Origin: Candidatus Magasanikiibacteriota bacterium
GTDB lineage: Bacteria > Patescibacteriota > Patescibacteriia > Magasanikbacterales > GWA2-37-8
DNA length: 64,000 nucleotides
Assembly: GCA_023246655.1 (NCBI GenBank)
Contig: JAHFHX010000003.1
Location: forward strand, 24,875-88,874
Reading direction: 5' to 3'
In this document: piece by piece, positions 1-64,000 of the stretch
How the letters are laid out: each line of letters begins with the position of its first letter
Position numbering within the stretch: the first letter of the stretch is position 1
Notes under the pieces: generated by a model
Database searches by the model: none
What the model was told of the DNA's origin: nothing
The model's input: the letters and a program-made list of their open reading frames with translations, nothing else
Made by a program: the position numbers and the translations under genes

Positions 1-1
1 C

Positions 2-1855
2 TCTACTGCCCTTAAAACGAGCGACCTCACCGAAGCGCGCAATGCTAATATCAAAGCTTTACATCATTTTACACTCGCCAGCGCTACGTTGGGTGCCAAA
101 CACCAGCTCCTTCAAGGAGTGCTCGGAAACCTCCCCGTCGTTGGAACTAATGTCAAAAGTGCCACGCAATTAGTACTCGCTGGTGAAGAACTTTCTTTAG
201 CCAATTCTTACCTACTTAAAGCCGCCGAGCAGGTTTCTGAGGCAACGACGACGCCGCTTGGTGCGCGCCTGGCAGCAATTCTTACCGGAGTTTCCACTGC
301 ACTCCCAAATTATCGGGAGGCTTTACAAAATCTGCGAGCCGTTGACCCCGAAATTTTACCAATAAAATATCAGGCACCCTTTGCTGGGTTTGTGGAAATT
401 TTTGGGCAAGTCCTCCACGACATGCAACGTGTAACCGATCTGGAACGGCCGCTGTTGGAAATGTTTGGTGGCACCGGCCGACGACGTTATCTATTGATAT
501 TTCAAAACCACCACGAATTACGTGCTACTGGTGGATTTATGGGTAGTTTTGCCGTGCTCGACATAAAAGACGGAAAAATTGAAAAACTCGAAATTCCACC
601 CGGGGGCACCTACGATGTCCAGGGTCAACTCAATGCCTATATCGAACCACCAACACCGCTTTTGCTCACGAATAAACGGTGGGAGTTTCAAGATGCCAAT
701 TGGTTCGCTGATTTTCCAACGACCGCTGAAAAAATTCTTTGGTTTTATCGCCACAGTCGCAACCTCACCGCCGATGGTGTCATTGCCATTAATGCAACGG
801 TCTTAGAACGCTTGCTTACTATTGTCGGGCCGATCACCGATTCCAATCGTAACCTTACCTTAACTGCCGCCACCGCACTGCCCGATCTTCAAGAAATTAT
901 TGAACGTGGCCCCGAAAAACAGGATCACCGACCAAAACAAGTGGTAGCTGATTTAGCACCACAATTTCTCAACATGATAACGGCTCTCCCCCCACGCGGA
1001 ATGATTCCACTGGCCACTGGGTTAGCCGAAGCCTTAGAACAGAAAGAGGTGCAGATCTATTTAACTGACGCCACAGCCCAGCAGGCGCTGGAACGTATGG
1101 GATGGGCCGGACGTCTCCTTCCGATTCATCCTCCAGAGGATTATCTACTGGTTGTCAACTCTAATATTCAAGGGGGTAAAAGTGATGCTGCCATTACCCA
1201 AAAAATAAGTCATCAAGCAGTGGTGGCGGAAGATGGCACCATTACCGACACGGTCACGGTAACCCGCGAACATCGTGGCCATAACGATGGCGGCCTCTAC
1301 GGACAAACCAATATTGATTACCTCAGAATCTATGTTCCTGAAGGCAGCACGTTTATAAGTGGAGCTGGATTCACCTGGCCATCAGAACAAGCCTTCCGCC
1401 CCCCAGAAGCCTGGTATTCCAAAGATACTCTGCTCCAGCAGGTTGAAAAAGAAATTGGTGTGGATCAAACGACCGGCACAAGAATTACTCATGAATTTGG
1501 TAAATATGTCTTTGGTAACTGGGTGATTACCGAACCAGGAACGGTTAGTCAAATCCAATTTACCTACCGGTTACCTTTTAAAGCCTTTACCCTCACCGGG
1601 CCACCGGGCGGAAATGATACGAATAATGAACAGAATGTATTGAATAGTTCCAAAACAATGAGTCGGTATCAATTAATTGTGCAACGACAATCCGGTGCCG
1701 TAACTACCTTCGAAAGTCAAATCATCTTTCCCGCCCCCTGGCACTCAATTTGGACTGATGGCCCCTCTCGCCAAACCGCCACTAATGGTCTGCGCATTGA
1801 GGAACATTCACTTAAAAAAGACACCGCTTGGAGTCTTCTCATGGAGAAAAAATGA
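2..1855 (+). CDS. large hypothetical protein, 5' partial; possibly a DUF4012-family envelope protein
   Basis: Long ORF. The frame is open from the window edge at position 2 through the track start at 89, which is a TTG. It ends at a TGA followed by TAA. The family assignment is a recollection and is not verified. Confidence 0.6.
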   Translation, partial: STALKTSDLTEARNANIKALHHFTLASATLGAKHQLLQGVLGNLPVVGTNVKSATQLVLAGEELSLANSYLLKAAEQVSEATTTPLGARLAAILTGVSTALPNYREALQNLRAVDPEILPIKYQAPFAGFVEIFGQVLHDMQRVTDLERPLLEMFGGTGRRRYLLIFQNHHELRATGGFMGSFAVLDIKDGKIEKLEIPPGGTYDVQGQLNAYIEPPTPLLLTNKRWEFQDANWFADFPTTAEKILWFYRHSRNLTADGVIAINATVLERLLTIVGPITDSNRNLTLTAATALPDLQEIIERGPEKQDHRPKQVVADLAPQFLNMITALPPRGMIPLATGLAEALEQKEVQIYLTDATAQQALERMGWAGRLLPIHPPEDYLLVVNSNIQGGKSDAAITQKISHQAVVAEDGTITDTVTVTREHRGHNDGGLYGQTNIDYLRIYVPEGSTFISGAGFTWPSEQAFRPPEAWYSKDTLLQQVEKEIGVDQTTGTRITHEFGKYVFGNWVITEPGTVSQIQFTYRLPFKAFTLTGPPGGNDTNNEQNVLNSSKTMSRYQLIVQRQSGAVTTFESQIIFPAPWHSIWTDGPSRQTATNGLRIEEHSLKKDTAWSLLMEKK

Positions 1856-1905
1856 TAAGCATATATTTTTTATGAGACTTGCATTGAAATTAATATGAGT
1901 TCATT

Positions 1906-3792
1906 ATGAATCCTATGATCGAGGAACGCCCCCACTTCTCCGAGCATGTCTTGGGAGAAAAAAAACCTAAAAAAATTACTCCCCGACAACGACGTCGCAT
2001 CAAAACTCCTGCGAACCAATTGGCAGTTGCTAACCCAAAAATTGATGAATGCCTCACGAGCATTTACCAGGATGAACGCGGGGCAATTCCCGATATGCGC
2101 ACCATTGCCGTTAAAAAAGAACACCGCATTGGTAACTTTTTTCTTCGTCTGATATGTATCAGTGTAGTCTGCTCCGCCCTCGGCTGGATACTTTGGTATT
2201 ATTGGCCTCAATTACTGCGCCACTCAGAAAACCAAGCAACCTTAACTATTGTGGGGCCAGATCACCCACCCATTGGGCAAAGCAGCACCTATACGTTAAG
2301 CTATGAAAATAGAGAAAAAATTGACTTACACGATGTGCTATTACAACTCCATCCTGCGGCTGGTTTTATAATTGACTATAGTTCTCTTACCGCAAATAAT
2401 GATAAAAAAACTGAATGGACCATTGGAATTCTTCCGGCCAAAGGTAGCGGCACGCTCACCATCACTGGCCGGCAATTTGGCACTCCTCATCAAGCTGCTT
2501 CATGGCGCGCCGCCCTCAAATATCAATCAGAAAAAATAACTTCCTTTCTTGAAGAAGAAACCTCACTGCCAATCACCCTCGGCCCCGCCCCGGTTACTCT
2601 CACCATCTCCGGCCCCGCCCAAAATACCCTAGGTTCAGCAGTTACCTACACCTTCCAAGTAGCTGCCAAGGGTGGGTGGCCGCGTGAACCACTGGAAATA
2701 GTCCCTGAGTTTCCGGTTAATTTTTCCCTCTCATCGAGCTCACCGGCTCTTACTAAAAATCACTGGATTATTCCTACCCCCTCGTCCACTACTCCTTTCA
2801 ACGTAGTCATTACCGGGCAATGGCACGACAGCACCACAACCGAACCCATTATCCGAGCGGGGCTCTTTTGGAGTGTGCCGAGTACAACAAAAAATTTCTT
2901 AGTAGAAAAGTCTGAATTTAAAAGTGAAGTAATTAAAAATGATATTAATCTATCAATTGCGATTAATGGAACCACCACTGATTTTGATAGCAAGCCAGGT
3001 GACCTGATTAATACTACTTTTCAACTCCAAAACAACAGTGGTCACGAAATTAAAAATGCCATCCTCGGACTGAGTTTTGAAGCTCCCGCCCTTAAACGCC
3101 AAAGTCTTCTTAACTGGCCGGAAATCACCAACCCCGCTGATGCTGATATTCAAGGTGAACAATTGAGCGATACGCGACGTCGCGGCACACTTACCTGGTC
3201 TTCCAAACATCTCCCTGCCTTAGCGCAACTACCTTCGGGGAAGGAGGCAAGCCTTGATATACGTTTACCAATTCGTGATAGTAAAAATTTCGCTCTTGAA
3301 TCGGTTCGTGATACAACTATTACTGTTCGGGGCACAGCTACCTTTAGTGACCAAACGGGAACTCACACTATTCTCAGTAACCCCATTACCATCACGGTTA
3401 ATTCCGATCTTACCTTTGAACAACGCTCGGCTGTTTCCGTCACTCCGGAAGGTAAAAAACGATTCGCGATAAGCTGGATACTAAACAACACCTTCCACGC
3501 GCTTAAAAATATTGATCTCTCGGCCACGCTCTACGGAGACATCAACTGGGAAGCAAACGGCGACGTTTCTTCAGGAGTTCTTACTTATGACGCTGCCGCA
3601 AAAAAGCTCACCTGGCATATTGCCGAATTGCCCACCACCGTGGATGTTGCCAGCGCCCCGTTTACGGTAAGTCTAAACAGCAACAACCCTACCCAGAGCT
3701 TACTCATCTCAAAAATTCGAATCCAGGCGGACGATACCGTCACAGGTAAAAAAATAGAACTTCTGGGGGACGAAGTTCCTTTGAATAAATAA
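1906..3792 (+). CDS. hypothetical membrane-anchored extracytoplasmic protein (628 aa)
   Basis: Basic N-terminus (KKPKKITPRQRRRIK), then one hydrophobic helix (FFLRLICISVVCSALGWILWYYW), then a long Thr/Ser-rich domain. Ends with TAA. Confidence 0.7.
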   Translation: MNPMIEERPHFSEHVLGEKKPKKITPRQRRRIKTPANQLAVANPKIDECLTSIYQDERGAIPDMRTIAVKKEHRIGNFFLRLICISVVCSALGWILWYYWPQLLRHSENQATLTIVGPDHPPIGQSSTYTLSYENREKIDLHDVLLQLHPAAGFIIDYSSLTANNDKKTEWTIGILPAKGSGTLTITGRQFGTPHQAASWRAALKYQSEKITSFLEEETSLPITLGPAPVTLTISGPAQNTLGSAVTYTFQVAAKGGWPREPLEIVPEFPVNFSLSSSSPALTKNHWIIPTPSSTTPFNVVITGQWHDSTTTEPIIRAGLFWSVPSTTKNFLVEKSEFKSEVIKNDINLSIAINGTTTDFDSKPGDLINTTFQLQNNSGHEIKNAILGLSFEAPALKRQSLLNWPEITNPADADIQGEQLSDTRRRGTLTWSSKHLPALAQLPSGKEASLDIRLPIRDSKNFALESVRDTTITVRGTATFSDQTGTHTILSNPITITVNSDLTFEQRSAVSVTPEGKKRFAISWILNNTFHALKNIDLSATLYGDINWEANGDVSSGVLTYDAAAKKLTWHIAELPTTVDVASAPFTVSLNSNNPTQSLLISKIRIQADDTVTGKKIELLGDEVPLNK

Positions 3793-3835
3793 TGAATAGC
3801 ACTAATTAATTCGTTTTCAACGAAGTCGCACTCAT

Positions 3836-3930
3836 TGTCATTCCGAGCGAGGCCTCGCGGCCGACGAGGAATCTCTGTCCAACCAACGATCGTGTGAGCC
3901 AGAGATCCCTCACAGCGGTTCGGGATGACA
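3836..3930. repeat. palindromic repeat element, family A, copy A (tgtcattccgag...cgggatgaca)
   Basis: Terminal inverted repeats. Near-identical to the reverse complement of the copy at 47217-47303 and alignable with the copy at 16419-16557. Confidence 0.85.
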
Positions 3931-3988
3931 AAGTATTATTTGAGGGGAGGTAAGAGAAATTAATTAGCACTATTCATAAAATAATAAA

Positions 3989-4933
3989 TCATTTTTCCTG
4001 CAAAAATTTCTCTATTAAACCAACGGCGGTTACAATATCATCTCCCTCAATCCAATTGATTCGCTTGTCCCGTTTAAACCAGGTTATTTGACGTTTGGCA
4101 TACTGCCGGGTGGCAACTTGTATGGCGCGCACTGCTTCTGCCTTGGTACATTCCCCGCGCACATAGCTCCCCATCTGCTGGTATCCAATACTACTCATAC
4201 TCGGAAGATCCCAACCATATTGTTCTTGCACTAATCGTTTTGTTTCCTCATCCAACCCTTGTGCTATTTGTTCCTCAACCCGGCGATTAATTCGCGCCAA
4301 GAGTTTTTCCCAAGGCCAATGAATACCAATTTGGAGTGTATTAAATAACGGTGCCCCTACTCGCCGCTGCTCTATAAAGGATTTCCCCGTTATCATAGCT
4401 ACTTCCAACGCCCGCAATACCCGTCGAGGATTATGGCGGTCAATTGCCTGGTAACTCTCTGGATCACAGTGCTGCAGCAATTGTTGCAATTCAGCTAACG
4501 ATTTCTGCTCCAAACTCGCCCGCAGCGCCTGGCTGGGAGCGACGGCCGGAATAATAAGATTATCTATAAGCGCCCACAGATACTGCCCCGTTCCTCCCAC
4601 CACAATCGGCAATTTTCCGCGCGCTTGAATAGCATAGAGGCACCCAACAGCTAGCTCCTTAAACTGGGCCACACTCATTTGCTCCTTTGGATCAATGATA
4701 TCCATAAGGTAATGCGGTATACCCTTAACTACATATACCTTACTGCCACCCACCAATTGCCACTCACCAAAAGGCTTAGCCGTTCCAATATTCATTTTTG
4801 TATACACCTGCCGCGAATCAGCCGATACCACTTCACCATTAAACCGCTGGGCAAGCTTAATGCCCAATTCAGTCTTTCCCGAGGCAGTAGGGCCAAGGAG
4901 AATGATAATTTTTGACTTTTTAAAATTTTCCAT
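3989..4933 (-). CDS. miaA: tRNA dimethylallyltransferase
   Basis: Begins IILLGPTASGKTELGIKLAQRFNGEVVSADSRQVY (P-loop plus the MiaA N-terminal signature). 314 aa, ends with TGA. Confidence 0.9.
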   Translation of the reverse strand: MENFKKSKIIILLGPTASGKTELGIKLAQRFNGEVVSADSRQVYTKMNIGTAKPFGEWQLVGGSKVYVVKGIPHYLMDIIDPKEQMSVAQFKELAVGCLYAIQARGKLPIVVGGTGQYLWALIDNLIIPAVAPSQALRASLEQKSLAELQQLLQHCDPESYQAIDRHNPRRVLRALEVAMITGKSFIEQRRVGAPLFNTLQIGIHWPWEKLLARINRRVEEQIAQGLDEETKRLVQEQYGWDLPSMSSIGYQQMGSYVRGECTKAEAVRAIQVATRQYAKRQITWFKRDKRINWIEGDDIVTAVGLIEKFLQEK

Positions 4934-5021
4934 AAAACTTATATACCAAAAACAAATCCTATTGTAGATACCCTCATGCTATCAGTCAACTCAACAACAA
5001 TGATAAAAATACTAGGGGGGA

Positions 5022-5050
5022 TTGACAAAAGGGTAAAAGTATGCTATACT
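5022..5050 (+). promoter_or_regulatory. sigma70-type promoter, TTGACA-17 bp-TATACT
   Basis: ttgaca at 5022-5027, a 17-nt spacer, then tatact at 5045-5050. Lies upstream of three small ORFs. Confidence 0.6.
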
Positions 5051-5068
5051 ATTAATATAATTTAGCTA

Positions 5069-5353
5069 ATGTTAGCTAAATTTGCTGTTGAGTATCTACC
5101 CTACAGCACGCGGTCCCTGCCGCACGTAAATATTAATTTTACTACTATGTCAAAAGAACAAACTATTTCCGATCCAAATAAAGGAATAAAAGAATTTATT
5201 TCAATTGAAGGCAGACCGATTCCTGGGGTTGATTTTGTTCCTGATGATTTGATAGATACGAATGCAATGGGTAATGAACTTGTTAAGGAGATTGAAGAAG
5301 AAGAGCGGGCTAAAGCTGCAAAGGAAGGGCAAGCACAAGACCATGCCGCCTAA
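5069..5353 (+). CDS. small acidic hypothetical protein; an alternative start at 5147 (MSKEQ) gives 68 aa
   Basis: ORF directly downstream of the canonical promoter. Glu/Asp-rich C-terminus. Confidence 0.5.
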   Translation: MLAKFAVEYLPYSTRSLPHVNINFTTMSKEQTISDPNKGIKEFISIEGRPIPGVDFVPDDLIDTNAMGNELVKEIEEEERAKAAKEGQAQDHAA

Positions 5354-5407
5354 AACTACCTCACCTCTTAAGGTAAATCTCTAACTTTAATCTTAAAAAA
5401 TAATTTT

Positions 5408-5746
5408 ATGCCAGAAGAACTACCACGGATTTATGATCTTCCCAATGCGGAAGAAGCTTCTTTCCAAGACATCTCTGAAACAATTACTTCGGTAGAAGAC
5501 CTAGAAACTCGTGTAGGAATTTCTAAAACTGAAGTAACACCAGAACTAGGTAATTTGCTTCAAGGACTGATCGTCCTAGCCAATAAACGAAATAAGCTTA
5601 CAGCTAAAGCGAAGGGTTCCCGAGAAGTAGCAAGCGAGTTCGTAGACAAACGGAATGCGGCTTTTGTCGAACTCAGTAAATTAGTGGGATACGAAAGAGC
5701 CGGCAAAATTGATAAGGCTCTTTTCTCCGCCAAACAGAAAGAATAA
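5408..5746 (+). CDS. small acidic hypothetical protein (112 aa)
   Basis: Same strand as, and tandem with, the neighbouring small ORFs. Confidence 0.5.
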   Translation: MPEELPRIYDLPNAEEASFQDISETITSVEDLETRVGISKTEVTPELGNLLQGLIVLANKRNKLTAKAKGSREVASEFVDKRNAAFVELSKLVGYERAGKIDKALFSAKQKE

Positions 5747-5781
5747 GTTAAATTTATTTATAATATAAAAACTCTTTCTAT

Positions 5782-6015
5782 ATGTCCTCCAAAGAATTTT
5801 CAGGAACTTTCCCACCACCAAAAGATCCGGTTGTTGACAATCTTTTCCGTCCTGGTCGGATTCGTGAAGAATGGGCAAAGGAAGCAGCAGACGAAGAGGC
5901 TGAGAGCGCGGCTGCAGCGGCAGCAATGGGAGAAAAACAAAAAAAACTTGCCGAAAGTGCAGGGAAAAAATCAATTCAACCTCCACTTGGTGAACTCCCT
6001 GGAATCAAAGTATAA
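5782..6015 (+). CDS. small hypothetical protein (77 aa) with an Ala/Glu-rich low-complexity region
   Basis: Third ORF of the tandem set. Contains AADEEAESAAAAAAMGEKQKK. Confidence 0.45.
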   Translation: MSSKEFSGTFPPPKDPVVDNLFRPGRIREEWAKEAADEEAESAAAAAAMGEKQKKLAESAGKKSIQPPLGELPGIKV

Positions 6016-6062
6016 CTCAATTAGCCCTTCCAACAGGGCTAATTTTAATTTTGTAATCGTTG

Positions 6063-7829
6063 TTACTTTCGAGTGGCGATTTCGGTACGTACTTTGGCAA
6101 TAAACTCCTCTTTTGTTATCTTCAACTGCTCCTCCTGCCCCCGCACCCGAATGGTCCAGTCTCCGCCGTCGAGTTCTCTATCCCCTATTACTACAATATA
6201 GGGGATTTTTTGTTTAGCAGCGTTCCTCACTTTTTTGCCAATGGACTCATCAGCATCATCCACCGCCACCCGAATTCCAGCGGCCTCAAATTGTTTGGCA
6301 AGGGTGTGAGTTTGGGCAGCGTGTTTCTCGGAGACTGCCGCGAGCAGAACGTGAACCGGAGATAACCATACCGGAAGGTTGCCGGCTGTGTGTTCAATCA
6401 AAACGCCCATAAATCGTTCTACGGAACCAAGCACCGCCACATGAATCATAACCGGGCGTTCATCTACCCCTGCTGCATTCGTAAAATTCAATTTAAAACG
6501 CTCGGGTTGGTTCATATCAAGCTGAATAGTAGCGAGCTGCCATTCCCGACCAAGGGAATCCACACCCATAAAATCAAGCTTAGGACCATAAAAAGCGGCT
6601 TCGCCCACGCCCACGGAATAATCTTGGCCAGCCTGTTTTACAATATCAGCCAAATTCTGCTCGGCCTCATTCCACATTTCTGGCGTCCCTAAATATTTTT
6701 GCATATTGGCAGGGTCGTGCGTGGATAAACGCACTCTCAATTCCATCCCAATAGTTTTATACAATGTTGTAATAATCTCGTAAGCAACTCCAACCTCTTG
6801 TTTAATCTGATCACGCCGACAAAACACATGGGAATCGTCTTGGGTAATGGAACGCACGCGCGTCAACCCCTGGAGCTGGCCTGTGTTTTCGTCACGATAA
6901 ATGGTGGTGGTTTCAAAATATCTAACCGGCATCTCCCGATAACTCCGGCCGCGCGCAGCAAATAACTGAATATGATGTGGGCAATTCATGGGTTTAAGCA
7001 CAAATTGCGTCTCGGTCTTTTTGCTTTTTACATGAAATAGGTCGTCTTCAAATTTATCCCAATGACCAGACGTTTTATATAAATCATTCTTGGCAATATG
7101 TGGTATCCATACCCGCTCAAATTTTTTCGCCAAACGAAGTTCAGCAATAAAATTTTCAAGTTCACGCCGCACCATGGTACCCTTGGGGGTAAAGAGTGGG
7201 AGCCCGGAACCAACGAGCTCAGAAAATACAAATAAATCTAATTCCGCTCCAATCTTACGATGGTCCCGCTTCTTAGCTTCCTCCAGCATATGCAAGTAAT
7301 CCTTAAGTTCTTGCTGAGAGGGGAAACAGGTCCCGTAAATTCGGGTGAGCATTTTATTTTTTTCATTCCCTCGCCAATAGGCGCCCGCAACGGAAAGAAG
7401 CTTAAAATGTTTAATTTCGTCTTTCGGGTGTGCTAAATGACCACCTTTGCACAAATCGAGAAATGATCCCTGTTTGGTCTCGGTAATCGTTTTCCCCTGC
7501 ACCGCGAATTCATCAATCAGCTCTAGCTTGTAAGGATTCCATGAAAAATCTTTTTTGGCTTGCTCTACCGGAACCTCTTGAATAGTAAAATTATCCCACG
7601 TTTTTAAAATTTCGCGCATTTTGTTTTCTATTCTTTCAAAATCGGCTTCAGAAATTTTTACGTCCCCCATGTCAAAATCCTGATAAAAACCACTTTCGAT
7701 GGAGGGGCCAATAGCGTTTTGTGCATTGGGCCAGATGCTTCTAACCGCAGCAGCAAGAAGATGCGCGCAGGAATGACGTAAGTTATCGAGATATTGTTGA
7801 TCCATATAGAAATAATTAACAATTATCAA
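6063..7829 (-). CDS. thrS: threonine--tRNA ligase, lacking the N-terminal TGS domain
   Basis: HSCAHLLAAA editing-domain motif, RDHRKIGAELDLF, class II synthetase core and a C-terminal anticodon-binding domain. 588 aa. Confidence 0.9.
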   Translation of the reverse strand: MIIVNYFYMDQQYLDNLRHSCAHLLAAAVRSIWPNAQNAIGPSIESGFYQDFDMGDVKISEADFERIENKMREILKTWDNFTIQEVPVEQAKKDFSWNPYKLELIDEFAVQGKTITETKQGSFLDLCKGGHLAHPKDEIKHFKLLSVAGAYWRGNEKNKMLTRIYGTCFPSQQELKDYLHMLEEAKKRDHRKIGAELDLFVFSELVGSGLPLFTPKGTMVRRELENFIAELRLAKKFERVWIPHIAKNDLYKTSGHWDKFEDDLFHVKSKKTETQFVLKPMNCPHHIQLFAARGRSYREMPVRYFETTTIYRDENTGQLQGLTRVRSITQDDSHVFCRRDQIKQEVGVAYEIITTLYKTIGMELRVRLSTHDPANMQKYLGTPEMWNEAEQNLADIVKQAGQDYSVGVGEAAFYGPKLDFMGVDSLGREWQLATIQLDMNQPERFKLNFTNAAGVDERPVMIHVAVLGSVERFMGVLIEHTAGNLPVWLSPVHVLLAAVSEKHAAQTHTLAKQFEAAGIRVAVDDADESIGKKVRNAAKQKIPYIVVIGDRELDGGDWTIRVRGQEEQLKITKEEFIAKVRTEIATRK

Positions 7830-7979
7830 ATAACAATTAACAAGTGTGGCTTGCTCGTTGTTATTTGTTCATTGTTAATTTATTTAAAAAAATACCCCGA
7901 CACCGCAAAATCTGCGATATCGGGGTCTGTGATAAAATCACGGACGGTTCCACCCGACGTTTCACTTTTTTTCACCAAT

Positions 7980-8010
7980 TGTCATCCCGAGCGGAGAACC
8001 GAGGGATGAC
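7980..8010. repeat. short hairpin copy of family A (gtcatcccgagcggagaaccgagggatgac)
   Basis: Termini match the family A terminal inverted repeats. Confidence 0.6.
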
Positions 8011-8148
8011 ACAATTGAGATATTATAGATACTCTGAGAGTGGTACCATATCGGTCCCGACTAGGTCGGGATAAACTGGGCTGGTTCTCATACTAACGTA
8101 TCTTAACAATACTGTACTCAATCGCTTCAAGTCTGTCAAGATCGTCGA

Positions 8149-8188
8149 GACTTTACGAACTTTACAGACTTTATGGACTTTACAAACT
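8149..8188. repeat. phased GACTTTAYR tandem repeat block
   Basis: Sequence gactttacgaactttacagactttatggactttacaaact, periodicity ~9-10 bp. Confidence 0.8.
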
Positions 8189-8306
8189 CTCACTCCACAT
8201 TCTTCACTACTACTTTAATCCGATCCGGTACAGTTGGTGCCGAAAACATCCAAGAGGGAGTAAAAATAATTTCGGCCGAAGCAACGTGATCGAGCCCCAA
8301 GATATA

Positions 8307-9335
8307 TCATTCAATTTCATCTTTTCTCTTTCCCACAAAATGTTGGGGCGAGAGTGTCTCCACGTTGGCATCAAGTGTCACGAGCAGATTGTGCTCTACA
8401 GTAAGTTCCGCTGTACCAGTTTTGGCATCATATGAAGCTAATGCAATATGTGGTTCGGCATCGCTTGAGACTACCTTTTCGATGGTTGGATCAATTTTAT
8501 CTGTTATTGTTCGATCTAACAACTGGGTCAGCTGTTCAGCATCATAGGTCACCGCTATTATGGTACTGGTACCATTTAAAACAAATTCACTTACCTCTTC
8601 ACCTATCTGATGGTTTGAAACAACATTCTGGTTACTCAAAGCCATAATCAGATGCTTACCGGGAACAGTTGAAGGAAGTGTCTTGGCAAAAGCGGCTTGA
8701 GCCTTTTGTGCATAGATTTGCTGTGCGGCCTTAAGATCGGAATCACTCAGAACGCCAATGGTGGCTACCCCCCCCCGCATGGGTTCCGTACTTTGCGCGT
8801 ATACCTGTTTCTGACGATCGGGTGATAAACCAGGAATAGTAAATTGAGTTGGGTCAATATCCGAAGTGCTCCCTGGTTGATCGGCATACACTGGTACCGT
8901 TACTTGCCCATTGGCAGGCACTATTGCCCGCTCCGCCAAACGAAATAGTATTCCTTGGGCAGTGAGGAGACGCGTTGTGGCGACTAATGTTTGTGAACTG
9001 TTGCTTTTATTATAAATTACAGCTGTGCCCTTGGCGACACCAGTGGTTGTCTTATTGCCCGTTGGCTGAAAATGTTCTGACCAGGTAAATACAGTTGAAC
9101 TCGCCAAACCCGTAATGGTATCTTTCCCGTCCGGCTGTTTGGCAACCTTCGCTACCAAGCTCACAATTCGTTGATCAGCTTTCGCTACCACCGTAATGGT
9201 GGCTTTTTTTGACGTCATAAAAACGACCACCGCAAATAATACCACCGTCAACACCAAAAAAGAAAGCGCGATTATTTTATACAAGCGAACGGGTGGCTCT
9301 GGTGGTGGTTTGGTTGACATGCGATAGGTGATCAT
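8307..9335 (-). CDS. hypothetical membrane-anchored protein (one N-terminal TM helix, Thr-rich)
   Basis: N-terminal hydrophobic segment LYKIIALSFLVLTVVLFAVVVFM. Lies next to the pilus ATPase. Confidence 0.6.
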   Translation of the reverse strand: MITYRMSTKPPPEPPVRLYKIIALSFLVLTVVLFAVVVFMTSKKATITVVAKADQRIVSLVAKVAKQPDGKDTITGLASSTVFTWSEHFQPTGNKTTTGVAKGTAVIYNKSNSSQTLVATTRLLTAQGILFRLAERAIVPANGQVTVPVYADQPGSTSDIDPTQFTIPGLSPDRQKQVYAQSTEPMRGGVATIGVLSDSDLKAAQQIYAQKAQAAFAKTLPSTVPGKHLIMALSNQNVVSNHQIGEEVSEFVLNGTSTIIAVTYDAEQLTQLLDRTITDKIDPTIEKVVSSDAEPHIALASYDAKTGTAELTVEHNLLVTLDANVETLSPQHFVGKRKDEIE

Positions 9336-9376
9336 ACAAAAGTATGGACTAAAAATGTATGGATATAGTATAGCAT

Positions 9377-9432
9377 AAAAAAAAATTCGTGTAACGTGGA
9401 ACGCGTAACCCCTCTAAGGGAGGCGTTACACG
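9377..9432 (-). terminator. rho-independent terminator for the pilB-like gene
   Basis: Perfect 9-bp inverted repeat cgtgtaacg / cgttacacg (9388-9396 and 9424-9432), followed on the minus strand by a run of 9 T. Begins 15 nt after the stop codon. Confidence 0.6.
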
Positions 9433-9447
9433 TTGTGCGTTATGCGC

Positions 9448-11163
9448 TTATTCCGCCACTCGAAATATTTCCTCCACGGTTGTAATCTTATCAAGAGCCT
9501 TAAGGAGCCCATCCTGTGCCATCGTTACCATCCCGTCCTTTACGGCTAATTCCTGAATGATATATTCCGAAACGTTGCTACTTAAAATAACCTGTTCAAT
9601 CTCTTTGGTCATAATAAAAATTTCATAAATACTTATTCGCCCTTTGTACCCAAGACCGCTACATACCGAGCACCCAGCACCGCGATAAAAATGTAAATCA
9701 TTAAAATTAAGTTTGGTTTTCTCTTCCGTTGGTAGAGCCTGTAAAATATTCACAACGCGCTCTAATTGTTCCGTTGGCAACACGGCTTCTTCGCGGCACG
9801 CCTCACAAATGCGACGCACCAACCGCTGACCAATAACGGAATTTAACGCCGGTGCAAGCAAAAATGATTTAACTCCCATCGACAAAAACCGCGGAATGGC
9901 ACCGGCCGCACTATTGGTATGAATAGTGGACAACATTAAATGCCCAGTAAGCGCCGCCTGAATAGAAATTTCGGCGGTCTCTAAATCACGAATTTCACCC
10001 ACCATACAAATATCAGGGTCTTGGCGCAGAATACTTCTCAAACCCTTAGCAAACGTATAATCATGGCTTGCATCTACCTGGCTCTGGTTCACCCCCTCCA
10101 TCTTAATTTCAATGGGATCTTCTAAGGTGATAATTTTTACCCCGGGCTTGTTAAGAAGACGAAGAATAGCATACATGGTGGTGGTTTTTCCAGACCCAGT
10201 AGGACCAGTAGTAATAATCATACCATTGGGTCGCTCAATCTCGCGGCGCAGGCGCTCATATGCCATCCCGCGAAGACCCAAATCATCAAAGGTCACAACA
10301 TGACTACCGCTATACAAAATTCTCATCACCACACTTTCTCCGTGAATCGTCGGCATAGTAGAAACACGGACGTCAATACTACTTGATGTTAGTTTTAAGG
10401 TGACCCGTCCATCCTGAGGACGGTCGGTAACATTAATTTTAAGAGCGGCCACTAGCTTAATTCGAGAAATAAATCGTTTCCACTGTTCCTTAGGAAGACG
10501 CGCCACTTCATGAAGGACACCGTCAATACGATATCGCATCACAATCCCGCCTTCTTCCGCCTCCACATGAATATCGGTGGCATTTATTTTAAGTGCTGCA
10601 GCAATCATGAGCGTTAAGATATCACTCATGGTTACGGATTGAAACGCCTCTTCCAAACTTTTTAAATTATCAATGCCGCCTTCGTAACGAGCCAATTCTT
10701 CATCAGTAATAATTACATCCTTACTCACGGATTTGACAATGGGCAAATTAGCATACAATGCTAACACCCGCTCTAAGCTGTGCTCGGAAATAAAGTACAG
10801 TTGCGTTTGGGCATGGTGGCGTTCACCCAGTTGATACACCAGCTCCTCGACTTCCGGACGCGGCTCAACAGTACCAAGCCGCATCTCTTCCGGCGTAAAA
10901 TAAAAACAGATCGTTCCATTTTCGCGAGCGATCTCCTCAGGAATAACTTTCAGCGCTTCCGAGGAAACGGGGAAAGTTGCCAGATCAATGTACGGAAGCT
11001 GAGAGCGGGCCGCTTGCGCGGCTGCGAGCTGCTCTTTCTCCTGAGTGGTAATCTGCTCCATCTTATGAGAAAATTTGGCCTGGACACCACTTGGTCCACC
11101 GCTCACCGGTTTCGCTGACGCTCCGCTGCCAGCCAAATCTTTTATCGAAGGAAAATCGGACAT
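9448..11163 (-). CDS. pilB: type IV pilus assembly / type II secretion ATPase (GspE/PilB family)
   Basis: Walker A motif TGPTGSGKTTT, a GspE_N-like N-terminal domain and a C-terminal tetracysteine-like CSVCSGLGYKGR. 571 aa. Confidence 0.85.
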   Translation of the reverse strand: MSDFPSIKDLAGSGASAKPVSGGPSGVQAKFSHKMEQITTQEKEQLAAAQAARSQLPYIDLATFPVSSEALKVIPEEIARENGTICFYFTPEEMRLGTVEPRPEVEELVYQLGERHHAQTQLYFISEHSLERVLALYANLPIVKSVSKDVIITDEELARYEGGIDNLKSLEEAFQSVTMSDILTLMIAAALKINATDIHVEAEEGGIVMRYRIDGVLHEVARLPKEQWKRFISRIKLVAALKINVTDRPQDGRVTLKLTSSSIDVRVSTMPTIHGESVVMRILYSGSHVVTFDDLGLRGMAYERLRREIERPNGMIITTGPTGSGKTTTMYAILRLLNKPGVKIITLEDPIEIKMEGVNQSQVDASHDYTFAKGLRSILRQDPDICMVGEIRDLETAEISIQAALTGHLMLSTIHTNSAAGAIPRFLSMGVKSFLLAPALNSVIGQRLVRRICEACREEAVLPTEQLERVVNILQALPTEEKTKLNFNDLHFYRGAGCSVCSGLGYKGRISIYEIFIMTKEIEQVILSSNVSEYIIQELAVKDGMVTMAQDGLLKALDKITTVEEIFRVAE

Positions 11164-11280
11164 ATGAATTTATTCTCGCGTGAATTTCTTTCGCAAGAAA
11201 TTCATCCCGACTTAGTCGGGAAAGATTCCTTTAAAATATGCTGCAATGAATTGAAAATTATAAAATTGTTTATAGGCAAA

Positions 11281-12234
11281 CTACTGCATTCGAAACAATT
11301 TCCTTGTATGATGAATGATCCTACTCCCGATGCCTTCATGATGCATCTTCATAAATAAATATATCCAAGCACTGGTAGTAAAGGCGTTAAAAATCGCGCC
11401 GACCAAAGCCGCTACAGCAATGAGTAGAAAAAAATATAAAACCACCGCCACCGTAACAAACGACATTTGTCCGGTAAATCCAGCAGTAAGAGCGAGCAAG
11501 GAAGATGGAATAAGCGCAATAACCGAGCCAGCTGATAATGCCAGTACAATAACAAAATTTAAAATTATCAACACAATGCTCAGTTCCAAGGAAACCAAAA
11601 AATGATGATCAAATAACTGCCATGCCTGCGCCACGGCGGTTGGTATACTCCGGCGCTCCGCAATAACATAACCAAGGGCATAAATAGCCATCACAGTTAC
11701 CGTGAGAGCCAAAAGTAAACTGACTGCTACCAAACTAATAGTCAGTAAAAGCCCGCCCCACGTAGCAAGAGACACTGTGCGAAGTGTCATAAGTGTTATC
11801 ATAATAAGCACGGCTAAGAGCGCCTTCTCCAAAATATTAATTCCACATATTTCCCAAAAATGTTCCACGCCGCGCTGCCAGGCACTACGCAACGGCAAAA
11901 TAGTATGCACCTTATACCAATGAATCGCCGTAGCAATAAGTGCTCCCTCCGCACAAAGTGCCACAACAATAATAAACACAATGCCGCTTAAAATAATGCA
12001 CGTCAGCCAAATAAACCAAATAAATTCATTCAAACTGCTAATGGTAATTGTCCCCCACGATGCTGGCCACCACGGTTCCGGCGCAAAGGCGCTGTCAAGC
12101 AGATAGCCAATAAAATTCGCCAGGCCAAATTGACCCACAAACACGGCCAAAAGCCCCAGTGCCCACGTACTGCGGTGATGCCATACGAGCGTCCAAGCCC
12201 GCGTGAGCGCCCGCGTATAAGTTGGTTCATGCAT
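11281..12234 (-). CDS. hypothetical polytopic membrane protein
   Basis: At least 6 hydrophobic helices. Ends with TAG. Confidence 0.6.
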   Translation of the reverse strand: MHEPTYTRALTRAWTLVWHHRSTWALGLLAVFVGQFGLANFIGYLLDSAFAPEPWWPASWGTITISSLNEFIWFIWLTCIILSGIVFIIVVALCAEGALIATAIHWYKVHTILPLRSAWQRGVEHFWEICGINILEKALLAVLIMITLMTLRTVSLATWGGLLLTISLVAVSLLLALTVTVMAIYALGYVIAERRSIPTAVAQAWQLFDHHFLVSLELSIVLIILNFVIVLALSAGSVIALIPSSLLALTAGFTGQMSFVTVAVVLYFFLLIAVAALVGAIFNAFTTSAWIYLFMKMHHEGIGSRIIHHTRKLFRMQ

Positions 12235-12242
12235 ATTTTAAA

Positions 12243-12277
12243 GACTTTATGGACTTTATAAACTTTTGACTTTAAAC
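12243..12277. repeat. phased GACTTTAYR tandem repeat block
   Basis: Sequence gactttatggactttataaacttttgactttaaact, within 10 nt upstream of the start codon at 12234. Confidence 0.8.
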
Positions 12278-12374
12278 TATTACATAGTATACCACAAAAG
12301 CGAGGCTAATAGAAATCATTATAACAAAATAGCCCCGGACGGGGCTATTGTTTTTACCACAATTGCTGGAATAT

Positions 12375-14234
12375 TTAGACGCCATCTATCACCATCTTCT
12401 GAGGAGCAGGGCCCAGGAGAGCAATAATTTCATCTTGTTCAATCGTTTCTTTCTCCAAGAGCGCCTTTACGAGTATCTCGAGCTTCTCCCGATGTGTGTC
12501 AATCGTCTTTTTAGCTACCGCTTGCGCCTCTTCAATAAGGCGTTTCATTTCCTTATCAATTTCTTCGGCGGTTTTATCACTGTAATCGCGCTCTTCATGA
12601 ATCTCCCGACCTAAAAAGACTAGCTCCTCATGCTCGCCAAAGGTGCGAGGACCGAGCACAGTACTCATGCCATAACGGGTTACCATATCGCGAGCCAATC
12701 GCGTAGCGTTTTTCAAATCATTGGACGGACCAGTGGAAACCTGATTATCACCAAAAATTATTTTTTCCACCACATAACCACCAAGGGCCATTGCCAAATC
12801 ATCGGTAAACTGCGCTAAAGTGTGATAATGCTTGTCTTCGCTCGGCATTTTAAGAGTATAACCACCGGCTTGACCACGAGAAATAATAGAAACCTTGCGT
12901 ACTGGATCACAATTGGGCAGCATATACCCCACAATCGCATGGCCAGCTTCATGATACGCAGTCATCTTTTTGTCACGCTCAGTCATCACGCGACTTTTAC
13001 GCTCTGGCCCCAAAAGCACTTTCTCGATACTCTCTAAAACTTCACGCTCACCAACTTCGGTGCGTCCACGCCGAACAGCCAAAATGGCCGCTTCATTCAT
13101 AAGGTTGGCTAAATCGGCTCCAGAAAATCCGGGAGTACGCTCGGCAATCTTGCGAATATTTACCTCGGAAGCTAGCTTTTTGCCCTGGGCATGAATTGCC
13201 AAAATTTCCTCACGATCTTTAATATCTGGCATATCAATGACGACACGCCGATCAAACCGCCCGGGACGCAGTAACGCCGGATCGAGCACATCCGGACGAT
13301 TAGTAGCCGCCATAACAATCACACCAAGATTAGCCTCAAAGCCGTCCATCTCAACCAGAATTTGGTTAAGGGTTTGTTCGCGTTCATCGTGCCCACCACC
13401 AAGACCAGCCCCCCGCCGACGCCCCACCGCATCAATTTCATCTACAAAAACAATCGCCGGTGCTGCTTTCTTGGCTTTGGCGAATAAATCACGAACCCGT
13501 GAAGCCCCAACCCCAACAAACATCTCAACAAATTCTGAACCGCTCATGTGAAAAAAAGGAACATTAGCTTCACCAGCAACCGCCTTGGCTAAAAGGGTTT
13601 TGCCGGTCCCGGGCGACCCCATCAATAACACCCCTTTCGGGATCTTTGCCCCCATCTCCACAAATTTCTTTTGATCACGAAGAAAATCAACAACTTCTAC
13701 CAACTCTTCTTTAGCTTCTTTCGCCCCCGCCACATCGGCAAAGGTCTTGCGATCTTTATCTTCTGGTTTTACTTGACGCGGATTGCTCTGCCCAAAGCCC
13801 ATTGCTCGATTATTCATTCCTTGCACGCCGCGACTCATGAAATAGAAAAAAGCCATGATGATAATGAGGGGCAAAATTGCTGGAAGCAAATTAAATGCCC
13901 ACAGCTTCCAAGAACTTTCTTCTTGAACTTCTACGTTGAGCTGTTTACGCGCTTCATCGCTGACACCATAATTTTTTATAATGTCACCAAACGATTCTTG
14001 TGGTTCTTTCTTCACTTCCTGGCTTTTCGCCGCCTCTTCTTTCAGCTCAATCTTTAAAGTATCGCCTTGAACAATTATATTTTTTACCTGACCAGCATTT
14101 ATCTCCTCAACCATGCGGCCAACACCAATAACTTCTGGTTTAGCGCCTCCATGGCCCTTCACCAGACCCAAGGCCCCTGCAACCAAAAATAATACCAAGA
14201 AAATAATTAAAAAATTTTTAATAAAATGTCGCAT
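12375..14234 (-). CDS. ftsH: ATP-dependent zinc metalloprotease FtsH
   Basis: AAA Walker [24 protein letters not shown], and the zinc site HEAGHAIVG. Confidence 0.95.
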
Positions 14235-14281
14235 AATAATTTAGAGAGATCCTTAATTTCGTATCACTATCCTTTTATCCT

Positions 14282-15469
14282 TTAACCAGCGACCTCTTTT
14301 GTTTCTTCATTCTTACTTTCGTTCTTTTCTTCTACTTGAGCTGCCGCCATTGCTTTCGCCTCGCTCTTAGCTACTCCACGCGCCCGCTTACCTTTAACTC
14401 CAGCGAGCTTTAATCCCAAGCGATGTTCGGCGGGTTCGAGCGATACTATTTCAAACTCCAATTCTTGACCAAGCTTAAACTTGTCACCAATATTCCCCAT
14501 GGGTTCATCCGACAATTCAGAAATATGTGCCAGCCCATGAATTTCCTTATCCAACCCTATCATGAGCCCAAACGGTTCAATCTTTAATATTTTTCCTGTG
14601 GCTTTCTCCCCTATCTTATAACGCTCTTTCACCGTCTTCCACGGATCTTCCATCGTCCGCTTAATCGACAGATAAATTTTCGAATGGTCAAGTTGGATAA
14701 TCTGAGCTTTGACTTTTTGACCAATCTTAAGCATATCTTTAGGATGATCAATACGTTGCCAAGCAATCTCGGAAATATGAATCAACCCTTCAAGACCTTC
14801 TCCAAACCGCACAAAAGCTCCAAACGCGGTGAGGGCGCTTATTTCCCCTTCCACCACATCTCCTACTTTATACGATTCCAGGACTGCCTTTTGCGAGTCC
14901 TCCCAAACCGCGCGTTCAGAAACAATCAATTTCTCCTCCGCTTCATTTACGTCAATGACTTTTACTTCGAGTTCCTGACCAACTAATTCACGCAGTTTTT
15001 CAAGAATTCTATTTTTATCACCACCAGCCACCCGTGGATAATGATCGGGGGAGAGCTGTGAAACCGGCATGAATGCTGCTAACGCCTCTACCTGTACCAT
15101 AATGCCGCCCTTATTGGCCCCTAATACCCGGCCTTTGAGGGTTAAACCATCTTTCAGCCACTGCTTCATGTTGTTCCAAGCACGTTGATACCCAGCCGTA
15201 CGGAATGAAAGTTCCATTTCGCCGTTTTCGTTTTCAAATTCTAAAACGGTCGCCTCCACCTCCGCTCCTACCTTTAGATTATTATACTCTCGAGATTCAG
15301 AAAATAACTCAGTACCACGCACCACGCCGGTCGTGAGTCCTTCAATATCAATATGTACAACGTGGCGATCTACCGCAATGACTTTGCCTTTTACTACGTC
15401 TCCTACCTTTGGAATCGCCAGCCCTTGGGCCTGAAATAGTACTTTAAAATCTTGCTCTTTATCTGACAT
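14282..15469 (-). CDS. rpsA: 30S ribosomal protein S1
   Basis: Four tandem S1 domains with a VGDVVKGKV-type start, and an acidic C-terminal tail. Confidence 0.85.
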   Translation of the reverse strand: MSDKEQDFKVLFQAQGLAIPKVGDVVKGKVIAVDRHVVHIDIEGLTTGVVRGTELFSESREYNNLKVGAEVEATVLEFENENGEMELSFRTAGYQRAWNNMKQWLKDGLTLKGRVLGANKGGIMVQVEALAAFMPVSQLSPDHYPRVAGGDKNRILEKLRELVGQELEVKVIDVNEAEEKLIVSERAVWEDSQKAVLESYKVGDVVEGEISALTAFGAFVRFGEGLEGLIHISEIAWQRIDHPKDMLKIGQKVKAQIIQLDHSKIYLSIKRTMEDPWKTVKERYKIGEKATGKILKIEPFGLMIGLDKEIHGLAHISELSDEPMGNIGDKFKLGQELEFEIVSLEPAEHRLGLKLAGVKGKRARGVAKSEAKAMAAAQVEEKNESKNEETKEVAG

Positions 15470-15623
15470 ACTAAAATAAAAAAAGAAACCTTTAACCTGT
15501 CTCGACTCAGTCGAGATTAAGTGCCCTCCTCTTAAAGCGGAAGGGCTTATAACGATATGTTAGTAACGGCCATACTATACACTACACTAAGGTAAACTGT
15601 CAATACCCACATCTGCGTGAATC

Positions 15624-15652
15624 TTGCCATCCTACAGAAATTATGCTAAAAT
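15624..15652 (+). promoter_or_regulatory. candidate promoter, TTGCCA-17 bp-TAAAAT
   Basis: ttgcca at 15624-15629, a 17-nt spacer, then taaaat at 15647-15652. Confidence 0.35.
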
Positions 15653-15664
15653 AATTCTACTTTT

Positions 15665-15684
15665 AAAGTCTTTATAGACTTTGG
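15665..15684. repeat. phased repeat block (aaagtctttatagactttgg)
   Basis: Same motif family. Lies between the divergent rpsA gene and the gene starting at 15696. Confidence 0.6.
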
Positions 15685-15695
15685 ATTTTTATCAT

Positions 15696-16310
15696 ATGCA
15701 TATCTCCTGGCTCGGCGGCACTTGTGTTAAACTGCAAACTAAATATCAAGAAGAAGATGTTGTTGTTCTCATTGATGCTTACCGACCGACTAAGGGTGAT
15801 TTTCCGCGCAGTTTTTCTCCCACCATTGCGCTCTTCTCCACCGGAGAGGAGGATGCCGCTACCCTATCGCAAAATCCCTTTGTGCTCTCCACGTTAGGCG
15901 AAGTCGAACTCAAAGAAGTTATGATCACCACCTGGCCCGCCGCCGCGGGGACAATTGTTTTTAAAATTAACGCTGAAGGAATTTCGATAGTACACTTAGG
16001 CGTTCTTAACAAAAAACTCACGGCGGATGAAATAGAAAAAATGGGGTCGGTTGATATTTTATTCGTACCGGTTGGCGACGTTGGACGGTATTTGAACGCG
16101 GAAGACGCCGCAGCGTTGGTGACCGCACTTGAGCCACGAGTGGTTGTCCCAATTGCCTACCAATGTGACACAGACCCCACTGCCAAACCTGTAACGGAAT
16201 TTATTAAAGAGTTGGGCCTAAAACCAGATAGTACCGATAAAAAAATAATTCTTAAGAAAAAAGATTTACCACAAGAAGAGACAAAGTTGATGATATTAGA
16301 AAAATCTTAA
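15696..16310 (+). CDS. MBL-fold-like protein (Lactamase_B_3 / YtkL-like), apparently lacking the HxHxDH motif
   Basis: N-terminus MHISWLGGTCVKLQT...VVLIDAY resembles UPF0173 metal-dependent hydrolases. No His-rich motif is visible. The track start at 15681 is a TTG. Confidence 0.35.
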   Translation: MHISWLGGTCVKLQTKYQEEDVVVLIDAYRPTKGDFPRSFSPTIALFSTGEEDAATLSQNPFVLSTLGEVELKEVMITTWPAAAGTIVFKINAEGISIVHLGVLNKKLTADEIEKMGSVDILFVPVGDVGRYLNAEDAAALVTALEPRVVVPIAYQCDTDPTAKPVTEFIKELGLKPDSTDKKIILKKKDLPQEETKLMILEKS

Positions 16311-16418
16311 GACGACCTTGCGTTCACCACAAAAATTTCCACGACTGAGTTTATCCAAAATGACAAATATACGAGTTGTGCTAATTAATTTTCCCTAAAT
16401 TTGGCTCAAATACCGTTT

Positions 16419-16557
16419 TGTCATCCCGAGCAAGCCTTCCGCCAAAGGCGGACACAGCGCGAGGCCTGCCCGCCTCTGGCGGGAGGGATCTCTCTGTCCG
16501 TCGTTGGTTGATTGAGACAGAGATTCCTCACCCCTGCGACGGGGATTCGGAATGACA
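16419..16557. repeat. palindromic repeat element, family A, copy B (139 bp)
   Basis: Runs from tgtcatcccgag to ggaatgaca. The internal segment gagggatctct...cagagattcctc is shared with copies A and C. Confidence 0.85.
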
Positions 16558-16627
16558 AGTGTTTTTTGGCTAAAATGAAAGAGGTTAATTAGCATAACTC
16601 GTTAATTTCAAATCAATATCAAAGCGA

Positions 16628-16646
16628 AAATGTCAAAATTTGACAT
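16628..16646. promoter_or_regulatory. 19-bp perfect palindrome aatgtcaaa-a-tttgacatt (candidate operator); a third half-site tttgacatt lies at 16663-16671
   Basis: The palindrome and the extra half-site are read directly from the sequence. The palindrome overlaps a TTGACA -35-like hexamer. Confidence 0.4.
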
Positions 16647-17281
16647 TGATATTTTGGATTTACTTTGACATTTGTTATTTGGATTTTGTAATGCGGCTTA
16701 TGGTTTCTAAAAAATCTAGTCCTAAAAAATTTTCCAATCGAAAAAAGAAGTCAATAGAAAAAACCGCCCCTATGCCGAGCCTCATTTTTAGTGAGGCCAC
16801 CATTCCCCGCCCTTCGCCCATAGTAAACAAGAAAGCCACCACCGTTAATGCTGCCGATGAGAATCTGAAACTCTCTGTTCCAACCATAACCCAAGAACAA
16901 AATCAAAACTCTGAAACAAGCTTCTCGCGCTACCAAGAACGTGACCGAGTGGCACGTCGCTGGATGTGGCTTGGAGTAATTAGTTTTTCGACCATTATCT
17001 TTTTCCTATGGGGGTGGTCACTGTGGCTTAAATTTTCTCTCATGAACTGGAACCGTGGATCAGATTTTTCTTTAGTACAGCGTGCTGAACAAAATTGGAA
17101 TCAACTTTTTTCACAGCAAACACCGGAACAACTTATTATAGAACGTGACCGCGTGCAACTAAAAGAAGCACTGCGGTATATCATTAACCAAAATACACCC
17201 ACCACCACTGCTTCACCCACGACGATGGTCTCAAGCACATCGGCTATAACGACGAGCGCAGCGACTACTACAAAAAAATAA
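16640..17281 (+). CDS. hypothetical membrane protein with a Thr-rich C-terminus; likely true start at 16691 (MRLMVSKK)
   Basis: One TM helix (WMWLGVISFSTIIFFLWGWSLWL). Low-complexity tail TTTASPTTMVSSTSAITTSAATTTKK. Confidence 0.5.
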   Translation: MTLIFWIYFDICYLDFVMRLMVSKKSSPKKFSNRKKKSIEKTAPMPSLIFSEATIPRPSPIVNKKATTVNAADENLKLSVPTITQEQNQNSETSFSRYQERDRVARRWMWLGVISFSTIIFFLWGWSLWLKFSLMNWNRGSDFSLVQRAEQNWNQLFSQQTPEQLIIERDRVQLKEALRYIINQNTPTTTASPTTMVSSTSAITTSAATTTKK

Positions 17282-17332
17282 CCGCACAACGGCTAACGTT
17301 ACGGGTTATGCTTTATCCGTTCCACAAATATT

Positions 17333-19798
17333 ATGCAAACTAAACTCCCTATGCCAGCAGCACCAATCGGCAAACTTACCAAAGCCCCGATTGTTGATGA
17401 AGTTAAACAATCCTACTTGGAATATGCCATGAGCGTCATTATTGCCCGCGCGCTTCCTGATGTGCGCGATGGGCTTAAACCGGTGCACCGTCGTATTCTA
17501 TACGCCATGGGAAATCTGGGGTTGCGCCACACCGCCCGCTTCCGTAAATCGGCCCACGTGGTTGGTGAGGTGATGGCCAAATACCACCCGCATGGCGACA
17601 CGGCAATTTATGATTCACTGGTACGCATGGCTCAAGATTTTGCCATGCGCCACCGGCTCATTGATGGCCAAGGTAACTTTGGTTCCATGGATGGCGACAG
17701 CGCCGCCGCGATGCGCTATACCGAAGCTCGCCTCACGGCCCTGGCGGAAGAGATGCTCGCCGATATTGAAAAAAATACGGTCAATTTCATCCCCAACTAT
17801 GATGGTTCACACCAGGAACCAACCGTACTTCCCACTCAAGTCCCTAACCTGCTCCTTAACGGCACCGTTGGTATTGCTGTCGGCATGGCCACCAGTATTC
17901 CGCCTCACAATTTGGGGGAACTCTGCAACGGCGTAGTCGCGCTTATCGATAAACCAAAAACTACGATTGAGGATCTGACGGAAATGATTAAAGGCCCAGA
18001 CTTTCCAACGGGTGGCATTGTCTATGGCAAAAAAGATATTGCCACTGCTTTTGCAACTGGTCGGGGCGGCGTCGTGATGCGTGCCAAAGCCGAAATTGAA
18101 GAAACTAAAAACGGCCTTTTCCGCATTGTGGTAACCGAAATGACGTACCAAGTAAATAAGGCTGAATTGATTGAAAAAATCGCCACGCTCGTCCAAGATA
18201 AAAAAATTGAAGGCATTAAAGACATTCGTGATGAATCCAACAAAGATGGCGTACGCGTTGTCATTGAGCTGAAGAAAGATTCCTACCCCAAAAAAATTCT
18301 CAACCAACTCTACAACCATACCGATCTTCAAACCACCTTCCACTACAACATGCTCGCGCTGGTAGATGGCATTCAGCCGCGCGTTTTGAATCTCAAAAAT
18401 ATTTTAGAGGAATTTATCAAACACCGCCAAGTCGTGATTCGCCGCCGCACCGAATTTGATTTGGAAAAAAATAAAGAGCGCGCTCATATTTTGGATGGGT
18501 TAAAAATGGCACTCGATAAAATCGATTTGGTGATTAAAACTATTCGCGCGAGTAAAGATAAAGACGAAGCCAAGGTAGAACTCATGAAAAAATTCAAATT
18601 CACCGACCGGCAAACGACCGCTATTTTGGAAATGCGCCTCCAACAACTTGCTAACTTAGAACGCCAAAAAATTGAAGATGAATTAAAAGAGAAGAAAATC
18701 CTCATTAAAGAACTTGAATCCATCCTGGCTTCTGAGACAAAAATTCTTGCCATTGTTAAAAAAGAAACAACTGAACTTAAAGAAAAATTTGGCAATGATC
18801 GCAAAACCCAAATTATTGCTCACGGGGTAAAAGAATTCACTACCGAAGATTTAATTCCCAACGAGCCAACCATTGTTATGACCACCACCGACGGCTATAT
18901 TAAACGCCTCCCGCCGGATACTTTCCGCCAACAATCACGGGGTGGCAAGGGTGTCATTGGGGTGACGACCAAAGAAGACGAATCAGTGGACCAGATGCTC
19001 ACCACCAACACGCATGACAACATGCTGTTCTTTACCAACCGCGGCCGCGTGTTCCAACTCATGGCTTATGATATTCCCCAGGCCAGCCGCACCGCCAAAG
19101 GCCAGGCCCTTGTTAACTTTCTCCAACTCGCCCCCAACGAAAAAGTCACTGCGTTGCTGGCGACGAGCGACATGGAAAAATACAAATATTTAGTCATGGT
19201 AACAGGAAAAGGCACCATCAAAAAAACCGCTGTTACAGACTTTCAGAATGTTCGCCGGAGCGGCCTTATTGCTCTCAAACTCAAAGGCGATGATAATTTG
19301 GAGTGGGTCAAACCATCTATTGGGAATGATGAAATAATTCTGGCGACCAAAGGCGGCCAAGCGATCCGTTTTAAAGAGCGCGATGTACGCGAAATGGGAA
19401 GAACCGCCGCCGGCGTACGCGGCATGCGCCTAAAGAACGATGACGCCATTATTGGCATGGATATTGTTGACCCCGGAAACAAAAACTTGGAATTCTTAAC
19501 GGTTGGCGCCAATGGCCTTGGCAAATGCACGGAACTCAATGAATACAAAGTACAAGGTCGCGGTGGTTCTGGTATCAAAACAGCCGAAATCACCACTAAA
19601 ACCGGCTCTATTGTCTATGCCCGCGTTATTGATAGAAGCATCGCGAACGAACGCGACCTTATGATGATGTCAACGAAAGGCCAGGTCATCCGCCTACCAT
19701 TTAAATCCATTAATACCTCAGGACGAGCTACGCAAGGTGTGCGACTAATGCGCTTCAAAGAAGAGGGTGACAAGGTGGCCAGTGTGACGGTGATTTAG
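17333..19798 (+). CDS. gyrA: DNA gyrase subunit A
   Basis: SYLEYAMSVIIARALPDVRDGLKPVHRRILYAM and AAMRYTEARL (containing the active-site Tyr), followed by C-terminal beta-pinwheel repeats. 821 aa, TAG stop. Confidence 0.95.
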   Translation: MQTKLPMPAAPIGKLTKAPIVDEVKQSYLEYAMSVIIARALPDVRDGLKPVHRRILYAMGNLGLRHTARFRKSAHVVGEVMAKYHPHGDTAIYDSLVRMAQDFAMRHRLIDGQGNFGSMDGDSAAAMRYTEARLTALAEEMLADIEKNTVNFIPNYDGSHQEPTVLPTQVPNLLLNGTVGIAVGMATSIPPHNLGELCNGVVALIDKPKTTIEDLTEMIKGPDFPTGGIVYGKKDIATAFATGRGGVVMRAKAEIEETKNGLFRIVVTEMTYQVNKAELIEKIATLVQDKKIEGIKDIRDESNKDGVRVVIELKKDSYPKKILNQLYNHTDLQTTFHYNMLALVDGIQPRVLNLKNILEEFIKHRQVVIRRRTEFDLEKNKERAHILDGLKMALDKIDLVIKTIRASKDKDEAKVELMKKFKFTDRQTTAILEMRLQQLANLERQKIEDELKEKKILIKELESILASETKILAIVKKETTELKEKFGNDRKTQIIAHGVKEFTTEDLIPNEPTIVMTTTDGYIKRLPPDTFRQQSRGGKGVIGVTTKEDESVDQMLTTNTHDNMLFFTNRGRVFQLMAYDIPQASRTAKGQALVNFLQLAPNEKVTALLATSDMEKYKYLVMVTGKGTIKKTAVTDFQNVRRSGLIALKLKGDDNLEWVKPSIGNDEIILATKGGQAIRFKERDVREMGRTAAGVRGMRLKNDDAIIGMDIVDPGNKNLEFLTVGANGLGKCTELNEYKVQGRGGSGIKTAEITTKTGSIVYARVIDRSIANERDLMMMSTKGQVIRLPFKSINTSGRATQGVRLMRFKEEGDKVASVTVI

Positions 19799-19881
19799 CA
19801 CGGATTATGCCGATTTTGCTTCGAGCAAAATCGAGCATCCGCGATTTCAGTCGAAACTGAAAGAGGATTATACCGGTTACA

Positions 19882-19912
19882 AAAGACGCCTTTAGTATGG
19901 CGTCTTTTTTGT
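19882..19912 (+). terminator. rho-independent terminator after gyrA
   Basis: Stem aagacgcc / ggcgtctt with a 9-nt loop, then TTTTTTGTT. Confidence 0.7.
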
Positions 19913-19964
19913 TGCAACTATTTTTTCTTTCACGCAAAACGTTGACCATCCTGAATTTTTAAAC

Positions 19965-20012
19965 TGTCATCCCGAACTTGTTTCGGGGTCCTGAAATAAA
20001 TTCAGGATGACA
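19965..20012. repeat. short family A-like nested hairpin (tgtcatcccgaacttgtttcgggg...ttcaggatgaca)
   Basis: Lies between the convergent gyrA and deacetylase genes. It may act as a bidirectional terminator. Confidence 0.5.
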
Positions 20013-20050
20013 ACCGTTTGAGGCGTCCTATCTTGTTATATGTTATTGTC

Positions 20051-20881
20051 TTATCTTGGCACATCTAATGCATCATCCACCCGATTAAAAGCAAAGCCAC
20101 GTTGTAAAAGTTTATCAATAATATGAGGAAGCGCCGCTACTGTAGCACTCCTATCATCTCGTCCCGAATGAAATAAAGCAAATCCACCAGGGTGGGCATG
20201 TTTTACAACAACCTGCTCAATTTGCTGGGGATTGTCATAACCCTTGCGCCAGTCAAAACTATCCACGGACCAATTGGCTACCACCACCCCGTGTTTACGG
20301 CATTCCTCAATCTGGCTATCCGTCACTACACCATATGGCGCTCTAAATAAATTAATGGAAAAACCTAACTGCCGTGCCAACAGCTCTCTGGTTTTCTCCA
20401 CCTGATTCGCATACATATCTTTCGTGTCTAATTTTCTCATATCCACATGTTCATGAGCGTGCCCTCCAATAGCATGGCCCTCATCTTTAATTCGTTTAGC
20501 CATGGCCGGGTACTTTTCTGCCAATTCTCCCACGAGAAAAAAAGTGGCTTTAATATTATATTTCTTTAAAATATCAAGAATAGCTGGAGTATAGACATCA
20601 TCCGGCCCATCGTCAAACGTCAAACTAAAGTTAGACTCTCCCTTTTCGTTATACGGATGTTTACCCTCCAGAAAAAAATTAGAAAAATTCCGTGCCTGCC
20701 GTTCCACTGTGGCCTGAAACGTTTTAAGTGCAGAATTATCCATATGATTACGCAAACGAGCTCCTCCCTCGTGTGCGCGAGCCGCCGAGACCTCTTTTCT
20801 AGGCGGTTCGCCACCCTCCGCTGATCCAACCAATAGCCCGAGTGTCAACAATACGGCCTTTGGTATCTCTCGTGGTCTCAT
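20051..20881 (-). CDS. secreted polysaccharide deacetylase (NodB homology domain)
   Basis: Signal-peptide-like N-terminus. Motifs TFDDGPDDVYTPAILDIL and ATFFLVG. Confidence 0.85.
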   Translation of the reverse strand: MRPREIPKAVLLTLGLLVGSAEGGEPPRKEVSAARAHEGGARLRNHMDNSALKTFQATVERQARNFSNFFLEGKHPYNEKGESNFSLTFDDGPDDVYTPAILDILKKYNIKATFFLVGELAEKYPAMAKRIKDEGHAIGGHAHEHVDMRKLDTKDMYANQVEKTRELLARQLGFSINLFRAPYGVVTDSQIEECRKHGVVVANWSVDSFDWRKGYDNPQQIEQVVVKHAHPGGFALFHSGRDDRSATVAALPHIIDKLLQRGFAFNRVDDALDVPR

Positions 20882-20890
20882 ATATCTTTA

Positions 20891-22828
20891 TTAAAGAACT
20901 TCTTTCACCTTCTTTACAATCGCCTGTGCATCAATCTCTCCATACGCCAGCAGTTCATCCGGCTTCCCGCTCTTCGGCATCTTCCGCACCGCCAATCGAT
21001 GGATTGAGACTGAAGATTGAATATTGAAGATTGAAAATTCCGTGACGGCCGTCGCTACCACCTCACCAATACCACCCTCCGCGTAATGATCTTCAACAGT
21101 CACAATCGCTTTTGTTTCGTGCACTGCTTTTTCAAGAGTCGCCGCATCAATTGGTTTAATACTATAAAGATCAACCACACGAATACTAATTCCTTCTTTC
21201 TGCAAAACATCGTACGCCTTTAATGCCTCAATCAATGTCACCCCAGCGCCAATCACCGTCACTACATCCTGCCCGCTACTCTTGAGCGTCTTACTTCCAC
21301 CAATTGGAAACTTTTCATCGACACTATACAAAATCGGCGATTCTTTACGCGTGGTGCGAATATACACATTTCCCATATGCTCAGCCGCCGCTTCCACCAA
21401 CCTCTCGGTTGAAACAGCGTCCGATGGATATAAAACCACACTCCCAAAAATTGATCGAAACATCCCTAAATCTTCCAAAGCCATTTGGGACGCGCCGTCT
21501 TCGCCAATTGAGACGCCGGCGTGCGAACCAACGAATTTAATATTGGGGTTGGAATACTGGCTCATTCTAATTTGATCAAACGCCCGCGAAAAAAACGCGG
21601 CAAAGGTCGATACAAACGGAATTTTCCCGCGCCGCGAAAACCCTAAAGCCGTTCCCACCATATTCTGCTCCGCAATATACATCTCAAAAAACCGCTCCGG
21701 GTATTTTCCCTTAAAAAATTCCGCATACGTGGAATTGCTTACCTCCGCGTCCAACACCACCATATTCGGTATCGCCGATGCGAGCCTAACCAAGGCGTTT
21801 CCATATGCCTTCCGCGTAGCAACCGGTTTATCACTTGGATAATTGAAATTTGGTGTTTGGAACTTGTTTGGAACTTGGTCATTGAGATTTGGGGTTGTTA
21901 CTTTCTCGGGCAAAGCTACCGTACCAACTAATGTTTTATCTACCGACCCCAATTCCACCAATGCCTTCTCCAACTCCTCCCGAGAAAGTGCTTTGCCGTG
22001 CCAATTATCTTTATCTTCGATAAACGACACACCTTTACCCTTCAAAGTCTTCGCGATAATCATCACTGGTCTATTTCTATATTTCTCTATTTCTTTATTT
22101 CCAATCGCTTTCTCATACGCCTCCGCAATCTCCTCCACATTATGCCCATCAATAACAATTGTCTTCCAGCCAAACGCTTCGGCCTTTTTCTGATACACTT
22201 CCAGCTCATGTCCGTACATCGTCTCCCCCCGTTGCCCCAAACGATTCACATCAATGATCGCAATTAGATTATCTAATTTATAATGTTCGGCGCAGGCCAT
22301 TGCTTCCCACACACTTCCTTCGGCCATTTCGCTATCCCCCAACAGCACCCAAGTGCGGTACGGCAATTTGTCGAGCTTGGCATTCAGTGCCATCCCAACG
22401 CCGATGGAAAGCCCCTGCCCCAAGGACCCAGTGGCCGCCTCGGTATACGGAAACGCCATTGTGGGGTGACCCTCCAGGCGGCTCCCAAATTTCCGCAAGC
22501 TAAGCATTTCTTCCTCGGATACTTTTCCCGCCGCCGCGTAAATCGAATAAAATAACGGCGAGGCATGGCCTTTAGAAAAAATTAATCGATCATTGTTTGG
22601 AAATTCGGGATGATCCAAATCAGCGCGGAAAAATGGACCACCCCCGCCAGAGGCGGGTCCGCCTGTGGCGAAAAACATGAGTATGGTCATTAAATCTGCC
22701 GCGGAAAGTGATGATGTTGGGTGCCCTGATCCAGCCGCAGTGGTGGAAACAAGACTATAATAACGAATGAGCTTGGCGAGTTGTTGGAGACGTTCGTGGT
22801 TGGTCATAAATAAATAATGATTAAACAC
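20891..22828 (-). CDS. tkt: transketolase
   Basis: Thiamine-diphosphate-binding N-terminus (GSGHPTSSLSAADLM), then the pyrimidine-binding domain, then the C-terminal domain. 645 aa. Confidence 0.9.
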   Translation of the reverse strand: MFNHYLFMTNHERLQQLAKLIRYYSLVSTTAAGSGHPTSSLSAADLMTILMFFATGGPASGGGGPFFRADLDHPEFPNNDRLIFSKGHASPLFYSIYAAAGKVSEEEMLSLRKFGSRLEGHPTMAFPYTEAATGSLGQGLSIGVGMALNAKLDKLPYRTWVLLGDSEMAEGSVWEAMACAEHYKLDNLIAIIDVNRLGQRGETMYGHELEVYQKKAEAFGWKTIVIDGHNVEEIAEAYEKAIGNKEIEKYRNRPVMIIAKTLKGKGVSFIEDKDNWHGKALSREELEKALVELGSVDKTLVGTVALPEKVTTPNLNDQVPNKFQTPNFNYPSDKPVATRKAYGNALVRLASAIPNMVVLDAEVSNSTYAEFFKGKYPERFFEMYIAEQNMVGTALGFSRRGKIPFVSTFAAFFSRAFDQIRMSQYSNPNIKFVGSHAGVSIGEDGASQMALEDLGMFRSIFGSVVLYPSDAVSTERLVEAAAEHMGNVYIRTTRKESPILYSVDEKFPIGGSKTLKSSGQDVVTVIGAGVTLIEALKAYDVLQKEGISIRVVDLYSIKPIDAATLEKAVHETKAIVTVEDHYAEGGIGEVVATAVTEFSIFNIQSSVSIHRLAVRKMPKSGKPDELLAYGEIDAQAIVKKVKEVL

Positions 22829-22878
22829 TCCTTATCCTAACAAATGATAGATATTTTCGCAACGGCAACATTAAAAAT

Positions 22879-24120
22879 TTAAACCCTAGTCTGAGCAATG
22901 CTTTCCCCTGCCACTCGCCCAGTGGCCCAAGAGGCTTGGAGGTTGAAACCACCGGTAAAACCATCAACATTCAAAATTTCTCCAGCAAGGTAAAGGCCGG
23001 GGCACAGCTTGGATTCCATGGTCCGCGGATCAACTTGGGAAAGTTCAACGCCACCCGCGGTAACAAACTCATCCCCCGCACCACGCGCAACCGCATGGAG
23101 CGGCAAATGCTTAACCCATTCCCCAGTCTTTTGTACTTCTTGACGAGTAATTTCCGCGTTCTTTTTTTCAATGGGAATACCAACTTCTTGGCAAATTATT
23201 TCGGATAAAGACAACGGAACAAAATGTTGTAAAATATTTTTAAAACTTTTTTTAGGATTGGCTTGTAACAACTGTTGAAGAGTAATAATAAACCTGTCCA
23301 TTGTAATTTCCGGAACAAAATCGATGAAGATAGCGAGTGGTTTCGCCGGACCAAAATTTTGAAAAGCAGTTAAGGACGAAAGCGCAAACACTGCCGGACC
23401 GCTGATACCGGTGTGGGTAAATAAAAATGCACCGGTGAAAGTATTAGGCTTAGGACAATCGGCTGAGATGTTAGCTTTTATAAATGACACTCCGGAGAGC
23501 GCTCGTGGCCATTTTTCTTTGGTGATAAATGAATGCAGGCTTGGTGCGAGCTCCGTAATATGGTGACCAAGCGATTCGGCAAGCGTATAGCCATCACCAG
23601 TTGAGCCAGTGTGGCGATAGGCCTGCCCACCGAGCGCGAGCACGACGCGATCGACGGTGAGTGGCGGTTGATTTTGGCACATCACAAAAAATTCTTTACC
23701 CTGACGCGTGATGCTTTTTACATTATGTTTGGTAAGCACCTGAACTCCGGAATGAACAAAAATTTTGGTGAAAACATTTACAATATCTTTACCGTCATCA
23801 GAGACCGGAAATACCCGTAAATCTTTTTCACACTTGAGAGGTATTCCATGTTCCTCAAACCACGCTCGGACAGCGGCCGGAGAGAAACGATGGAGTGCTG
23901 AAATGAGAAATTTTTTTCCGCGCGGGTATTTGCTGAGCGCAATTTTTATATCCTCTACCCCCGTGGTTACGTTGCAACGCCCCCCGCCGGAAATAATTAC
24001 TTTTTTACCGAGCGAATCATTTTTTTCCAATAAAAAAAGTTCCGTTTCCGGATTATTTTCCAGTATCGTGGCCGCACACATCATGCCAGCCGCGCCAGCG
24101 CCCACAATTGCTACGCGCAT
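22879..24120 (-). CDS. NAD(P)/FAD-dependent oxidoreductase, HI0933/BaiN-like flavoprotein
   Basis: Dinucleotide-binding motif MRVAIVGAGAAGMMCA, plus GGGRCNVT, which is typical of the HI0933 family. Confidence 0.8.
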   Translation of the reverse strand: MRVAIVGAGAAGMMCAATILENNPETELFLLEKNDSLGKKVIISGGGRCNVTTGVEDIKIALSKYPRGKKFLISALHRFSPAAVRAWFEEHGIPLKCEKDLRVFPVSDDGKDIVNVFTKIFVHSGVQVLTKHNVKSITRQGKEFFVMCQNQPPLTVDRVVLALGGQAYRHTGSTGDGYTLAESLGHHITELAPSLHSFITKEKWPRALSGVSFIKANISADCPKPNTFTGAFLFTHTGISGPAVFALSSLTAFQNFGPAKPLAIFIDFVPEITMDRFIITLQQLLQANPKKSFKNILQHFVPLSLSEIICQEVGIPIEKKNAEITRQEVQKTGEWVKHLPLHAVARGAGDEFVTAGGVELSQVDPRTMESKLCPGLYLAGEILNVDGFTGGFNLQASWATGRVAGESIAQTRV

Positions 24121-24377
24121 ACAATAGGCTTCATCATTTTAATCAATGCTAATTTTTCCGCTCGTGAGAGCTTCTTGATCTCCACCTCTCGTTTACGCGC
24201 AGCCGAGATGCCATGAAACACCTCAGAATAAACGAGCCTAACCGGCCGCCGCACTCGGGTATATTTGGCGCCGGCCGTGGTTGTATTATGCGCGTGAATT
24301 CGTTTCGTAATATTTTTGGCAGAGCCAGTGTAGAGTGTTTGGTCTGCGCATTCGAGAATATAAACAGTGTGAAACAT
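24111..24377 (-). CDS. GIY-YIG nuclease family protein (YhbQ-like)
   Basis: GIY-YIG core YILECADQTLYTGSAKNITKRIHAHN. 88 aa. Overlaps the upstream gene by 10 nt. Confidence 0.75.
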   Translation of the reverse strand: MFHTVYILECADQTLYTGSAKNITKRIHAHNTTTAGAKYTRVRRPVRLVYSEVFHGISAARKREVEIKKLSRAEKLALIKMMKPIVCA

Positions 24378-24536
24378 AATTTAATGTACCTGATAGAATC
24401 AACTCTATCCCTCTTTTACATAAAAATCAACTCTATGGTACTACTATAAAAATGCTTGGATTTGTCAAACAGCCGAAAAATGGTACCATGGTATTCTATG
24501 CAAATTCCTTACCGAAAACCAGGCAAATTTAGCCAA

Positions 24537-24998
24537 ATGAAAATCGATCCTCTCGTTACGGAGAAAAAATATCAGGAACTTAACGCCAAGTTAGAAAAAT
24601 TAAAAAATATGAGCCAACCACAAGCAGCCGCCGAAGTGGCCAGACTTGCTGAACTAGGTGATTTTTCAGAAAATGCCGAATATCAAATTGCTAAAGGCCG
24701 TTTGCGAGGAATTAATAATTCGATTCTCCGATTAGAACACCAGCTACATCAGGCAATTATTATCCGCCCACTAAAACAAACGGATACAGTGAAAATTGGA
24801 CACACCGTAACCGTTGAACGGAATGGCAAGCAAAACACTTATCAGCTACTCGGCTCCTCTGAAACAGATCCACAGAAGGGAATCATTTCTCATAACTCCC
24901 CCCTTGGGGGGGCTCTCATGGGGAGGATGGTTGGTGAGATTATTGCTGTAAAATTAGCTGACAAGGAAGTTGACTATAAGATTGTTAAGATTAAGTAA
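24537..24998 (+). CDS. greA: transcription elongation factor GreA
   Basis: Motif LTEKKYQELNAKLEKLK...ARLAELGDFSENAEYQIAKGRL. The likely true start is the MKIDPL codon at 24537; the track extends to 24456. Confidence 0.85.
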   Translation: MKIDPLVTEKKYQELNAKLEKLKNMSQPQAAAEVARLAELGDFSENAEYQIAKGRLRGINNSILRLEHQLHQAIIIRPLKQTDTVKIGHTVTVERNGKQNTYQLLGSSETDPQKGIISHNSPLGGALMGRMVGEIIAVKLADKEVDYKIVKIK

Positions 24999-25009
24999 AA
25001 AAAGTAAAG

Positions 25010-25081
25010 TGTCCCCATGAGGAATTGAACCTCAATCCTGGGCTTCGGAGGCCCATATTTTATCCGTTAAACTATGGGGAC
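25010..25081 (-). tRNA. tRNA-Arg, anticodon CCG
   Basis: Cloverleaf folded by hand. Acceptor gtcccca / tggggac, anticodon loop ctCCGaa, T-loop ttcaatt, discriminator A, no encoded CCA. Overlaps the femAB stop by 1 nt. Confidence 0.7.
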
Positions 25082-26085
25082 TAAAATAATCGTCGTAACC
25101 ACCGCAGCGCTTGATACATCTTATATCTGACCGGCGAAATAATCAAATCAAACGTACCCGGGTCTTCAGCTACTGTCCCGCCAAACCCAAGTTTAAATCT
25201 GGTCATGCGAGCGTACTGATGTTTCAAATTATATTGATATCTTTCATTTCTATCACTGTGAACTGTGCTTGGCGCAATTCCAAAAAAATCATACTGACTG
25301 TATCCCAACTTTTTGCCCAACTGAATCCCTTCCCACTGTATAAGATGTGAGGCCATCAATTGTCGAGAGTCGTGATCTGAAGCACCAAAAAGATATGTCA
25401 ACGTATCTCCAAAACCAACCAACACCGCGGCGGCCACCGGTTGCTCATTATAATAAATCGTAATCTGGTGTGTTAATGGCGAAGCTAAAACTGCCTGATA
25501 ATGTTCTCTCGGATGGAGACGAAATCCATCGCGCTCGGCGGTCTTATGACTCAATTTCCAAAAACTGTCAAAATCTTTTAGTCTTTCAATCTTCAACTCT
25601 TTCTTCTGTGCTAACCGAATATTATATCGAGTTTTTTCGTGCATGTTGGCGAGGAGCTCGTCATTAGATTTGCTGAGATCAAGAATGGTAGTGGCACGGG
25701 GGGTGAGGTCGATGGATTTGTTAATTAACAATGAACAACTATCAATTAACAAATGTGATGGCTCAACTCTAAACAAAATAATTTTTCGAGCCAAAAAATA
25801 ATCCTTAAAACATCCCCAAACACTCGTTAATTGTTCTTTATTAATTGTTAATTTCGCCACCGGCCCAGCGGGACAAAACCCATACCTCATACCAAACGGC
25901 AACTTAGTATACACTACCTGCGCCTGCGCAACGATTTCGCTACCATCACTCACCCGCAATCGTTCAACAAATTTTCCCTCACTGTGCAAAATCTCCCCCC
26001 ATTCCCACGACTGTAAAAATGACCCGTTATGCTCGGTAAGCCAGGAATTCCAAGTTTTTTTATCATGAGCTAGATGGATATCCAT
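25081..26085 (-). CDS. FemAB-family peptidoglycan interpeptide-bridge peptidyltransferase
   Basis: N-terminus WNSWLTEHNGSFLQSWEWGEIL and overall FemX-like layout. 334 aa. Confidence 0.75.
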   Translation of the reverse strand: MDIHLAHDKKTWNSWLTEHNGSFLQSWEWGEILHSEGKFVERLRVSDGSEIVAQAQVVYTKLPFGMRYGFCPAGPVAKLTINKEQLTSVWGCFKDYFLARKIILFRVEPSHLLIDSCSLLINKSIDLTPRATTILDLSKSNDELLANMHEKTRYNIRLAQKKELKIERLKDFDSFWKLSHKTAERDGFRLHPREHYQAVLASPLTHQITIYYNEQPVAAAVLVGFGDTLTYLFGASDHDSRQLMASHLIQWEGIQLGKKLGYSQYDFFGIAPSTVHSDRNERYQYNLKHQYARMTRFKLGFGGTVAEDPGTFDLIISPVRYKMYQALRWLRRLF

Positions 26086-26123
26086 AACTTTATGGACTTT
26101 CGACTTTATAAACTTTATAGACT
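26086..26123. repeat. phased GACTTTAYR repeat block immediately upstream of the femAB start codon
   Basis: Sequence aactttatggactttcgactttataaactttatagact. Confidence 0.8.
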
Positions 26124-26897
26124 AGTCGCCAGATAACTGGCGACCACCGCCGCCGTCTCCGCCCTGAGTGTCAACGGCCCAAGGGAGCGAATGAGACAGT
26201 CAGTCTTTTCCGCAGCCGCTCGTTCTGCTTTGGACCAACCACCCTCTGGTCCAACAAACACAGCAATTGATTGCGAGACCTCTCTTCCCGTTCTCTCCTC
26301 TGCGGAGGAGAGAAGGAATCGTTCGCGCCCTCTCCTTTGCAAAGGAGAGGGCAGGGTGAGATCTCGTTCAGGCACAAATTGAGTATCGGTAAAATCACAA
26401 AAAATCTTAATCTCATTCTCAATCTTTAAAGCGTCACCTAACTTGATCGGTTCTCCAAATTCCGGCACCACCGCGCGCCCACACTGTTCACTGGCTTCTT
26501 TCATAATCCGTTCAAGACGGGCCCGATTCAGTCCGGTCTTCACGATATGCTCAGTAATTATTGGTACAACCTTCACCACTCCTACCTCCGTGGCTTTCTG
26601 AACCACCCACTCAAAATTATCTCCTTTAAGGATTGCACAATACAACGTCACCGGTCGTAAAGTATTTAGTATTTGGTACTTAGTATGTGGGGTCGCCAGA
26701 ATCTCAATTTCGATCTTAGTCTTATCCATCTTCACGATCTTTGCAGTCTTATTTTCACCCTTTCCATCGCTTAAGAGTATTTCTTCGTCTAGCTTCAACT
26801 TCAAAACCTCCCGCCACTGGTGCACAAGGTCGGGCTTACTGACGGTGAGTGAAGGTTGCGATAAATCACTATCAATGATAAAACGGTGACGACGCAT
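26115..26897 (-). CDS. rsmE: 16S rRNA (uracil1498-N3)-methyltransferase RsmE, carrying an in-frame palindromic insertion
   Basis: RsmE N-terminus MRRHRFII, and a VGPEGGWS knot motif. Contains an extra segment PSPLQRRGRERFLLSSAEERTGRE. Confidence 0.8.
   Translation of the reverse strand: MRRHRFIIDSDLSQPSLTVSKPDLVHQWREVLKLKLDEEILLSDGKGENKTAKIVKMDKTKIEIEILATPHTKYQILNTLRPVTLYCAILKGDNFEWVVQKATEVGVVKVVPIITEHIVKTGLNRARLERIMKEASEQCGRAVVPEFGEPIKLGDALKIENEIKIFCDFTDTQFVPERDLTLPSPLQRRGRERFLLSSAEERTGREVSQSIAVFVGPEGGWSKAERAAAEKTDCLIRSLGPLTLRAETAAVVASYLATSL
26285..26355. repeat. palindromic repeat element, family B (paired hairpins ctctcctctgcggaggagag and ccctctcctttgcaaaggagaggg), inside the rsmE coding sequence
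   Basis: Two perfect palindromes separated by gaatcgttcgcg. A homologous element lies in sucC at 45505-45625. Confidence 0.75.
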
Positions 26898-26946
26898 ACG
26901 CCTCCAGTGTACTCCCCGATTCCCCTTCCGTCAACGCGGCTAACCC

Positions 26947-26975
26947 TTGCCAAAAAACAAGATATGTAGTATAAT
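26947..26975 (+). promoter_or_regulatory. sigma70-type promoter TTGCCA-17 bp-TATAAT for the rpmF-nusB-rnc cluster
   Basis: ttgcca at 26947-26952, a 17-nt spacer, then tataat at 26970-26975. Confidence 0.55.
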
Positions 26976-27035
26976 AACCACACTTTTGGTAACTACACCC
27001 TAGTTACTATTTACTTTTTACTGTTTACTAATTCT

Positions 27036-27230
27036 ATGGGTTTACCTGGACATCGCCGCACCTCTGGTGATAAACGACGTAATCATAACCATCTTGCTCT
27101 CAAAGAAATGGCTATTAATAACTGCCCAAAATGCGGCAAAGCCAGGCTTCCACATCGCGTCTGCGCCTTCTGTGGAACATACCGAGGGCGACAAGTCGTA
27201 AAAGTTAAGATGGCCAAAACAAAAAAATAG
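27036..27230 (+). CDS. rpmF: 50S ribosomal protein L32 (bL32)
   Basis: HRRTSGDKRRNHNHL...CPKCGKARLPHRVCAFCGTYRGRQV matches the L32 zinc-ribbon pattern. Confidence 0.8.
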   Translation: MGLPGHRRTSGDKRRNHNHLALKEMAINNCPKCGKARLPHRVCAFCGTYRGRQVVKVKMAKTKK

Positions 27231-27318
27231 ACCTAAACAATAAGTTATAGGTGCTAAGCAGTGAACCAATTATTTTAGCTTAGAACTGAGTACTTACGTG
27301 CTTAGTACTAAACACACT

Positions 27319-27777
27319 ATGCCCAACCGTCACCTCGCCCGCTCCATTGCCATGCAATCGCTCTTTGAATGGGATTTTCGTGGCAACCCTACCGCCGCCT
27401 TACCAGCAATTGTAAAACATAATCTAGAAGAATTTGCTCCGGGCCTCAAAGATACTGAGTTTGCCCAAAAACTTATTGACGGGGTAATGGACCATTTACC
27501 AGAGATAGACAGCGTGATTAGCACCTATGCGCCCAGCTGGCCGATTAGCCAAATTACCATCGTTGATCGAAATATCCTGCGCCTTGGTGTATATGAATTA
27601 AAAATCAACAATGACGTGCCTCCCAAAGTGGCTATTAACGAGGCTATTGAACTCGCCAAAACTTTTGGCGGGCCCTCCTCCGGCAAATTTGTTAATGGTG
27701 TTTTAGGGTCGATGTATAATGATCTCGTGAAAGAAGAACCTGAAATAACCAATAAACAAACAGTTAAAGAAGATTAA
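27319..27777 (+). CDS. nusB: transcription antitermination factor NusB
   Basis: Motif [17 protein letters not shown]. The track start at 27298 is a GTG; an ATG start at 27319 is more likely. Confidence 0.85.
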
Positions 27778-27819
27778 AATTTTTATCTTCTATTTCATCG
27801 GATAACGCCTAACGTAAAA

Positions 27820-27868
27820 CGCGTAACCTGTTTAACCAAGTTATACGTTTCACGTTCCACGTTACGCG
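27820..27868 (+). promoter_or_regulatory. stem-loop ending 1 nt before the rnc start codon (candidate RNase III autoregulatory hairpin)
   Basis: 8-bp stem cgcgtaac (27820-27827) / gttacgcg (27861-27868). An alternative pairing is aacgtaaaacg / cgtttcacgtt. Related sequence occurs at 9388-9432. Confidence 0.35.
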
Positions 27869-28654
27869 ATGTATCGATCTATGTCACTCGCCTACAATTC
27901 CCTTCCCGAAATTGCCGAAAAAAATTTTCCAAGCCTCGAGGAAAAAATTGGTATCACTTTCAAAAAACCCGAATACCTCATCCAAGCCTTTGTCCATCGC
28001 TCATATTTAAATGAGCACCACGATTTTCCCCTTGGACAGAATGAGCGTTTAGAATTCTTAGGCGATGCCGTACTAGAACTTATTGTTACTGAATTTCTCT
28101 TTGATGAATATGGAAATCCGGAGGGCGAACTCACCAACTGGCGTGCTGCCCTCGTAAACGCCATCATGCTTTCCAAAATTGCCTACGAAATTGGCATGGA
28201 GCCCTTCCTGTTTCTCTCTCACGGCGAAGCTAAAGATACGGGCACTAAGGCACGAGATTATATCATGGCCAATGCTATTGAAGCTCTCATTGGAGCAATT
28301 TATCTTGACCTCGGTTACCCGATGGCCCAACAATTTGTGACTCGGTGGGTACTCACCAAGCTCCCAGAAGTGCTGGAACAAGGTCTTTACCTTGATGCGA
28401 AAAGTCGATTCCAAGAAGCGGCCCAGGAACTTTTAGGTATTACACCCACTTATCGGGTACTACACGAAGAAGGACCAGATCATGCCAAGAATTTTCGTGT
28501 TGGTATCTTTCTTGATAAAGAGCTGGTAGCAACTGGTGAAGGAACCAGCAAGCAAGAAGCCCAGACCCAGGCGGCCGAGGCGGCCGTGAAAATAAAAGGT
28601 TGGAAAGGGCCGCATATTAATATTGTAAAACGACAAACCGGAGACCCGATATAA
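27869..28654 (+). CDS. rnc: ribonuclease III
   Basis: Catalytic signature ERLEFLGDAVLELIVTEFLF, and a C-terminal dsRNA-binding domain. Confidence 0.9.
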   Translation: MYRSMSLAYNSLPEIAEKNFPSLEEKIGITFKKPEYLIQAFVHRSYLNEHHDFPLGQNERLEFLGDAVLELIVTEFLFDEYGNPEGELTNWRAALVNAIMLSKIAYEIGMEPFLFLSHGEAKDTGTKARDYIMANAIEALIGAIYLDLGYPMAQQFVTRWVLTKLPEVLEQGLYLDAKSRFQEAAQELLGITPTYRVLHEEGPDHAKNFRVGIFLDKELVATGEGTSKQEAQTQAAEAAVKIKGWKGPHINIVKRQTGDPI

Positions 28655-28656
28655 CC

Positions 28657-28747
28657 AGTCCGTAAAGTCAAAAGTTTGTAAAGTCCGTAAAGTGACGCTT
28701 GACCAACATTTTACAGACTTTATGGACTTTTGACTTTATAAACTTTC
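28657..28747. repeat. repeat module upstream of tRNA-Lys: agtccgtaaagtcaaaagtttgtaaagtccgtaaagt, then an inverted GACTTTAYR block
   Basis: A 37-bp block is duplicated exactly at 28840-28876. The two halves of the module form a quasi-palindrome. Confidence 0.8.
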
Positions 28748-28758
28748 TACTAATCACT

Positions 28759-28831
28759 GGATCGGTAGCTCAGCTGGTAGAGCAGGGGCCTCTTAAGCCC
28801 AAGGTCCCGGGTTCGATCCCCGGCCGATCCA
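28759..28831 (+). tRNA. tRNA-Lys, anticodon CTT
   Basis: Cloverleaf folded by hand. Acceptor ggatcgg / ccgatcc, D-arm gctcagctggtagagc, anticodon loop ctCTTaa, T-arm ccgggttcgatccccgg. Confidence 0.85.
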
Positions 28832-28839
28832 CTAATGAT

Positions 28840-28930
28840 AGTCCGTAAAGTCAAAAGTTTGTAAAGTCCGTAAAGTCACAATGCGTTAAAACTTTATGAC
28901 TTTATGACTTTCGACTTTATGGACTTTTTT
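28840..28930. repeat. second copy of the repeat module, upstream of tRNA-Arg
   Basis: The 37-bp direct repeat of 28657-28693, then actttatgactttatgactttcgactttatggacttt. Confidence 0.8.
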
Positions 28931-28988
28931 TGCGCCCGTCGTTCCCGCCACAGGCGGGCAGGCAACGGATCATCTGGCTACTACCAAT

Positions 28989-29060
28989 GCTCCCGTAGTT
29001 CAATGGATAGAATATTAGGCTTCGAACCTAAAGATAGGGGTTCGATTCCCTTCGGGAGCA
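28989..29060 (+). tRNA. tRNA-Arg, anticodon TCG
   Basis: Cloverleaf folded by hand. Acceptor gctcccg / cgggagc, anticodon stem ttagg / cctaa, anticodon loop ctTCGaa, T-loop ttcgatt. Confidence 0.7.
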
Positions 29061-29309
29061 CTGGCGATAGCAAGATTAGCAAACAGTATGAACAAACAAT
29101 TCTTGACCTGTGCATAACTTTGTTTGACTCTATTTATCTTTTTTTTATTTCCCTATATACTAATTAATAGGTCGAGGAAAATTTTTTACATCAATGCTTG
29201 TCATGTAAAAAGTTACTTCCAAAATTTTTTCTCGCGTTCGCGAGGTTAGAAAAAATTTGTATCTCTAACGCAACTCTTGAGCGTTAGGTCAAGACAGGAG
29301 GTGTTAAGT

Positions 29310-29387
29310 ATGATGAAGAAAAAAAAGATGGGTGGTAAGAAGAAAATGGCCAAAAAGAAAATGGCCAAAAAGAAAAAGAAGCGATAG
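29310..29387 (+). CDS. lysine-rich micro-protein, 25 aa (MMKKKKMGGKKKMAKKKMAKKKKKR)
   Basis: AGGAGG at 29296-29301, 8 nt upstream of the ATG. The TAG stop is followed by a strong terminator. Confidence 0.55.
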   Translation: MMKKKKMGGKKKMAKKKMAKKKKKR

Positions 29388-29395
29388 TGCTGAAT

Positions 29396-29430
29396 AAAAA
29401 ATCCCCGAATATGACGGGGATTTTTATTTT
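29396..29430. terminator. bidirectional rho-independent terminator
   Basis: Stem atccccg / cggggat with a 7-nt loop. Flanked by AAAAAA upstream and TTTTTATTTT downstream, so it can terminate both the micro-ORF and the convergent PHP gene. Confidence 0.75.
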
Positions 29431-29506
29431 ATAGAACTTCATAGGTCGTTTCATGCCTATAGCACGGCCAACGAGAGGCAAAGCAACAAATAGACCTTCG
29501 GCTCTA

Positions 29507-30898
29507 TCATTCAAACAACTGCGATTGTTTTGGTTTGCCCACCTTGGCATCGGGAAAAGGATCAACGACCCCATACTGGCCATCAAACCCAGGCACAATC
29601 TTTACCTTACCAACGCGCATATTCTGTATCCCAAGGGCAATATTTTTATCACTCACCGCCCGTTCAATTTCGGGTAAAGGAGAATGAAGTAAGATATTAA
29701 ATTCACTCCCTACCGCCGGTACGAGCCTTCGATATTCTATCTCTACCTTTTTACTTTTCTTCCCAGTCTCAAAACTTGCCGCGATAATCTCACGAAGAGG
29801 AACGATGTGGCGGTGAGGAATAAATTTTTCTAGTAGAATATCTTTCTCCAGGCGATCCGCCAAATCGTCCACGCGGTACAACACGCCGACCGTGAGTTTC
29901 TTCTTGCATACTGGGCAAATTTCTTTGTTTCGTTTGGTTTCAGCAGGAGTAGAGGAGAACTTACACTCTCTGTGACCGTCAAAATGATACATACCTTCTT
30001 CCGGATAAAATTCAATTGTATACAAAAACTTCTTTCGGTCACCCGTTTTTAAAATTCGGCGAATCTCGCCATACGTAATCTCAGTCTCAAACTGAAACAC
30101 ATTCGCCTCACGCCCTAAATTGTCCAGGCTATGCGCGTCAGAATTAGACACTAACACAATTTTATCAAGCTGGCTAAGCCGCCGGTTCATCGGTGGGTCA
30201 CTCGATAGCCCCGTCTCAATTGCAAAAATATGAGGTGTTAATTCTTCAAAACATTCTTCTAATGAATTATAGCCTGACTTTGAGCCAAACACTGCAAACC
30301 ATGGTGTCCAGGCGTGAGCGGGAATAACCATCATCCGCTCATCAAGCTCTAAACATATTTGGAGAACCTCCTTCCCCGAAAGTCCAATAATCGGTCGCCC
30401 ATCAGCCTTCAAGTTCGCCCCGCGATTTTCTAATTCCTCATTAAACCGTTTGGCAACTTCCAAACTCGGCGCAAAAATAAGTAAATGCAACCGCCTCACC
30501 TTATCCTTGTGTTTGTAAATACAAGAAATTTCCGTACCAAAAATAAATCTCACCGGCGTTGTCATTCCGAGCACATTCGGCAAGCTCAGTGTAAACTCCG
30601 TCGAGGAATCCATTTCACCCAAACGACCAAGGGATTTCTCCACTCCGCTTCGCCCTGTACCATACGGTACTGGGCTTCGCTCTGGTCGAAATGATAATTG
30701 ATAAGTGCCCGTCTTTCCAATCTCCACCAGATTCTCTTCCAGATGTTCCATCCACTTTGGATGCGTAAAATCCCCTGTGGCCACGAGTTGTATCCCTTTT
30801 TCCTGACAGGCTTTCACAATCTGCGGAATCTCAAGCAAAGGCGAGCAGGCTCGCGCATATTTAGAGTGGATGTGAAAATCAGCGATGATCTCGATCAT
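29507..30898 (-). CDS. PHP-domain protein of the TIGR00375 / EndoQ-like family, carrying an in-frame repeat insertion
   Basis: N-terminal PHP motif DFHIHSKYARACSP, and a C-terminal zinc ribbon CPVCKKKL. Extra segment RPERSPVPYGTGRSGVEKSLGRLGEMDSSTEFTLSLPNVLGMTTP. Confidence 0.55.
   Translation of the reverse strand: MIEIIADFHIHSKYARACSPLLEIPQIVKACQEKGIQLVATGDFTHPKWMEHLEENLVEIGKTGTYQLSFRPERSPVPYGTGRSGVEKSLGRLGEMDSSTEFTLSLPNVLGMTTPVRFIFGTEISCIYKHKDKVRRLHLLIFAPSLEVAKRFNEELENRGANLKADGRPIIGLSGKEVLQICLELDERMMVIPAHAWTPWFAVFGSKSGYNSLEECFEELTPHIFAIETGLSSDPPMNRRLSQLDKIVLVSNSDAHSLDNLGREANVFQFETEITYGEIRRILKTGDRKKFLYTIEFYPEEGMYHFDGHRECKFSSTPAETKRNKEICPVCKKKLTVGVLYRVDDLADRLEKDILLEKFIPHRHIVPLREIIAASFETGKKSKKVEIEYRRLVPAVGSEFNILLHSPLPEIERAVSDKNIALGIQNMRVGKVKIVPGFDGQYGVVDPFPDAKVGKPKQSQLFE
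30561..30697. repeat. family A-type palindromic element inserted in frame inside the PHP-domain gene
   Basis: Sequence tgtcattccgagcacattcggcaagctc...ggcttcgctctggtcgaaatgata, the same subtype as the intergenic copy at 30910-31005. Confidence 0.7.
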
Positions 30899-30909
30899 AA
30901 TATATGAAA

Positions 30910-31005
30910 CGTCATTCTGAGTGAAACGAAGAATCTTCTACTTACGCCACAATCACCACACGACTCGCATAAAAGGAAGATTCTTCGCTGGCGCTCTGAA
31001 TGACA
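30910..31005. repeat. family A-type palindromic element, intergenic, between the PHP gene start and the livF stop
   Basis: Runs from gtcattctgagtgaaacgaagaatcttc to gaagattcttcgctggcgctctgaatgaca. Confidence 0.75.
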
Positions 31006-31013
31006 AGAAAAAA

Positions 31014-31742
31014 TTACTCCAGCTTCCCTACAAACACCTGCTTCATAATAACACTATTCTTAAGAAGGCTGCAATAATCATATGCTACAATCTCACCCTG
31101 CACCATAACATACCCATAATCCGCAATGTCCATCAAACTCTTAATATTGTGCTCCACAATTAAAACCGTCGTCTTAAATGTATCCCTAATCTCACGAATT
31201 TTTTCAAACACTTCCTTGACGAGTTTTGGGGAAAGGCCAAGCGATGGCTCATCCATGAGGAGGAGCTGGGGAGAACTCATGAGCGCACGCCCAATAGCGA
31301 GCATTTGTTGCTCACCACCCGAAAGGGCAAATGCCAATTGCCGCTCCTTTTCAAGGAGTACGGGAAATTGCTGGTAAACGGTTGTCAACCGGTTAGTTAC
31401 TTCAGTCCGATTTTTTAGATGATGCGCGCCGAGCAATAAATTATCTCGAACGCTCAGCGTGCCAAAATTAATTTTGCCTTGCGCCACGTAAGCAACGCCG
31501 AGTTCAAGAAGTTGGTGCGCCGGCCACCCGGTAATTTCCACGCCCTCAAACCAAATCTGACCTGAGGTAATATTTGTTAAATTAAAAATAGATCTAAGGA
31601 GTGTTGACTTACCTGCACCATTCGGGCCCATGATAATAGAAACGGTGCCCGATTGCAATTCTAAGCTAACGTCCTTAAGCACAGGAAGATCGGCGTAGCC
31701 AGCGTTTAAATTAGAAATTTTGAGCATAACGTTTAATTCCAA
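31014..31742 (-). CDS. livF: branched-chain amino acid ABC transporter ATP-binding protein LivF
   Basis: Walker A GPNGAGKSTLLRSI, the LSGGEQQMLAIGRAL signature, and a LivF-type length of 242 aa. Confidence 0.85.
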   Translation of the reverse strand: MELNVMLKISNLNAGYADLPVLKDVSLELQSGTVSIIMGPNGAGKSTLLRSIFNLTNITSGQIWFEGVEITGWPAHQLLELGVAYVAQGKINFGTLSVRDNLLLGAHHLKNRTEVTNRLTTVYQQFPVLLEKERQLAFALSGGEQQMLAIGRALMSSPQLLLMDEPSLGLSPKLVKEVFEKIREIRDTFKTTVLIVEHNIKSLMDIADYGYVMVQGEIVAYDYCSLLKNSVIMKQVFVGKLE

Positions 31743-31829
31743 AGTGCCTAATTTCTAATGTCTAATATAATTTCCAATACTAAACCTGAACTTTTACCTT
31801 ATGGCATTATATTAGACATTAAAAATTTA

Positions 31830-32558
31830 TCATTTCCCCAAATACGCCTCCATCACCTTTGGATCACTAAGCACCTCATTTGGTGTGCCCGCTGCCACTA
31901 CCATCCCCGCATCCAAACAAATTACCCGGTCTGACAGTCGCCGCACGAAATTCATATCATGATCAATAAGGAGAACCGTTTCTCCACGCGCTTTAAGATC
32001 CAAAAGCAACTGCTCAATTTTTTCCTGAATCACTTTGTTAACCCCAGCGACTGGTTCGTCGAGCATGAGGAGTTGATGTCCCCGCCGGAGCGCCATTGCA
32101 ATTTGGAGAAGTTTACGCTGGCCGTAACTTAAATCGCTCACTGGCGTATCAAGCGTCCGTTTAATTCCAAACTGTTCAAGGATTGCATCATATTCATCAC
32201 AATGAACTCGCTCGCGCCGCCATATATTCTGCCATAATTTTGTGTCGGCATTGTCCGTCGCCATCATCAGATGATCCAAAATCGTAAGATAGCGAAATAA
32301 CCGTGCGTGCTGAAAGGTACGACTCATCCCGCGGTCAGCACGTTCATGAGGTAAAAGTTGCGTTACATCATCACCATTCAAAAGTACCCGGCCCATATCC
32401 GGCTCTACAAAACCAGCGATAATATCAAACAGCGTGGTTTTACCCGCGCCATTGGGACCAATAAGAGCAGTGACTTTATTTTTTTCTACTACAAAATTAG
32501 ACCCGCGAATCGCTTGCACACCTCCAAATGACTTGGTAATGTTTTCCACCTTGAGCAT
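31830..32558 (-). CDS. livG: branched-chain amino acid ABC transporter ATP-binding protein LivG
   Basis: Walker A GPNGAGKTTLFDII and the LSYGQRKLLQIAMAL signature. Confidence 0.85.
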   Translation of the reverse strand: MLKVENITKSFGGVQAIRGSNFVVEKNKVTALIGPNGAGKTTLFDIIAGFVEPDMGRVLLNGDDVTQLLPHERADRGMSRTFQHARLFRYLTILDHLMMATDNADTKLWQNIWRRERVHCDEYDAILEQFGIKRTLDTPVSDLSYGQRKLLQIAMALRRGHQLLMLDEPVAGVNKVIQEKIEQLLLDLKARGETVLLIDHDMNFVRRLSDRVICLDAGMVVAAGTPNEVLSDPKVMEAYLGK

Positions 32559-32606
32559 AATACTAATACACGAACGATCGTTTAGTATTTTTCAATCACA
32601 TGAGAG

Positions 32607-33479
32607 TTAGTCAATATCCACCTTCCCCAAAATTCCCCGCGGACGAAACAGTAAAATTAAAATCAGAATCACACTATATATCATCTGCCGCAGCGGCCCT
32701 ACCGCCTCTGGGGTAATGGGGAGAAACCGTAAAATCTCGGGGATAGCTAAAATAATAAATCCACCCAGAATACTACCAGTGAGAGAAGCTAAACCGCCGG
32801 TAATCACAATCGTCAGCACAATAATAATATCGGAGAGATAAAATGAAGTTGGATCAATAAACTGAATAAAATGGGCAAATAAACTCCCTGCCAACCCAGT
32901 AAAAAAAGCTGAGACAACAAAACACTGGTACTTCAGGCGATACACGTCTTTACCCAGCGCCGAGGCCCCCACACTATCATCACGCACGGCTTCGAGAAGC
33001 CGCCCATAGCGTGACCGGGTTAAACGATATAAAAAAAATAATGATCCAATGGTTACCACTGTTGTCAAAAGAAGAAATGGCCCACCACTTTTAATGGTCA
33101 GACCAAAAATCACTGGCCGGGGAATTCCCGGAATGCCTAACGAGCCCCGGGTAAGGCTTATCCAATTTTGTGCCAACGCCACGACCAAAAAATTAAACCC
33201 GAGCGTTACAAAGGCAAAATAATCACCACGTAATTTCTGAGTCACCACGGTAAGGAAGAGTCGGGAGAGGCTGCTGAGGAGTCCCGCCATAAAAAATGCG
33301 GGCATAAAAGGCACACCAACATCCTTGGTGAGAATCGCTGAAGTATAGGCTCCGATACCAAAAAGCGCGACATGTCCTAAACTAAGGAGCCCGGTGAATC
33401 CAATCGCCAAATTCAAACTCGCCGCTACTATGATGTAGATAAGAATGAGCGTAAAAACTTGAACAAGATATGCAGTCAT
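32607..33479 (-). CDS. livM: branched-chain amino acid ABC transporter permease LivM
   Basis: Polytopic permease. The start is moved to MTAYLV so that it abuts livH. Confidence 0.8.
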   Translation of the reverse strand: MTAYLVQVFTLILIYIIVAASLNLAIGFTGLLSLGHVALFGIGAYTSAILTKDVGVPFMPAFFMAGLLSSLSRLFLTVVTQKLRGDYFAFVTLGFNFLVVALAQNWISLTRGSLGIPGIPRPVIFGLTIKSGGPFLLLTTVVTIGSLFFLYRLTRSRYGRLLEAVRDDSVGASALGKDVYRLKYQCFVVSAFFTGLAGSLFAHFIQFIDPTSFYLSDIIIVLTIVITGGLASLTGSILGGFIILAIPEILRFLPITPEAVGPLRQMIYSVILILILLFRPRGILGKVDID

Positions 33480-33480
33480 A

Positions 33481-34374
33481 CTACTCTCGCATTCCCTTTT
33501 CCACACCTAAAATACCATTCTGACGAAACACTAAAAACAAAAACAGGACCACAAAAGGAATAGCTTCTTTATACCCTGATGGAATGACCCAAAGCGTTAC
33601 ATTCTCGGCAAAACCAATTAAATAACTGCCTAGAATACTTCCGGGCATTGATCCAATACCGCCCACTACTGAACTGGTAAAACTCACTAACGCAAAATTA
33701 ACCCCCATCCGCGGTTCAACATTACGCTCCAAGGCAATAAGAATGGCTGCACATCCGGCAATCGCTGAAGCAATTACAAAACTCAAGGCTTGAAAACGAT
33801 CGGTATTAATACCCGTGAGACGAGCTAATTCCACATTATCCGCTACTGCTCGAAGCTTTTTCCCGGTAGGGCTCAACTTAATAAATATCCAAAATACCAA
33901 CAGCAAAACAACAGAACAAGCGATAATAATGAGTTGAAGTGGCGTTACCAGAACTCCCCCCACATTAATTCCTGCTTGTACTTCAATAAATTCAAGTGTC
34001 TTAACATCTGAACCAAATAGTATCTGGGCGAACCCTTCAAAAAATAACAGTACCCCAGCACTTGCAATAAGCATAATAAGATTCCCAGCCCGGCGACGGC
34101 GAAGCGGCCGATAGAGAAAAATATACATTGCCAAACCAAGCACCATGGCGGTGATCACCGTCAAAATGCTACTCAGATAAAAATTCAATCCGAGCAACGA
34201 GTATAATCCATACAAGGCATAGGCCGCTGACAACAGTACTGCCCCATGCGCCAAATGCCAAAACCGATTGGTGGCGTACACCAACGACATCCCTGAAGCT
34301 GTGAGAGAATAAATTGCCCCAGCTATGAGACCATCCATAAATAGCTGGGGCAATATCGCAGTTGATAACTGCAT
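33481..34374 (-). CDS. livH: branched-chain amino acid ABC transporter permease LivH
   Basis: Polytopic permease, 297 aa, in an operon with livKMGF. Confidence 0.8.
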   Translation of the reverse strand: MQLSTAILPQLFMDGLIAGAIYSLTASGMSLVYATNRFWHLAHGAVLLSAAYALYGLYSLLGLNFYLSSILTVITAMVLGLAMYIFLYRPLRRRRAGNLIMLIASAGVLLFFEGFAQILFGSDVKTLEFIEVQAGINVGGVLVTPLQLIIIACSVVLLLVFWIFIKLSPTGKKLRAVADNVELARLTGINTDRFQALSFVIASAIAGCAAILIALERNVEPRMGVNFALVSFTSSVVGGIGSMPGSILGSYLIGFAENVTLWVIPSGYKEAIPFVVLFLFLVFRQNGILGVEKGMRE

Positions 34375-34392
34375 AGAAACTTAAACGTTTTC

Positions 34393-35541
34393 TTACTTCA
34401 TCACTTCGGCCTTACCATACTTAACAACTTTCACATCGTACTGAGCAAACGTTGGATCACCGTTACCGTCAAAGGTAATTGGTCCAGCTTCTCCGGGATA
34501 ATCTTTCACTCCATACAATGCATCCTTAAGCTTCGTGGCATCAGGACCAGCCTGCTTCATAAGACTAGATACTAACTTCACATTATCGTACGTGCGCGGA
34601 ACACATACTGTTGGGTTGCCGCCCTTATCTTTAAGTTTTGCCTTCCAGGCATCACTCGTATTGGCAGAATAGACGGTATACATCATTCCTTCGGCAAAGG
34701 AATTAGCATGGATTTTGCTATCATCCCACGCATCGCCCCCCAGCATTGGCAAATTTAAACCCAATTCCTTGGCTTGCTTCAAGCCGGCAATCGAAGCCTC
34801 CGTATAACCAACAAAGTATAAGAGTTCTGCGCCACTGCCTTTAACTTTAGTCAACTGGGCTTTAAGATCACGAGCATCTTGTGCATAATCCTGCGACAGA
34901 ACAATTTCCCCACCCAGTTGCTTAAAGGCAGCCTCAAAAGCATTCTTAATGCCAGTACCATAATCACCTAGAACTGCTAAAGTCGCTACTTTCTTTTTTC
35001 CTAATTTATTATACACATATTCCGCAGCAAATTTACCCTGGTGCAAATCGGAAGGATAACTGCGGAAAACATATTCTCCGGCTGTGGTGATACTCGGCGC
35101 GGATGAGCAACCCGAAATTAAGAGTACTTTATTCTGCTCGGCCACCGGGGCGACTGCTGTTGTTTCACCGGAACACAAACCACCAAAAATAACTGGCACC
35201 TTATCAACATTAATTAATTTATTGCCGGCTTGCGCAGCATCTTTTGGGTTGCATTTGCCGTCTTCAACTACCAATTCTAACTTCCGACCACCAACCCCAC
35301 CAGCGGCATTGATCTCATCAACCGCCAATTGTGCTCCTTTGAGCGTGTCCTGCCCAACACTGGCTGCATCGCCCGTAAGTGGACCAAGCCAACCTACTTT
35401 AATTGGCCCGCTCTCCTCTCTTGAGGGCAAATAAGAACCAGTGGTAACTTGCTTCTCTCCGGGAAGCGACGAACACCCTGCTCCAACCAGGAGCATAGCC
35501 CCGGCTACAGCAACTAGGAATCCTGCTTTCTTCATACACAA
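34393..35541 (-). CDS. livK: branched-chain amino acid ABC transporter substrate-binding lipoprotein (LivK/LivJ-like)
   Basis: Lipoprotein signal LVAVAGAMLLVGAGCSS, and a periplasmic-binding-protein type I fold. Confidence 0.8.
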   Translation of the reverse strand: MCMKKAGFLVAVAGAMLLVGAGCSSLPGEKQVTTGSYLPSREESGPIKVGWLGPLTGDAASVGQDTLKGAQLAVDEINAAGGVGGRKLELVVEDGKCNPKDAAQAGNKLINVDKVPVIFGGLCSGETTAVAPVAEQNKVLLISGCSSAPSITTAGEYVFRSYPSDLHQGKFAAEYVYNKLGKKKVATLAVLGDYGTGIKNAFEAAFKQLGGEIVLSQDYAQDARDLKAQLTKVKGSGAELLYFVGYTEASIAGLKQAKELGLNLPMLGGDAWDDSKIHANSFAEGMMYTVYSANTSDAWKAKLKDKGGNPTVCVPRTYDNVKLVSSLMKQAGPDATKLKDALYGVKDYPGEAGPITFDGNGDPTFAQYDVKVVKYGKAEVMK

Positions 35542-35630
35542 TTATAATTAATACTAAAAATTTAAGCTAACTTATTATATAATAACAAAAAAATTATGTC
35601 TAATGGGTTACCCACAAAAATTTTAGTTAA

Positions 35631-36299
35631 TTATAGGCTATACTTTGACCATTCAGCAGGAACTTTTATGAGTATCGTTTGGTAACTCAACAAAGTCGCT
35701 TGTTGGAATGTTAAAGATGTTGCTGCCAATGCGATTGCTTGATGAGACGAATCCTGAGAGGCTCCATATTTTACATCCCCCACTATCGGACACCCCATTG
35801 CCGCGAGCTGTGCCCGAATTTGATGCGACCGACCGGTACCTAATTTAATTTTAAGGAGAGAGTGTTTTCCATCTGATTTGACAACTTCATAACTGAGCTC
35901 GGCTCGCTGAGAATCTGCGAACTCTGAACTATGAACTGTGGTCCGGTTTGCCTTCTCATTCTTCGTGAGCCAATGCACCAGCGTTTCTCGCTCCTTCTTG
36001 GGTCGCCCCTCCACCACCGCGTGATATATTTTTTCAATGGTATGATTGCGAAATTGCTCCGATAATCGTGCTGCACCCTTGCTGGTTTTCGCAAACAAAA
36101 TAATTCCTTGAACATTACGATCCAAACGATGTAATAACCCCAAAAATACCTTTCCCGTTTTGTGATATCTTTGTTTCAGATAATATTTCACTTCATCCAT
36201 TAATGTCGGATCGCCCGTAATGTCCCCCTGGACCAAAACACCGGCTGGCTTGTAGACGGCGATAAGGTGATTGTCTTCGTATAAAATTTGTAAAGCCAT
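35631..36299 (-). CDS. rluA: RluA-family pseudouridine synthase
   Basis: Catalytic-Asp motif HRLDRNVQGIILFAKT, and ILYEDNHLIAVYKPAGVLVQ. Confidence 0.85.
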   Translation of the reverse strand: MALQILYEDNHLIAVYKPAGVLVQGDITGDPTLMDEVKYYLKQRYHKTGKVFLGLLHRLDRNVQGIILFAKTSKGAARLSEQFRNHTIEKIYHAVVEGRPKKERETLVHWLTKNEKANRTTVHSSEFADSQRAELSYEVVKSDGKHSLLKIKLGTGRSHQIRAQLAAMGCPIVGDVKYGASQDSSHQAIALAATSLTFQQATLLSYQTILIKVPAEWSKYSL

Positions 36300-36306
36300 A
36301 ATGAGC

Positions 36307-36428
36307 TGTCATTGCGAGGAGGCCCGATTCGCATCGGGATGATGTGGCAATCTCCTTGTTTACAAAATCAAATCTCCCATAAGCAGGGGGATTGCTTCGT
36401 TGTTCGTTCCTCACTCCTCGCAATGACA
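36307..36428. repeat. palindromic element, subtype tgtcattgcgaggag...ctcgcaatgaca, intergenic
   Basis: Shares termini and internal blocks (ggcaatctcc, ggggattgcttcg) with the element inside sucD at 44525-44616. Confidence 0.8.
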
Positions 36429-36430
36429 CT

Positions 36431-37318
36431 TCAAACACTCCACCGCGCAAAAATTCCTGCCGGCAGCAATCGCTCACTATCCTGTTCCGCAATCGTTAAT
36501 TCGCCAATCTCAATCTCTCCCCCAAAATCCTTCATTAAATCACCCAAACTATTTTTATACGCCACCGCCGAATACCCCGAAGCATAGCCATTGATTAAAA
36601 AAAATAATGGCTTCTCGCTCAAAACCTGTTTACACAAATCGAGCAGTTCCAAAAAATGCTCCTCAATTTTCCATACTTCCCCGCCCGGCCCATGCCCAAA
36701 CGCCGGCGGATCCATAATAATACCGTCATATTTTCGGCCGCGTTTAATTTCTCGTTTCACAAACGTCCGTGCGTCATCAAGTATCCATCTGATTGGTTTA
36801 TCCTTGAGCCCACTCAACTCCGCATTATCTCGCCCCCACCCAATCGCCACTTTTGATCCATCGAGGTGCACCACTTCCGCCCCTGCTTGAGCGGCAGCCA
36901 ACGTTGCCCCGCCGGTATATCCAAACAAATTCAAAACACTCGTCGGACTTTCTGACTTTATAGACTTTCGACTTTCGACTTGCTGGAGAACCCAACCCCA
37001 ATTCCCCGCCTGCTCGGGAAACACTCCCGTATGCTTAAACGCCGACAATTTAATCCAAAATTTGAGACCCGCCAACTCAATCGGCCAGCGCTCCGGCAAT
37101 TTTTTCCGTGTCTGCCACTCAGCACTTTTAGAATCACGCTTAAAATAAGCATCCGCTTTATTCCATTCACTTTCTGACAAGCGTTTTTTCCACAACGCTT
37201 GTGGGTCTGGCCGCGCAATAACGGCTTCGCCATATCGCTCCAACTTTTCGCCGTCGCCGCTATCGAGGAGCGAATATCCTTTGTTAGTTTTTGTTTCTAA
37301 AATTGAATACGTAATCAT
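36431..37318 (-). CDS. class I SAM-dependent RNA methyltransferase (RlmI/YccW-like)
   Basis: Motif I VLNLFGYTGGATLAAAQAGA and motif IV DGIIMDPPAFG. Contains an in-frame phased-repeat segment at 36945-36990. Confidence 0.65.
   Translation of the reverse strand: MITYSILETKTNKGYSLLDSGDGEKLERYGEAVIARPDPQALWKKRLSESEWNKADAYFKRDSKSAEWQTRKKLPERWPIELAGLKFWIKLSAFKHTGVFPEQAGNWGWVLQQVESRKSIKSESPTSVLNLFGYTGGATLAAAQAGAEVVHLDGSKVAIGWGRDNAELSGLKDKPIRWILDDARTFVKREIKRGRKYDGIIMDPPAFGHGPGGEVWKIEEHFLELLDLCKQVLSEKPLFFLINGYASGYSAVAYKNSLGDLMKDFGGEIEIGELTIAEQDSERLLPAGIFARWSV
36945..36990. repeat. GACTTTAYR-type repeat block inside a coding sequence
   Basis: Sequence ctttctgactttatagactttcgactttcgactt, which encodes QQVESRKSIKSESPT. 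Confidence 0.6.
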
Positions 37319-38127
37319 AGCGGACTTTTAATATTTTTTAAACTCGGATTCGTAACGTGCGTATAAATTTGCGTGGTACGAATATTCGCGTGACCAAGCA
37401 ACTCCTGCACAAATCTAACATCAGTTCCGTTTTCGAGCAAGTGCGTGGCAAAACTGTGGCGCAAACTATGGAACGTGGCCGGTTTGATAATTCCGACCCG
37501 GCGCATCGCCTGGTAAAAAACTTTTTGCGCCGTTGCCTCCACTAACCGCCCGCCGCGTTCACTCGCGAACAGATAGTCGCTCCCCTCTTTTCCAACCATG
37601 CATTTTTGTATCTCCGGCGCCAAAACAGCCGAAAATACCGTTAACCGATCTTTTTTACCTTTGCCCTGTCGTACCGTAACTGTTAGTCCGTTCAAATCGA
37701 TATCCTGCACTCTCAATCGCACCGTCTCGCTTACCCGCAAGCCCGCGGCATACGTAATCGCCAAAAGCGTACGATGCTTCAGATTGCTGGTGCAATCAAT
37801 CATCCGTTTAATTTCCTCCCTGCTTAAAACTACCGGCAACCTATTCGCCTGCTTGGGGTGGCGCAATTTAACGTATCCCTCTCTATGATAAATCTGAGTA
37901 AAAAGGTAATTGAACGCGTTAGCATACAAAGAAATAGTCTGGCTCGCCAACCCTTGCTTCTATTTATGATACAAAAATTCCTTAATCTCCTCCACCGACA
38001 ACTCTCGCGGCGGCTTGTGGTAAAAAACATAGATATCCTTTACAACGTGCGTATATGCCTCAATGGTTTTTGGGCTATAGTTGTACAACTTCATCTCACG
38101 TACTATAATATCAAGCAAGTTAGCCAT
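37315..38127 (-). pseudogene. XerC/XerD-like tyrosine recombinase interrupted by an in-frame TAG (37960-37962)
   Basis: The N-terminal 55 aa (MANLLDIIVREMKLYNYSPKTIEAYTHVV...) and the catalytic domain (HSLRHSFATHLLENGTDVRFVQELLGHANIRTTQIYTHV) share one frame, separated by a single TAG. Confidence 0.65.
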
Positions 38128-38316
38128 ATGCCCATAATACTATCATAAGTCAATATAACCTACAAATTGTTGCATACTTTACAACAACACTAGGGATATT
38201 AACGAGTTAAGTGAAATAAAATTTACACTTTTTATTTTTTTGTGATTGAGTGATTGGCAAGGGGGGGCGAATGTGACTGGTTTTGTATCATATTTCTAAG
38301 CAATTTTATAATTAGT

Positions 38317-39033
38317 ATGTCAAACCCCTGGGATGCCTTGAGTAAAAAATTTAATAGTCGTAAAAATATAACAGAGATTAATCCTGATGCGGCAGATAAC
38401 ATCCTCATTGCCTGGCCGCCAATGATCAATCAGATTAATAAACATTTCGAAAAAAATATTTCCATACTTGATTATGGTTGTGGCACGGGAGCATTGAGCG
38501 AAAAACTTTGGAGTTTGGGGTATAGGAGAATTGTTAGCATGGATGGTTCACAAGCAATGATCAGCATTGCCAACAACAATTACGGTGACCATATTAGCTT
38601 TGTGCGGGGTACGGCTGAAACCAAACTAATCACAGAGCTAGTCGATGTCATTATCGGTAGTATGGTGTTTCAATTTATTGAGGATATCGAAACGTTATTT
38701 AAAAACTTGATAGATATTCTAAAACCCCAAGGTTTACTCATTTTCGCAGTTCACAATCCCGAAGTTGTGAAAACCGCCATTGAGAGAAAACTCACACTCT
38801 TTACAGACTTTCAATCAGCAGAAAATCCAAGGAAGGGTTTAATACATTTGGGGACCGCTTCAATTCCGATATTTATCCGAACCACCGCTGAGTACGACGA
38901 AATAACTTGTCGTTTAGGACTCATTAAAGTATTTGAAAATCGCCCACCTTTCACCAAGGAATTTCTCGACAACTACCCCACTGAAGTACCTGACGTTTCA
39001 AATTTTCTTGTTTTAGGCTATACAAAAAAATAA
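38317..39033 (+). CDS. class I SAM-dependent methyltransferase (small-molecule type)
   Basis: Motif I ILDYGCGTGALSEKL. The ATG at 38317 (MSNPWD) is preferred over the track start at 38254. Confidence 0.7.
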   Translation: MSNPWDALSKKFNSRKNITEINPDAADNILIAWPPMINQINKHFEKNISILDYGCGTGALSEKLWSLGYRRIVSMDGSQAMISIANNNYGDHISFVRGTAETKLITELVDVIIGSMVFQFIEDIETLFKNLIDILKPQGLLIFAVHNPEVVKTAIERKLTLFTDFQSAENPRKGLIHLGTASIPIFIRTTAEYDEITCRLGLIKVFENRPPFTKEFLDNYPTEVPDVSNFLVLGYTKK

Positions 39034-39133
39034 AAGGCTTTCTTTGCGCGAATCACTTATTCTAAATATTAGAATAATGACTCTTCTTATTCTAGCCATT
39101 TCTCTTCTGCGGTTGATTTGACATCAGCTCTCT

Positions 39134-39170
39134 AATCTTATATAATCTTATATAGTTAATATATAAGATT
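39134..39170. promoter_or_regulatory. operator-like repeat: atcttatata as a 2x direct repeat plus the inverted copy tatataagat, upstream of fic
   Basis: Sequence taatcttatataatcttatatagttaatatataagatt, read directly from the sequence. Confidence 0.35.
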
Positions 39171-39176
39171 ACTTTT

Positions 39177-40235
39177 ATGGCTACCACCCGGCTGGACAAG
39201 CGATTAAAAACTATTCCCTCGGAAATCTGGCTTAAAATAAACAAGGTTGATGAACTCAAAGGTCAGTGGATTTCCGGGGCAAAATTGGACCCTCAAGTTT
39301 TAGATCGTCTTAAACGATCCGTTTTGATTACTTCCACCGGTGCCTCCACCCGTATTGAGGGCGCCAAACTATCGGACGAAGACATTGAAAAAATGATGCG
39401 CGGATTATCCACGCAAAAATTCGCCGACCGAGATGTACAAGAAGTGAAAGGTTACTACGAACTCCTTAACAACGTTTTTGATTCATGGAAACACATAAAA
39501 TTCAACGAGAATACAATAAAACATTTCCACAAAGAATTATTGAAGTATGCCGACAAAGACAAAATCCACCGTGGCGAATACAAAAAACAAGAAAACAGAG
39601 TACATATGGTTGACGAGGCCGGCAATTCTGTTGGCGTACTTTTTGATACCACGCCGGCGTACCTGACTCCAAAGGAAATGCAAGAACTGGTGGAGTGGAC
39701 AACCGGAGCATTAGAAAACAAAACTATTCATCCCCTCTTAACCATTGGCAATTTTTTGGTTGAGTTTTTGAACATACACCCATTTATTGATGGCAACGGC
39801 CGAATTTCACGCGTTCTAACTAATTTCTTACTGCTTAAAATGGGTTATGAATACATGCCCTATATTTCGCACGAGAAGTTAGTGGAAAATAGCAAATCCG
39901 AATACTACATTGCCCTGCGCCGAAGCCAAAAAACGATTAAAAAGAAAAATGAGGATGTAACACCGTGGCTTAACTTTTTTCTTGATATCCTTCTTGAGCA
40001 ATCCAAACAAGCCGTTGAATTGTTGTCAAAGGAAAATATTGAAAAATTGCTTTCGCCCAAACAATTGGCGGTATGGAAATATTTGAACACTGTCGCCGAA
40101 GCAACTCCAGCAGAAATATCTAAACACGCAAAAGTCGCCAGACCGACGATCAACCAGGTGGTGGATAAGTTATTACGTCTAAAAAAGATTGAACGGATTG
40201 GATCTGGTAGGACGACGAGATACAAAAAAATATAA
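39177..40235 (+). CDS. fic: Fic-family protein (class II architecture, with a C-terminal winged-helix domain)
   Basis: Fic motif HPFIDGNGRISR. The N-terminal inhibitory motif (S/T)xxxE(G/N) is present as STRIEG. C-terminal wHTH-like domain (GSGRTTRYK). Confidence 0.85.
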   Translation: MATTRLDKRLKTIPSEIWLKINKVDELKGQWISGAKLDPQVLDRLKRSVLITSTGASTRIEGAKLSDEDIEKMMRGLSTQKFADRDVQEVKGYYELLNNVFDSWKHIKFNENTIKHFHKELLKYADKDKIHRGEYKKQENRVHMVDEAGNSVGVLFDTTPAYLTPKEMQELVEWTTGALENKTIHPLLTIGNFLVEFLNIHPFIDGNGRISRVLTNFLLLKMGYEYMPYISHEKLVENSKSEYYIALRRSQKTIKKKNEDVTPWLNFFLDILLEQSKQAVELLSKENIEKLLSPKQLAVWKYLNTVAEATPAEISKHAKVARPTINQVVDKLLRLKKIERIGSGRTTRYKKI

Positions 40236-40424
40236 TCAAGTGAATTCGCCCCCCTTGATTGAACGAAAAAAACAAAAAGTTAAAATAATGTACATCCGAT
40301 AACAGCGTGTATACGGTTCCGCTCCGTTCCACCCATGTGTTTGACGCACATCGCATACACGCGGACGTTAGCTGAAATATTCTTTTTCTGGGCTAACGCC
40401 CAGTTGTTTTAAAAATATTTTTTG

Positions 40425-41150
40425 TTATCCTACATACTCAATCTCACTCTCATCCAATCTCCGTATTCCCTCCCCACTTGTTATTTCTTCATAGGTATGT
40501 GCAATGAGCCCCGGTATGCGGCCAAGAATGAAAAAACCGGTGGCGATACGCCAATCAAACCCCATGTCGGATAAAATCGCGGCGTTGGCACCATCCATAT
40601 TTAATGGCAAAGGCTTAGAAGAAATTTTGTTCAATGCCTCGCCAACCGCCACAGCAAACGCACAGTGCTTGCCATAGAGGCCAGTTTCTTTGGCAATCAT
40701 AAATAGAGTGTCGGAACGGTTATCATGGGTTAATACCCGATGCCCATATCCTGGAATGCGGACTTTTTTTTCTTTAAGATTCTTCACCAAGGCATCGACA
40801 TTAGCATTTTCCACATTTGTCTGCAAAAACTGCGCTGCCCCCTCAAGCGCCCCGCCATGTTTACTGCCACCCAGCGCTAAAATTCCGGCTGCGATTGACG
40901 TGTGCATTGCATTTCCAACCGACGCCACCATCCGTGGCACCATAGCAGATGCAACTCCAACACCGTGATCAATCATAGCTGTTAACATCGCATTGAGCAT
41001 CTTTGTTTCCGCTGGCGTTGGCAATTGCCCTCGCCAAATTAAAAATACGGTCTCAACGAAACTGTTATTCCGAACAAGATCGTGGAGATTTTTCCCTCGA
41101 ATAATTTCTTGGCCATCGTTGACATTGCTAATTGCAGTTTTCCACTTCAT
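40425..41150 (-). CDS. citrate synthase-like small protein (citryl-CoA lyase-like)
   Basis: Contains SKHGGALEGA (aligns with the citrate synthase HGGANE motif), GYGHRVLTHDNRSD (aligns with the GYGHAVLR catalytic His motif) and NMDGANA. Only 241 aa, covering just the C-terminal catalytic part. Confidence 0.55.
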   Translation of the reverse strand: MKWKTAISNVNDGQEIIRGKNLHDLVRNNSFVETVFLIWRGQLPTPAETKMLNAMLTAMIDHGVGVASAMVPRMVASVGNAMHTSIAAGILALGGSKHGGALEGAAQFLQTNVENANVDALVKNLKEKKVRIPGYGHRVLTHDNRSDTLFMIAKETGLYGKHCAFAVAVGEALNKISSKPLPLNMDGANAAILSDMGFDWRIATGFFILGRIPGLIAHTYEEITSGEGIRRLDESEIEYVG

Positions 41151-41241
41151 ATATGATCGAAAGATTAAAAGACTAGAAGGCTAGAAGATTGTGACCGCTC
41201 GCGAATCTCACAAAATCTTATAATCTTTCAATCTTATAATC

Positions 41242-42006
41242 TTAAATCTTCCTCGCCATAATCGCCATAAACAGCGGTATCTCTGCAAAACTTACATTCT
41301 CTTTTTTATTTGTACTCTTTTTATCACTCACCCACTCTTCAATTTTCTCAATCATGAGTCCTGCGTCAAACAAAAATTGAGCATACGCTGACAGTGGCTG
41401 ATGAAAACTCAAAGTTCGCTCACTCGCCCGCTGCCCAGGATGCATTTCAATGGGTATTTTCATGGGCGTCATATACCGTGTTACCCATCGATGTTGTTGT
41501 TTATTTTCGGAAATTCCCCAGCCGCTCTGTCGGGGAATTCTAAAGGCTGGGTGATTAATTACAAATATAAATCGCCCATCCCTTTTTAAATGCTGCGTTG
41601 CATTCGCAATCGCTCGCTCCGGATGCTCCATATTCTGCAAACTAAATAAGGCTATGGCATGAGAAAAATCTTTTTTAACAATCGGCAGTGGCGCCGTGGC
41701 ATCGGCCACTGTATATTCATGTTGTGAATTTTTATCCTGCATTCGCGCCGCCTTAATTAAGCTCGGAGCCGAATCAATGCCATGATAAAAAATATCTTTA
41801 GAAAGATGGCGCGCTAAAATTCCCTGACCTGCACCAATATCAAGCACACTGTCCCCGGCTTTCAAATGCGTGAGTTTAAGCACCCCAGGTATCACCACAT
41901 GTTGATGATAGTAGTGCCCTTCCTTGCCAACTAACTTATTATACCAACCACTGGATTGTTCCCACGACGTCTCGCTCCGTTGATAAAATTTTTTCTTTTT
42001 ATGCAT
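41242..42006 (-). CDS. class I SAM-dependent methyltransferase
   Basis: Motif I VLDIGAGQGILARHL. Confidence 0.7.
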   Translation of the reverse strand: MHKKKKFYQRSETSWEQSSGWYNKLVGKEGHYYHQHVVIPGVLKLTHLKAGDSVLDIGAGQGILARHLSKDIFYHGIDSAPSLIKAARMQDKNSQHEYTVADATAPLPIVKKDFSHAIALFSLQNMEHPERAIANATQHLKRDGRFIFVINHPAFRIPRQSGWGISENKQQHRWVTRYMTPMKIPIEMHPGQRASERTLSFHQPLSAYAQFLFDAGLMIEKIEEWVSDKKSTNKKENVSFAEIPLFMAIMARKI

Positions 42007-42047
42007 ACATCACTATTTCCTTATTTCTCTATTTCATTATTTCCGTT

Positions 42048-43004
42048 TTATTCTCTAAATTCCCCCTGCCGCACCGAACGGCGCAGAAGCCACCACAATA
42101 CTACCACACCACCAACAATAATAACCACTCGCTTTGGATTATTATGATCAGAAACAGTATTCCATATCGGCTCTACCTTCTCCACATAAGGCACTGCCTT
42201 ATTCCAATACTCCTGCCCCTTGGCATAATATTCCTTACCCTTATCAAATGTCGACTTTGTTTGAGAATAAACTGCTTCGATTTTTCCAGCTGTCGAGGTA
42301 ATGGTGTTAGCTACCTGTTCTGCTTGAGCTAAAATTTCTCGATTCTTCTGAAAAATATTCTGCGCACTAGCCGCAATATTGCTAGCAATACCAAAAGCAC
42401 TGGTAGTTTCTTTTCTTCCTGGAGCCACCAACGTCAAGGTATCACCTTCTTTCTTCACTAGCACGCGAGTAGTGCCAAGAATGGCTAGCCGCTCAGTTGA
42501 TGTATTTACTGCTAACGTGCTACTGGAGAATTCCGTCTGGGGAGTGGGGAATGTTACGGCCCCAGGCACAATCTTCGTATCACCAATCGTGAGCGGCGCA
42601 CCAGTGAAACTATTTATCTGTCCAACATCTAATTCTTGCCGCTTACCTTTTTCGTCAATCGCCACCGCCTTAATGAATCGTGCTCCTAATGTATGTTCAC
42701 CTTCCGTTGGCTCCCAAAAAACGCGTATCTGTTGGGCGCTCTCTTTAAATAAATTTTTTATTTCCACCGTATCAATTATTTCGCCATTATCATAAAACCC
42801 CACCTGTCCCTCCAAAGCATAATAATCATTATTAATAATTACACTATATACGCGCACCGTCTCATGTGGAACAAACGACGTGCGCGAAAACCAAATGCCA
42901 GTCGAGGGCACAAAGCCAACGCCAGCGGCATAAACACTAGATGGTAATAAAAAAATTATCAAAAATAGAATTCTTCCAAAGATACGCATAACATTATATT
43001 TCAA
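42048..43004 (-). CDS. hypothetical secreted protein with a C-terminal membrane anchor
   Basis: Signal peptide ILFLIIFLLPSSVYA and a C-terminal TM helix VVIIVGGVVVLWWLL. Low GC. Confidence 0.55.
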   Translation of the reverse strand: MKYNVMRIFGRILFLIIFLLPSSVYAAGVGFVPSTGIWFSRTSFVPHETVRVYSVIINNDYYALEGQVGFYDNGEIIDTVEIKNLFKESAQQIRVFWEPTEGEHTLGARFIKAVAIDEKGKRQELDVGQINSFTGAPLTIGDTKIVPGAVTFPTPQTEFSSSTLAVNTSTERLAILGTTRVLVKKEGDTLTLVAPGRKETTSAFGIASNIAASAQNIFQKNREILAQAEQVANTITSTAGKIEAVYSQTKSTFDKGKEYYAKGQEYWNKAVPYVEKVEPIWNTVSDHNNPKRVVIIVGGVVVLWWLLRRSVRQGEFRE

Positions 43005-43840
43005 TTCATAAACGCAGATACAAATTCCTGCGTATTAAGATGGAGTTCTCGTACTTGAGGCAGTTTGCCAGATATAAGATATTTACGAAGCAAACCAGTA
43101 TTATATTCTAAAGCTAATCGTTGTGTTTTTTGTACCGATTGTTTCTCTGATACAGCTGCACGGAAATATAAGGGACTCTTAATCTTTCGAAATACTCTAT
43201 GGATAATGGTTTGATACTGCTCACCTAATAACCAAGATATCAAAATAATTTTGTTAGCACTAAGGTCATTATGAGCAATTTTTTGTGCTACTATCCTAAA
43301 ACCCTCCATAAGCTGAGAGAGTTGCGCTGTGGCACTCAATGTATTGGGATCAATATGAAACGACAAGGCTCCATCTGGTTCCTGCTCATAATATACTACC
43401 TTATTGACGTACCTATCTTGATTTTTGGGATGTTCCTCATGAGCTCCCCAAAACGCAAGGTAGTAACGATCTCGTCCAAGAGAAACAATTTTTTCTGCTA
43501 ACTTTAAAGGAGTAAATGAGCTACTCTCTGCTTGTTGAAGAGCAAAACTTTTCAACTTATCAATTTTATCATGTAGTTGACGCATACGTACTTTAACCGT
43601 TGATTGTATGTCCGTCGATACGGACTGCAGTATCTCTTGATAGAGCTCAAAACAACGAGCAAATCGTCGAAAGGATTCATTATGTATCAAATTTTGAATC
43701 TTTTCTTGTATTTCATGAGGGTTAGATTGACTATCATACAAATCACCGGGTTCGAGCAAATTATAAAAATCATCCGGGGTTCCCTCTCTCATATTGGATT
43801 TCTTAGAACCAAATAATCCCATATATTTGATACTAAACAA
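43001..43840 (-). CDS. hypothetical cytoplasmic protein (279 aa)
   Basis: Overlaps the downstream gene by 4 nt, suggesting an operon. Markedly AT-rich. No motif recognised. Confidence 0.5.
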   Translation of the reverse strand: MFSIKYMGLFGSKKSNMREGTPDDFYNLLEPGDLYDSQSNPHEIQEKIQNLIHNESFRRFARCFELYQEILQSVSTDIQSTVKVRMRQLHDKIDKLKSFALQQAESSSFTPLKLAEKIVSLGRDRYYLAFWGAHEEHPKNQDRYVNKVVYYEQEPDGALSFHIDPNTLSATAQLSQLMEGFRIVAQKIAHNDLSANKIILISWLLGEQYQTIIHRVFRKIKSPLYFRAAVSEKQSVQKTQRLALEYNTGLLRKYLISGKLPQVRELHLNTQEFVSAFMN

Positions 43841-44801
43841 ATGGTTTCACCAACTTCACTAACTCTTCATATGTATCGGCAATCATTGCCCCGACTGCTT
43901 TGAGCGCTGCTTCCTTCTCTGTTGCCCCTTGTCCTCGCGCTACAATTGCTCCCGCGTGGCCGATGTTCATGCCTTCGGGGAGCATCTGAGCAAACTTGCC
44001 CCCGATGTAAATCGCCAAAGGCTTCGTAAATTCTTTATTTTTTATTAATTCAACAATCTCAAACTCATAACTGCCACCATGCTCACCAAAAATAATCACG
44101 GCTTTGGTTTGTTCGTCTTTCTCAAACAGTCGTAACACATCAGCATACGTTGTGCCCATGAGCAAATCACCACCAACATGCACTGCTGCACTCTGCCCGA
44201 GTCCCGCTTGCCGAATAATCCACGACAATTCATTCGTCATACCGCCCGAACGAGAGATAACACCAATCGAACCGGGCTGAAAAATTTCCCGCACTAAGGG
44301 ACCGCCGACAACTCCAATTCGTCCGACATCTGGCACGATCAAACCCAATGAACTCGGACCAACAATCCTGACTCCTCGCTCTTTCGCCGCTGCCAAACAA
44401 TAGGCCGTATCTTTAATCGGAATCCGCTCCACAAAAATATTTATGAGAGGAATATTGTTTTCAATCGCTTCGAGGATGGCGGCTTTGGCGGCGAAAGGGG
44501 GAACGTAAACAACAGCTACCCAATTGTCATTGCGAGGAGCCGAAGGCGACGCGGCAATCTCCCCGTTTTCCTCTTGTCGGGGGGATTGCTTCGCTCCTTC
44601 GTCGCTCGCAATGACAGCGAGAGCCTCCCGCACCGTATCAAACACCGGCTTACCCTCAACTTCCTGTCCACCTTTTTTCGGTGTCACGCCGCACACTACA
44701 TTAATGCCGTAATCCAACATTGCCTTGGCCGCCTTTTGGCCTTCTTTACCAGTCATGCCTTGAATGAGAACGTTGGTTTCGGATGAAATAAGAATACTCA
44801 T
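43833..44801 (-). CDS. sucD: succinate--CoA ligase alpha subunit-like (SucD family), with an in-frame repeat insertion
   Basis: CoA-binding motifs NVLIQGMTGKEGQ and VVYVPPFAAKAAILEAIENNIPL. Extra segment ASDEGAKQSPRQEENGEIAASPSAPRND. Confidence 0.8.
   Translation of the reverse strand: MSILISSETNVLIQGMTGKEGQKAAKAMLDYGINVVCGVTPKKGGQEVEGKPVFDTVREALAVIASDEGAKQSPRQEENGEIAASPSAPRNDNWVAVVYVPPFAAKAAILEAIENNIPLINIFVERIPIKDTAYCLAAAKERGVRIVGPSSLGLIVPDVGRIGVVGGPLVREIFQPGSIGVISRSGGMTNELSWIIRQAGLGQSAAVHVGGDLLMGTTYADVLRLFEKDEQTKAVIIFGEHGGSYEFEIVELIKNKEFTKPLAIYIGGKFAQMLPEGMNIGHAGAIVARGQGATEKEAALKAVGAMIADTYEELVKLVKPFV
44525..44616. repeat. palindromic element (tgtcattgcgaggag...tcgctcgcaatgaca) inserted in frame inside sucD
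   Basis: Same subtype as the intergenic copy at 36307-36428. Confidence 0.75.
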
Positions 44802-46042
44802 ACTGTTTTTGTGGTCACTGCGTTAACCATCTCTGCCAACACTTTCGCCGTCTCGCTCATACTTGTCTCTTTGGTAAATAATTTTATATTGAAATTATTC
44901 CGCGTTGCACACTCTCGCATCAGAGCAAACGCTTCTTGGCTCTCCGGACCATCGCGACGCACCACAATCGGATACGTCGGTTTTATTTCATCGAGCGCAT
45001 CGATAATTCCCAAAAAGGTTTCTTTGATATTGGTAAAATTCGCCACCACTCCCGCCATCCAAAGTCCGCGGAGCGCCGGCTTAGACAAAACAATTTTTGC
45101 GAGTTGATACACTTTCTCTCGCGGCGGATTCCCCGAATACTCCGTATAATTTGCCGGTTTGAGACCAGCTTTTATTAATGCGTCCATATTCGCAATGCTT
45201 GCTCCGCCGCCATTCAAAATCATTGCAATATCGCCGTCGAGCTCAATATATTTCCCGGCCGTACCTCGGTAATACGCTTCGCCTTCATCAATTTTTTTCA
45301 CAGCGACCTCCCGCTCCGTCGGCAGCCGCCCCATCATTGTCCGCGGCTCGAGTTGATTCCACTCCTCATGCCTAAAAAACGCGTCATCATCAATTGCCAC
45401 TTTTGCATCCGCCGCGACCCATTGACCATCGGCGGTTTTAACGAGCGGGTTGATTTCTACGAGACGGGTGTCTTCGGTTAGGAAGCAAGACCAGAGCGAT
45501 TGCACCACCGACGACCACCCCCGCCCCCCTCCTTCGTAAGGAGGGGTCAACGAATCGTTGCGGCCACTTGAGGTGTCCCCTCCTTGCGAAGGAGGGGAAT
45601 AAGGGGTGGTTTCGCTTCGCACATCCACCCACGTCTTTTCAATCTTTTCTTCCGGAACATCCTCAATATCCATTCCGCCCTGTCGCGAATAAATCACCAC
45701 CGGCTGTTTTTTGTTGGTATCGTAAGTAATCGATAAATAATGTTCCTCAGCAATGGAAAGTTCCTCCTCAATTAAAACTGCCGCTACATATTGCCCGCTA
45801 ATATTTAGCTTAAACAAATCATTAATAGCGGCTACACCATCTTCAACACTGGAACAAAATCTTATTCCATTATTCTTCCCGCGCTTACCACTAAGCACTT
45901 GGGCTTTCACAACAAAATTCTTAATTCTTAGCTCTTCAATCTTCATTCTGGCATCATCTCCACGCCGAACCACTACGCCTTTTGGCGTGACAATGCCGTG
46001 CTTTTCAAATAATTTTTTCCCTTCAAATTCGTATAAATTCAT
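44798..46042 (-). CDS. sucC: succinate--CoA ligase beta subunit-like (SucC family, ATP-grasp), with an in-frame repeat insertion
   Basis: N-terminus MNLYEFEGKKLFEKHGIVTPKG, and ...LVEINPLV. Extra segment YSPPSQGGDTSSGRNDSLTPPYEGGGRGWSS relative to the SucC layout. Confidence 0.8.
   Translation of the reverse strand: MNLYEFEGKKLFEKHGIVTPKGVVVRRGDDARMKIEELRIKNFVVKAQVLSGKRGKNNGIRFCSSVEDGVAAINDLFKLNISGQYVAAVLIEEELSIAEEHYLSITYDTNKKQPVVIYSRQGGMDIEDVPEEKIEKTWVDVRSETTPYSPPSQGGDTSSGRNDSLTPPYEGGGRGWSSVVQSLWSCFLTEDTRLVEINPLVKTADGQWVAADAKVAIDDDAFFRHEEWNQLEPRTMMGRLPTEREVAVKKIDEGEAYYRGTAGKYIELDGDIAMILNGGGASIANMDALIKAGLKPANYTEYSGNPPREKVYQLAKIVLSKPALRGLWMAGVVANFTNIKETFLGIIDALDEIKPTYPIVVRRDGPESQEAFALMRECATRNNFNIKLFTKETSMSETAKVLAEMVNAVTTKTV
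45505..45625. repeat. palindromic repeat element, family B (cccctccttcgtaaggagggg ... cccctccttgcgaaggagggg), inside the sucC coding sequence
   Basis: Two near-perfect 21-bp palindromes separated by a gaatcgttgcgg-containing spacer. Homologous to the element in rsmE. Confidence 0.75.
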
Positions 46043-46047
46043 AATAA

Positions 46048-46857
46048 CTATTCCTTTATATACATGGCGTGGTCCACAGTATCTTCGCTTGGAGGAGGAA
46101 ACTTAACCACTTCATCTAACCTAAAACCATATTTTTCTGGATTAAATCCATGTGTTGCTCGCCCAATAATTAAGGCATCCCCCGGCTGTAAGATTCTCGC
46201 CATTTCCGCAAGACATGCTTCGCGATACTGAGCCCCAGCAGTGTCTGCCTCTAAACGCCTCTTCGCGAATCTATGTGTAGACTCTTTTTGTAAGACAGCC
46301 TCCAGTTCCAATCTTCCCACTTCACTCAACTGAAAAAACTCAAGCCCACTCATATACACTACAGTCTTGCCAACGCCCTCAATCTGTGATAAAAATGTTA
46401 AAATATCTTCATTAATGTAAAATTCTGGTATCTGCTCTTCGCCAATCCGAGCAGTCTGTATTTGAGGTTGTACGGCTTTATCAACCCCAATATAACGGGT
46501 AGCACCAAAAGCTTCAGCTAATGCCCGTGGTTCTCCCGAAGCTTTCGGATCACCGCAAGGAAGATCAATAAAAGTACGACCCTTGACCAAATCTCTAAAT
46601 TTTTGTCCAAACGGAGTTAAAACATCATCGGACACGTCGTGCCGTATCGCTTCAGCCGGACGCGGCTCTTGAAAATTATAACCATCCCACTCCAGAAATA
46701 ACCTTTTTTGTTTCGAAATTGCATCAATCAAATATTTAGAAAAATTCTGAGATGAACCTACCACTTCAGCTTTTTCCCTAAGTAATGTATATGTCGCAGG
46801 GGTCCTTCGAGTTAAAAACTCTCCCAATATCCTTTGTGTCTGTCTGCTTTCTCTCAT
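46048..46857 (-). CDS. hypothetical protein (possible Rossmann-fold methyltransferase-like)
   Basis: Weak motif-I-like FIDLPCGD and RYIGVDKA. Not confidently assigned. Confidence 0.45.
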   Translation of the reverse strand: MRESRQTQRILGEFLTRRTPATYTLLREKAEVVGSSQNFSKYLIDAISKQKRLFLEWDGYNFQEPRPAEAIRHDVSDDVLTPFGQKFRDLVKGRTFIDLPCGDPKASGEPRALAEAFGATRYIGVDKAVQPQIQTARIGEEQIPEFYINEDILTFLSQIEGVGKTVVYMSGLEFFQLSEVGRLELEAVLQKESTHRFAKRRLEADTAGAQYREACLAEMARILQPGDALIIGRATHGFNPEKYGFRLDEVVKFPPPSEDTVDHAMYIKE

Positions 46858-47222
46858 ACATCATCGACGTCTATTGTAAAATCCATCCTAAACTCCTTGC
46901 CATAATCTTTAAACCCCAAACTCTCGTACCAGGCATGCACCTGCGGACGACTATAGCGGCTGGTGCCGATAAGCTTGTAGCACCCGTGCCCTTTGGCCTC
47001 GGCAATCACCATTTCGACGAGCTTGGTACCAATGCCTCGCCCTCGCATATCTTCATCAACTAAAAGATCAGTAAAAAAACCATACAAAGTATCGTCTTTA
47101 GAAATAACATACAGGTAAGCGCGCCCCACCTCTCGCCCATTCTCTTCAGCACTAACCCGTACTGCATATGCATCACGTTTAATTTCTTTTTTAAACTCCA
47201 TAACATCGTTTACGATTGTCAT
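46854..47222 (-). CDS. GNAT-family N-acetyltransferase
   Basis: Motif A RGRGIGTKLVEMVIAEAKGHG. The track extends the N-terminus into the repeat at 47217-47303; the start at MTIVNDV (47222) is preferred. Confidence 0.7.
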   Translation of the reverse strand: MTIVNDVMEFKKEIKRDAYAVRVSAEENGREVGRAYLYVISKDDTLYGFFTDLLVDEDMRGRGIGTKLVEMVIAEAKGHGCYKLIGTSRYSRPQVHAWYESLGFKDYGKEFRMDFTIDVDDV

Positions 47223-47303
47223 CCCGACCGCAGGAGGGATCTCTGGCTCACTCGCCAACGGACAGAGATTCCTCGTCGGCCGCGAGGCCTCACTCGGAAT
47301 GAC
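47217..47303. repeat. palindromic repeat element, family A, copy C
   Basis: Its reverse complement is near-identical to copy A (3836-3930). Overlaps the yvcK stop codon and the N-terminal extension of the GNAT ORF. Confidence 0.85.
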
Positions 47304-48276
47304 AATTAAATAAATCCACCAAAATTTTCGACAATTTCTCCGAACTCAACCCTCCTTCTTCCTTTTCAAAATCTGCTCCAATAATATTTTTATTTTTAAT
47401 ATTTTCAATATCTTTCATAAACGTGCCCCATTTTTTTTCTGCATACTTTCTCTGCTGCGCTGGAGTCAGCATGGAATTATTATACACCACCACATCAATT
47501 TTTCGTGGCAGATAGCGCTCTAATTGCTCTACAAAATCACTCAACCGTTCCGGGCCGGTCTCACCTTCAAGCTCATAAGCATCGCCCGCAACATATATGA
47601 GTTGCGCCGGTGATTGTGTAATGGCTTCTTTCGTTCCGGTTGGCAACAATGTTGCCACGACACTTGTATAAAGACTCCCCGGACTCAAAAAAATATAATC
47701 GGCTTGTTCAATAACCTCACCAGCGCCATCGTACATAACAGCATTTGGTTCCAACCATACTCGGCTAATCTTGAGCGATCGATCATACGTCGGTCGATCA
47801 ATCGCCGCTTCAGTCTTTATAATGGTACCATTCACAAGCTCCGCACACAAATCATTCATCTCAAGCGTCGCGGGGTATACATGCCCAACCGCTTCCACCA
47901 CTTCCTCAAGAGTTCTCAAGGCGCTTACATAATCACTCTCGTACGCAGCTAAAAAAGCGATAAATAAACTCCCCAAATTTGGGCGACTCGTTCCAGCAAA
48001 CACGGCATCGAGTTGCGGCGCCTTTGTACAACGATTTGTATAAAAAATTTTTCTAAGAACTGCATAATCATAAGGAGAAAGTGCAAGCGCTGCCCGAACA
48101 ACATCGGCTGGTGGCGGAACATTAAACTCACGCCGCACCACCCCCATAGAGCGACCGGAATCACTCATGGTGATAACTGCTGAAATATCTAAACGATCAG
48201 AAAATTTCTTGAGAGCGTTCAAGACAACGGCACTTCCGTTTCCCCCACCAATAACAACAACTTTCTTCTTAACCAT
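47290..48276 (-). CDS. yvcK: gluconeogenesis factor YvcK / CofD-like (UPF0052) protein
   Basis: Motif VVVIGGGNGSAVVLNALKKF...ISAVITMSDSGRSMG. 328 aa. The last 4 codons and the stop are supplied by the repeat element. Confidence 0.75.
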   Translation of the reverse strand: MVKKKVVVIGGGNGSAVVLNALKKFSDRLDISAVITMSDSGRSMGVVRREFNVPPPADVVRAALALSPYDYAVLRKIFYTNRCTKAPQLDAVFAGTSRPNLGSLFIAFLAAYESDYVSALRTLEEVVEAVGHVYPATLEMNDLCAELVNGTIIKTEAAIDRPTYDRSLKISRVWLEPNAVMYDGAGEVIEQADYIFLSPGSLYTSVVATLLPTGTKEAITQSPAQLIYVAGDAYELEGETGPERLSDFVEQLERYLPRKIDVVVYNNSMLTPAQQRKYAEKKWGTFMKDIENIKNKNIIGADFEKEEGGLSSEKLSKILVDLFNCHSE

Positions 48277-48279
48277 AAA

Positions 48280-48933
48280 TTATAATTCTAAAAATGCAAA
48301 TAGTTTTGGGTCCTCAAGCGATTCCACCGTACTATCAGCTGACGAAAAATCTCCCCAACTCCAACGCGGATTTGGTACCGCAATACAGGCCATGCCGGCC
48401 GCCTGGGCCGATTGTAAACCGTTGATCGAATCTTCAACCACCACACAATCGGCTGGCTGAACGTGCAAAACCTTGGCGGCGTACAAATAAATTGCTGGAT
48501 CCGGCTTGCCCACAAAATTAACATGATCAGTCGACACGAGCGTATCAAAATAATTTTCCCAATGAAAGCGTTGAACAATTGTTTCAATACGGTATAAAAA
48601 TGATCCTGATGCAATAGCAGTTTTAAACCCATGCGCGCGCAGCCTCGGGAGGAGTGTTTCCACCCCTGGCAAAATGCCCGACGCTTGGGTATAAATATGA
48701 TCCGTTAGCTTCACCCGCTCCTCACACAACTCTTCAACGCTCTCGCTAAAACCAAATTCCTGCTTTACCCAAAGCATATTTTCTCGCATGCTATGACCAA
48801 CCAGCTGCGCTTTAAGTTGTTTAGTATAAGGAATATTGCGTTTTCCAAAAAAATTTCTTCCTTCCTCATCCCAATAGAGCTCACTGTCGATCAAGACACC
48901 GTCCATGTCGAAAATAATTGCTTTGAAATGCAT
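48280..48933 (-). CDS. HAD-superfamily hydrolase (beta-phosphoglucomutase-like subfamily IA)
   Basis: Motif I AIIFDMDGVLIDSE. 217 aa. Confidence 0.8.
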   Translation of the reverse strand: MHFKAIIFDMDGVLIDSELYWDEEGRNFFGKRNIPYTKQLKAQLVGHSMRENMLWVKQEFGFSESVEELCEERVKLTDHIYTQASGILPGVETLLPRLRAHGFKTAIASGSFLYRIETIVQRFHWENYFDTLVSTDHVNFVGKPDPAIYLYAAKVLHVQPADCVVVEDSINGLQSAQAAGMACIAVPNPRWSWGDFSSADSTVESLEDPKLFAFLEL

Positions 48934-49005
48934 ATGAATTTTTTCTCGAGGAAAAATTCACTTCGTAGCGAGCGGGTCGCGAGCGAAGAAGATTCCTTTT
49001 TTAAA

Positions 49006-50850
49006 CTATTCCACCGTCACACTCTTCGCCAAGTTCCGTGGCCGATCCACATCCCGACCCAATAACACGGCCATATGATACGCAAATAACTGTAGCGGTA
49101 AGGTGTTAATGAGCGGCTCCAACAATTCCATCGTCGGTGGCACAAAAATGACGTCATCAGCTAATTCTTTCGCCTGCTCATCTCCTTCCGTTGCGATGAG
49201 AATGACGGGGGCTTGACGCGCACGAATTTCTTCGATATTACTGCGCATTTTATCATACAACTGATTCTTTGTCAGGATAGCAAACACCGGAAAATCGGGC
49301 GAGAGGAGAGCAATGGGCCCGTGTTTCATCTCTCCGCCCGGGTACGCTTCGCTATGAATATAAGTAATCTCTTTGAGTTTAAGTGATCCTTCGAGCGCCA
49401 CGGGATAATTGATCCCCCGACCCAAAAAGAAAAAATTTTTATAGTGCTGATATTTTTCTGCCAGCATCTTAATATAATCTCCTTGACGAAGAATTTTTTC
49501 CATCTTTTCCGATACCTCCCGGAGTGCTGCAACCACCCGTTGCCCGGTGGCAACCGTCACCCGCCGGGTCCGACCAAATTGCAAAGCATACATCAGCAAT
49601 ACGGCTACCATATTAGTGTATGCCTTAGTGGATGCCACCGCGAGCTCTGGTCCGGCATGAATGTAGGTGCCACCATCAGTTTCGCGGGCAATGGTTGAAC
49701 CAACCACGTTCACAATACCGCGGACATAAGCCCCCTTACGCTTGGCTTCACGCAACGCTGCAATGGTATCAGCGGTTTCACCAGATTGGGATACACCAAA
49801 TACCAACGTCTGGCGATCAATAATCGGATCACGATATCGAAATTCACTGGCTACCTCCACATCAGTGGGGATACCTGCCAACCGTTCAAAAGCATATTTG
49901 CCCACTAAAGCCGCATACGAAGCAGTACCACAAGCGATTAAAATTATCCGATTAACTGAATGCATCTGCGCCTCTGTCATGTTCAACCCCCCCAGATGCG
50001 CCGTTCCTTCATCTTCAACCAAACGCCCTCGAAGGGCATCCTTAATGACCGTAGGTTGATCAATAATTTCCTTCAACATAAAGTGGCTGTAGCCACCTTT
50101 CTCAGCTTGATCCTCGTTCCAATCAATATGCTCAGCTGCCTTAATTATTTCCTGATCTTCCAAGTTAAAAATTTGCAGTCCGTGATCGGTAATTTCAGCA
50201 ATCTCACCATCATCCAAAAAAATAACTTGCTGAGTGTAAGCCAGCATCGGTGAAGTATCCGAAGCAACATAGTATTCCTTATCACCAACCCCAACCACCA
50301 ACGGACTCCCCAAACGCGCTGCCACTAATTTACGTGGTTCATTTTTATGCATCACCACCAGGCCATAGGTACCCCGCACATGCTGCAAGGCTTTCTGCAC
50401 TGCTAAACGAAGATCCCCCTGATAATGGACCTCAATAAGATGCGCCAAAATTTCGGTATCGGTCTTGGATCGAAGTGTGTGGTCTTTCAAAAAACCGCTC
50501 CGGAGTTCGCGGTAATTTTCAATAATACCATTATGGACAACAATAATATCACCGCTACAATCCGTATGTGGATGGGCGTTCTCTTCCGTAACACCACCGT
50601 GCGTGGCCCACCGCGTGTGGGCAATGCCCATGGTACTGTTGAGTGTCATGGTCTTGAGCTTCTCCGCCAAATTATCAATTTTACCAACCGCTCGCACTCG
50701 CTCAATTGTCGTTTCGCTATTTTTTTCTGACTGCTGATTCAAAACTGCAATACCAGCCGAATCATAACCCCGATATTCCAAACGCCGCAGACCTTTAACC
50801 AAAATAGGTAAGGCTGATTTTGTTCCAATATAGCCAACAATTCCACACAT
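49006..50850 (-). CDS. glmS: glutamine--fructose-6-phosphate aminotransferase
   Basis: True N-terminus MCGIVGYIG (Cys2 nucleophile), and two SIS domains. The track start at 50931 over-extends into the upstream gene. Confidence 0.9.
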   Translation of the reverse strand: MCGIVGYIGTKSALPILVKGLRRLEYRGYDSAGIAVLNQQSEKNSETTIERVRAVGKIDNLAEKLKTMTLNSTMGIAHTRWATHGGVTEENAHPHTDCSGDIIVVHNGIIENYRELRSGFLKDHTLRSKTDTEILAHLIEVHYQGDLRLAVQKALQHVRGTYGLVVMHKNEPRKLVAARLGSPLVVGVGDKEYYVASDTSPMLAYTQQVIFLDDGEIAEITDHGLQIFNLEDQEIIKAAEHIDWNEDQAEKGGYSHFMLKEIIDQPTVIKDALRGRLVEDEGTAHLGGLNMTEAQMHSVNRIILIACGTASYAALVGKYAFERLAGIPTDVEVASEFRYRDPIIDRQTLVFGVSQSGETADTIAALREAKRKGAYVRGIVNVVGSTIARETDGGTYIHAGPELAVASTKAYTNMVAVLLMYALQFGRTRRVTVATGQRVVAALREVSEKMEKILRQGDYIKMLAEKYQHYKNFFFLGRGINYPVALEGSLKLKEITYIHSEAYPGGEMKHGPIALLSPDFPVFAILTKNQLYDKMRSNIEEIRARQAPVILIATEGDEQAKELADDVIFVPPTMELLEPLINTLPLQLFAYHMAVLLGRDVDRPRNLAKSVTVE

Positions 50851-50861
50851 ATAAAATAAAC

Positions 50862-51653
50862 TTAATTTTTCTCCATTCGTTTTCGCCGATCTGCTTCTGC
50901 TAACTGTTCCGGCGTATTTACGCCAAACCACTCACTATTATCAGGCAATTGCATCAGGCGATATGGTTGATGCTCGGCATGTGCCATCGCCAGTGCGGTG
51001 GGGAGGCCATACTCACCGAGCTTGCGAAGCTTGGGCATGGTTAAAAACATCGCTTCAAACCAAGCCCGATTAAACACAAACGTTCCGGTGCTAATTTCCT
51101 TAATTAATGTTTGTTCGGCAGTAAGATATTCTTTCTCAATAATTTCCACTCTACCATCCGGATGCCGTATAATCCGACCGAGTGCTGCTGGGTTATCTGC
51201 CAATGCCGTCAGAAGAGTCAAAACTGGCTTCTCTACAAGATGAATGTGCATTAAAGATTGTAAGGTTTCAGGACGATAAAAGGCACTATCATCACCGCCG
51301 AGTACCAGCACATCGGTAACTGACAAAGGCAATGCCCGCATGCCAGCATATGCAGCGTGAGCCGTGCCCAACAATTCCTCTTGAAAAGCATAACTTACCG
51401 TTGCCCCCAAATATTTCATCAGGCGCTCTTTTTGAAAATTAACTACCAAACAAATGTGCTGTGGAGAAAAACCTAATTGTTGCAACGTTTCAATAGTATA
51501 ATGTATCATTGGTCGCCCACCAATTTCGGCCATTACCTTGGGGCCAGTTGTATGCTTAAGACGCGTGCCTTTGCCCGCGGCTAAAACGACAACACCGATA
51601 GTTGACAAAACTAAATCTTTTCCAGTTGGCATAGATATGGATAAACAGCGCAC
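50862..51653 (-). CDS. sugar-phosphate nucleotidyltransferase (GlmU N-terminal-like, no acetyltransferase domain)
   Basis: Motif GVVVLAAGKGTRLKHTTGPKVMAEIGGRPMIHY. 263 aa, without left-handed beta-helix repeats. Confidence 0.7.
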   Translation of the reverse strand: MRCLSISMPTGKDLVLSTIGVVVLAAGKGTRLKHTTGPKVMAEIGGRPMIHYTIETLQQLGFSPQHICLVVNFQKERLMKYLGATVSYAFQEELLGTAHAAYAGMRALPLSVTDVLVLGGDDSAFYRPETLQSLMHIHLVEKPVLTLLTALADNPAALGRIIRHPDGRVEIIEKEYLTAEQTLIKEISTGTFVFNRAWFEAMFLTMPKLRKLGEYGLPTALAMAHAEHQPYRLMQLPDNSEWFGVNTPEQLAEADRRKRMEKN

Positions 51654-52477
51654 TAAGAAAAAGCAAAATCTACTACTAAAGGAAAATGATCAGACGCCTC
51701 CAAGGATTCCCCAGCAGTATAAAAAAAGACTTCTTTGATATATGAGGCTAATCCCGGAGAAACAAAGATATAATCCAAACGCAGAGGAACAATATGGGTT
51801 GGATCCTCCCGCAGGGAAGTAGGTACAGAAGAAACTGGATACCGCCCCTTTATATCGAAAACATCATGTAATCCAGCGTCTAAGATACTATTAATAACAT
51901 CGTAGCGCAATGCTGCGTCACCAAATTTTCTAATACTTTTTCTCTGCAATGATAAAAAAATATCCTGGGTATAACAATCAGCCGGAGACAGTGAGTTAAA
52001 ATCACCCATCATAATGAGATTTTTTTCTAATCCAAAATGGCTAAGAATAAGACGAACTTCTTTAAATCGCTCGTCCTCTGAACGCGGATCAAGATGCACC
52101 AGTACGATTGTCACTTCACCGATATCCGGAGAATAATATCGCGCTACCGCGCTTCCATGCCAAAGGCCAACCCGTTCGCAACGAGTGTTAAAAAGTGAGA
52201 AAAGCGATAAAAAAACTAAATGGTATGCGGTATTGGCCTGGCAAAAAAAACTGTTGTGAAGACCGGTTGCCGCTTGCATATAACGTAATACTTGGTAATT
52301 ATCATCATGCCAACCGTTGGCTTCACAAAAACCCACGATATCAGGAGAACAGTCACGCACGACCTGGGCAATCCTTCCAAGCCGATTAACGCCGCCTTTA
52401 TAAATATTGTAAGACAAAAATCTCATATCAATTGGGATGTTGAGGGTGGTGCCGTGATGACGGCACCAACCCTCCAA
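51653..52477 (-). CDS. endonuclease/exonuclease/phosphatase (EEP) family protein
   Basis: Motif MRFLSYNIYKGG...DIVGFCEANGW, and the catalytic motifs LDYIFVS and DHFPLV. Confidence 0.75.
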   Translation of the reverse strand: MEGWCRHHGTTLNIPIDMRFLSYNIYKGGVNRLGRIAQVVRDCSPDIVGFCEANGWHDDNYQVLRYMQAATGLHNSFFCQANTAYHLVFLSLFSLFNTRCERVGLWHGSAVARYYSPDIGEVTIVLVHLDPRSEDERFKEVRLILSHFGLEKNLIMMGDFNSLSPADCYTQDIFLSLQRKSIRKFGDAALRYDVINSILDAGLHDVFDIKGRYPVSSVPTSLREDPTHIVPLRLDYIFVSPGLASYIKEVFFYTAGESLEASDHFPLVVDFAFS

Positions 52478-52482
52478 GACAC

Positions 52483-53466
52483 TTAGAGAAACGGTCGCAT
52501 CAGTTCAAGAAACTTCTGCAGACGTTCCTCACGAGTCTTCGCGTCAGCCGCAGCGGCTTGGCTCGTATTATCAAACACGGCCTCCATGATCCGCTGACGG
52601 ATAGCGCCAGCCGGATACGGAATGAGTCGAATCGCGAGCTCGCGAAGCGTGTCAACGTCGGTCGTACCCTCTAGGAGAGCGAGACGCTGACGCGCGTCCA
52701 GGCTGAGCACACGGCTGTCAGGAAGGGACTCAAGAGCGGAGCGTACGAAGCAACGCAATGAGTCGGGCAAGCGGTCGAGGGAATGCGCAAAAGGCGCTTC
52801 CCAGTCCGGATCAACAGCCATCAAGTCGAAACGCAGGCGTCGCAGCACCCCGAGGGGGGTGAACTTGCGCTCGACTTCAGCTGCAACGATGGCTGCATCG
52901 CTCGGATTGGGATAGTGCACCCAGTACTTCCCCTCATGGAGGACCAACGGTGGGAAAATGTCGATGTACACCACCAGGTCTCCGTCGCGGGTGGCGAAAT
53001 TAGACAGGCGGGCGTCGATGCCAACGCACCTCTGGCCTTCCACCAGAAGTTTGCTGATGGCACCAACGATTGCCGGTAGCACCGATCGGACACGCTCAGG
53101 GCAGCGCTGCACGAAACTCATGCAGTCCTCCCCCTCATCCGAAACCAGGTGAACCGGGCAAACGTTAACTGAATAGATCCCATAGACGCTGGGCAAAGGC
53201 ACATCGTGCCTAGCCAATTCGTCACGAAAAAATTCAGTCACCCCGTTGATATGCTCCACTGCCTGGGAGCGCTCCGCATCCGGCAAGTGCTGGAAAACAC
53301 CCTGGGAAGGCAACTTTATGACCCACTGGTCGTTACCGCACTCCACGCCGATGATCTCGGCGTAACGAGAGCTCCTCCTCCACCTAACACGGGGCTCCGA
53401 GAGAGCCGCCCCGAACAATTTCAGTAGCTTTGCGGTCTCCATAGAGCCTCCTTTCATTGTCTTCAA
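52483..53466 (-). CDS. hypothetical protein with a protein-kinase-like fold signature; high GC
   Basis: VIKLPS (beta3 Lys-like), GIDARLSNF (catalytic-loop-like D..N) and YIDIFPP (DFG-like). GC ~57-60% against a ~40-45% background. Confidence 0.4.
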   Translation of the reverse strand: MKTMKGGSMETAKLLKLFGAALSEPRVRWRRSSRYAEIIGVECGNDQWVIKLPSQGVFQHLPDAERSQAVEHINGVTEFFRDELARHDVPLPSVYGIYSVNVCPVHLVSDEGEDCMSFVQRCPERVRSVLPAIVGAISKLLVEGQRCVGIDARLSNFATRDGDLVVYIDIFPPLVLHEGKYWVHYPNPSDAAIVAAEVERKFTPLGVLRRLRFDLMAVDPDWEAPFAHSLDRLPDSLRCFVRSALESLPDSRVLSLDARQRLALLEGTTDVDTLRELAIRLIPYPAGAIRQRIMEAVFDNTSQAAAADAKTREERLQKFLELMRPFL

Positions 53467-53537
53467 GGCTCAAATAACAAGCCCCAGAGAATTGATATTT
53501 AACAAACATCAACTATTCAGGGTTCATTTAAAAAAAC

Positions 53538-54272
53538 TTAAAGTTTACTCCACAACTCATCAAAAATCACCCGCTGTGTTTGATGTACTCCTTCATTTTC
53601 AATTACCACACCCACCGGTTCCTGTTGAGCGTTTAAGGAAATATAGGCTGTTTTGCCTGGATAAATAATAATATACGTTGGCGTAGCACTAGCGGCCTTG
53701 AGCCACTTGCGTTCATCCAGCCCACGCAACTCCCCGCCCTCACCAATTGCAATCACTTTCACTGCAATCCCTTTGGCTACCCGCACATCACTAAAGGTTT
53801 CAAAACCGGCATATAGATATTCACGGATACCAGCCGTAGAATAAATGCGATACTCAAGATCTGCTCTCTCTTCACAGACCTTTAACACATCTTCCAAAAT
53901 GTTATGTATCTCGTCGCGCGCAAAATAACGTGCCACTGGTTGTTCGCCGCCCCGATGATGCAGCGACCGCAATTCGGGAATAATGGTTTGCAAATTTTCC
54001 TCCGCTTCTTTCAGTTCTTCCTTTTCTTTTTCCACAACAAGCCGCAACTTCTCAGGGTCCTCAGCCACAAAATACTGTTTACTTTCCTTGGCATAAAAAT
54101 CTACCAGGCCACGCTCCTGGAGCCATTTTAGCCCATCATAGACTACGCCTCGATTTAGCTTACTAGCCTCGGCTACTTTTCTAACTGGTGCTGGGCCTAA
54201 TCCTAAGAGCGTCAGGTATATGGTAGCTACTTTTTCGGAAAACCCAATTTTTTTAAGAATACTGATATCCAT
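53538..54272 (-). CDS. trmB: TrmB-family sugar-responsive transcriptional regulator
   Basis: N-terminal wHTH GFSEKVATIYLTLLGLGPAPVRKVAEASKLNRGVVYDGLKWLQERGLV. Confidence 0.75.
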   Translation of the reverse strand: MDISILKKIGFSEKVATIYLTLLGLGPAPVRKVAEASKLNRGVVYDGLKWLQERGLVDFYAKESKQYFVAEDPEKLRLVVEKEKEELKEAEENLQTIIPELRSLHHRGGEQPVARYFARDEIHNILEDVLKVCEERADLEYRIYSTAGIREYLYAGFETFSDVRVAKGIAVKVIAIGEGGELRGLDERKWLKAASATPTYIIIYPGKTAYISLNAQQEPVGVVIENEGVHQTQRVIFDELWSKL

Positions 54273-54445
54273 GTGATAGAATCTGACAAAAAAATCTAGA
54301 CTATGATTAATACGATATGGCTATTTTTAACTAATTCTAAGTATAACAAAGCATTTCTAATTGTCAAATTTCTTGTAACAATAGTTGTGGATAACTAAAA
54401 ATTACCTTATACAAAGATCATACTATATGAGCAGTGCTCATTAAT

Positions 54446-54566
54446 TTTATTATAATATAGCCAAAATTATTATATTTTTGCCGTGAGGACCTAGCGAGCC
54501 TGTCACAATTGGCCGTGGCGAGCGAACCCGCAACAAGAAAATATAATAATTTTGGCTATATTATAG
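54446..54566. promoter_or_regulatory. 28-bp perfect inverted repeat (ttattataatatagccaaaattattata / tataataattttggctatattataataa) with a 58-bp GC-rich spacer, in the divergent trmB-pfk intergenic region
   Basis: Arms at 54446-54478 and 54537-54566, read directly from the sequence. Confidence 0.7.
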
Positions 54567-54651
54567 AGTTTGACAACTAGCCCTGGTCATTACTATGGTA
54601 AAAAATCTGTAGTTGAGGTATAATGAGCCCGTAAATAATTTACCTAAACGC

Positions 54652-55812
54652 ATGAAAAAAATCTTTGTCCTCACCGGTGGGGGGTTAGCTCCAGCCTTAA
54701 ACCCAACCCTCTATGGAGTAATTACGGCAGCGCGAGAACGTGGTTGGAGTGTGATAGGGGGGTTGTTTGGCTGGGCTTCGCTCTTGCGTAATGGCCAACA
54801 CATTGATCTTGATAATCTCCCGATTGAAGCAATCCGTAATGTTGGTGGAACCTTCCTGCGCTCCTCGCGCACTAACCCGTTCGCCTTTACCGATGGTATC
54901 TATCAACTAAAAGAACGACTACACGATCTTGGTATTGATGCGGTGGTAGCGATTGGCGGAGACGATACGCTGGGAGCGGCAGCTGAACTATTCCGTGAAG
55001 GAATTCCGGTTGTGGGAATTCCCAAAACGATTGATAATGATCTTGCCGGCACCTATTACACACCCGGCTTCCCTTCCGCCGCCCACTATTTAAGTTCCTT
55101 CACCAACGAAATCCGTGAAGATGCTGCCTACGCACTATCTCGTATTTTTATCATCGAATCCATGGGTATGAAAGCTGGCTGGCTCGCCGCGGCTGCCCGC
55201 TACGGGAACGCCGACATTATTGTTCCTCCCGAGCAACCAGTTTCATTGCGGGCCATGCTTGGTGCGCTGGAAAAACGCTACACCGAAAATGGAAACTACG
55301 CCGTGGTGGTAGTGGCCCAAGAAGCACACTTTGATGAACCGCTTGAGCGTATCCGCGATCATTATATTGATGAACAATACGGCCACCAACGCCACAGTTT
55401 TATTTGTGTGAGCTTGCGGGAAAAAATTAAAAAGGAATTGGGAGTTGATACTAAAGCACTCTACCCGGGAAACTGGCTTGAAACTGGTCGCCCTATTCCA
55501 CTGGATCGTGATATCGCTATCAATCTAGGTCACCACGCCATAAAAATGATTGCCGAAGCACGGCTTGGTTACATGGCTGCCATTGTTCGGCCTGATGAAA
55601 AAAAGACTGATCTCGCCGTGAGCGAAATAGCCCTGAGTGCTATTGTTGGTAAACAAAATTATCGCATTATGCCGCCTGGTTTTTTTGATTTTTCTAACTT
55701 CCAACCCACCGCGGCCTTTTGCGACTATATGGAACCGATCCTCGGCCGGTGTGAACCAAAGGATGACGACTACACCAAACTTATTAAAAAAATTACGAGC
55801 CAGGTTGGGTAA
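54652..55812 (+). CDS. pfp: 6-phosphofructokinase, predicted pyrophosphate-dependent
   Basis: IGGDDT and GIPKTIDND. These give Asp and Lys at the positions of E. coli PfkA Gly104 and Gly124, the known PPi-PFK signature. The start at MKKIFVLTGGG is preferred; the track start at 54613 is a TTG. Confidence 0.8.
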   Translation: MKKIFVLTGGGLAPALNPTLYGVITAARERGWSVIGGLFGWASLLRNGQHIDLDNLPIEAIRNVGGTFLRSSRTNPFAFTDGIYQLKERLHDLGIDAVVAIGGDDTLGAAAELFREGIPVVGIPKTIDNDLAGTYYTPGFPSAAHYLSSFTNEIREDAAYALSRIFIIESMGMKAGWLAAAARYGNADIIVPPEQPVSLRAMLGALEKRYTENGNYAVVVVAQEAHFDEPLERIRDHYIDEQYGHQRHSFICVSLREKIKKELGVDTKALYPGNWLETGRPIPLDRDIAINLGHHAIKMIAEARLGYMAAIVRPDEKKTDLAVSEIALSAIVGKQNYRIMPPGFFDFSNFQPTAAFCDYMEPILGRCEPKDDDYTKLIKKITSQVG

Positions 55813-55826
55813 CCTGGCTTTTTTCT
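55799..55826. terminator. bidirectional terminator between the convergent pfk and pfkB genes
   Basis: Stem gccaggtt / aacctggc with loop gggt, then TTTTTT. The reverse strand has a T-run 6 nt after the hairpin. The hairpin overlaps the pfk stop codon. Confidence 0.55.
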
Positions 55827-55827
55827 T

Positions 55828-57000
55828 CTAGCGCCGCTGCCGTCCATGGAAACGGCGGATGCGCTCCGGCGTGGGGATGGTCCATGGTCCTTGATTTCCG
55901 ACCTTGTGTCCGGAAACAAAGACGGCGTCACGAATCACCGTGACCAACCGATCCCAGCTGCCGATAGGTCGCTCCATTTGCCGAGCGAGGATGGTAGCGA
56001 GGAAGGAATCCCCGGCACCTGTGGGTTCCACCACTTTGGTCCGCTCCGCAATTGGACGCTGGTGGAAGGTGCCCCCGGCATACGCCACCACTGCCCCCTC
56101 TTTATCGAGGGTAACGATGGTAATGGCAGCGCCGAGTTTGGCGACCTCGCCAATGCGCTCAGGCACGAACGTGCCCCCGATGAGGAGCCCGGCCTCGTGC
56201 GCGTTCATCACGAGGAGATCGAGTTCCCGAATGAGCGCCACCACCTGTGGCCGCAAGTGGTGCTGGGCAGGGTCGATGAGATTGGGGTGCGGCACCAGCG
56301 CCACAAAGGGCTGGTTGCTGCGGCGGTGCCCCTGCCGCAAGCGGCGCACAGTGTCCTCCGCAAAGCTGAAATCACTGGGCCGAAGGCTGGTGAAGGCCAC
56401 CGTCCGCGGACGGATCAACTCCGCCACGTATTCCCCAATGCCCGTGGAAAGGACATGCCGCCCCTTCTTGCACAGGAGGAGAATGCGGCCAGTGCCGCGC
56501 TCGCGCAGGCGCACCGAGAACGACGTCAGGTTAGCCGGAATGACGCCATACTCAATACCCCACTGCTCCAGGTCGCGGAGCAACTCAACGCCGTCCGCAT
56601 CCACCTGGCCGTCCTTACCGACGCCAACCGCACCAACCCCACCAACCAGCCTGTTGGGCAAAAGTTGGCGCAAATCGATGAGGGCGTTCCCCGTGCTCCC
56701 CGAGGTGACGGTTCCGCCGTCGCGCTTGCCCCAAAAGGCAACCTGCTCGCCACCGTCCTTCAAGGTGACGATAAAGTTGCCACCCTGCCCTTTGGGGGTG
56801 CAGTGGATGGCGGCGACGGTGAGCTTTTCCCCCTGCTTTTTGCCCTGCCGAGCTGCCTCCAGGAGCTGGGTAGGGATCTGGTCTACTGCAATGCGTTGCT
56901 GCCGGTCCAGGCTTGCCAGGACCAGGCAGTCAACCTCACCCAACCCATCCGTCCATTTGAAGAACGGGGGGCTGAGACGCCGATGCTTTCTTCGCGTCAT
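55828..57000 (-). CDS. PfkB-family carbohydrate kinase; high GC
   Basis: PfkB signature 2 VVEPTGAGDSFLATILARQ and an N-terminal GG-type motif. GC ~65-68%, so all six frames are open here. Overlapping plus-strand ORFs are rejected. Confidence 0.7.
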   Translation of the reverse strand: MTRRKHRRLSPPFFKWTDGLGEVDCLVLASLDRQQRIAVDQIPTQLLEAARQGKKQGEKLTVAAIHCTPKGQGGNFIVTLKDGGEQVAFWGKRDGGTVTSGSTGNALIDLRQLLPNRLVGGVGAVGVGKDGQVDADGVELLRDLEQWGIEYGVIPANLTSFSVRLRERGTGRILLLCKKGRHVLSTGIGEYVAELIRPRTVAFTSLRPSDFSFAEDTVRRLRQGHRRSNQPFVALVPHPNLIDPAQHHLRPQVVALIRELDLLVMNAHEAGLLIGGTFVPERIGEVAKLGAAITIVTLDKEGAVVAYAGGTFHQRPIAERTKVVEPTGAGDSFLATILARQMERPIGSWDRLVTVIRDAVFVSGHKVGNQGPWTIPTPERIRRFHGRQRR

Positions 57001-57083
57001 TTCCCGTCTCCTTGATGACGGTTAGGGTTTAGGAACCAAATTTACCCTAACACCAATTTAACTAATCCGTCAATAGATCGCTG

Positions 57084-57114
57084 CAAAACAAAAACTGCCC
57101 TCTGGGGGCAGCTG
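57084..57114 (-). terminator. rho-independent terminator after gap
   Basis: On the minus strand, stem ctgccc / gggcag with a 5-nt loop, then TTTTTGTTTT. Confidence 0.55.
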
Positions 57115-57144
57115 TTATGAACAAAAATCAATTATTCCAAACCG

Positions 57145-58161
57145 TCATGGCCTTCCTTGCCTTTCGCCTATCGTCTCTACTAATTTCGCCAATTGCGTCA
57201 CATATCCCCACTCGTTATCATACCAGGCTTGGACAAATACTTGGGTACCACCAGTAACCAAGGTGGACAGAGTGTCAATGGTCGCACCATAGGGGGAACG
57301 AATGTAATCCACTGAAACCAAACCAACTTCTGAGGTTGCTAAACGATTGGGATGCACTTGGGCAGCGTTTTTAAATAATTCATTCACCTCGCCAGCGGTG
57401 GTTGGCTTGTTTACTTCTGCCACAAAACTCAAAATTGATGGCACTGCTACTGGCACACGCAAGGCATTGCCATCGAGTTTACCCAAAAGTTCGGGAATTA
57501 CTTTGCCAATGGCTTTGGCCGCTCCGGTTGACGTTGGCACTATTGACATCCCGGCCGCGCGTGAACGCCGAAAACTTTTATCTTTGTGCGGGTTGTCTAC
57601 TAAATGTTGGTCGTTAGTATAGGCATGTGTTGTAATCACCGTACCATGTTTAACACCAAAAGCCTCATGCAAAATTTTAACAACTGGCGCGAGGCACGTG
57701 GTGGTGCATGAGGCAGCAGAAATTATTTTATGTTTGGCCGGATCAAATAATTCATGGTTAATTCCATAAATCATAGTAATATCCTCATCTTTGGTGGGGG
57801 CGCTGATAACTACATATTTAGCTCCGGCTGCCAAATGCTTTTCCGAAGCTGCCCGATTCTTAAACACTCCAGTTGATTCAATTACCACATCAACATCATA
57901 ACTTCCCCAAGGCGCTCGCTCTAACTCATTTTCATGGTGCAAAGGAATGTTCTTACCATCAATAACAAGCATCTCATTACCTACAAACGAAACTGGCCAC
58001 TCCCACGGTCCATAGACTGAATCATATTTTAACAGGTGGGCATAAATATCCGCCCCCGAACGACTATTAATTGCAACAAGCTCAAACACTGGGTTACCCC
58101 AGATAACACGAGTAAGAATACGACCGATACGGCCGAAGCCGTTGATAGCGATGCGAAGCAT
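57145..58161 (-). CDS. gap: glyceraldehyde-3-phosphate dehydrogenase
   Basis: Motifs MLRIAINGFGRIGR and ASCTTTCLAPV (catalytic Cys). Confidence 0.95.
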   Translation of the reverse strand: MLRIAINGFGRIGRILTRVIWGNPVFELVAINSRSGADIYAHLLKYDSVYGPWEWPVSFVGNEMLVIDGKNIPLHHENELERAPWGSYDVDVVIESTGVFKNRAASEKHLAAGAKYVVISAPTKDEDITMIYGINHELFDPAKHKIISAASCTTTCLAPVVKILHEAFGVKHGTVITTHAYTNDQHLVDNPHKDKSFRRSRAAGMSIVPTSTGAAKAIGKVIPELLGKLDGNALRVPVAVPSILSFVAEVNKPTTAGEVNELFKNAAQVHPNRLATSEVGLVSVDYIRSPYGATIDTLSTLVTGGTQVFVQAWYDNEWGYVTQLAKLVETIGERQGRP

Positions 58162-58219
58162 AAAGCTTGGAAAGCTTAGAAAGCTGGGGAAACTTGGGAG
58201 GTGGTGCCCATCGACCAGT

Positions 58220-58570
58220 CTAACTGAGAGATTCTATTAATTTATTGAGCAAAAAGCCAATCTCACGAACTCTTTGTAATTGTCGATCTAATTCTTGTTG
58301 AGTAATATATAGTAATCCTACCGCCAATTCCAGATAACATTGACACTCGTTCAGTGATCCCTTCGATATATATAAATAGCGAATAAAATCTTTATCCGTT
58401 TGTTTTCCTCTTCCTTCTACAACATTCGCCATCACTGACACTGCCGCACGTCGTAGTTGGCTGATTAAACCAAACAACTCTTCTTTTGGAAATTTTTTTG
58501 TCAACTTATAAATATCTAGCACAAACGCTAACGCCTTCTGCCAAACTAATAACTTGTGATAATCATGCAT
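58220..58570 (-). CDS. four-helix-bundle protein (23S rRNA intervening-sequence protein family)
   Basis: LLVWQKALAFVLDIYKLTKKFPKEELFGLISQLRRAAVSVMANVVEGRGK is typical of the PF05635 family. Confidence 0.8.
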   Translation of the reverse strand: MHDYHKLLVWQKALAFVLDIYKLTKKFPKEELFGLISQLRRAAVSVMANVVEGRGKQTDKDFIRYLYISKGSLNECQCYLELAVGLLYITQQELDRQLQRVREIGFLLNKLIESLS

Positions 58571-58629
58571 ATCTTACCTGCTCCTTAGGGCATCCCAAGC
58601 CTTTCCCAGCCTTCCTAGCTTCCCAAGCC

Positions 58630-59709
58630 TTACACAATACTCACCTCACTACACAAATACACATCCTGCACCGCATTGAGCAATTTAATTCCTTCCGCCA
58701 GTGGCTTCTGAAAAGATTTCCGACCAACAATTAACCCCATCCCACCGGCTCGCTTGTTAATGACAGCTGTTTTCACTGCTTCTGCTAAATCACTTGCGCC
58801 ACCACTCTCCCCGCCGGAGTTAATAAGACCAACTCGCCCCGCAAAACCGTTTACCACTTGGTAACGACACAAATCAATTGGATGGTCACTGCATAAATCG
58901 GTGTACATTTTTTCGGAATATTTTCCAAATTTCTTATCACCCTGGTTCAAAGCCTTGTAGCCGCCATTCCTCATCGGCAACTTTTGCTTTACAATGTCAG
59001 CCTCGATCGTTGCACCAAGATGGTTGGCTTGGCCCGTGAGATCAGCGGCGTCATGATAGTCCACACCGTCAACCTTGAAAGCATTGTTACGTAGATAACA
59101 CCAGAGCACGGTGAACATTCCTTTTTTGTGAGCTTCCGCAAACGCTGCGGAGACTTCTTGAATTTGGCGTTTGGATTCTGGCGAACCAAAATAAATCGTA
59201 GCCCCCACACCCGCCGCGCCCATGTCCTACGCTTGTTGCACCGAACCGAACATAATTTGATCGTAGTCATTGGGGTATCGCAAAAAATCATTGTGGTTCA
59301 ATTTTACAATAAAGGGAATTTTGTCCGCGTATTTTTTGCTCACCATTCCTAAAACCCCAAACGTCGATGCCACTGCATTGCATCCACCTTCCACAGCAAG
59401 TTTGACAATACGTTCCGGGTCAAAATAGTCCGGGTTCTTGGCAAAACTGGCGCCCGCACTATGTTCAATTCCCTGGTCAACCGGGAGAATAGAAACGTAA
59501 CCGGTTCCAGAGAGTCGCCCATAATCGCGCATCTTCTTTAAACTCTTAAGCACCGCTGGCGTCCGGTCGGAAATACTTAACACATCATCAATAAAACTTG
59601 GGCCTGGCGCGTGCAAACGGTCTTTGGACATTTTGGGAGAATTAAAGGCGAGTAAGTTGTCGCTGTCGCTACCAAGAAGTTGTTGAATGATTGAATAGAG
59701 TTGGGACAT
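58630..59709 (-). pseudogene. fbaB: class I fructose-bisphosphate aldolase (DhnA/FbaB type) interrupted by an in-frame TAG (59227-59229)
   Basis: Both halves align end-to-end with E. coli FbaB ([55 protein letters not shown]). The TAG sits where E. coli has Phe in EQAFNMGA. Confidence 0.75.
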
Positions 59710-59733
59710 AAAAAAAATTTCAATTTACAATTT

Positions 59734-60099
59734 CTAATTTTCAATTACCATTTCATCTTCAGTCCTCCACGCTGGATCGACAATGCAAATAAATTCAAGA
59801 TCTTCGTTCCCAACATTCTCAATATACTGAATACTTTCCGGAGGAATATAAATCGTATCACGTTCGCCCACTGTTTTAACCTCCTCTCCAATATACACCT
59901 TTCCAATTCCTTTAATAATAAAATAAACTTCAGTTGTCTTAAGCGCGTGTCTAAGAGATTTCTTGCCTGGTGCTAATCGTGCGTGAGCCAGACTATAGCG
60001 ACAAGCCACAGAATCGTTTAACCCGCTTAAAGTCTCTCGCAAAACCGTATTATCTCCAGCAATAATTTCTTTACAATCATCAAATCGTTTCACTAACAT
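59734..60099 (-). CDS. cupin-domain protein
   Basis: Cupin-2 motifs YFIIKGIGKVYIGEE and IYIPPESIQYIENVG. 121 aa. Confidence 0.65.
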   Translation of the reverse strand: MLVKRFDDCKEIIAGDNTVLRETLSGLNDSVACRYSLAHARLAPGKKSLRHALKTTEVYFIIKGIGKVYIGEEVKTVGERDTIYIPPESIQYIENVGNEDLEFICIVDPAWRTEDEMVIEN

Positions 60100-60173
60100 A
60101 ACAACATAACAGTTTCATAATATAGCAATCGAACAATTGAACTATTAAACGGGACAGAGATCCTTCGCTCTGC

Positions 60174-61160
60174 TCAGGATGACAGTTTATGATGGGTCTC
60201 CAAAAACCTAACCGTCCCGCTCTTCACCCGCATCACGACCGAATGCGTAACGCAATGATTGGACGTATAACGTACACCTTTCAAGAGCGGTCCGTCAATC
60301 ACACCCGTGGCCGTAAACGTCAAATCCTGGCCCTTGGCCAAATCATCGAGTGTTAAAATTTTAAAAATATCCGTGATACCAAGTTTGTGCAAACGCTCAT
60401 GTTGTTCCGCATTTTTGGGTGCTAATTTCGCCTGAAAATCTCCACCCAAACATTTAATTGCCGCACTCGCCAAAACCGCCTCAGTCGAGGCACCAATTCC
60501 CAGAAGCATATCGATACCGGAATCAGAGAGACTGGGCGCGATCGCGCCGGCTACATCGCCGTCGGTAATCAAGCGCACCCGAGCGCCGGTACAACGAATA
60601 TCTTTGATGAGTTGTTCGTGCCGCGGACGATCAAGTACCAACACAACCATGTCACACATGTCTTTGCCGAGTCGCTTAGCAACTCGTTCAATATTCTCGG
60701 CCGGTGATAATTTCAAATCAATCGCGCCTTTGGCACCAGGCCCGCAGGCAACTTTTTCCATATACATATCCGGCACTTTAAGGAGCGTGCCTTTGGCCCC
60801 CGTCGCGATAACCGCAATGGCATTAGGCCGGCCGTTCGCCACACTATCGGTGCATTCCAATGGGTCAACCGCTATATCTAGTTCCACTCCATTCCCCGTG
60901 CCCAATTTTTCTCCCACATATAATTCTGGCGCTTCATCCTTCTCTCCTTCGCCAATCACTACCTCGCCATGAAAATCAATCTGGTGAAAACGCTGGCGCA
61001 TTTCATTTACCGCGGCTTGGTCAGCCGCTTTGCCATCCCCCCGCCCGGTCCACTCCGCCGCTGCAATCGCCGCCGCTTCGGTGACACGAACAAATTCGAG
61101 TGCTAAGTTACGGTCCATATTCGAAATGAGTGAGAAAAATGAGTGAATGGGTTCAGTCAT
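60174..61160 (-). CDS. glpX: fructose-1,6-bisphosphatase class II (GlpX)
   Basis: Motifs LALEFVRVTEAAAIAAAEWTGRGDGKAADQAAV and GEGEKDEAPELYVGEKLG. 328 aa. Confidence 0.85.
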   Translation of the reverse strand: MTEPIHSFFSLISNMDRNLALEFVRVTEAAAIAAAEWTGRGDGKAADQAAVNEMRQRFHQIDFHGEVVIGEGEKDEAPELYVGEKLGTGNGVELDIAVDPLECTDSVANGRPNAIAVIATGAKGTLLKVPDMYMEKVACGPGAKGAIDLKLSPAENIERVAKRLGKDMCDMVVLVLDRPRHEQLIKDIRCTGARVRLITDGDVAGAIAPSLSDSGIDMLLGIGASTEAVLASAAIKCLGGDFQAKLAPKNAEQHERLHKLGITDIFKILTLDDLAKGQDLTFTATGVIDGPLLKGVRYTSNHCVTHSVVMRVKSGTVRFLETHHKLSS

Positions 61161-61220
61161 TTCCGAGCGAATGAGAATATATGGCGAAGCCTATATAGTT
61201 AAAAGCTTAAAAAGCTAAAA

Positions 61221-61263
61221 AGGCTTACAATGCTTACAAGGCCTCGTGAGCCTTGTAAGCCTT
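61221..61263. repeat. hairpin repeat aggcttacaatgcttacaaggcc...gccttgtaagcc; a second copy lies at 62618-62654
   Basis: 11-bp stem gcttacaaggc / gccttgtaagc. The two copies bracket the gene at 61273-62604. Confidence 0.7.
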
Positions 61264-61272
61264 TACTTCACA

Positions 61273-62604
61273 TTAAAACAAAATCACATACCCTACTAAA
61301 CTACTCCCAATAATCACCGCCATCGCCGCCCCAAATTTGACCGCAAACTTTCGGTTTCCCTGAATAAACGAATATACCGTTTTACTGAGCAAGTTAGTGG
61401 CATTGACCAAAACAAAAGTTAAAACAGCGGTTTTAAAAGTAATCAATTTCCCCGCCAACTCAGCCAGGTTAATAATAATGGCATCAAGCCCAGCAAAGGA
61501 AGCAATGATTGAGCTAATTAAAAATCCGGACTGACCAAAAATTGCCAAACAAACTTTAGTCGCCAGCTTCACGCTCGTTAAGAGCAGTGCAAACTTAAGT
61601 GCCGAGACTAACGAAAAAATTCGTTTCTGTTCTCCAGCTTTTTCGGCCTCACCATTGGTGGCCTCGGGTTGTTTTTTGGTAAGAAAAAAAATGCTCACCA
61701 CTACAGCTGCAACAATAATAATAAGCAGGATCGGCGTTAAGCGCACGAGCCATTGCGGATTTAAGGGTGCTACCAAAAGAAAAACTTGAAAAAAACTCGC
61801 CAAATTGGCCGCTACCGCCGCGCCGAGCAGTGTGTGGACCAAGGCCACGGGCGACCGTTTGCTTTGCTGGGCTAGGGATTGGGTGGTGGAAGTTGAAGAA
61901 ATAAAACCGCCGACAAAACTGGCCATGGTAAAACTTTTTTTATTTCCTAAAATTCTTCCTAAAATATAGCCAAATACATCAATGCCCGTAACCAGTGCCA
62001 CAATAAACCACAGCTTGCGTGGGTTCACTATTTCAATAGTAGCCAGCGCTCCAAGATGGATATTGTACCCATCTAAAATCGTAACCAGAGTAGGAATATC
62101 TTGCAGATGGAAACCACGGTTAGGTAAAAAGGGAAGAATGACAAGTGCAATAATGGCGTAGCTAATAAAAGACTCCGTCTCCTGGGGGGTAATACCAAGC
62201 ATCAGGCGCTTGGTTCGTGCTTTCATTGATAAAATTAAAAGCACTACTACCAGGAGTGCTAAAATAATCTGGATCGAAAGAACTTCGGTCATGACAATCA
62301 CTCCCAATAAAAATGTAAAGACGAGCGAGATTTCAGTGGTGATTCCTGACCGCTTGGTAATAAGTGATCCCACCACATAATAAGCCACAATCAATCCACA
62401 CACCGTGATGGCAGTTACCAAAAAAAGGTTACGAGCTTGAGAATTAAAAAATACTCCGGCGAGCGCCCCCATCAATGAAATCAAGGCGTAGGTCCGAATT
62501 CCGCTTACCGCGGTTGAGCTACTTCTACCACCACTGCTCTCACGCTCCAAACCTAAAAGCGCGCCCAGGAGGGTGGCAAGAAATAGTTTAAGAGGCAGGC
62601 TCAT
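61273..62604 (-). CDS. MgtC/SapB-family membrane protein with a DUF4010-like C-terminal domain
   Basis: N-terminus LLGALLGLERE (MgtC motif), polytopic. 443 aa. Confidence 0.6.
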   Translation of the reverse strand: MSLPLKLFLATLLGALLGLERESSGGRSSSTAVSGIRTYALISLMGALAGVFFNSQARNLFLVTAITVCGLIVAYYVVGSLITKRSGITTEISLVFTFLLGVIVMTEVLSIQIILALLVVVLLILSMKARTKRLMLGITPQETESFISYAIIALVILPFLPNRGFHLQDIPTLVTILDGYNIHLGALATIEIVNPRKLWFIVALVTGIDVFGYILGRILGNKKSFTMASFVGGFISSTSTTQSLAQQSKRSPVALVHTLLGAAVAANLASFFQVFLLVAPLNPQWLVRLTPILLIIIVAAVVVSIFFLTKKQPEATNGEAEKAGEQKRIFSLVSALKFALLLTSVKLATKVCLAIFGQSGFLISSIIASFAGLDAIIINLAELAGKLITFKTAVLTFVLVNATNLLSKTVYSFIQGNRKFAVKFGAAMAVIIGSSLVGYVILF

Positions 62605-62617
62605 AACGTTTGATACC

Positions 62618-62654
62618 AGGCTTACAATACTTGCAAGGCCTTGTAAGCTTTTAT
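62618..62654. repeat. second copy of the hairpin repeat (aggcttacaatacttgcaaggccttgtaagc)
   Basis: Direct repeat of 61221-61263. Tight palindrome cttgcaagg / ccttgtaag. Confidence 0.7.
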
Positions 62655-63184
62655 TTTAAACTTCGTGGATCCTGAATATTATTCCGCAGTTCTTTCCAGG
62701 GATATAGCGGCCACTTCCTAATGAGTCGGCCATAATAATGGGGTTTAAACTGTGTCCATGGCTGTTTGTAGAGTACTGCATAGCGAACCTCGCGTGGCTT
62801 TTTGGTTTTCAGATATTTACTAACCAACTTAAGCGTCTCACCCGATACGGTCATTTCATCCACCACTAAAATTTTTAAACCATGGAGACTACGCTTGATG
62901 CGTTGCGTTAAAATTGGACGACTACGTAAATCTTGAATCTTTCCGCTACGTTGCGTCTTAGAAAAATCAGCTTTGACCGTATAAAGTTGTTTGTTGCCAA
63001 TACAATAGGAAATAAGCGCCGCGGGAATAAGCCCAGAACGCGCGAGGGAGATTATGATATCGGGTTTAAACTTGTCTTCCTCCATTCTGTTTACAATATG
63101 GAGAGTATCATGTTCAACGTCTCGCCAACTCAACTTCACCTCTTCTTTATTTCGCGCATAATACTTCTGCACTATGTGGTTCAT
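62651..63184 (-). CDS. phosphoribosyltransferase-family protein
   Basis: PRPP-binding motif LKILVVDEMTVSGETL. 177 aa. Confidence 0.65.
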   Translation of the reverse strand: MNHIVQKYYARNKEEVKLSWRDVEHDTLHIVNRMEEDKFKPDIIISLARSGLIPAALISYCIGNKQLYTVKADFSKTQRSGKIQDLRSRPILTQRIKRSLHGLKILVVDEMTVSGETLKLVSKYLKTKKPREVRYAVLYKQPWTQFKPHYYGRLIRKWPLYPWKELRNNIQDPRSLK

Positions 63185-63199
63185 AGGTTGGTCACTCGT

Positions 63200-63246
63200 A
63201 CTTTATAAACTTTCAGACTTTACAGACTTTACAGACTTTCAACTTC
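63200..63246. repeat. phased GACTTTAYR repeat block 13 nt upstream of the PRTase start
   Basis: Sequence actttataaactttcagactttacagactttacagactttcaactt. Confidence 0.8.
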
Positions 63247-63894
63247 GTCTCCCTCCCATTCCTTCATAAATTGTTCAATGAACAAGTTGGTAAAACGGAT
63301 CTTGTGCTGTGCAATTCGCCGAGCGGTGGCAGTATTCAGACGATCTGTGAGCTTCAACACTCGTTCATAAAAACTCCCGAGACTGCTTCCTTTATTTTTC
63401 TCCCGCTCATAGGCATATTTTGTTAATTGTTTACGCACCTTCATACCGGGGTCGTAAATCGGCCGGCCATAATAACCACCGGATGCGAACCGTCGCGCTA
63501 CTCCAATCGCTCCAAAACTATCCAAAAAATTAGCATCTTGTACAATTTGACCCTCCAAAGTACGTGGTTTCTTAGTTTCAACACCACCATATTTAATCTC
63601 ATGGGCAATATGTAAAATATTACTTTTGAGCGGATCTTCAATTCCTAAAATATCCATCATGCCAAATAAAATAAGTGGGCCTTTCTCTGCATTAAACGAA
63701 TAATCCGAATGCTCACCGAGATTGTGTAACAGCGCAGCGAATTCAATAAGCTCAAGATCACCGCCCTCTTTGGTCTGAATGAACTGAGCACACTTCCACA
63801 CCCGCTCAACATGATACCAATCATGACCGGATGGCTCATTATAGAGCTTAGATTTTACGTATTCAGCAGTTTTTTGAATAAGTTCTTTGGACAT
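63229..63894 (-). CDS. HD-domain phosphohydrolase
   Basis: SGHDWYHVERV (His...HD) and AALLHNLGEH. 221 aa. Confidence 0.6.
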   Translation of the reverse strand: MSKELIQKTAEYVKSKLYNEPSGHDWYHVERVWKCAQFIQTKEGGDLELIEFAALLHNLGEHSDYSFNAEKGPLILFGMMDILGIEDPLKSNILHIAHEIKYGGVETKKPRTLEGQIVQDANFLDSFGAIGVARRFASGGYYGRPIYDPGMKVRKQLTKYAYEREKNKGSSLGSFYERVLKLTDRLNTATARRIAQHKIRFTNLFIEQFMKEWEGDEVESL

Positions 63895-64000
63895 AGCCGA
63901 ATATATTTTGCTGTAAGCGTATCATATATAATCGAAACGCGTCAATAATCTTGCTCTTTTATGAACCATTGTGTACAATCACCCTACGAGAATTTTGTGC

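Follow-up and report, generated by a model that had tools for sequence, protein, structure and literature searches.

Dispersed palindromic elements in a Candidatus Magasanikbacteria contig consist mostly of inverted pairs of a widespread CGTC-type hairpin module, probably a substrate of Ssn-type nucleases

Here, we describe a family of dispersed palindromic elements (family A) in a stretch of 64,000 nucleotides from Candidatus Magasanikbacteria (Patescibacteria), which is referred to as the window. These elements are probably the local population of a widespread hairpin module of the class known as Ssn-related motifs (SRM) or CGTC-tagged REPs, on which a nuclease of the Ssn type would act when the DNA is single-stranded and folded. 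The repeating unit is a half-element hairpin module of 24 to 70 nt and not an element of 90 to 140 bp. The class has already been described and family A is not a new kind of element. New are the host lineage, a variant with G.A pairs and GNA loops that escapes the published search motif and yet spans bacterial phyla, and the recurrent occupation of in-frame sites within genes.

Copies of family A in the window

The terminal motif GTCATYSCGAG, with at most one mismatch, occurs 16 times in the window compared with 2.7 ± 1.6 times in shuffled sequences. Chance palindromes can be ruled out because this count lies far above the shuffles, none of 100 reaching 16. Nine loci had been named in the original prediction and all of them were confirmed, coordinates included. 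A tenth locus, absent from that prediction, is a solo module on the minus strand at 60152-60184. The window thus contains seven inverted dimers with their tags directed outward (E1, E3 and E5 to E9), this solo module, a second solo module whose tail is aberrant (E2), and one locus in which the termini alone are kept (E4). A count of 17 modules in 64 kb corresponds to a density of about 0.27 per kb. A relaxed module detector discriminated poorly, with 40 matches in the window versus 29 in shuffled sequence, and gave no additional credible copy, and the AT-rich outer repeat GCTAATTAATT is not over-represented in the window (4 matches versus 2.9 expected). The copies form GC-rich islands of 46-63% GC in a window of 45% GC.

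Three full-length copies (E1, E3 and E9) had been described as mutually alignable over 90-140 bp. The alignability holds, but this length is not that of a repeat unit: the copies are inverted dimers of half-element modules, which are often non-identical. E1 (3836-3930) is an inverted heterodimer of a plus-strand module with an ATTCC stem and a long apical insert (3837-3872) and a minus-strand module with an ATCCC stem (3905-3929). Convergent gene ends lie on either side of it, with stops at 3792 and 3989. The heterodimer E9 (47217-47304) comprises an ATCCC module on the plus strand (47218-47240) and an ATTCC module on the minus strand (47268-47303), and it provides the final four codons and the stop (CHSE*) of a CofD-like gene on the minus strand (47290..48276). 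As predicted, E9 is nearly the reverse complement of E1, with a common 47-nt arm at 98% identity and 85.7% identity over 98 nt. Located between plus-strand genes, the heterodimer E3 (16419-16557) is composed of an ATCCC module (16420-16489, plus strand), whose 57-nt apical insert has hairpins of its own, and an ATTCC module (16523-16556, minus strand). It aligns with E1 and E9 via the four blocks TTGTCATYCCGAG, GGAATCTCTGTCC, CAGAGATYCCTC and TCGGRATGACAA, between which apical inserts are placed. The similarity among the three copies hence extends past the termini of about 10 nt.

The two further subtypes, with ATTCY and ATTGC stems, were present as claimed. The ATTCY subtype is represented by E5 (30561-30697), an inverted dimer of modules at 30561-30609 (plus strand) and 30634-30695 (minus strand, tag decayed to TATC), which lies in frame in an EndoQ-like gene on the minus strand (29507..30898), where it encodes residues 68-113. 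The second copy is the inverted dimer E6 (30910-31005), with a plus-strand module at 30911-30934 (CGTC tag, ATTCT stem) and a minus-strand module at 30980-31004 (one stem mismatch), occupying the entire 115-nt spacer of two minus-strand genes. Both copies of the ATTGC subtype are inverted dimers as well. E7 (36307-36428; modules at 36308-36351, plus strand, and 36391-36427, minus strand) fills the spacer between a SAM-methyltransferase gene and a pseudouridine-synthase gene, a junction that is empty in the relative L025. E8 (44525-44616; modules at 44526-44558, plus strand, and 44585-44615, minus strand) lies in frame in a SucD-like gene on the minus strand (43833..44801) and encodes residues 62-93 (VIASDEGAKQS...PRNDN).

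Two short hairpin versions had also been proposed. E2 (7980-8010), between two minus-strand genes, is a solo module reading TGTC-ATCCC-GA-GCGGAGAACC-GA-GGGAT-GAC; its tail has G instead of C, which turns the unit into a perfect 31-nt palindrome. A canonical terminator stands apart at 7894-7926. E4 (19965-20012), flanked by convergent gene ends, keeps the termini TGTCATCC...GGATGACA around two small, unrelated AT-rich hairpins and, with the termini alone in common, is the weakest member among the ten loci. The newly added solo unit (60152-60184) reads TGTC-ATCCT-GA-GCAGAGC-GA-AGGAT-CTCTGTCC and encodes the C-terminal LSS* of a GlpX-like gene on the minus strand (60174..61160).

In agreement with the placement originally proposed (intergenic, at gene ends, or intragenic), eight loci are intergenic and two lie in frame within genes. 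According to the ORF map, two loci are located between convergent genes, six between genes on the same strand (E2, E3, E6, E7, E9 and the solo unit), and none between divergent genes. Of these six same-strand loci, two extend over a stop codon (E9 and the solo unit).

Anatomy and predicted fold of the module

The 5' half of the module consists of an unpaired YGTC tag, a 5-nt arm starting with AT, and GA. The 3' half consists of GA, the complementary 5-nt arm and a tail led by C (CTC), which is lengthened to CTCTGTCC in copies of the E1/E3/E9 type and in the solo unit. The two halves enclose either an upper stem of 2-3 bp capped with a GNA or GNNA loop or an insert that is longer and can reach about 60 nt. 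Most copies are two such modules in inverted orientation with outward tags and a spacer of 0-100 nt, and it is these pairs that gave the palindromes of 90-140 bp in the original prediction. Among neighbouring module pairs in the order plus then minus, 73 of 83 are spaced by 0-100 nt, and the spacers are unrelated in sequence and length.

A pattern permitting 16 stem combinations yielded matches whose stem arms are complementary in 140 of the 145 listed, compared with about one third expected from the arm frequencies, which reads as strong covariation. Among 175 modules that had not been selected with this pattern, GA-GC-GNA-GC-GA is the most frequent interior. Of the 3' GA, the detector had imposed the A alone, and the G is found in 135 of the 175; the upper stem covaries (GC/GC, GT/AC, AC/GT, CC/GG, GGC/GCC). 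The loops are GAA, GTA, GCA or GNNA. A set of 532 unique modules was collected with a detector that required the GTC of the tag but left position -1 and the first base 3' of the palindrome free. T occupies position -1 in 80% of these modules and C in 15%; the first base 3' of the palindrome is C in 98%. The tail composition is C (98%), T (75%), C (54%), and the 5' arm begins with AT in almost all modules and with AC in few. Within the window, all modules except E2 and E4 have the C after the palindrome.

From these patterns, the fold is predicted to be a 5-bp stem followed by two sheared G.A pairs and a GC-clamped GNA triloop. GNA triloops and tandem G.A pairs are typical of stable DNA mini-hairpins, and d(GCGAAGC) is the classic very stable example. 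Together with the published substrate preference of Ssn, the sequence patterns lead us to infer a fold at the level of DNA rather than RNA. When folded as single-stranded DNA, five copies form strong hairpins as originally proposed, namely E2 (z -4.8), E4 (z -5.5), E6 (z -5.0), E7 (z -6.0) and E8 (z -7.6); for the heterodimers E1, E3, E5 and E9 the folds are only modest (z -1.9 to -2.5). In E1, E3 and E9 this results from the pairing of an ATTCC-stem module with an ATCCC-stem module in the same element.

Distribution across bacteria

The exact 25-nt minimal form of the module, GTCATYCYGAGCGNAGCGARGRATC, was searched in a genome collection with a chance expectation well below 1 and was found in at least 120 stretches. 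Nearly all bacterial phyla are represented among the matches listed, including Acidobacteriota, Chloroflexota, Nitrospirota, Planctomycetota, Gemmatimonadota, Bacteroidota and Firmicutes as well as several Proteobacteria, Verrucomicrobiota, Omnitrophota and three classes of Patescibacteria. One metagenome-assembled genome of Nanoarchaeota is also among the matches listed. The module is therefore not lineage-specific: the original proposal to look in other Patescibacteria was borne out in three classes and understated the range. A variable-gap search for one subtype additionally gave 22 stretches of viral contigs, mostly with high GC content, which contain solo units as well as dimers.

Two ENA contigs (L147 and L148) match the window at 99.99% identity and carry the same elements, and for this reason they offer no empty sites. 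A literature search with the raw sequences GTCATTCCGAG and GTCATTGCGAG found unrelated primer matches only.

In-frame copies in SucD-like and EndoQ-like genes

The segment encoded by E8 is an insertion in the SucD-like protein, since the alignment with a homologue of solved structure covers residues 1-62 and 96-319 and leaves it out. Among 120 SucD homologues, most have 296 aa with the loop QFPDVN, and in about 30 the loop contains an insert or what is left of one. Several insert subtypes with covarying ends occur, namely VIAS...PRNDN, VILSE...AQNDK and VIP..., and in the SucD-like gene of L233 an unrelated heterodimer begins after the same codon. The situation in the EndoQ-like protein is similar: a solved EndoQ structure (PDB) aligns around the segment encoded by E5, the loop measures 26-27 aa in most homologues, and about ten, judged by eye, have peptides derived from the module (LSSRP...LGMT), in a different reading frame. 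Other EndoQ homologues carry a proline-rich palindrome family at this loop.

The SucD-like genes of the window and of the relative L023 are 72% identical overall and 43% identical at third codon positions, with saturation of their synonymous sites. The insert, in contrast, is 96.6% identical at third positions, or 90% when a 6-nt indel is counted, and its substitutions are confined to unpaired positions, in the apical loop of the dimer and at the central base of a GNA loop. Compared with L025, the modules of the insert are conserved and the spacer is replaced. In a neighbour-joining tree calculated with the insert masked, insert-bearing genes are scattered among insert-free ones, and the genes of the window and L023 are not sisters. 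The occupation of the 3' end of the CofD gene also differs, with a dimer in the window, a solo module with a different stem in L023, and an empty site in L025 and L026.

Selection on the inserts at the protein level was rejected, since the reading frames differ between SucD and EndoQ and the middles of the inserts vary freely. The SucD insert may instead be conserved through repeated insertion at one site, through conversion templated by copies elsewhere in the genome, or through selection at the nucleotide level. Selection for permissive loops accounts for some of the recurrence but not for the identical left junction.

Association with GIY-YIG nuclease genes

In loci selected for their modules, a regular expression for small GIY-YIG genes gave two hits, each bracketed by modules, a number too small to judge. 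The reverse test, which proved decisive, was based on 80 metagenomic loci picked solely because they encode relatives of these two proteins of about 95 aa. Within 0-100 nt of the GIY-YIG gene, the module density is 6.0 per kb upstream and 5.8 per kb downstream; it is 4.2 and 3.3 per kb, respectively, at 100-200 nt, and falls to 0.05-0.2 per kb on both sides beyond 400 nt. The peak within 200 nt of these 80 genes is 30- to 100-fold. Modules are present on both sides in 33 of 62 GIY-YIG loci, usually in the order module(+)-ORF-module(-), which is the layout of the dimers with a gene replacing the spacer.

The proteins of about 95 aa match PF01541, and Tyr6, Tyr17 and Glu66 of the L129 protein coincide to within two positions with the residues of SsnA mutated by Chenal et al. 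in 2025 (Y6, Y17 and E64). The family has more than 7,900 members (E<=1e-10), including proteins of Patescibacteria, and examples of the patescibacterial genes are adjoined by modules. The ATP-grasp and SucD genes of the syntenic operon in a relative are separated by a GIY-YIG gene for a protein of 99 aa; within the 64-kb window, no ssn-like gene was found. Alternatively, the enrichment near ssn genes could arise if the repeats regulate or target the gene and are not spread by it.

Proposed mechanism and alternative explanations

We propose that the tagged strand folds when the DNA becomes single-stranded during replication, repair or DNA uptake. The folded module would then be bound by a single-domain GIY-YIG nuclease of the Ssn family, about 95 aa in length, which would cut a few nucleotides upstream of the tag. 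The short dimers have a gene-carrying counterpart in the arrangement module-ssn-module, of which they are thus most likely non-autonomous derivatives. Their spread would lead them to gene ends and to permissive loops in proteins, which would tolerate them. That an Ssn homologue of this very genome acts on the copies in the window and drives their spread is our inference from the features described above.

A more specific and rather speculative version holds that the dimers insert, or are copied by conversion, in a site-specific, homing-like manner starting from Ssn cuts in single-stranded DNA. This would explain why unrelated subtypes begin at the same SucD codon in lineages that are not sisters, why the inserts of the window and a relative agree at about 97% when synonymous sites agree at only 43%, and why the loop of EndoQ-like proteins is occupied recurrently. 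If true, it would define a new class of prokaryotic mobile elements, driven by a GIY-YIG enzyme and based on single-stranded DNA, which writes peptide insertions into bacterial proteins at large.

As an alternative, the copies might be RNA elements with a host function in termination, 3'-end stabilisation or RNase processing, maintained by host selection and not by spread. All ten loci are indeed located where transcription is expected, none of them between divergent genes and several abutting stop codons, and the conservation of the SucD insert far above the surrounding synonymous sites could indicate selection on a structure. We nevertheless regard this as unlikely. The suggestion that the elements act as terminators found no support in the four copies in positions 1-20000, none of which was called by a terminator scan or is followed by a T-run. 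An Rfam scan of the window reported three tRNAs at the gathering threshold and nothing on the elements even at E<=5. Moreover, the copies inside ORFs are used in different reading frames, relatives have empty sites, and GNA triloops with tandem G.A pairs suit stable DNA mini-hairpins. The published Ssn enzymes bind the single-stranded DNA form and not RNA (Chenal et al., Nat Commun 2025, PMC11893778). The modules could also serve as single-stranded DNA restriction tags at which Ssn cuts incoming DNA during natural transformation and thereby limits how far the genes they flank are replaced, a role that has been proposed in Neisseria. As a host-level role, this is compatible with Ssn acting on the hairpins, and in N. 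meningitidis the restriction of transformation by Ssn and the repeats has been shown experimentally (PMC11893778). The window encodes a T2SSE-type ATPase according to the Pfam annotation of the identical locus L148, and the orthologous SucD insert shows conservation of its nucleotide sequence. Type IV pili are driven by ATPases of this type, and DNA uptake is assumed for Patescibacteria. Such tags leave the arrival of copies at new sites unexplained, and many relatives have the same junctions without copies; we consider this explanation possible but doubtful.

A further explanation, which involves a transposase, is that of REPIN-type elements. The modules would correspond to REPs and the dimers to REPINs, copied on single-stranded DNA hairpins by a single-copy RAYT, a tyrosine HUH transposase similar to IS200/IS605. 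The unpaired tag, the imperfect hairpin, the inverted dimers with spacers, the solo remnants, the location at gene ends and the absence of target-site duplications all fit. The tag is YGTC and not GTAG, so the modules are not REPs of the RAYT type; in addition, the gene flanked by modules encodes a GIY-YIG nuclease, and Di Nocera et al. (2013, PMC3733652) found neither a RAYT nor an IS200 gene flanked by CGTC-type units, which makes this origin improbable. Still less credit is given to classical MITEs, i.e. internally deleted IS elements with terminal inverted repeats that are moved in trans by a DDE transposase, which had also been suggested. The resemblance is one of outward shape, with a length of 90-140 bp, terminal inverted repeats of 11-15 nt and many occupied sites. 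Each supposed terminal repeat is a self-contained hairpin that is found solo as well, the spacers have nothing in common in sequence or length, and the associated gene is of the GIY-YIG and not the DDE type. Direct repeats of at least 2 nt flank 5% of 100 dimers versus 5.2% with shuffled partners, and this lack of target-site duplications makes a DDE-type MITE unlikely. Finally, long spacers of 150-500 nt between module pairs contained no convincing or transposase-sized ORF.

Implications

Of all forms of these hairpins, the one with tandem G.A pairs and a GNA loop may have the widest distribution. As the published motif misses it, surveys based on that motif undercount the family and miss the Patescibacteria entirely. 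The in-frame dimers in metabolic and repair enzymes of small genomes constitute a natural data set on the movement of CGTC-type repeats. For genome annotation, it is relevant that the repeats lengthen ORFs and provide stop codons and N-terminal extensions, and that repeat-made peptides such as VILSEAKDL and LRFAQDDK inflate the similarity of unrelated proteins. The top SucD matches were themselves ranked partly by their inserts.

Comparison with known systems

Family A belongs to the superfamily of CGTC/TGTC-tagged REPs, which is the same as the Ssn-related motifs. CGTC-tagged REPs were defined by Di Nocera, De Gregorio and Rocco (BMC Genomics 2013, PMC3733652), who distinguished the families CGTC-1 to -4 and included dRS3 of Neisseria and RPE-4 and RPE-6 of Rickettsia. 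According to their study (PMC3733652), the units have an unpaired CGTC or TGTC/CCTC tag, an uninterrupted stem of 8-9 bp whose first pairs are A-T and T-A, a loop of 4-5 nt and a short 3-nt CCA tail. Inverted dimers with spacers of 20-100 bp predominate, heterodimers are common, and the repeats are located between unidirectional or convergent ORFs, with ends that provide stop codons and some units in frame within genes. The class was known from 5 phyla, and an associated transposase or other enzyme was not found (PMC3733652).

The elements of the window have the unpaired tag, the stem starting with A-T and T-A, and the short unpaired tail in common with these REPs, and likewise the inverted dimers and heterodimers, the placement between unidirectional or convergent genes, the stop-supplying ends and the in-frame intragenic units. 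In numbers, 73 of 83 pairs are spaced by 0-100 nt, none of the ten window loci lies between divergent genes, and two of the ten are intragenic. The stem differs in being composed of 5 bp, G.A/A.G and 2-3 bp instead of 8-9 uninterrupted pairs, although it has nine positions when both G.A pairs are counted. The loops of 4-5 nt are replaced by loops of 3-4 nt or by inserts that reach about 60 nt, the tail is CTC instead of CCA, and the range covers nearly all phyla among the matches listed compared with 5 phyla in the earlier study.

For the Ssn system, Chenal et al. (Nat Commun 2025, PMC11893778) described SsnA as a single-domain GIY-YIG protein (cd10448) of about 94 aa, which binds the oriented dRS3 repeat (NTS, CGTCATTCCCGCGMAVGCGGGAATCYRG) as single-stranded DNA only and cuts a few nucleotides upstream. 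Cutting needs the three bases 5' of the palindrome, GTC in the NTS consensus, and the C just after the palindrome is the most critical base for binding (PMC11893778). The ssn genes are typically bracketed by such repeats, termed SRM, and NTS are rarely intragenic (2%). The nuclease activity on single-stranded DNA was shown for the homologues of Neisseria and Wolbachia only; cutting is what has been shown for Ssn, which is not known to join or transpose DNA, mobility being a hypothesis in the literature (PMC11893778). Family A resembles these motifs in its YGTC tag, its AT-first palindrome, the C directly 3' of it, the dispersal of copies by hundreds, the repeats on either side of a gene for a GIY-YIG protein of about 94 aa and the occurrence in many phyla. 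The bases on which the nuclease depends are found accordingly, with T or C at -1 in 95% and C at +1 in 98% of the 532 modules. In contrast to the perfect 8-bp stem of NTS, the interior here has tandem G.A pairs and a GNA loop or long inserts; two of the ten window loci are intragenic and in frame, against 2% intragenic NTS; and the host belongs to the Patescibacteria, which are unmentioned by Chenal et al. (PMC11893778). The published SRM string, HGTCWYN(0-2)YYVSBRHN(0-5)WNVSBRGN(0-2)RNCYNB, gave no match on either strand of the window (0.2 in shuffles). It accepts the canonical NTS and rejects the minimal module, the left module of E1 and the ATTGC module of the E8 type (in the form of L023), and the variant described here would therefore have gone uncounted in the published survey.

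The label RPE-like in the original prediction was apt, as the module has the defining traits of the superfamily that holds RPE-4 and RPE-6, and two copies are in frame, as with RPEs. RPE-1 of Rickettsia, which is said to go back to Ogata et al. (2000/2002), reportedly consists of palindromic repeats of about 100-150 bp that are inserted in frame at tolerated sites of functional protein genes and are restricted to Rickettsia. The likeness to family A lies in the palindromic repeats in frame in functional genes; RPE-1 is longer and is confined to one genus. REPINs and their RAYTs (Bertels and Rainey 2011) are organised alike on paper, both systems combining hairpin REPs, which occur as inverted doublets and as solo remnants, with one copy of a small nuclease gene that lies between repeats. 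They differ in that a GTAG tag is combined with an HUH tyrosine transposase in the REPIN system, whereas a YGTC tag is combined with a GIY-YIG nuclease here.

Palindromic copies in the operon of citryl-CoA type

The operon at ~42000-46042 comprises genes for an ATP-grasp/citrate-binding protein, a SucD-like CoA-ligase subunit and a short protein of the citrate-synthase family, which is the gene set of enzymes of the citryl-CoA synthetase/lyase or ATP-citrate-lyase type, and it is kept in these Patescibacteria, with the syntenic loci L023, L025, L026 and L233 in relatives. Besides family A, the dispersed YGTC-tagged hairpin modules that mostly occur as inverted dimers, a second palindromic family has an in-frame copy in this operon. 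It is located at 45526-45597 within the ATP-grasp (citryl-CoA synthetase-like) gene (44798..46042, minus strand) and is built from two inverted units, each reading TGTC-CCCTCCTT-GCGA-AAGGAGGG, with a GC-rich stem of 8 bp and a GNRA loop. The same place in the ATP-grasp protein (~aa 148-172) is occupied in the relative L023 by a family-A dimer (L023 9216-9287). In other homologues of the EndoQ-like protein (gene 29507..30898, minus strand), the loop where the family-A copy E5 is inserted in frame in the window also shows proline-rich peptides of the second-family type.

The family-A copy E8 (44525-44616) lies in frame in the SucD-like gene. Across 13.3 kb, the window departs from L147, an ENA contig from the same population, at a single position, by a G/A exchange at 44542. 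The exchange falls within E8, on the first base of a GAA triloop, and turns Ser into Leu in the peptide encoded by E8; this is one isolated case.

Sequences around and at the ends of family-A copies

Two family-A copies, E1 (3836-3930) and E3 (16419-16557), are each enclosed by an outer AT-rich inverted repeat of the form GCTAATTAATT ... AATTAATTAGC, the arms of which lie ~25-30 nt outside the element (3781-3811 / 3958-3988 for E1; 16380-16390 / ~16585-16597 for E3). Since the right flank of E1 is 73% complementary to the left flank of E3, both elements may belong to a larger composite unit. The 11-mer of the outer repeat is not over-represented in the window.

A TTGACA-like hexamer is present at every end of the family-A elements. 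In the short copy E2 (7980-8010), the outward-facing ATGACA terminus counts as the -35-like hexamer in a promoter-like site at 8006-8033 that scores weakly (9/12 matches).

Other repeats

A separate dispersed family consists of short AT-rich repeats composed of GACTTTA(C/T)(A/G) units (8141-8203, 12235-12279, 26078-26122, 28657-28923, 36955-36987 and 63207-63252). Their density is highest near the two tRNA genes at 28759-29060, with 98% identity between the 40-nt copies at 28657 and 28840. Furthermore, TATAATATAGCCAAAATTATTATATTTT forms a perfect inverted repeat of 28 nt with a 59-nt spacer at 54451-54565, upstream of an ORF starting at 54613. Two related AT-rich palindromes, AATTAACAAT...ATTGTTAATT, with arms of ~31-34 nt are both intergenic (7810-7881 and 25722-25854), and short CTATTTCT-like arrays with an 8-nt period were detected at 22063-22102 and 41997-42052.

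GIY-YIG genes

The ATP-grasp and SucD-like genes of the window overlap by 4 nt; in a relative's version of the operon, on the P0028 contig (ENA ERZ1305449), a 99-aa GIY-YIG gene (3385-3684) separates them. In a Parcubacteria genome, at L231 / L232 2502-4951 (1.06-Mb contig), a GIY-YIG gene resembling the Ssn family of ~95-aa single-domain ssDNA nucleases is found together with its modules between bAvd and reverse-transcriptase genes, and the latter two look like parts of a diversity-generating retroelement.

Follow-up and report, generated by a model that had tools for sequence, protein, structure and literature searches.

A probable dispersed repeat of the BoxC/PIT type within the rsmE gene of a Candidatus Magasanikiibacteriota bacterium

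The extra segment within the rsmE reading frame of this Candidatus Magasanikiibacteriota bacterium is probably one copy of a dispersed, noncoding repeat family rather than a protein module. By its architecture, the family is a BoxC/PIT-like intrastrand triplex motif type rather than a relative of the Rickettsia palindromic elements (RPEs), i.e., a known kind of repeat in a new setting. The window (the whole 64-kb stretch of DNA analyzed here) contains two doublets of this type, one in rsmE and one in a sucC-like gene (Table 1).

The rsmE element is an inverted doublet of two units, A and B, in which each hairpin is bordered by a 10-nt segment mirroring its arm, so that each half forms a three-block motif. 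Two perfect palindromes had been predicted here, at 26285 to 26355. Both hairpins lie in that interval, but the element, with its conserved flanks, extends from 26274 to 26366, and only hairpin b is a perfect palindrome (26 nt), the 20-mer of hairpin a being an 8-bp inverted repeat around TGCG. The ends of the element, CGAGACCTC (26274 to 26282) and GAGATCTCG (26358 to 26366), can pair at 8 of 9 positions, make up the outermost stem in the predicted fold, and are terminal inverted repeats of the kind by which MITEs are recognized. Units A and B point toward one another, and their third-strand segments therefore serve as these terminal repeats. In unit A, the third-strand segment is followed by the loop CCCG (26287 to 26290), and 9 of 10 triads fit the purine-motif rule (G.G-C, A.A-T, or T.A-T); a manual count by the same rule gave 8/10 for unit B, or 8/9 over nine positions. 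The patterns of hairpins a and b have 0.00 expected occurrences each (100 dinucleotide-preserving shuffles of the window), and GC-rich pyrimidine-to-purine hairpins whose stems reach 9 bp or more number just four across the 64 kb, those in rsmE and the sucC-like gene. The linker motif GCGAACGATTCC by itself is not enriched in the window (7 matches versus 5.6 expected). In fold predictions, which consider Watson-Crick pairs only, the rsmE element forms a three-way junction (-56.5 kcal/mol; z = -5.0 versus shuffles), and the sucC doublet folds with z = -5.65. The idea that the entire elements are free of stop codons in all six frames was rejected, as it is true of the arms alone: a single TGA interrupts one frame of the whole rsmE element, and three of the six frames of the sucC element are open.

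Table 1. Positions in the window of the two elements, their parts, and their host genes
Feature	Positions	Strand	Details
rsmE, 16S rRNA m3U1498 methyltransferase family	26115..26897	-	260 aa; ORF list, Pfam, and PDB matches
Whole rsmE element (inverted doublet, triplex-motif units A + B)	26274..26366	.	93 bases; ends CGAGACCTC, GAGATCTCG
Third-strand segment, unit A	26277..26286	.	plus GACCTCTCTT, minus AAGAGAGGTC; mirrors hairpin a arm
Hairpin a, ttctctcctc-TGCG-gaggagagaa	26291..26314	.	10-bp stem, 4-nt loop; encodes LLSSAEERT
Linker ggaatcgttcgc	26315..26326	.	motif GC(G)AACGATTC common to sucC copy
Hairpin b, perfect 26-nt palindrome gccctctcctttg/caaaggagagggc	26327..26352	.	encodes LPSPLQRRG
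Third-strand segment, unit B	26354..26363	.	plus GGGTGAGATC; comes after 2-nt loop CA
sucC-like gene	44798..46042	-	ATP-grasp_2 + Citrate_bind; hosts sister element
Sister doublet	45513..45611	.	with outer stem ACCACCCC/GGGGTGGT, about 45505-45625
Third strand GACCACCCC, sucC doublet	45513-45521	.	triads 8/9
First hairpin, sucC doublet	45526-45546		
Linker, sucC doublet	45547-45575		includes aacgaatcgtt
Second hairpin, sucC doublet	45576-45598		
Third strand AGGGGTGGTT, sucC doublet	45602-45611	.	triads 10/10

The RsmE identity of the host ORF is given by Pfam PF04452 (E = 4.3e-36) together with PUA_4. Its translation reads ...LPSPLQRRGRERFLLSSAEERTGREVSQSIAVFVGPEGGWS.... Alignment with 25 homologues agrees with the in-frame addition of about 24 residues that had been predicted just before GPEGGW: the segment is absent in most of these homologues, is an insertion relative to insert-free proteins such as P0003 and P0005, and leaves all invariant residues in place, GPEGGW among them. 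PDB RsmE chains align only on either side of the insert (query residues 5 to 148 and 205 to 253). In the AlphaFold model (mean pLDDT, 85.5), confidence drops to 46 to 56 over residues ~181 to 210, between the strands at 162 to 167 and 210 to 215, and the insert is, as modeled, a disordered loop. The intact frame suggests that the insert is translated. Programmed translational bypass was dropped as an explanation, since neither a stop codon nor matched take-off and landing codons were seen, as was an intrinsic terminator, since a T run is absent. An assembly artifact was likewise dropped, given the identical RsmE gene on an ENA metagenome contig and homologous elements in many other assemblies. 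The nearest orthologues (L001 and L002) carry at this site not unrelated DNA, as a lineage-specific loop might, but one related unit, where the window genome has two. Because these orthologues already have one unit there, the rsmE insertion may be old and partly inherited vertically rather than a recent jump.

The homologous element predicted in the sucC-like gene was recovered with both of its hairpins. The rsmE and sucC copies are alike in their type of hairpin, in their flanking segments, and in a linker motif, GC(G)AACGATTC; because their reading frames differ (RERFLL in rsmE versus GRNDSLT in sucC), the likeness lies at the DNA level. Relatives of the sucC-like gene are named citryl-CoA synthetase large subunit in their sources. 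The window's element recurs at the same site in L085 and L086, the closest relative (L084; 85% identity) has an empty 51-residue form and also a short sucD, and the empty form is found in about half of the 79 scored sucC loci, with at least three unrelated palindromic families occupying the site in other relatives. The sucD gene of a second Magasanikbacteria genome (L006) holds a doublet that is identical to the rsmE doublet at 74 of 99 nt (75%). Order of units (A+B), TGCG loop, and end sequences are the same in both, but relative to its host gene the L006 doublet is turned the other way.

A unit of the BoxC/PIT/TM class consists of three successive blocks on one strand: first a stem of pyrimidines, then the purine stem that pairs with it, and finally a purine-rich segment running antiparallel to the purine stem as its mirror image (stem length, 8 or more, with no more than 1 mismatch; loops of 1 to 6 nt; triads G.G-C, A.A-T, and T.A-T). 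Other copies exist: 44 units were found in 1.39 Mb of Magasanikbacteria DNA versus 0 in five shuffles, a count that comprises 43 automatic units plus rsmE unit B, which the automatic census skipped because its stem ends in G/C and which was added by hand. The hosts in this DNA are at least 12 unrelated genes (RsmE, sucC-like, sucD-like, an RlmI-like methyltransferase, GlmS, a P-type ATPase, citrate-synthase-like, a DAO oxidoreductase, AdoHcyase, TrmB, PfkB, and a PHP-like protein). Units of this type also occur alone, in the PHP-like protein (L012 and L049) and elsewhere, copies in L070 and L081 are intergenic, and close orthologues often have no units. Open frames of at least 150 aa contain 36 of the 44 units (82%), compared with 84.5% of random positions (P = 0.68), and the intragenic units are distributed over phases 0, 1, and 2 as 21, 9, and 6. 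In 16 units the strand with the purine motif is the coding one, in 20 it is the template, and a transcription-related orientation bias, at which a few singlets had hinted, was therefore rejected. Hairpin polarity is almost uniform, with the pyrimidine arm first in 43 hairpins versus the purine arm first in 1. No target-site duplication was evident by eye at the ends of the rsmE, sucC, and intergenic copies, and no transposase or other mobilizing gene was noticed in the 64 kb. Rfam gave nothing in the window at the gathering threshold except 3 tRNAs, with no match in the element region; sub-threshold matches to both elements reflect a generic hairpin likeness to miRNA precursors and were rejected as chance.

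Among known repeat systems, three-block architecture, inverted A+B pairs, and in vitro triplex formation, as followed by CD and NMR with Mg2+, are documented for BoxC/PIT/TM(ECO) (PMC4666352), and G/C-rich intrastrand triplex motifs are also known in cyanobacteria and BoxC/PIT in other Proteobacteria (Hoyne et al. 2000, as cited; Holder et al. 2015, PMC4666352). The present units share with BoxC/PIT the order of a C/T-rich stem, a 3- to 6-nt loop, a G/A-rich stem, a loop of ~3 nt, and a G-rich mirror segment; a similar stem sequence (CCCTCNCCC in E. coli BoxC/PIT and CCCTCTCC here); purine-motif triads including T.A-T; occurrence as singlets or as inverted pairs in which the two unit types differ; loops that are less conserved than stems and loci that vary between relatives; and the lack of a known transposase. 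All four window units show the three-block triad pattern (9/10 and 8/10 in rsmE A and B; 8/9 and 10/10 in sucC), and over-representation in related Magasanikbacteria DNA and A+B doublets in rsmE and L006 sucD are likewise as in triplex motifs. In contrast, E. coli K-12 BoxC/PIT copies are reported to be always intergenic, whereas those described here lie mostly within long ORFs and are read in frame. The end motif (GAGACCTCTC... or ACCACCCC...) and the loop sequences also differ from those of E. coli BoxC/PIT, as does the host phylum, Patescibacteria (CPR). The exact TM(ECO) consensus, CCCTCNCCC-N3-6-GGGNGAGGG-N3-GGGNGAGGG, has 0 matches in the window and 2 among 206 loci, both on metagenome contigs beside related units. 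The window copies are members of sister subfamilies.

The original prediction had likened the element to RPEs. A repeat family within genes is indeed what was found, but its type is the BoxC/PIT triplex motif. In-frame RPEs have been described (PMC10969869), as have intragenic REP singles and dimers encoding 20 to 30 aa (PMC3733652). RPEs, as summarized in PMC10969869 and PMC3733652 from Ogata et al. 2000, are 100 to 150 bp long, with each family encoding a conserved peptide. Like the present units, RPEs are short palindromic repeats read in frame in unrelated housekeeping genes of a small-genome bacterium, do not destroy these genes, are tolerated through permissive protein positions, and reach roughly tens of copies per Mb. 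The units here, however, occur in every phase and in either orientation and therefore encode no conserved peptide per family, the frames of rsmE and sucC themselves being different, and the mirror (third-strand) block is absent from the RPE descriptions with which the units were compared. REP/BIME/REPIN elements resemble the present units in having a short palindrome with a conserved flank on one side and in occurring as singlets and as head-to-head or tail-to-tail dimers (PMC3733652; PMC3116915), and there are records of one gene that carries, in different species, different REPs at roughly one position (PMC3733652; PMC3116915). They differ in that the flanking segment here is ~10 nt and mirrors the arm. 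REP units are palindromes of 20 to 40 nt with a GTAG or CGTC tag at one end; here neither tag adjoins the stems, whose flanks are ...GACCTCTCTTCCCG| and |CAGGGTGAGATC. REPs are also overwhelmingly extragenic, whereas the present units show no avoidance of coding sequence. In the limited literature consulted, we found nothing specific on in-frame palindromic elements in CPR/Patescibacteria, which does not prove their absence.

An unexpected result was the conservation of stems and third strands at the synonymous sites of orthologous copies, whose linkers drift. Family-wide, the mirror rule between a segment and its own arm gave 0.774, compared with 0.658 +/- 0.012 for permuted arms, while the direct-repeat control was flat (0.655 versus 0.644). 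Among codons for identical residues in orthologous sucC elements, third positions are identical in 22/22 (L055 versus L066), 20/21 (window versus L086), and 32/32 (L055 versus L077), compared with 50%, 52%, and 74%, respectively, in the rest of the gene. The aligned orthologous copies have unvarying stems and third strands, with loops and the central linker changing about as much as neutral sites do. At the RsmE site, arm and mirror segment vary among orthologues yet agree within each (7/7, 9/9, and 8/10 triads). Such synonymous conservation of the sucC copies would not be predicted for a neutral, decaying insert, and as far as we could find, it has not been described before for orthologous intragenic copies. 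The element had also been called selfish; in-frame tolerated insertion stands, whereas the selfish label finds no support, orthologous copies being conserved at the nucleotide level, unlike a decaying parasite. Because agreement holds within orthologous and paralogous copies that differ from one another, and synonymous sites in essential genes stay intact while linkers drift, we tentatively entertain the idea, doubtful as we hold it to be, that cells actively maintain the three-way agreement of pyrimidine arm, purine arm, and mirror segment. On this reading, the purine-motif rule, which in the ACCACCCC subfamily includes T.A-T triads, suggests that the molecule that folds is DNA and not RNA.

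These same observations (the third positions, the invariant stems and third strands, and the agreement of arm and mirror at the RsmE site) would also be explained if hairpin and third-strand blocks together were a functional cis-acting nucleic acid structure under selection and not merely a tolerated repeat. Such a structure might act in DNA, by pausing replication or transcription or by marking a recombination or repair site, or in mRNA, where a hairpin might be an RNase III target or might delay ribosomes between two segments of the protein. We regard this as unlikely, given that the close relative L084 does without the element, that the second unit of L081 has decayed through point mutations, and that hosts and positions are unrelated, with no bias of orientation or phase. 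Moreover, functional tests of E. coli PIT elements revealed no promoter, terminator, or in vivo polymerase-blocking activity, and DMS footprinting gave no sign of a stable triplex in vivo (PMC4666352); biophysics and footprinting of E. coli BoxC/PIT, taken together, did not decide whether a triplex forms in cells. Arm-to-arm templated correction combined with peptide-level selection could also produce the same conservation.

Two further readings, both already disfavored, would do without a dispersed family. The rsmE and sucC loops could have arisen independently and in place, through local replication errors such as template switching or hairpin-primed synthesis on a pyrimidine tract, which would fit with the same loops gaining insertions in many lineages, with no target-site duplication having been seen, and with RsmE orthologues that have one unit rather than two. 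We consider such an origin very unlikely. The rsmE and L006 sucD doublets are 75% identical over 99 nt, their order, TGCG loop, and ends included; the end motif GAGACCTCTC followed by the hairpin recurs in metagenome contigs, at least 120 of them, whose GC contents range from 0.29 to 0.71, and 75% of these contigs have a stem at least 2 bp longer than the search pattern required, against ~6% by chance; and template switching yields inverted or direct repeats, whereas mirror repeats are seen. It is harder still to credit that the extra residues are a lineage-specific loop selected at the protein level, with palindromy incidental to Pro/Ser codons being complementary to Gly/Arg codons. The peptides at the RsmE site are indeed alike in three orthologues (PSPLQRRG, PTPLRGG, and SLPLERGG), but hairpin pairing is perfect even at third codon positions, other genes read the same DNA in other frames and from the other strand, copies also occur between genes, and the loop is predicted to be disordered and is absent from most RsmE proteins.

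The basic unit is a pyrimidine arm, its pairing purine arm, and a mirroring purine-rich segment 1 to 5 nt beyond, all on one strand. This order follows the sequence rule for a DNA triple helix of the intrastrand purine-motif kind and has the architecture of BoxC/PIT/TM(ECO), and units A and B, facing each other, make the doublet of ~93 nt. If the segment is a copy of a dispersed BoxC/PIT-like repeat, its history can be sketched as follows. The doublet, or a single unit at first, may have been inserted or expanded in rsmE at a surface-loop position before GPEGG, moved there perhaps by a trans-acting activity or by a repair process acting on folded single-stranded DNA. It would have survived because its homopyrimidine and homopurine arms have no stop codons in any frame, its length preserves the reading frame, and the encoded peptide, Pro/Ser/Leu-rich and then Gly/Arg/Glu-rich, is probably disordered. 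The ribosome would read through the insert, RsmE would retain every catalytic motif, and the effect on the host protein would be neutral or nearly so.

With these results, intragenic repeat DNA of the Rickettsia kind is seen in a further phylum and with a further type of element. BoxC/PIT-type repeats, known as intergenic sequences in E. coli and cyanobacteria, also occur inside essential genes of ultra-small CPR genomes, in which there is little intergenic space. They explain a class of puzzling low-complexity inserts with many Pro/Ser/Leu and Gly/Arg/Glu residues, by which CPR proteins are made longer and which can lead alignments, domain annotations, and structure predictions astray. The units also amount to numerous natural experiments on insertion tolerance, in which permissive loops are marked. 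For intragenic units, the synonymous sites of the coding sequence are a built-in neutral baseline, and because they provide it, in vivo constraint on intrastrand triplex motifs becomes testable by comparative genomics. If the three-way agreement is in fact maintained, the intragenic units of CPR bacteria would be comparative evidence that an intrastrand DNA triple helix, or a protein that reads its geometry, forms in cells and is of consequence there.

The rsmE reading frame encodes a 260-residue methyltransferase of the RsmE family, matching Pfam PF04452 (E = 4.3e-36) and PUA_4. Two perfect palindromes had been described inside it, an accurate description except that the first (hairpin a) has a 4-nt loop between the arms of its 10-bp stem; the region translates as LPSPLQRRGRERFLLSSAEERTGRE, then VSQSIAVFVGPEGGWS. 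Each hairpin motif had an expectation of 0.00 in dinucleotide-preserving shuffles, and a whole-window scan for GC-rich hairpins pairing a pyrimidine arm with a purine arm (stem of at least 9 bp) recovered only four, two in rsmE and two in the sucC-like gene. In an alignment of 25 homologues, the spacing from the DF motif to GPEGG is ~46 residues in the window protein versus ~22 in the insert-free P0003 and P0005, and all invariant RsmE residues are kept, confirming the predicted in-frame insertion just before GPEGG. Solved RsmE structures match query residues 5-148 and 205-253, that is, only either side of the insert. An AlphaFold2 model built on the same alignment, with pLDDT read per 10-residue block, has a mean pLDDT of 85.5 but values of 46-56 over residues ~181-210, between strands 162-167 and 210-215; the insert is thus modelled as a disordered surface loop, the placement that the original prediction had proposed to check.

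Features of the window and of retrieved loci (L numbers) discussed in the text
Feature	Position	Strand or reading	Details
rsmE ORF	26115-26897	minus	260 aa
rsmE element, total span	26274-26366		
Terminal hexamer of rsmE element	26275-26280		GAGACC subfamily
Hairpin a	26291-26314	plus-strand reading	ttctctcctc-TGCG-gaggagagaa
Linker between hairpins a and b		plus-strand reading	ggaatcgttcgc
Hairpin b	26327-26352	plus-strand reading	gccctctcctttg-caaaggagagggc
Hairpins of sucC-like element	45526-45546, 45576-45598		whole-window hairpin scan
sucD	43833-44801	minus	322 aa
Family A insert in sucD	44505-44615		peptide VIASDEGAKQSPRQEENGEIAASPSAPRNDN
47-nt copies	3834-3880, 47260-47306		ATTGTCATTCCGAGCGAGGCCTCGCGGCCGACGAGGAATCTCTGTCC
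CCCGCC-AGA/TCT-GGCGGG hairpins	22626-22664, 16462-16500		shared flanks
ORF with one CCCGCC hairpin	20891-22828	minus	645 aa; peptide TGGPASGGGGPFFR
AT-rich repeat	8141-8203, 12235-12279, 15660-15704, 26078-26122, 28699-28752, 63208-63252		intergenic
tRNA genes	28759-29060		
CCCCCC-TT-GGGGGG	24896-24935		in ORF 24456-24998 (plus)
Units in PHP-like protein	L012 8822; L028 18290; L049 15720; L055 14677; L066 16452-16492		

We compared hairpin flanks across 1.39 Mb of Magasanikbacteria sequence (the window and 80 sucC loci, each locus taken with its 10-kb flanks, plus a few others) and found a conserved segment, GAGACCTCTCYCC-NN or ACCACCCC-NNN, on one side of each hairpin. Because the hairpin is palindromic, the reverse complement of this unit U (segment plus hairpin) reads as hairpin plus the reverse complement of the segment. 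In these terms the rsmE element has the structure U(A) + linker + rc(U(B)), with the plus-strand order GCGAGACCTCTCTTCCCG, hairpin a, GGAATCGTTCGC, hairpin b, AGGGTGAGATCTCGT, so that the flanking segments serve as terminal inverted repeats. Its fold is a three-way junction (-56.5 kcal/mol, z = -5.0), and the sucC-like element folds with z = -5.65. The GAGACC-subfamily terminal hexamer (GGTCTC at the other end) also forms the element ends at many other loci (e.g., L049, L012, and L097). This hexamer is recognized by type IIS restriction enzymes of the BsaI/Eco31I kind, whose cleavage, given the orientation of both hexamers, would fall just outside the element; the match may be a coincidence.

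The flanking segment repeats its own pyrimidine arm in mirror rather than direct order, as in rsmE unit A (CCTCTCTT-CCCG-TTCTCTCC). Among 238 distinct units, mirror matches to the own arm averaged 6.05/8, compared with 5.31 +/- 0.05 for permuted arms, and 64 units were perfect 8/8 mirrors versus only 4 perfect direct repeats. Scored by the purine-motif triad rule (G.G-C, A.A-T, T.A-T) on a pattern-unbiased Magasanikbacteria set, own arms reached 0.774 against 0.658 +/- 0.012 for permuted arms (direct-repeat control, 0.655 versus 0.644). Individual units scored 7/7 to 10/10, those of the window 9/10, 8/9, and 10/10, and rsmE unit B, counted by hand, 8/10.

The same three-block architecture of pyrimidine arm, pairing purine arm, and mirror segment characterizes the E. 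coli repeat TM(ECO), earlier called PIT and before that BoxC, CCCTCNCCC-N3-6-GGGNGAGGG-N3-GGGNGAGGG, which occurs as single units or in inverted pairs that combine two different types, with stems more conserved than loops (PMC4666352). Its single strand forms a triplex in vitro, with no evidence that a stable one exists in vivo, and neither promoter or terminator activity nor associated mobile-element genes were found (PMC4666352). The rsmE element departs from TM(ECO) in its location, which in E. coli K-12 is "always" intergenic (PMC4666352), and in the exact consensus, which has 0 matches in the window; the window copies are sister subfamilies. Since RNA does not form purine-motif triplexes (PMC4666352) and the ACCACCCC subfamily fits the triad rule only through T.A-T triads, the evidence points to DNA rather than RNA as the folded species, if the triplex matters. 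The element resembles Rickettsia palindromic elements (RPEs) (PMC10969869) and the intragenic REP dimer (PMC3733652) in being in frame and tolerated, but has neither the one conserved peptide per family of RPEs nor the GTAG or CGTC tag of REPs. It works like an RPE or intragenic REP dimer and is built like BoxC/PIT.

Homologues of the sucC-like protein are labelled Candidatus Magasanikbacteria (Patescibacteria) in their source records, several being named citryl-CoA synthetase large subunit. The homologous copy anticipated in sucC is indeed present, with the same hairpin type, the same orientation relative to the gene, and a common linker motif (aacgaatcgttgcggcc versus aaggaatcgttcgcgcc in rsmE), but in a different reading frame (GRNDSLT versus RERFLL); judged from these sequences, the likeness lies at the DNA level, not in the peptide. 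A 51-residue form between two conserved anchors occurs in about half of the 79 sucC-like relatives scored, including the closest, L084 (85% identity, syntenic). Three lineages (the window, L085, and L086) share the same element at this site; a different pyrimidine/purine doublet occupies it in L055, L059, L066, L077, L081, L007, L033, and L004, and unrelated palindromic families in L005, L014, and L067. In L005 and L014 an element of the family A kind (VILSEAKNL...) sits at this hot spot of sucC, and P0126, P0206, and P0211 have a second hot spot (alignment columns ~265-280; FRH-PSTGSGPTVTD-W, longer PSTSSGQVSSIGSPQVTD). At the rsmE site, L001 (58% identity) and L002, the RsmE orthologues closest to the window protein, have a single unit. 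The site is a general insertion hot spot: in eight other CPR homologues (P0024, P0030, P0038, P0048, P0060, P0061, P0063, and P0078) exactly this position holds inserts that look unrelated. These 20 to 30 residues before GPEGGW (columns ~275-310; e.g., HCAGRRSKHSNSPGGEYVRVSKDNSLT and IRVNSAKQSQDPDCRVATTPRNDN) resemble what other palindromic repeat families would encode.

Other repeats accompany these elements in the window. A different palindromic family, family A (GTCATTGCGAGCGACGAAGGAGCGAAGCAATCC ... GCTCCTCGCAATGAC), has an in-frame copy within sucD, which in L084 encodes only 299 aa and so is without the insert; two apparently intergenic 47-nt copies, 98% complementary, look related to it. 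A third GC-rich hairpin type, CCCGCC-AGA/TCT-GGCGGG, has one copy within an ORF and one between genes and may represent a further in-frame repeat. An AT-rich repeat built on GACTTTATGGACTTT / GACTTTACAGACTTT has 8 intergenic copies, one directly 3' of rsmE and several near tRNA genes. A CCCCCC-TT-GGGGGG hairpin followed 7-8 nt later by GGGGAGG falls under our census thresholds and is possibly a degenerate unit.

An automatic three-block search found 43 units in the 1.39 Mb and 0 in five shuffles (44 with rsmE unit B added by hand). Open frames of at least 150 aa hold 36/44 (82%), compared with 84.5% of random positions (p = 0.68), with the purine-motif strand coding in 16 and template in 20 and phases 0, 1, and 2 represented 21, 9, and 6 times; hairpin polarity is pyrimidine first in 43 versus purine first in 1. 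Besides RsmE, the sucC-like protein, and the PHP-like protein, hosts include the unrelated Pfam families Methyltrans_SAM, CoA-ligase (sucD-like), GlmS, P-type ATPase, citrate synthase, DAO, AdoHcyase, TrmB, and PfkB. An A+B doublet identical to the rsmE element at 74/99 nt lies in sucD of L006, oriented oppositely with respect to the gene. Single units occur in the PHP-like protein (L049, L012, and L028) and an RlmI-like methyltransferase (L005). Permuted doublets, rc(U)...U, are present within sucC (L055/L059/L066/L077) and at intergenic positions (L070 and L081). In the ~440-aa PHP-like protein, one position just before the motif SKTRFILGTE is occupied in five lineages by differing pyrimidine/purine hairpin units; the L049 hairpin (ccctctcctcTGCGgaggagaggg) nearly matches hairpin a of rsmE and also reads SSAEER.

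The reading that we consider probable is that a BoxC/PIT-type doublet was inserted into a permissive rsmE loop, or expanded there from a resident single unit, and that the ribosome would read through it and the host tolerate the product. Homopyrimidine and homopurine arms are open in 6/6 frames (whole elements, 5/6 in rsmE and 3/6 in the sucC-like gene), and tolerance would follow from arms that cannot encode stops and from a product that forms a disordered loop. By inspection, neither target duplication nor a transposase was seen. Origin in place through replication errors is improbable: the 75% identity with copies elsewhere, in other genes and other genomes, and the units' mirror symmetry both contradict it. 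A selected protein loop is hardly credible given that the element DNA is used in multiple frames and on both strands and has intergenic copies.

A selected cis-acting DNA or RNA structure is unlikely but the most serious competitor. In orthologous sucC pairs sharing an element, codons for identical residues have the same third base inside it in 22/22 cases for L055/L066 (50% in the rest of the gene), 20/21 for the window/L086 (52%), and 32/32 for L055/L077 (74%). In the alignments, stems and third strands are invariant while loops and central linker differ; the diverged linker argues for copies as old as the gene divergence, and hence for constrained structured blocks. This constraint could reflect selection on structure, or arm-to-arm templated correction coupled to peptide selection. 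Empty sites in close relatives, decay of the second unit in L081 through point mutations, the unrelated hosts, and the negative outcome of functional tests of PIT elements in E. coli all weaken the case for a selected structure.

Scanning metagenome contigs for GAGACCTCTC-N3-9-CTCTCC-N3-12-GGAGAG gave at least 120 matching contigs, with GC contents of 0.29 to 0.71. Stems extend at least 2 bp beyond the pattern in 75% of the distinct matches listed (~6% by chance), many A+B doublets are among the matches listed, and about a third of the low-GC matches listed fall within open frames of 150 aa or more. In L101, L148, L133, L153, L183, and L098 (contigs OBJA01...), the GAGACCTCTC unit sits inside a different, larger tandem repeat of ~153 bp with conserved flanks (gatgaaaatgg...taacctaaagcctttggtggtaaggg). 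The unit type is thus widespread in bacteria; peculiar to Magasanikbacteria is the lack of any avoidance of coding sequence. A limited literature search found no description of triplex-motif repeats in frame in CPR genes; the repeat type itself is already known, and what appears new is that a CPR lineage carries it in frame within its housekeeping genes.

Follow-up and report, generated by a model that had tools for sequence, protein, structure and literature searches.

A lysine-rich micro-gene and an associated RNA hairpin conserved among Patescibacteria

Results

Organisation of the locus

The window, by which is meant the whole 64,000-nucleotide stretch of magasanikbacterial DNA analysed here, contains a 25-codon lysine-rich open reading frame (ORF), as had been predicted from its letters alone, lying between a pair of tRNA genes and a convergently transcribed gene for an endonuclease-Q (EndoQ) homologue (Table 1). 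Genes for L32, NusB and RNase III are also among its neighbours in the window. The two tRNA genes are on the same strand as the ORF and close to it, as originally described, but they do not precede it ‘directly’: the start codon is 248 nt past the end of tRNA-Arg.

Table 1. Features of the micro-gene locus, in window coordinates
Feature	Position	Strand	Details
tRNA-Lys(CTT)	28759–28832	+	Context, upstream of micro-ORF
tRNA-Arg(TCG)	28989–29061	+	Context, upstream of micro-ORF
Putative −10 box TATACT	29156–29161	+	Aligns with TATAAT/TATACT of relatives
GGTCGA motif	29170–29175	+	Conserved; at putative transcript 5′ end
Leader hairpin 1	29180–29214	+	12-bp A/U-rich stem, 11-nt loop CAAUGCUUGUC (29192–29202)
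Leader hairpin 2 (palindrome)	29225–29255	+	U6, CUCGC-GUUC-GCGAG, bulge, A6
Leader hairpin 3	29265–29287	+	CUAACGC, 9 nt, GCGUUAG; stops 8 nt before Shine-Dalgarno sequence
Shine-Dalgarno sequence AGGAGGTG	29296–29303	+	AGGAGG core 29296–29301, 8 nt before ATG
Micro-gene	29310–29387	+	25 codons plus TAG, product MMKKKKMGGKKKMAKKKMAKKKKKR
In-frame tandem repeat	29340–29376	+	15-nt unit AAGAAAATGGCCAAA (KKMAK) ×2.5, 100% identity
Bidirectional intrinsic terminator AAAAATCCCCGAATATGACGGGGATTTTT	29397–29425	both	Hairpin flanked by A and T runs
Endonuclease-Q homologue	29507–30898	−	PDB 5zb8 (PfuEndoQ), E = 7.7e-49; convergent, synteny anchor

The translation signals are exceptional for this DNA. 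The whole window contains just two cases of AGGAGG followed after 5–10 nt by ATG, of which the second opens an ORF of four codons, making this the single instance of a Shine-Dalgarno (SD) sequence of such strength and spacing ahead of a real ORF, and bearing out the claim that it is the best in the window. A longer, 36-aa form starting from TTG at 29277 was considered and dropped, because the conserved SD would then be internal and its 8-nt spacing indicates the ATG at 29310. The terminator that follows is bidirectional, as predicted, its hairpin being flanked by A and T runs on either side, and is common to the micro-ORF and the EndoQ-like gene.

The composition of the ORF is just as unusual, with lysine specified by 15/25 codons. 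A search of the window for ORFs that start with ATG, encode at least 15 aa and contain at least 50% K+R returned, besides the micro-ORF, one 20-aa ORF (22087–22149, reverse strand) that barely reaches 50%, and none of the other ORFs or ORF segments in the window comes near the micro-ORF in lysine content. AAG accounts for 8/15 of its Lys codons, compared with 35% in the window's long ORFs. Judged by these signals, the region 29156–29425 would form one monocistronic unit, consisting of a promoter-like box, a structured leader, an SD, the ORF and a terminator.

Conservation of the micro-gene

Related loci were fetched by using the EndoQ gene as an anchor, 80 from reference genomes and 80 from metagenomes (160 in all); the 137 that extended ≥400 nt past the EndoQ stop codon provided the denominator, and the ORF was sought within 900 nt. 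All named records among the fetched loci belong to Patescibacteria, chiefly Magasanikbacteria, the other named lineages being Falkow-, Uhr-, Buchanan- and Staskawiczbacteria; some automatic labels are obviously wrong. Identity of the anchor protein across loci was 46–61%, the best relative being at about 60% in genome and metagenome collections alike, so these collections hold no close relative of the window.

Despite this divergence, a Lys/Arg-rich ORF was present at the syntenic place in at least 90/137 loci, almost always convergent with the EndoQ gene, which establishes the conservation in related genomes that had been proposed as a check. Some cases missed by the thresholds (L104, L049 and L110) were found by eye. 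Comparable ORFs were very rare elsewhere in the approximately 1.1 Mb of fetched DNA. A basic small ORF (…RAKPxYLRT…) that L018 and L027 have in this place, which we take to be the C-terminus of ribosomal protein bL19, was excluded from the family.

The products of the orthologues are rich in Lys, Ala, Arg, Val and Pro and vary in length between about 15 and 143 aa (median about 35 aa); most begin with MAK, MPA or MAA, and the last residue is usually K or R. In a few cases the automatic call extends to 149 aa, counted from an upstream ATG. The sequence GG(A/G)GGTG precedes 63/94 orthologues, with a modal SD–ATG spacing of 8 nt, the same as in the window, and a hairpin with a U run lies 3′ of the ORF in 86/94. 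The differences in length arise from internal tandem repeats, whose periods are 15, 30, 45 or 129 nt, each a multiple of three. The 15-nt (5-aa) repeats include KKMAK ×2.5 in the window and VAKKK ×8.8 in L004, and those of L024 are multiples of 15 nt.

The surroundings of the gene are less constant than the gene. Its position after tRNA-Lys, the conservation of which had been proposed as a check, is local synteny: linkage to tRNA-Lys and tRNA-Arg is confined to the nearest relatives, and in remoter ones the nearby tRNA genes are those for tRNA-Ile, tRNA-Arg(CCG) or tRNA-Ala, or there are none. This makes a functional dependence on tRNA-Lys unlikely. The 3′ end of a 23S rRNA gene adjoins the micro-gene in 16 loci, and the micro-gene is often sited among tRNA, rRNA and ribosomal protein genes.

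A structured leader RNA

Alignment of the upstream regions revealed a leader of approximately 140 nt with the same architecture in the window and 48 loci. In the relatives a −10 box always lies upstream of hairpin 1, 7–9 nt ahead of (A)GGTCGA; GGTCGA comes after this box in about 40 of the loci that carry the leader, and also in some loci without hairpin 1. The core of the hairpin 1 loop, AUGCUUGU, is invariant in 42/43 aligned leaders. Over 43 distinct sequences, pairing in the hairpin 1 stem was found in 92.4% of cells, against 76% in column shuffles and approximately 50% when the partner was slid, and changes on both sides were seen at 9/12 pairs. Among the departures from strict pairing, G-U is common and A-C almost absent, indicating that the structure is formed in RNA of the ORF's sense strand and is not a DNA operator.

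A covariance model made from this alignment (R1) matched the window at 29172–29223 with 61.7 bits. The window and the 48 loci each gave exactly one strong match (45–69 bits), always on the strand of the K-rich ORF and upstream of it, compared with antisense scores of 21–36 bits. The model found no second copy of hairpin 1 in the window; a match to the loop with one mismatch, at 12826, lies in a coding region, has no stem and was rejected as a second copy.

The other parts of the leader are less uniform. The palindrome TTTTTTCTCGCGTTCGCGAGGTTAGAAAAAA that had been pointed out upstream of the ORF is real and is kept in the nearest clade as hairpin 2, although its claimed end was one base too long (Table 1). 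In the window's clade it takes the form of a U run, CUCGC-GNUC-GCGAG and an A run; in a second clade it is replaced by UUGGUGUGUACCAUGGUCAUAUCAA, with some covariation and an outer helix of variable sequence around UUGGUGUGUACCAUGGUCAUAUCAA. Hairpin 3, part of the minimum-free-energy fold in the window, keeps its position in relatives with unrelated sequence. Folded together, the leader and ORF of the window reach −62.8 kcal/mol; none of 200 shuffles of the leader folds as well (z = −3.0).

Searches with Rfam 15 in gathering mode brought only tRNAs to threshold in the window and 15 loci, and searches of the leaders at E ≤ 10 or E ≤ 1 gave nothing relevant, just spurious matches to terminators. 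By inspection, there was no conserved pairing of the loop with the SD or start region. AUGCUUGU was absent from every 3′ part of 23S rRNA checked, these being from 11 of the 16 loci that contain one, and a published description of the loop sequence was not found in the literature.

The hairpin and the ORF are linked yet separable. On the one hand, L034, L081 and L084 carry in the syntenic place a hairpin 1 with a terminator directly after it and no ORF; on the other, the ORF stands behind an ordinary TTGACA/TATAAT promoter, with no hairpin 1, in about 40 remoter loci. Moreover, the loop (C)GAUGCUUGUCG recurs within the ORF's own terminator in L049, L075 and L110, carried by unrelated G+C-rich stems, and L062, L065 and L050 have promoter-proximal hairpins that share this loop at a distance from any K-rich ORF. 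That an 8-nt loop recurs far beyond chance, on stems that differ and at one end of the mRNA or the other, implies a conserved reader of the loop. The three loci that have the hairpin and no ORF suggest that the function of the hairpin may be unrelated to the peptide.

Evidence for translation

When leaders were located through the RNA model, with no ORF criterion applied, a K-rich ORF was found behind 46/49, of which 41 were recognised automatically (SD, ATG and ORF) and five by eye (L006, L026, L028, L044 and L090). This bears on whether the SD and terminator might belong to a non-coding RNA rather than to a peptide gene: a conserved RNA hairpin is indeed on the same transcript, but it accompanies the ORF and is no replacement for it.

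Codon usage points in the same direction. The pooled family composition is 50% K, 22% A, 8% R, 7% V and 6% P, and all four GCN, GTN, CCN and ACN codons are in use; such use of all the synonymous Ala, Val, Pro and Thr codons argues for constraint at the level of protein and not of nucleotide sequence. AAA and AAG codons are also arranged non-randomly. The longest A runs of 52 genes summed to 336, compared with 435±9.9 in 1000 synonymous shuffles in which Lys codons were permuted inside each gene; no shuffle was that low, an effect that is large, although the genes are related and the comparison yields no clean probability. The longest A run in any gene is ≤8. The genes are thus built against slippery poly(A), the opposite of what would be expected of a device for ribosome sliding or stalling.

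With SD, spacing, start codon, frame and terminator all kept over deep divergence, the micro-ORF is very probably a real, translated and conserved gene rather than a chance ORF, and the proposal that it is expressed as a peptide very probably stands.

Comparison with known proteins and leaders

The window peptide, in its 25-aa and 36-aa forms, had no match in Pfam or NCBIfam at E ≤ 10, and a homology search with a 56-aa orthologue had none at E ≤ 0.01. Long orthologues scored 10–17 bits against HC2 (PF07382), below the gathering threshold of 40, and orthologues scored 8–13 bits against the NCBIfam H1-like DNA-binding models, whose cut-offs are 80 (NF038053) and 135 (NF038052, Hc2); the similarity to H1-like proteins is compositional and far under the cut-offs, and E-values for such low-complexity sequence are unreliable. 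A 137-aa member searched at E ≤ 10 against 5.8 billion proteins returned compositional analogues, namely basic tails on BlaI/MecI, SWIB, DksA, RHH and HC2 proteins, and a ‘histone H1-like repetitive region-containing protein’; among the matches listed there were no stand-alone Patescibacteria micro-proteins. Exact look-up of 23 family sequences, including those of 110–143 aa, in about 15 billion proteins recovered 0/23, with the proviso that entries with other start codons may exist. Ribosomal Pfam or NCBIfam models (bS22, bL37, bTHX, bL36, bL34 and eL41) gave no match even at E = 10. The family is undescribed in the literature consulted on lysine-rich small proteins, H1-like proteins, polyamines and CPR ribosome structures in Patescibacteria.

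Chlamydial Hc2 condenses DNA and its expression needs tight control, and the related Hc1 is restrained by a small RNA. Like the family described here, Hc2 (hctB; PF07382) is lysine/alanine-rich, very basic and of low complexity, and has a variable number of lysine-rich pentamers. The length of Hc2, which binds DNA, varies between strains through these pentamers, by in-frame repeat changes (PMC2848022). Unlike the window peptide of 25 aa and the family median of about 35, however, Hc2 is 165–237 aa long and comes from another phylum; no such leader hairpin is known in Chlamydia, and DNA binding by the micro-peptide is a prediction.

A second group of analogues is formed by H1-like K/A/P repeat tails, such as those of Pseudomonas AlgP, the Burkholderia H1-like protein (NF038053), mycobacterial HupB (C-tail) and Streptomyces DdbA and the K-rich tails of BlaI, SWIB and DksA proteins, which bind polyanions non-specifically and rank as the top-scoring analogues from the large protein search. 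They share repeats of the KPAA, AKKA and KRKPA type with the family, but theirs are attached to folded domains or exceed 150 aa, whereas here the tail is the whole protein. AlgP, an H1-like protein, associates with the nucleoid and with polyphosphate granules (PMC9239181). Lys/Ala-rich H1-like proteins are thus already known in bacteria; the free-standing, ultra-short form, which is widespread in Patescibacteria and missing from the protein collection and family libraries consulted, is new.

The micro-peptide also resembles small basic ribosomal proteins (eL41, bS22, bL37 and bTHX), which are 24–35 aa long, more than half K/R and highly expressed, although these are of fixed length and conserved sequence and the family described here is not. 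Parcubacteria uS19 carries a lineage-specific, Ala/Lys-rich C-terminal tail of about 25 aa (PMC9297842), a resemblance in size and composition that extends to the lineages in which it occurs.

As for the leader, the cspA type of gene, which encodes a small and abundant protein binding nucleic acids, offers a parallel in outline: its structured 5′ leader of the approximately 140–160-nt type has a conserved element near the 5′ end and is accompanied by strong translation signals and a terminator. The micro-gene is likewise monocistronic, with a long leader of that size class (approximately 140–160 nt), a 5′-proximal conserved element and a terminator. There is, however, no relation in sequence or structure and no Rfam match, and that the leader senses temperature or serves autoregulation is purely conjectural. 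The conserved RNA hairpin on the mRNA of the micro-gene is new as well, with no match in Rfam.

Discussion

The explanation favoured here, with moderate confidence, is that the micro-gene yields large amounts of a disordered polycation, which would bind nucleic acids in the manner of an H1 tail or Hc2, the leader setting its dose. Among the roles that had been put forward for the peptide, this is the one that fits best, given the variable, Hc2-like pentamers and the fact that the analogues retrieved are basic tails of DNA-binding proteins. The gene would be a strongly expressed unit, in which a −10 box is followed by a leader beginning near GGUCGA, a near-perfect SD, the ORF and the terminator. 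Its product would be one of the shorter members of an intrinsically disordered family found throughout the Patescibacteria, whose lysine-rich units resemble pentamers (KKKxA, KRKPA, KKVAK) and would drift in number through in-frame repeat slippage. Such a peptide may act through its charge, as a counter-ion that also compacts nucleic acids, with nucleoid DNA as the first candidate target and rRNA or ribosomes as the second, and could be viewed as a stand-alone counterpart of the C-terminal tail of histone H1, of chlamydial Hc2 or of the basic tails fused to bacterial DNA-binding proteins. The leader, and hairpin 1 with its invariant loop above all, would be the handle for a conserved factor that sets the stability or translation of this potentially toxic product.

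Two considerations sit less easily with an Hc2-like polycation. Twenty-five residues, or 15–16 in the shortest members, may be too short for DNA bridging or compaction of the Hc2 type, and a hypervariable peptide alone is no explanation for an invariant hairpin loop. The uS19 tail and the tRNA, rRNA and ribosomal protein genes in the neighbourhood, moreover, make a ribosomal target equally compatible with the data.

It is possible, if unlikely, that the peptide is a ribosome-associated polycation, a tiny and loosely attached ribosomal or assembly-helper peptide that neutralises rRNA in reduced ribosomes, in the way of eL41, bS22, bL37 or the uS19 tail, and that hairpin 1 is an autoregulatory mimic of an rRNA site. 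In size and charge the peptide is near eL41 and bL37, and it has a counterpart in the CPR-specific Ala/Lys-rich tail of Parcubacteria uS19; its neighbours in the window (tRNAs, L32, NusB, RNase III) and the 23S 3′ end in 16 loci would suit such a role, as would the very strong SD and a structured leader of the kind typical for ribosomal protein operons. Against this, members of the family measure anything from about 15 to about 143 aa, with free drift of repeats, and we know of no ribosomal protein without a fixed fold or site; the ribosomal Pfam and NCBIfam models found no match, and the 23S 3′ parts that were searched for a mimic of the loop contained none. In favour of this reading, CPR bacteria lack several ribosomal proteins and roughly half of the ribosome biogenesis factors normally present (PMC12641178).

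A more doubtful and more speculative version combines peptide and hairpin into a ‘genetic polyamine or protamine’: a free poly-Lys/Ala peptide whose length is tuned by slippage, from an mRNA tagged at its 5′ or 3′ end by the AUGCUUGU-loop hairpin, which would exist as a stand-alone mini-RNA as well, with the reader of the loop coupling production of the polycation to the nucleic-acid or charge state of the cell. If this were true, peptide and hairpin would constitute a new RNA-controlled system for charge homeostasis of chromatin or ribosomes.

The separability of hairpin and ORF also admits the converse reading, that the locus primarily produces a small regulatory RNA around the AUGCUUGU-loop hairpin and that the purine-rich ORF is incidental, or an appendage for ribosome loading or stabilisation, the peptide itself being without function. 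The three ORF-less transcripts of hairpin and terminator, the hairpins with the same loop far from K-rich ORFs and the occurrence of the hairpin at either end of the mRNA are all as this would have it; it is improbable nonetheless, as the ORF outranges the hairpin, being retained behind an ordinary promoter where the hairpin is missing, and as frame, start codon, SD spacing, in-frame repeats and avoidance of A runs are all kept.

Peptides of the poly-lysine kind act on membranes and penetrate cells, and most Patescibacteria live as epibionts; an exported or injected polycation, either antimicrobial or directed at the host cell, might be imagined as a weapon against host or competitors. This is distinctly improbable: there is no signal peptide or hydrophobic face, and no processing, immunity or transporter gene in the monocistronic unit; A, V and M together make up approximately 31%, most of it Ala, leaving few hydrophobic residues; and the nearest analogues are intracellular DNA-binding proteins. 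The earlier idea of an antimicrobial-like peptide finds no backing in these features.

Lastly, a regulatory leader that promotes ribosome sliding or stalling was also among the roles first suggested. Such a leader peptide might work on poly(A) tracks, or as a Lys-codon attenuator sensing Lys-tRNA, and control a downstream gene or the tRNA cluster; 15/25 Lys codons with a terminator right after them, a tRNA-Lys gene nearby and weak, sub-threshold Rfam matches to leader families could be read that way, but this reading is almost certainly wrong: the matches to Leu-, Phe- and His-type leaders cover the terminator only (15–26 bits, cut-offs 47–65), in the window and nearly all loci a convergent gene comes next, which leaves nothing downstream to attenuate, there is no conserved alternative antiterminator pairing, the genes actively avoid A runs, linkage to tRNA-Lys is not conserved, and the length of the ORF varies tenfold.

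Low-complexity micro-ORFs with a strong SD, which are dropped by gene callers and homology tools, can be conserved genes, as this case shows. If made at the level that its signals suggest, the peptide would be among the most abundant molecules in these cells, yet it is absent from the annotation resources searched. The hairpin is a well-supported structured RNA motif without a match in Rfam, and offers a way to search for the factor that reads it. The cells of Patescibacteria are very small, their DNA is densely packed, their ribosomes are reduced and their capacity for biosynthesis is slight; a gene-encoded polycation is a concrete candidate for the means by which their nucleic acids may be neutralised and compacted.

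Hairpin 1 without the lysine-rich reading frame

The near-invariant loop of hairpin 1, the conserved leader hairpin of the lysine-rich ORF, was also found apart from that ORF. At the syntenic position past the EndoQ gene (the convergent endonuclease-Q homologue), three related Patescibacteria loci (L034, L081 and L084) carried mini-transcripts in which a -10 box was followed by hairpin 1 with its AUGCUUGU loop and then by a terminator, the lysine-rich ORF being absent from that position. Stand-alone hairpins with the AUGCUUGU loop on unrelated stems were present in three further loci (L062, L065 and L050), with no lysine-rich ORF close by; at least the first two follow promoter-like sequence at a short distance. 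In L049, L075 and L110, where the lysine-rich ORF is present, its own intrinsic terminator contained the loop, as (C)GAUGCUUGUCG, on G+C-rich stems unrelated to that of the leader hairpin.

Positions of the hairpin, reading-frame and neighbouring features
Feature	Location	Strand	Details
ORF-less mini-transcript	L034 ~5340-5431	-	-10 box, hairpin 1, terminator
ORF-less mini-transcript	L081 ~4280-4360	-	-10 box, hairpin 1, terminator
ORF-less mini-transcript	L084 ~3040-3156	-	-10 box, hairpin 1, terminator
Stand-alone AUGCUUGU-loop hairpin	L062 ~1263	-	shortly 3′ of promoter-like sequence; terminator-like hairpin after
Stand-alone AUGCUUGU-loop hairpin	L065 ~8448	-	shortly 3′ of promoter-like sequence
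Stand-alone AUGCUUGU-loop hairpin	L050 ~5706	+	unrelated stem
Terminator with (C)GAUGCUUGUCG loop	L049 ~6120-6160	-	
Terminator with (C)GAUGCUUGUCG loop	L075 1711-1756	-	
Terminator with (C)GAUGCUUGUCG loop	L110 1569-1616	-	
Second small basic ORF	L101 ~4715	-	MACKKKPAKKTCKPKKKNCKSKK
Second small basic ORF	L102 ~2716	-	MPKKKKLAKKKSAKKKKTGCGRCCK
Pre-tRNA palindrome	window 28657-28746		
Pre-tRNA palindrome	window 28840-28927		
Endonuclease-Q homologue	window 29507-30898	-	463 aa; PDB 5zb8, E = 7.7e-49

A second type of hairpin 2

A second type of leader hairpin 2, UUGGUGUGUACCAUGGUCAUAUCAA, was seen in leaders L019-L046, L061 and L090-L135 (columns 62-86 of A2, the leader alignment of the second clade). 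Its loop holds an invariant palindrome, CCAUGG, and around the hairpin runs an outer helix that has a different sequence in each lineage. Judged from its sequence, the self-complementary loop could mediate RNA dimerisation.

Additional basic reading frames

Both L101 and L102 had, upstream of the main lysine-rich ORF, an additional small ORF that is basic and includes cysteines. In the window, the +1 frame overlapping the micro-ORF (29317-29397) is strongly basic too (RKKRWVVRRKWPKRKWPKRK...), so that a frameshifted product would remain a polycation.

Genomic neighbourhood

Upstream of each of the two tRNA genes in the window lies an imperfect palindrome ~90 nt long. Both palindromes are built from TAAAGTC/GACTTTA units and share a 40-nt direct repeat (28657-28696 versus 28840-28879, 98% identity), with inverted arms of 32 nt at 84% complementarity; they may represent a promoter or operator, or else a processing structure.

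The EndoQ homologue of the window had no Pfam match at 1e-5, scored under the cut-off of NCBIfam TIGR00375, and has an extra N-terminal segment of ~125 aa outside the coverage of the archaeal structures. In L016, L029, L036, L045, L066, L078, L079, L098, L109, L112, L124, L125, L137 and L150, the EndoQ gene was preceded, in the same orientation, by the 3′ portion of a 23S rRNA gene, recognised by its sarcin-ricin loop motif; in those lineages, therefore, the lysine-rich gene adjoins an rRNA operon.

Follow-up and report, generated by a model that had tools for sequence, protein, structure and literature searches.

Rickettsia offers a textbook oddity, the 'selfish' palindromes that lie in frame within its protein genes. 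The present locus raises the question of whether a repeat of this kind lies inside a nuclease gene of a member of the Patescibacteria. The window, which is the whole stretch of DNA that was analysed (64 kb), holds a PHP-domain gene on the minus strand. A sequence-only reading had placed a palindromic element in frame inside this gene, at 30561-30697. The answer reached here is that the segment is, with good confidence, a palindromic repeat inserted in frame in an endonuclease Q (EndoQ) gene, presumably translated as a tolerated disordered loop and later decayed. The gene and the parts of the insert are given below.

29507-30898, minus strand: endonuclease Q (EndoQ) gene, TIGR00375-type PHP-domain nuclease, 463-aa ORF
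30695-30709, minus strand: host codons GTYQL, residues 64-68, beta-strand preceding the insert (AF2 strand 66-68, junction alignment)
30560-30696, minus strand: in-frame palindromic repeat element, decayed composite copy, 137 nt, residues 69-113 (SFRPERSPVPYGTGRSGVEKSLGRLGEMDSSTEFTLSLPNVLGMT)
30684-30696, minus strand: decayed opposite end, gene strand TATCATTTCGACC against TGTCATCCCGACC in the orthologs and in the window copy at 47217
30560-30572, plus strand: intact family end TGTCATTCCGAGC, exact match to the 13-nt end; gene strand GCTCGGAATGACA, giving ..LGMT; present at this junction also in the orthologs L087, L081, L084, L085 and L086
30530-30559, minus strand: host codons TPVRFIFGTE, residues 114-123, post-insert beta-strand, ending in Glu123
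Insert region: predicted tryptic peptides, e.g. TGTYQLSFRPER and LGEMDSSTEFTLSLPNVLGMTTPVR

The PHP/EndoQ-like identity proposed for 29507-30898 is borne out by profile and structure comparisons. The ORF matches TIGR00375 with an E-value of 1.8e-48, the profile being aligned only from residue 127 on when the insert is present. The PfuEndoQ structures in the PDB (5zb8/7k30) are matched at E ~1e-48 in two stretches, residues 5-60 and 130-445 (170 bits). Deletion of residues 69-113 in silico yields a single stretch, 5-400 to Pfu 4-380, with 186 bits and an E-value of 1e-53 to 5zb8. The same deletion extends the alignment to the TIGR00375 profile from 70-373 to 2-373, and the score becomes that of an insert-free relative. 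With 174 bits, it does not reach the curated value of 326.6, and insert-free Patescibacteria homologs are also below the equivalog cut-off. An AlphaFold2 model of the window protein, built on a 30-sequence alignment, has a pTM of 0.83 and superposes on 5zb8 with a TM of 0.87 (Foldseek). Sequence and predicted fold match the EndoQ family across all three domains, and the window protein possesses, like PfuEndoQ (5zb8/7k30), a PHP domain, a zinc finger and a C-terminal helical domain.

The crystal-structure paper on PfuEndoQ names the catalytic residues, including the metal ligand Glu76 (PMC5961232). The counterpart of Glu76 in the window protein is Glu123, the invariant metal-binding Glu. The metal-binding and catalytic residues H9, H11, E123, H138, R168, H195, D254 and H256 are present; the Pfu counterparts checked were H8, H10, E76, H84, H139, D193, R114 and H195 together with the four-Cys zinc site. 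The His, His, Glu, His, His, Asp metal ligands of PfuEndoQ are all kept. Three of the four zinc-site Cys have been assigned positions (C312/C328/C331). The metal ligands, Arg168, His256 and the zinc-finger Cys are invariant or nearly so in the family alignment. The EndoQ gene is most likely still working, since the predicted fold and all catalytic residues are kept. Unlike PfuEndoQ, the window protein has a 45-residue, repeat-derived loop at the turn between the strands matching Pfu ~62-76. The insert may affect the activity of EndoQ, because it is near the catalytic Glu in sequence.

The element described in the earlier reading proved correct, its exact ends being one base off on each side (30560-30696, 137 nt). 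Read on the plus strand, the insert has TGTCATTCCGAGC as its beginning (30560) and ...GGTCGAAATGATA as its last bases (30696). Its first two bases on the gene strand complete the codon of Leu68. The gene strand across the insert is T|TA TCA TTT CGA ... CTC GGA ATG ACA, corresponding to SFRPERS...NVLGMT. The reading frame is preserved, as had been claimed: the gene frame is open over residues 69-113, and the other two sense frames contain two stops and one stop, respectively. The decayed end carries three mismatches. RNA folding gave a z-score of -2.1 for the insert (weak) versus -5.6 for the intergenic copy at 30911-31005 (strong hairpin). The EndoQ copy looks old, because one end is decayed and the folding is weak. 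In the AlphaFold2 model, residues 72-113 have a pLDDT <50 and are located between the strands 66-68 and 117-130. Aligned to PfuEndoQ, the junction falls within 'GTFEV|NGVKFILTCE', at a beta-turn eight residues ahead of the catalytic Glu. The Gly/Ser/Pro-rich segment of 45 residues is probably a disordered surface loop, as judged from the model; it would be translated and is presumably neutral.

The intact end of the insert connects it to a dispersed family with inverted ends (TGTCATYCCGAG / CTCGGRATGACA). A search of the 64-kb window, allowing <=2 mismatches to the 13-nt end, yielded 16 matches versus 1.4 expected, and 0/100 shuffles reached 16. The ends pair into ~8 complete copies with a length of 32-139 nt; in total, the family has ~10 copies in the window.

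3836-3930: family copy, paired ends
7980-8011: family copy, paired ends
16419-16557: family copy, paired ends
19965-20012: family copy, paired ends
30911-31005: member of the broader family, intergenic; occupies the spacer that separates EndoQ from the upstream ABC ATPase gene
36307-36428: family copy, paired ends
44525-44616, minus strand: family copy, paired ends; second in-frame element, TGTCATTGCGAG type, 92 nt, inside the CoA-ligase alpha-like gene 43833-44801, encoding VIASDEGAKQSPRQEENGEIAASPSAPRND
47217-47304: family copy, paired ends
60151-60184: half copy at the 3' end of ORF 60174-61160 (minus strand)

The copies are mosaics and not uniform. What they have in common are their outer ends and some internal modules, for example GAGGGATCTCTG / CAGAGATTCCTC. 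BLAST matched the EndoQ insert to the other window copies only through the 13-nt end at 3836-3848. The most similar sequence detected lies in L081 (Candidatus Magasanikbacteria GCA_009694865.1), the closest named relative, where it forms the central module (GATCCCTTGACGTTTGGTGAAATGGATTCTTCGAC) of an element inside the CoA-ligase alpha-like gene. A full-length twin of the insert was not present in any sequence searched. Three metagenome matches to its inner 20-mer were dismissed as chance, all being located in unrelated sequence. The intergenic copy at 30911-31005 had been assigned to the same subtype as the insert. This assignment fails, as BLAST detects no similarity between the two beyond the family end motif; the intergenic copy is, judged by its sequence, of another subfamily. 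A match at 41063 is not a copy. It has two mismatches and lies in a citrate-synthase-like ORF of the same length as its orthologs. An Rfam scan of the window returned three tRNAs only, a family for the element being absent. A literature search with the end motif gave unrelated primer matches only, and the retrieved portions of the literature on CPR MITEs or REPs apparently contain nothing on CPR repeat elements. We could not find the element family in the Rfam and literature searches, and it is apparently undescribed.

Several other structures were observed in the window. The TGA stop (60174-60176) of ORF 60174-61160 falls inside the element end TGTCATCCTGAGC, and the last codons and the stop are repeat-derived. 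The element 47217-47304 spans the boundary of the minus-strand ORFs 47290-48276 and 46854-47258; it contains the stop of the former and the listed TTG start of the latter. A perfect 28-nt inverted repeat (TATAATATAGCCAAAATTATTATATTTT) is located at 54451-54565, with 59 nt between the arms. Intergenic tandem repeats of 8-9 nt (GACTTTAYRGACTTT, CTATTTCT, AATCTT) occur at 8141-8203, 12235-12279, 26078-26122, 28699-28752 and 63208-63252. Further ones are present at 22063-22102, 41997-42052, 25562-25601 and 41204-41251. The region 55828-57025 is unusual in having three long overlapping ORFs of 373-390 aa on both strands.

55828-57000, minus strand: overlapping ORF
55846-57015, plus strand: overlapping ORF
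55904-57025, plus strand: overlapping ORF

An exact look-up of the window protein gave no entry on record. Independent contigs from ENA (sample ERZ27276474) were found through the neighbouring genes. Contig L093 corresponds to window 23114-30857 with 99.97% identity. It is exact over window 30540-30720, which covers the insert and both junctions. Contig L091 corresponds to window 30885-38558 and includes the intergenic copy 30911-31005. Misassembly is an unlikely origin of the insert, because the independent ENA assembly has the insert and both junctions exactly. The possibility raised at the outset, a local misassembly from the adjacent repeat, is further contradicted by the lack of BLAST similarity to that neighbour. 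Among the homologs, P0040 is present with its insert on 9 contigs.

The ends of L093 and L091 are ~30 bases apart (window 30857-30898), and one of these ends coincides with the start of the EndoQ gene, which is palindromic (ATGATCGAGATCAT). The assembly apparently broke at a short hairpin rather than at the repeat elements. A 40-nt direct repeat, 98% identical (28657-28696 / 28840-28879), brackets a tRNA gene. The Logan contig L094 aligns as though lacking one 183-nt unit at the 28657-28879 repeat. The difference reflects a structural variant or else a collapse in the assembly.

28759-28831: tRNA gene
28989-29060: tRNA gene

The loop was followed in an alignment of Patescibacteria sequences only (Magasanik-, Uhr-, Falkow-, Kerfeldbacteria, others), comprising 120 proteins from databases and 80 loci from genomes. 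The GDFTHP..FILGTE segment comprises 40-41 aa in 109/201 homologs versus 82 aa in the window protein. At least five extra residues are found in the loop in 68/201 and at least eight in 57/201. Scanned over the whole protein, >=8 extra residues occur at core columns 69-75 in ~67 sequences versus 7 elsewhere internally. The segment had been expected to be absent from homologs. This holds for 109/201 of them, for PfuEndoQ and for TIGR00375, but many others carry something at this place. Since these other segments are mutually unrelated and consist of repeat DNA, the insertion reading is strengthened and not refuted. On sequence comparison, the EndoQ loop is an insertion hot spot in Patescibacteria, with inserts in about a third of the relatives.

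Several kinds of insert were distinguished in the EndoQ loop. Complete TGTCATCCCGA...TCGGAATGACA elements are present in L087, L081, L084, L085 and L086, and a TGTCATTGCGAG-type element in L056. GC-rich CCCCTCC...GGAGGGG hairpins occupy the loop in L004, L054, L039, L041, L034, L021 and L083, short tandem repeats like AATTCCAAA in L063, L013, L012 and L036. The latter, in frame in the EndoQ loop, resemble the intergenic tandem repeats of the window. Orthologs have only the repeat-derived ends of the insert peptides in common.

An unbroken ORF crosses the insertion site in 80/80 genome loci. At the DNA level, 30/30 inserts have a length divisible by three and contain no stop in the gene frame, and the other frames are open in 12/30 and 11/30, a test that is partly ascertainment-biased as the homologs were recruited via protein similarity. 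Openness of the gene frame is what translation predicts and argues against a removal at the RNA level. Inteins, introns and bypass elements do not describe the inserts, all 30 being in frame and stop-free with the other frames open in ~38%. The window insert gave no intron match in Rfam, and its 45 aa are far below intein size.

The second host gene shows the same pattern. The peptide inserted in the CoA-ligase alpha-like protein (VIASDEGAKQSP...IAASPSAPRND) is flanked by FDTVREALA and NWVAVVYVPP. The standard 29-aa segment is present in 87/120 CoA-ligase homologs. Inserts occur in 33/120, all in one loop and none elsewhere. At the GC|TGTCAT nucleotide junction used in the window, the L081 ortholog has another element, and L082 is empty. 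A presence/absence polymorphism of this insert, considered for two P0003 contigs, was rejected: the 296-aa P0148 is only N-terminally truncated and keeps the insert.

Turnover of the EndoQ inserts was examined on a neighbour-joining tree for which the loop had been masked. The kinds of insert are dispersed over this tree, the nearest relatives often having another insert or none. P0004, the nearest relative of the window EndoQ, contains a GC-hairpin element instead; P0005 and P0006 have no insert in the loop. P0100, the nearest relative of P0043, has a short extension only, and P0040 and P0081 adjoin the insert-free L005. The 5' junction, TAY-MAR-Y | TGTCATCCCGA, is identical in the window, L087, L081, L084, L085 and L086, with TG of the element completing the Leu codon. 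Full TGTCAT elements at this junction are found in three or more separate lineages. L084 and L085/L086 have as their nearest relatives sequences with an empty site or a different insert. A transfer of EndoQ segments between lineages was discarded as cause of the shared junction, the flanking residues tracking the relatives of each lineage. Further family ends are located nearby in the genomes with a full TGTCAT insert and are absent from most other loci. Of the in-frame TGTCAT...ATGACA elements, 8/9 have a length of 2 mod 3, and intergenic copies are mixed in this respect.

Around the nine in-frame copies, no direct repeat >=2 nt indicative of a target-site duplication was detected, and none was consistent around the window copies. 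Upstream, only a Y before TGTCAT and a weak CAAY were visible, without a clear consensus. The empty EndoQ site is of ordinary composition, its AT content being at the 55th percentile within its own gene. The EndoQ insert of L081 (10200-10345) has a nested appearance: over its first 34 nt it equals the window copy 47217, and the module that comes next shares 96% identity with the start of copy 30911. Repeat modules are thus near-identical across genomes whose proteins are ~75% identical.

The following course of events is proposed. A small non-coding palindromic repeat with TGTCATYCCGAG inverted ends and inner hairpin modules would have entered the EndoQ gene at the tip of a PHP-domain beta-hairpin. 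Its length preserved the frame and it brought no stop; hence the element would be transcribed and translated within the enzyme. As a tolerated passenger without a function of its own, it would leave the enzyme fold intact. The copy would afterwards have decayed, by mutation of one end and weakening of the folding. The hot spot would mainly reflect frequent repeat insertions on which selection then acts as a filter, the turn being nearly the sole place in the protein that tolerates extra residues; some site preference may contribute.

A repeat copy 215 bases away (30911-31005) and the nearby breaks of the independent contigs (30857/30885) might suggest that the neighbouring repeat was copied into EndoQ by misassembly. 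Such an artefact is scarcely credible, given an insert dissimilar from this neighbour in BLAST, its exact presence in L093 (30540-30720), same-junction elements in orthologs of other samples and the preserved frame. It is very improbable as well that the segment is a common type of loop extension confined to this lineage, or belongs to a pseudogene in decay, and resembles a repeat by chance. The degenerate state of the copy (three mismatches at one end, fold z -2.1) and the missing full-length twin in the sequences searched would fit this explanation. However, the 13-nt family end is exact, intact elements occupy the same junction in L087 and L081, and the inner module is common to another element. 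The loci of the orthologs hold further family ends, so their inserts are repeat copies. Nor does the gene resemble a pseudogene, with its ORF intact, the invariant residues kept and a confident fold prediction. The claim of a palindromic repeat in frame inside EndoQ therefore stands on the dispersed family, the absence of the segment from the standard protein, the same-junction elements of orthologs and the independent assembly.

More weight is due to a site-selective insertion or replacement, in which a mechanism recognises the site or the ends of the resident element and the hot spot reflects targeting. This explanation is possible, and it is considered the less probable one. Joins at the same nucleotide in at least three lineages, together with the shared junction in the CoA-ligase, are hard to explain by selection for tolerance alone. 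The identical 5' junction in the window and five orthologs (L087, L081, L084, L085, L086) favours targeting, as do the empty or differently filled relatives nearest L084 and L085/L086 with flanking residues of their own lineage. The differing CoA-ligase elements of the window and L081 at GC|TGTCAT, L082 being empty, and the 2 mod 3 length of 8/9 in-frame elements point in the same direction. Against targeting, a Y before TGTCAT was the only conserved feature detected upstream, and neither a target duplication nor an unusual composition of the empty site was found. In the EndoQ loop, the codons at which L056 and the other repeat kinds are joined differ slightly. An appearance of targeting could also arise if selection favoured a single benign frame and position, and the tree is a neighbour-joining tree only. 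A broader proposal appears doubtful, namely that the EndoQ turn and a corresponding loop of one or more other proteins are preferred landing or exchange sites, where a site-selective mechanism would put different palindrome families at the same nucleotide in independent lineages, forming a rapidly renewing disordered loop adjacent to the active site. Improbable is a selected hypervariable loop, for which repeats would be the raw material and diversity beside the active site an advantage, e.g. in escaping inhibitors of uracil/hypoxanthine repair. Turnover at the loop is indeed very high relative to the remaining protein, and the loop is eight residues from the catalytic Glu123. Yet 109/201 homologs manage with no insert, the peptides are alike only in their repeat-derived ends and the loop is predicted to be disordered. 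The same pattern in a metabolic enzyme, the CoA-ligase alpha-like protein, points to a general genomic process.

With a tolerated repeat insertion as the preferred reading, the phenomenon known from Rickettsia now appears in Patescibacteria (CPR), whose genomes are likewise very small. The observations extend the Rickettsia picture: one loop per protein is affected in ~30% of lineages, by several repeat kinds and with a turnover faster than protein divergence. The inserts provide a natural map of protein sites tolerating 10-45 extra residues. They also contain a warning for annotation, as many odd low-complexity segments of CPR proteins may be repeat DNA. Dozens of independent junctions are available for working out the insertion mechanism.

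Among known repeats, REPs carry a GTAG or CGTC head (PMC3733652). Like REP/BIME, the present elements are short imperfect palindromes in mosaic units, dense in intergenic spacers. Unlike REP/BIME, which are extragenic by definition, they have TGTCAT ends and at least two window copies inside coding sequence. Bacterial MITEs (ERIC, BOX, Correia, Nezha) are small, have terminal inverted repeats and many copies, and are mostly intergenic with occasional in-frame fusions, as is the case here. Terminal inverted repeats, copies <300 bp, lack of a transposase ORF and the multicopy state agree with MITEs; the missing target-site duplication and the mosaic structure from short hairpin modules do not.

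Rickettsia palindromic elements (RPEs) are many-copy palindromic repeats that are located in frame in unrelated genes, translated and fold-compatible (PMC10969869). The EndoQ-type element is likewise small (~100-150 bp for RPEs and these elements), palindromic, multicopy and in frame in unrelated housekeeping genes. A fold-compatible in-frame palindrome is represented in the window by the EndoQ and the CoA-ligase case. The host is a member of the Patescibacteria and not Rickettsia, and the ends differ. One loop struck repeatedly by several repeat kinds is a feature of the Patescibacteria that the review does not mention for RPEs (PMC10969869). Each RPE family encodes a conserved peptide, whereas the insert peptides of Patescibacteria are not conserved between orthologs. 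The latter argues for an analogy to RPEs rather than membership among them.
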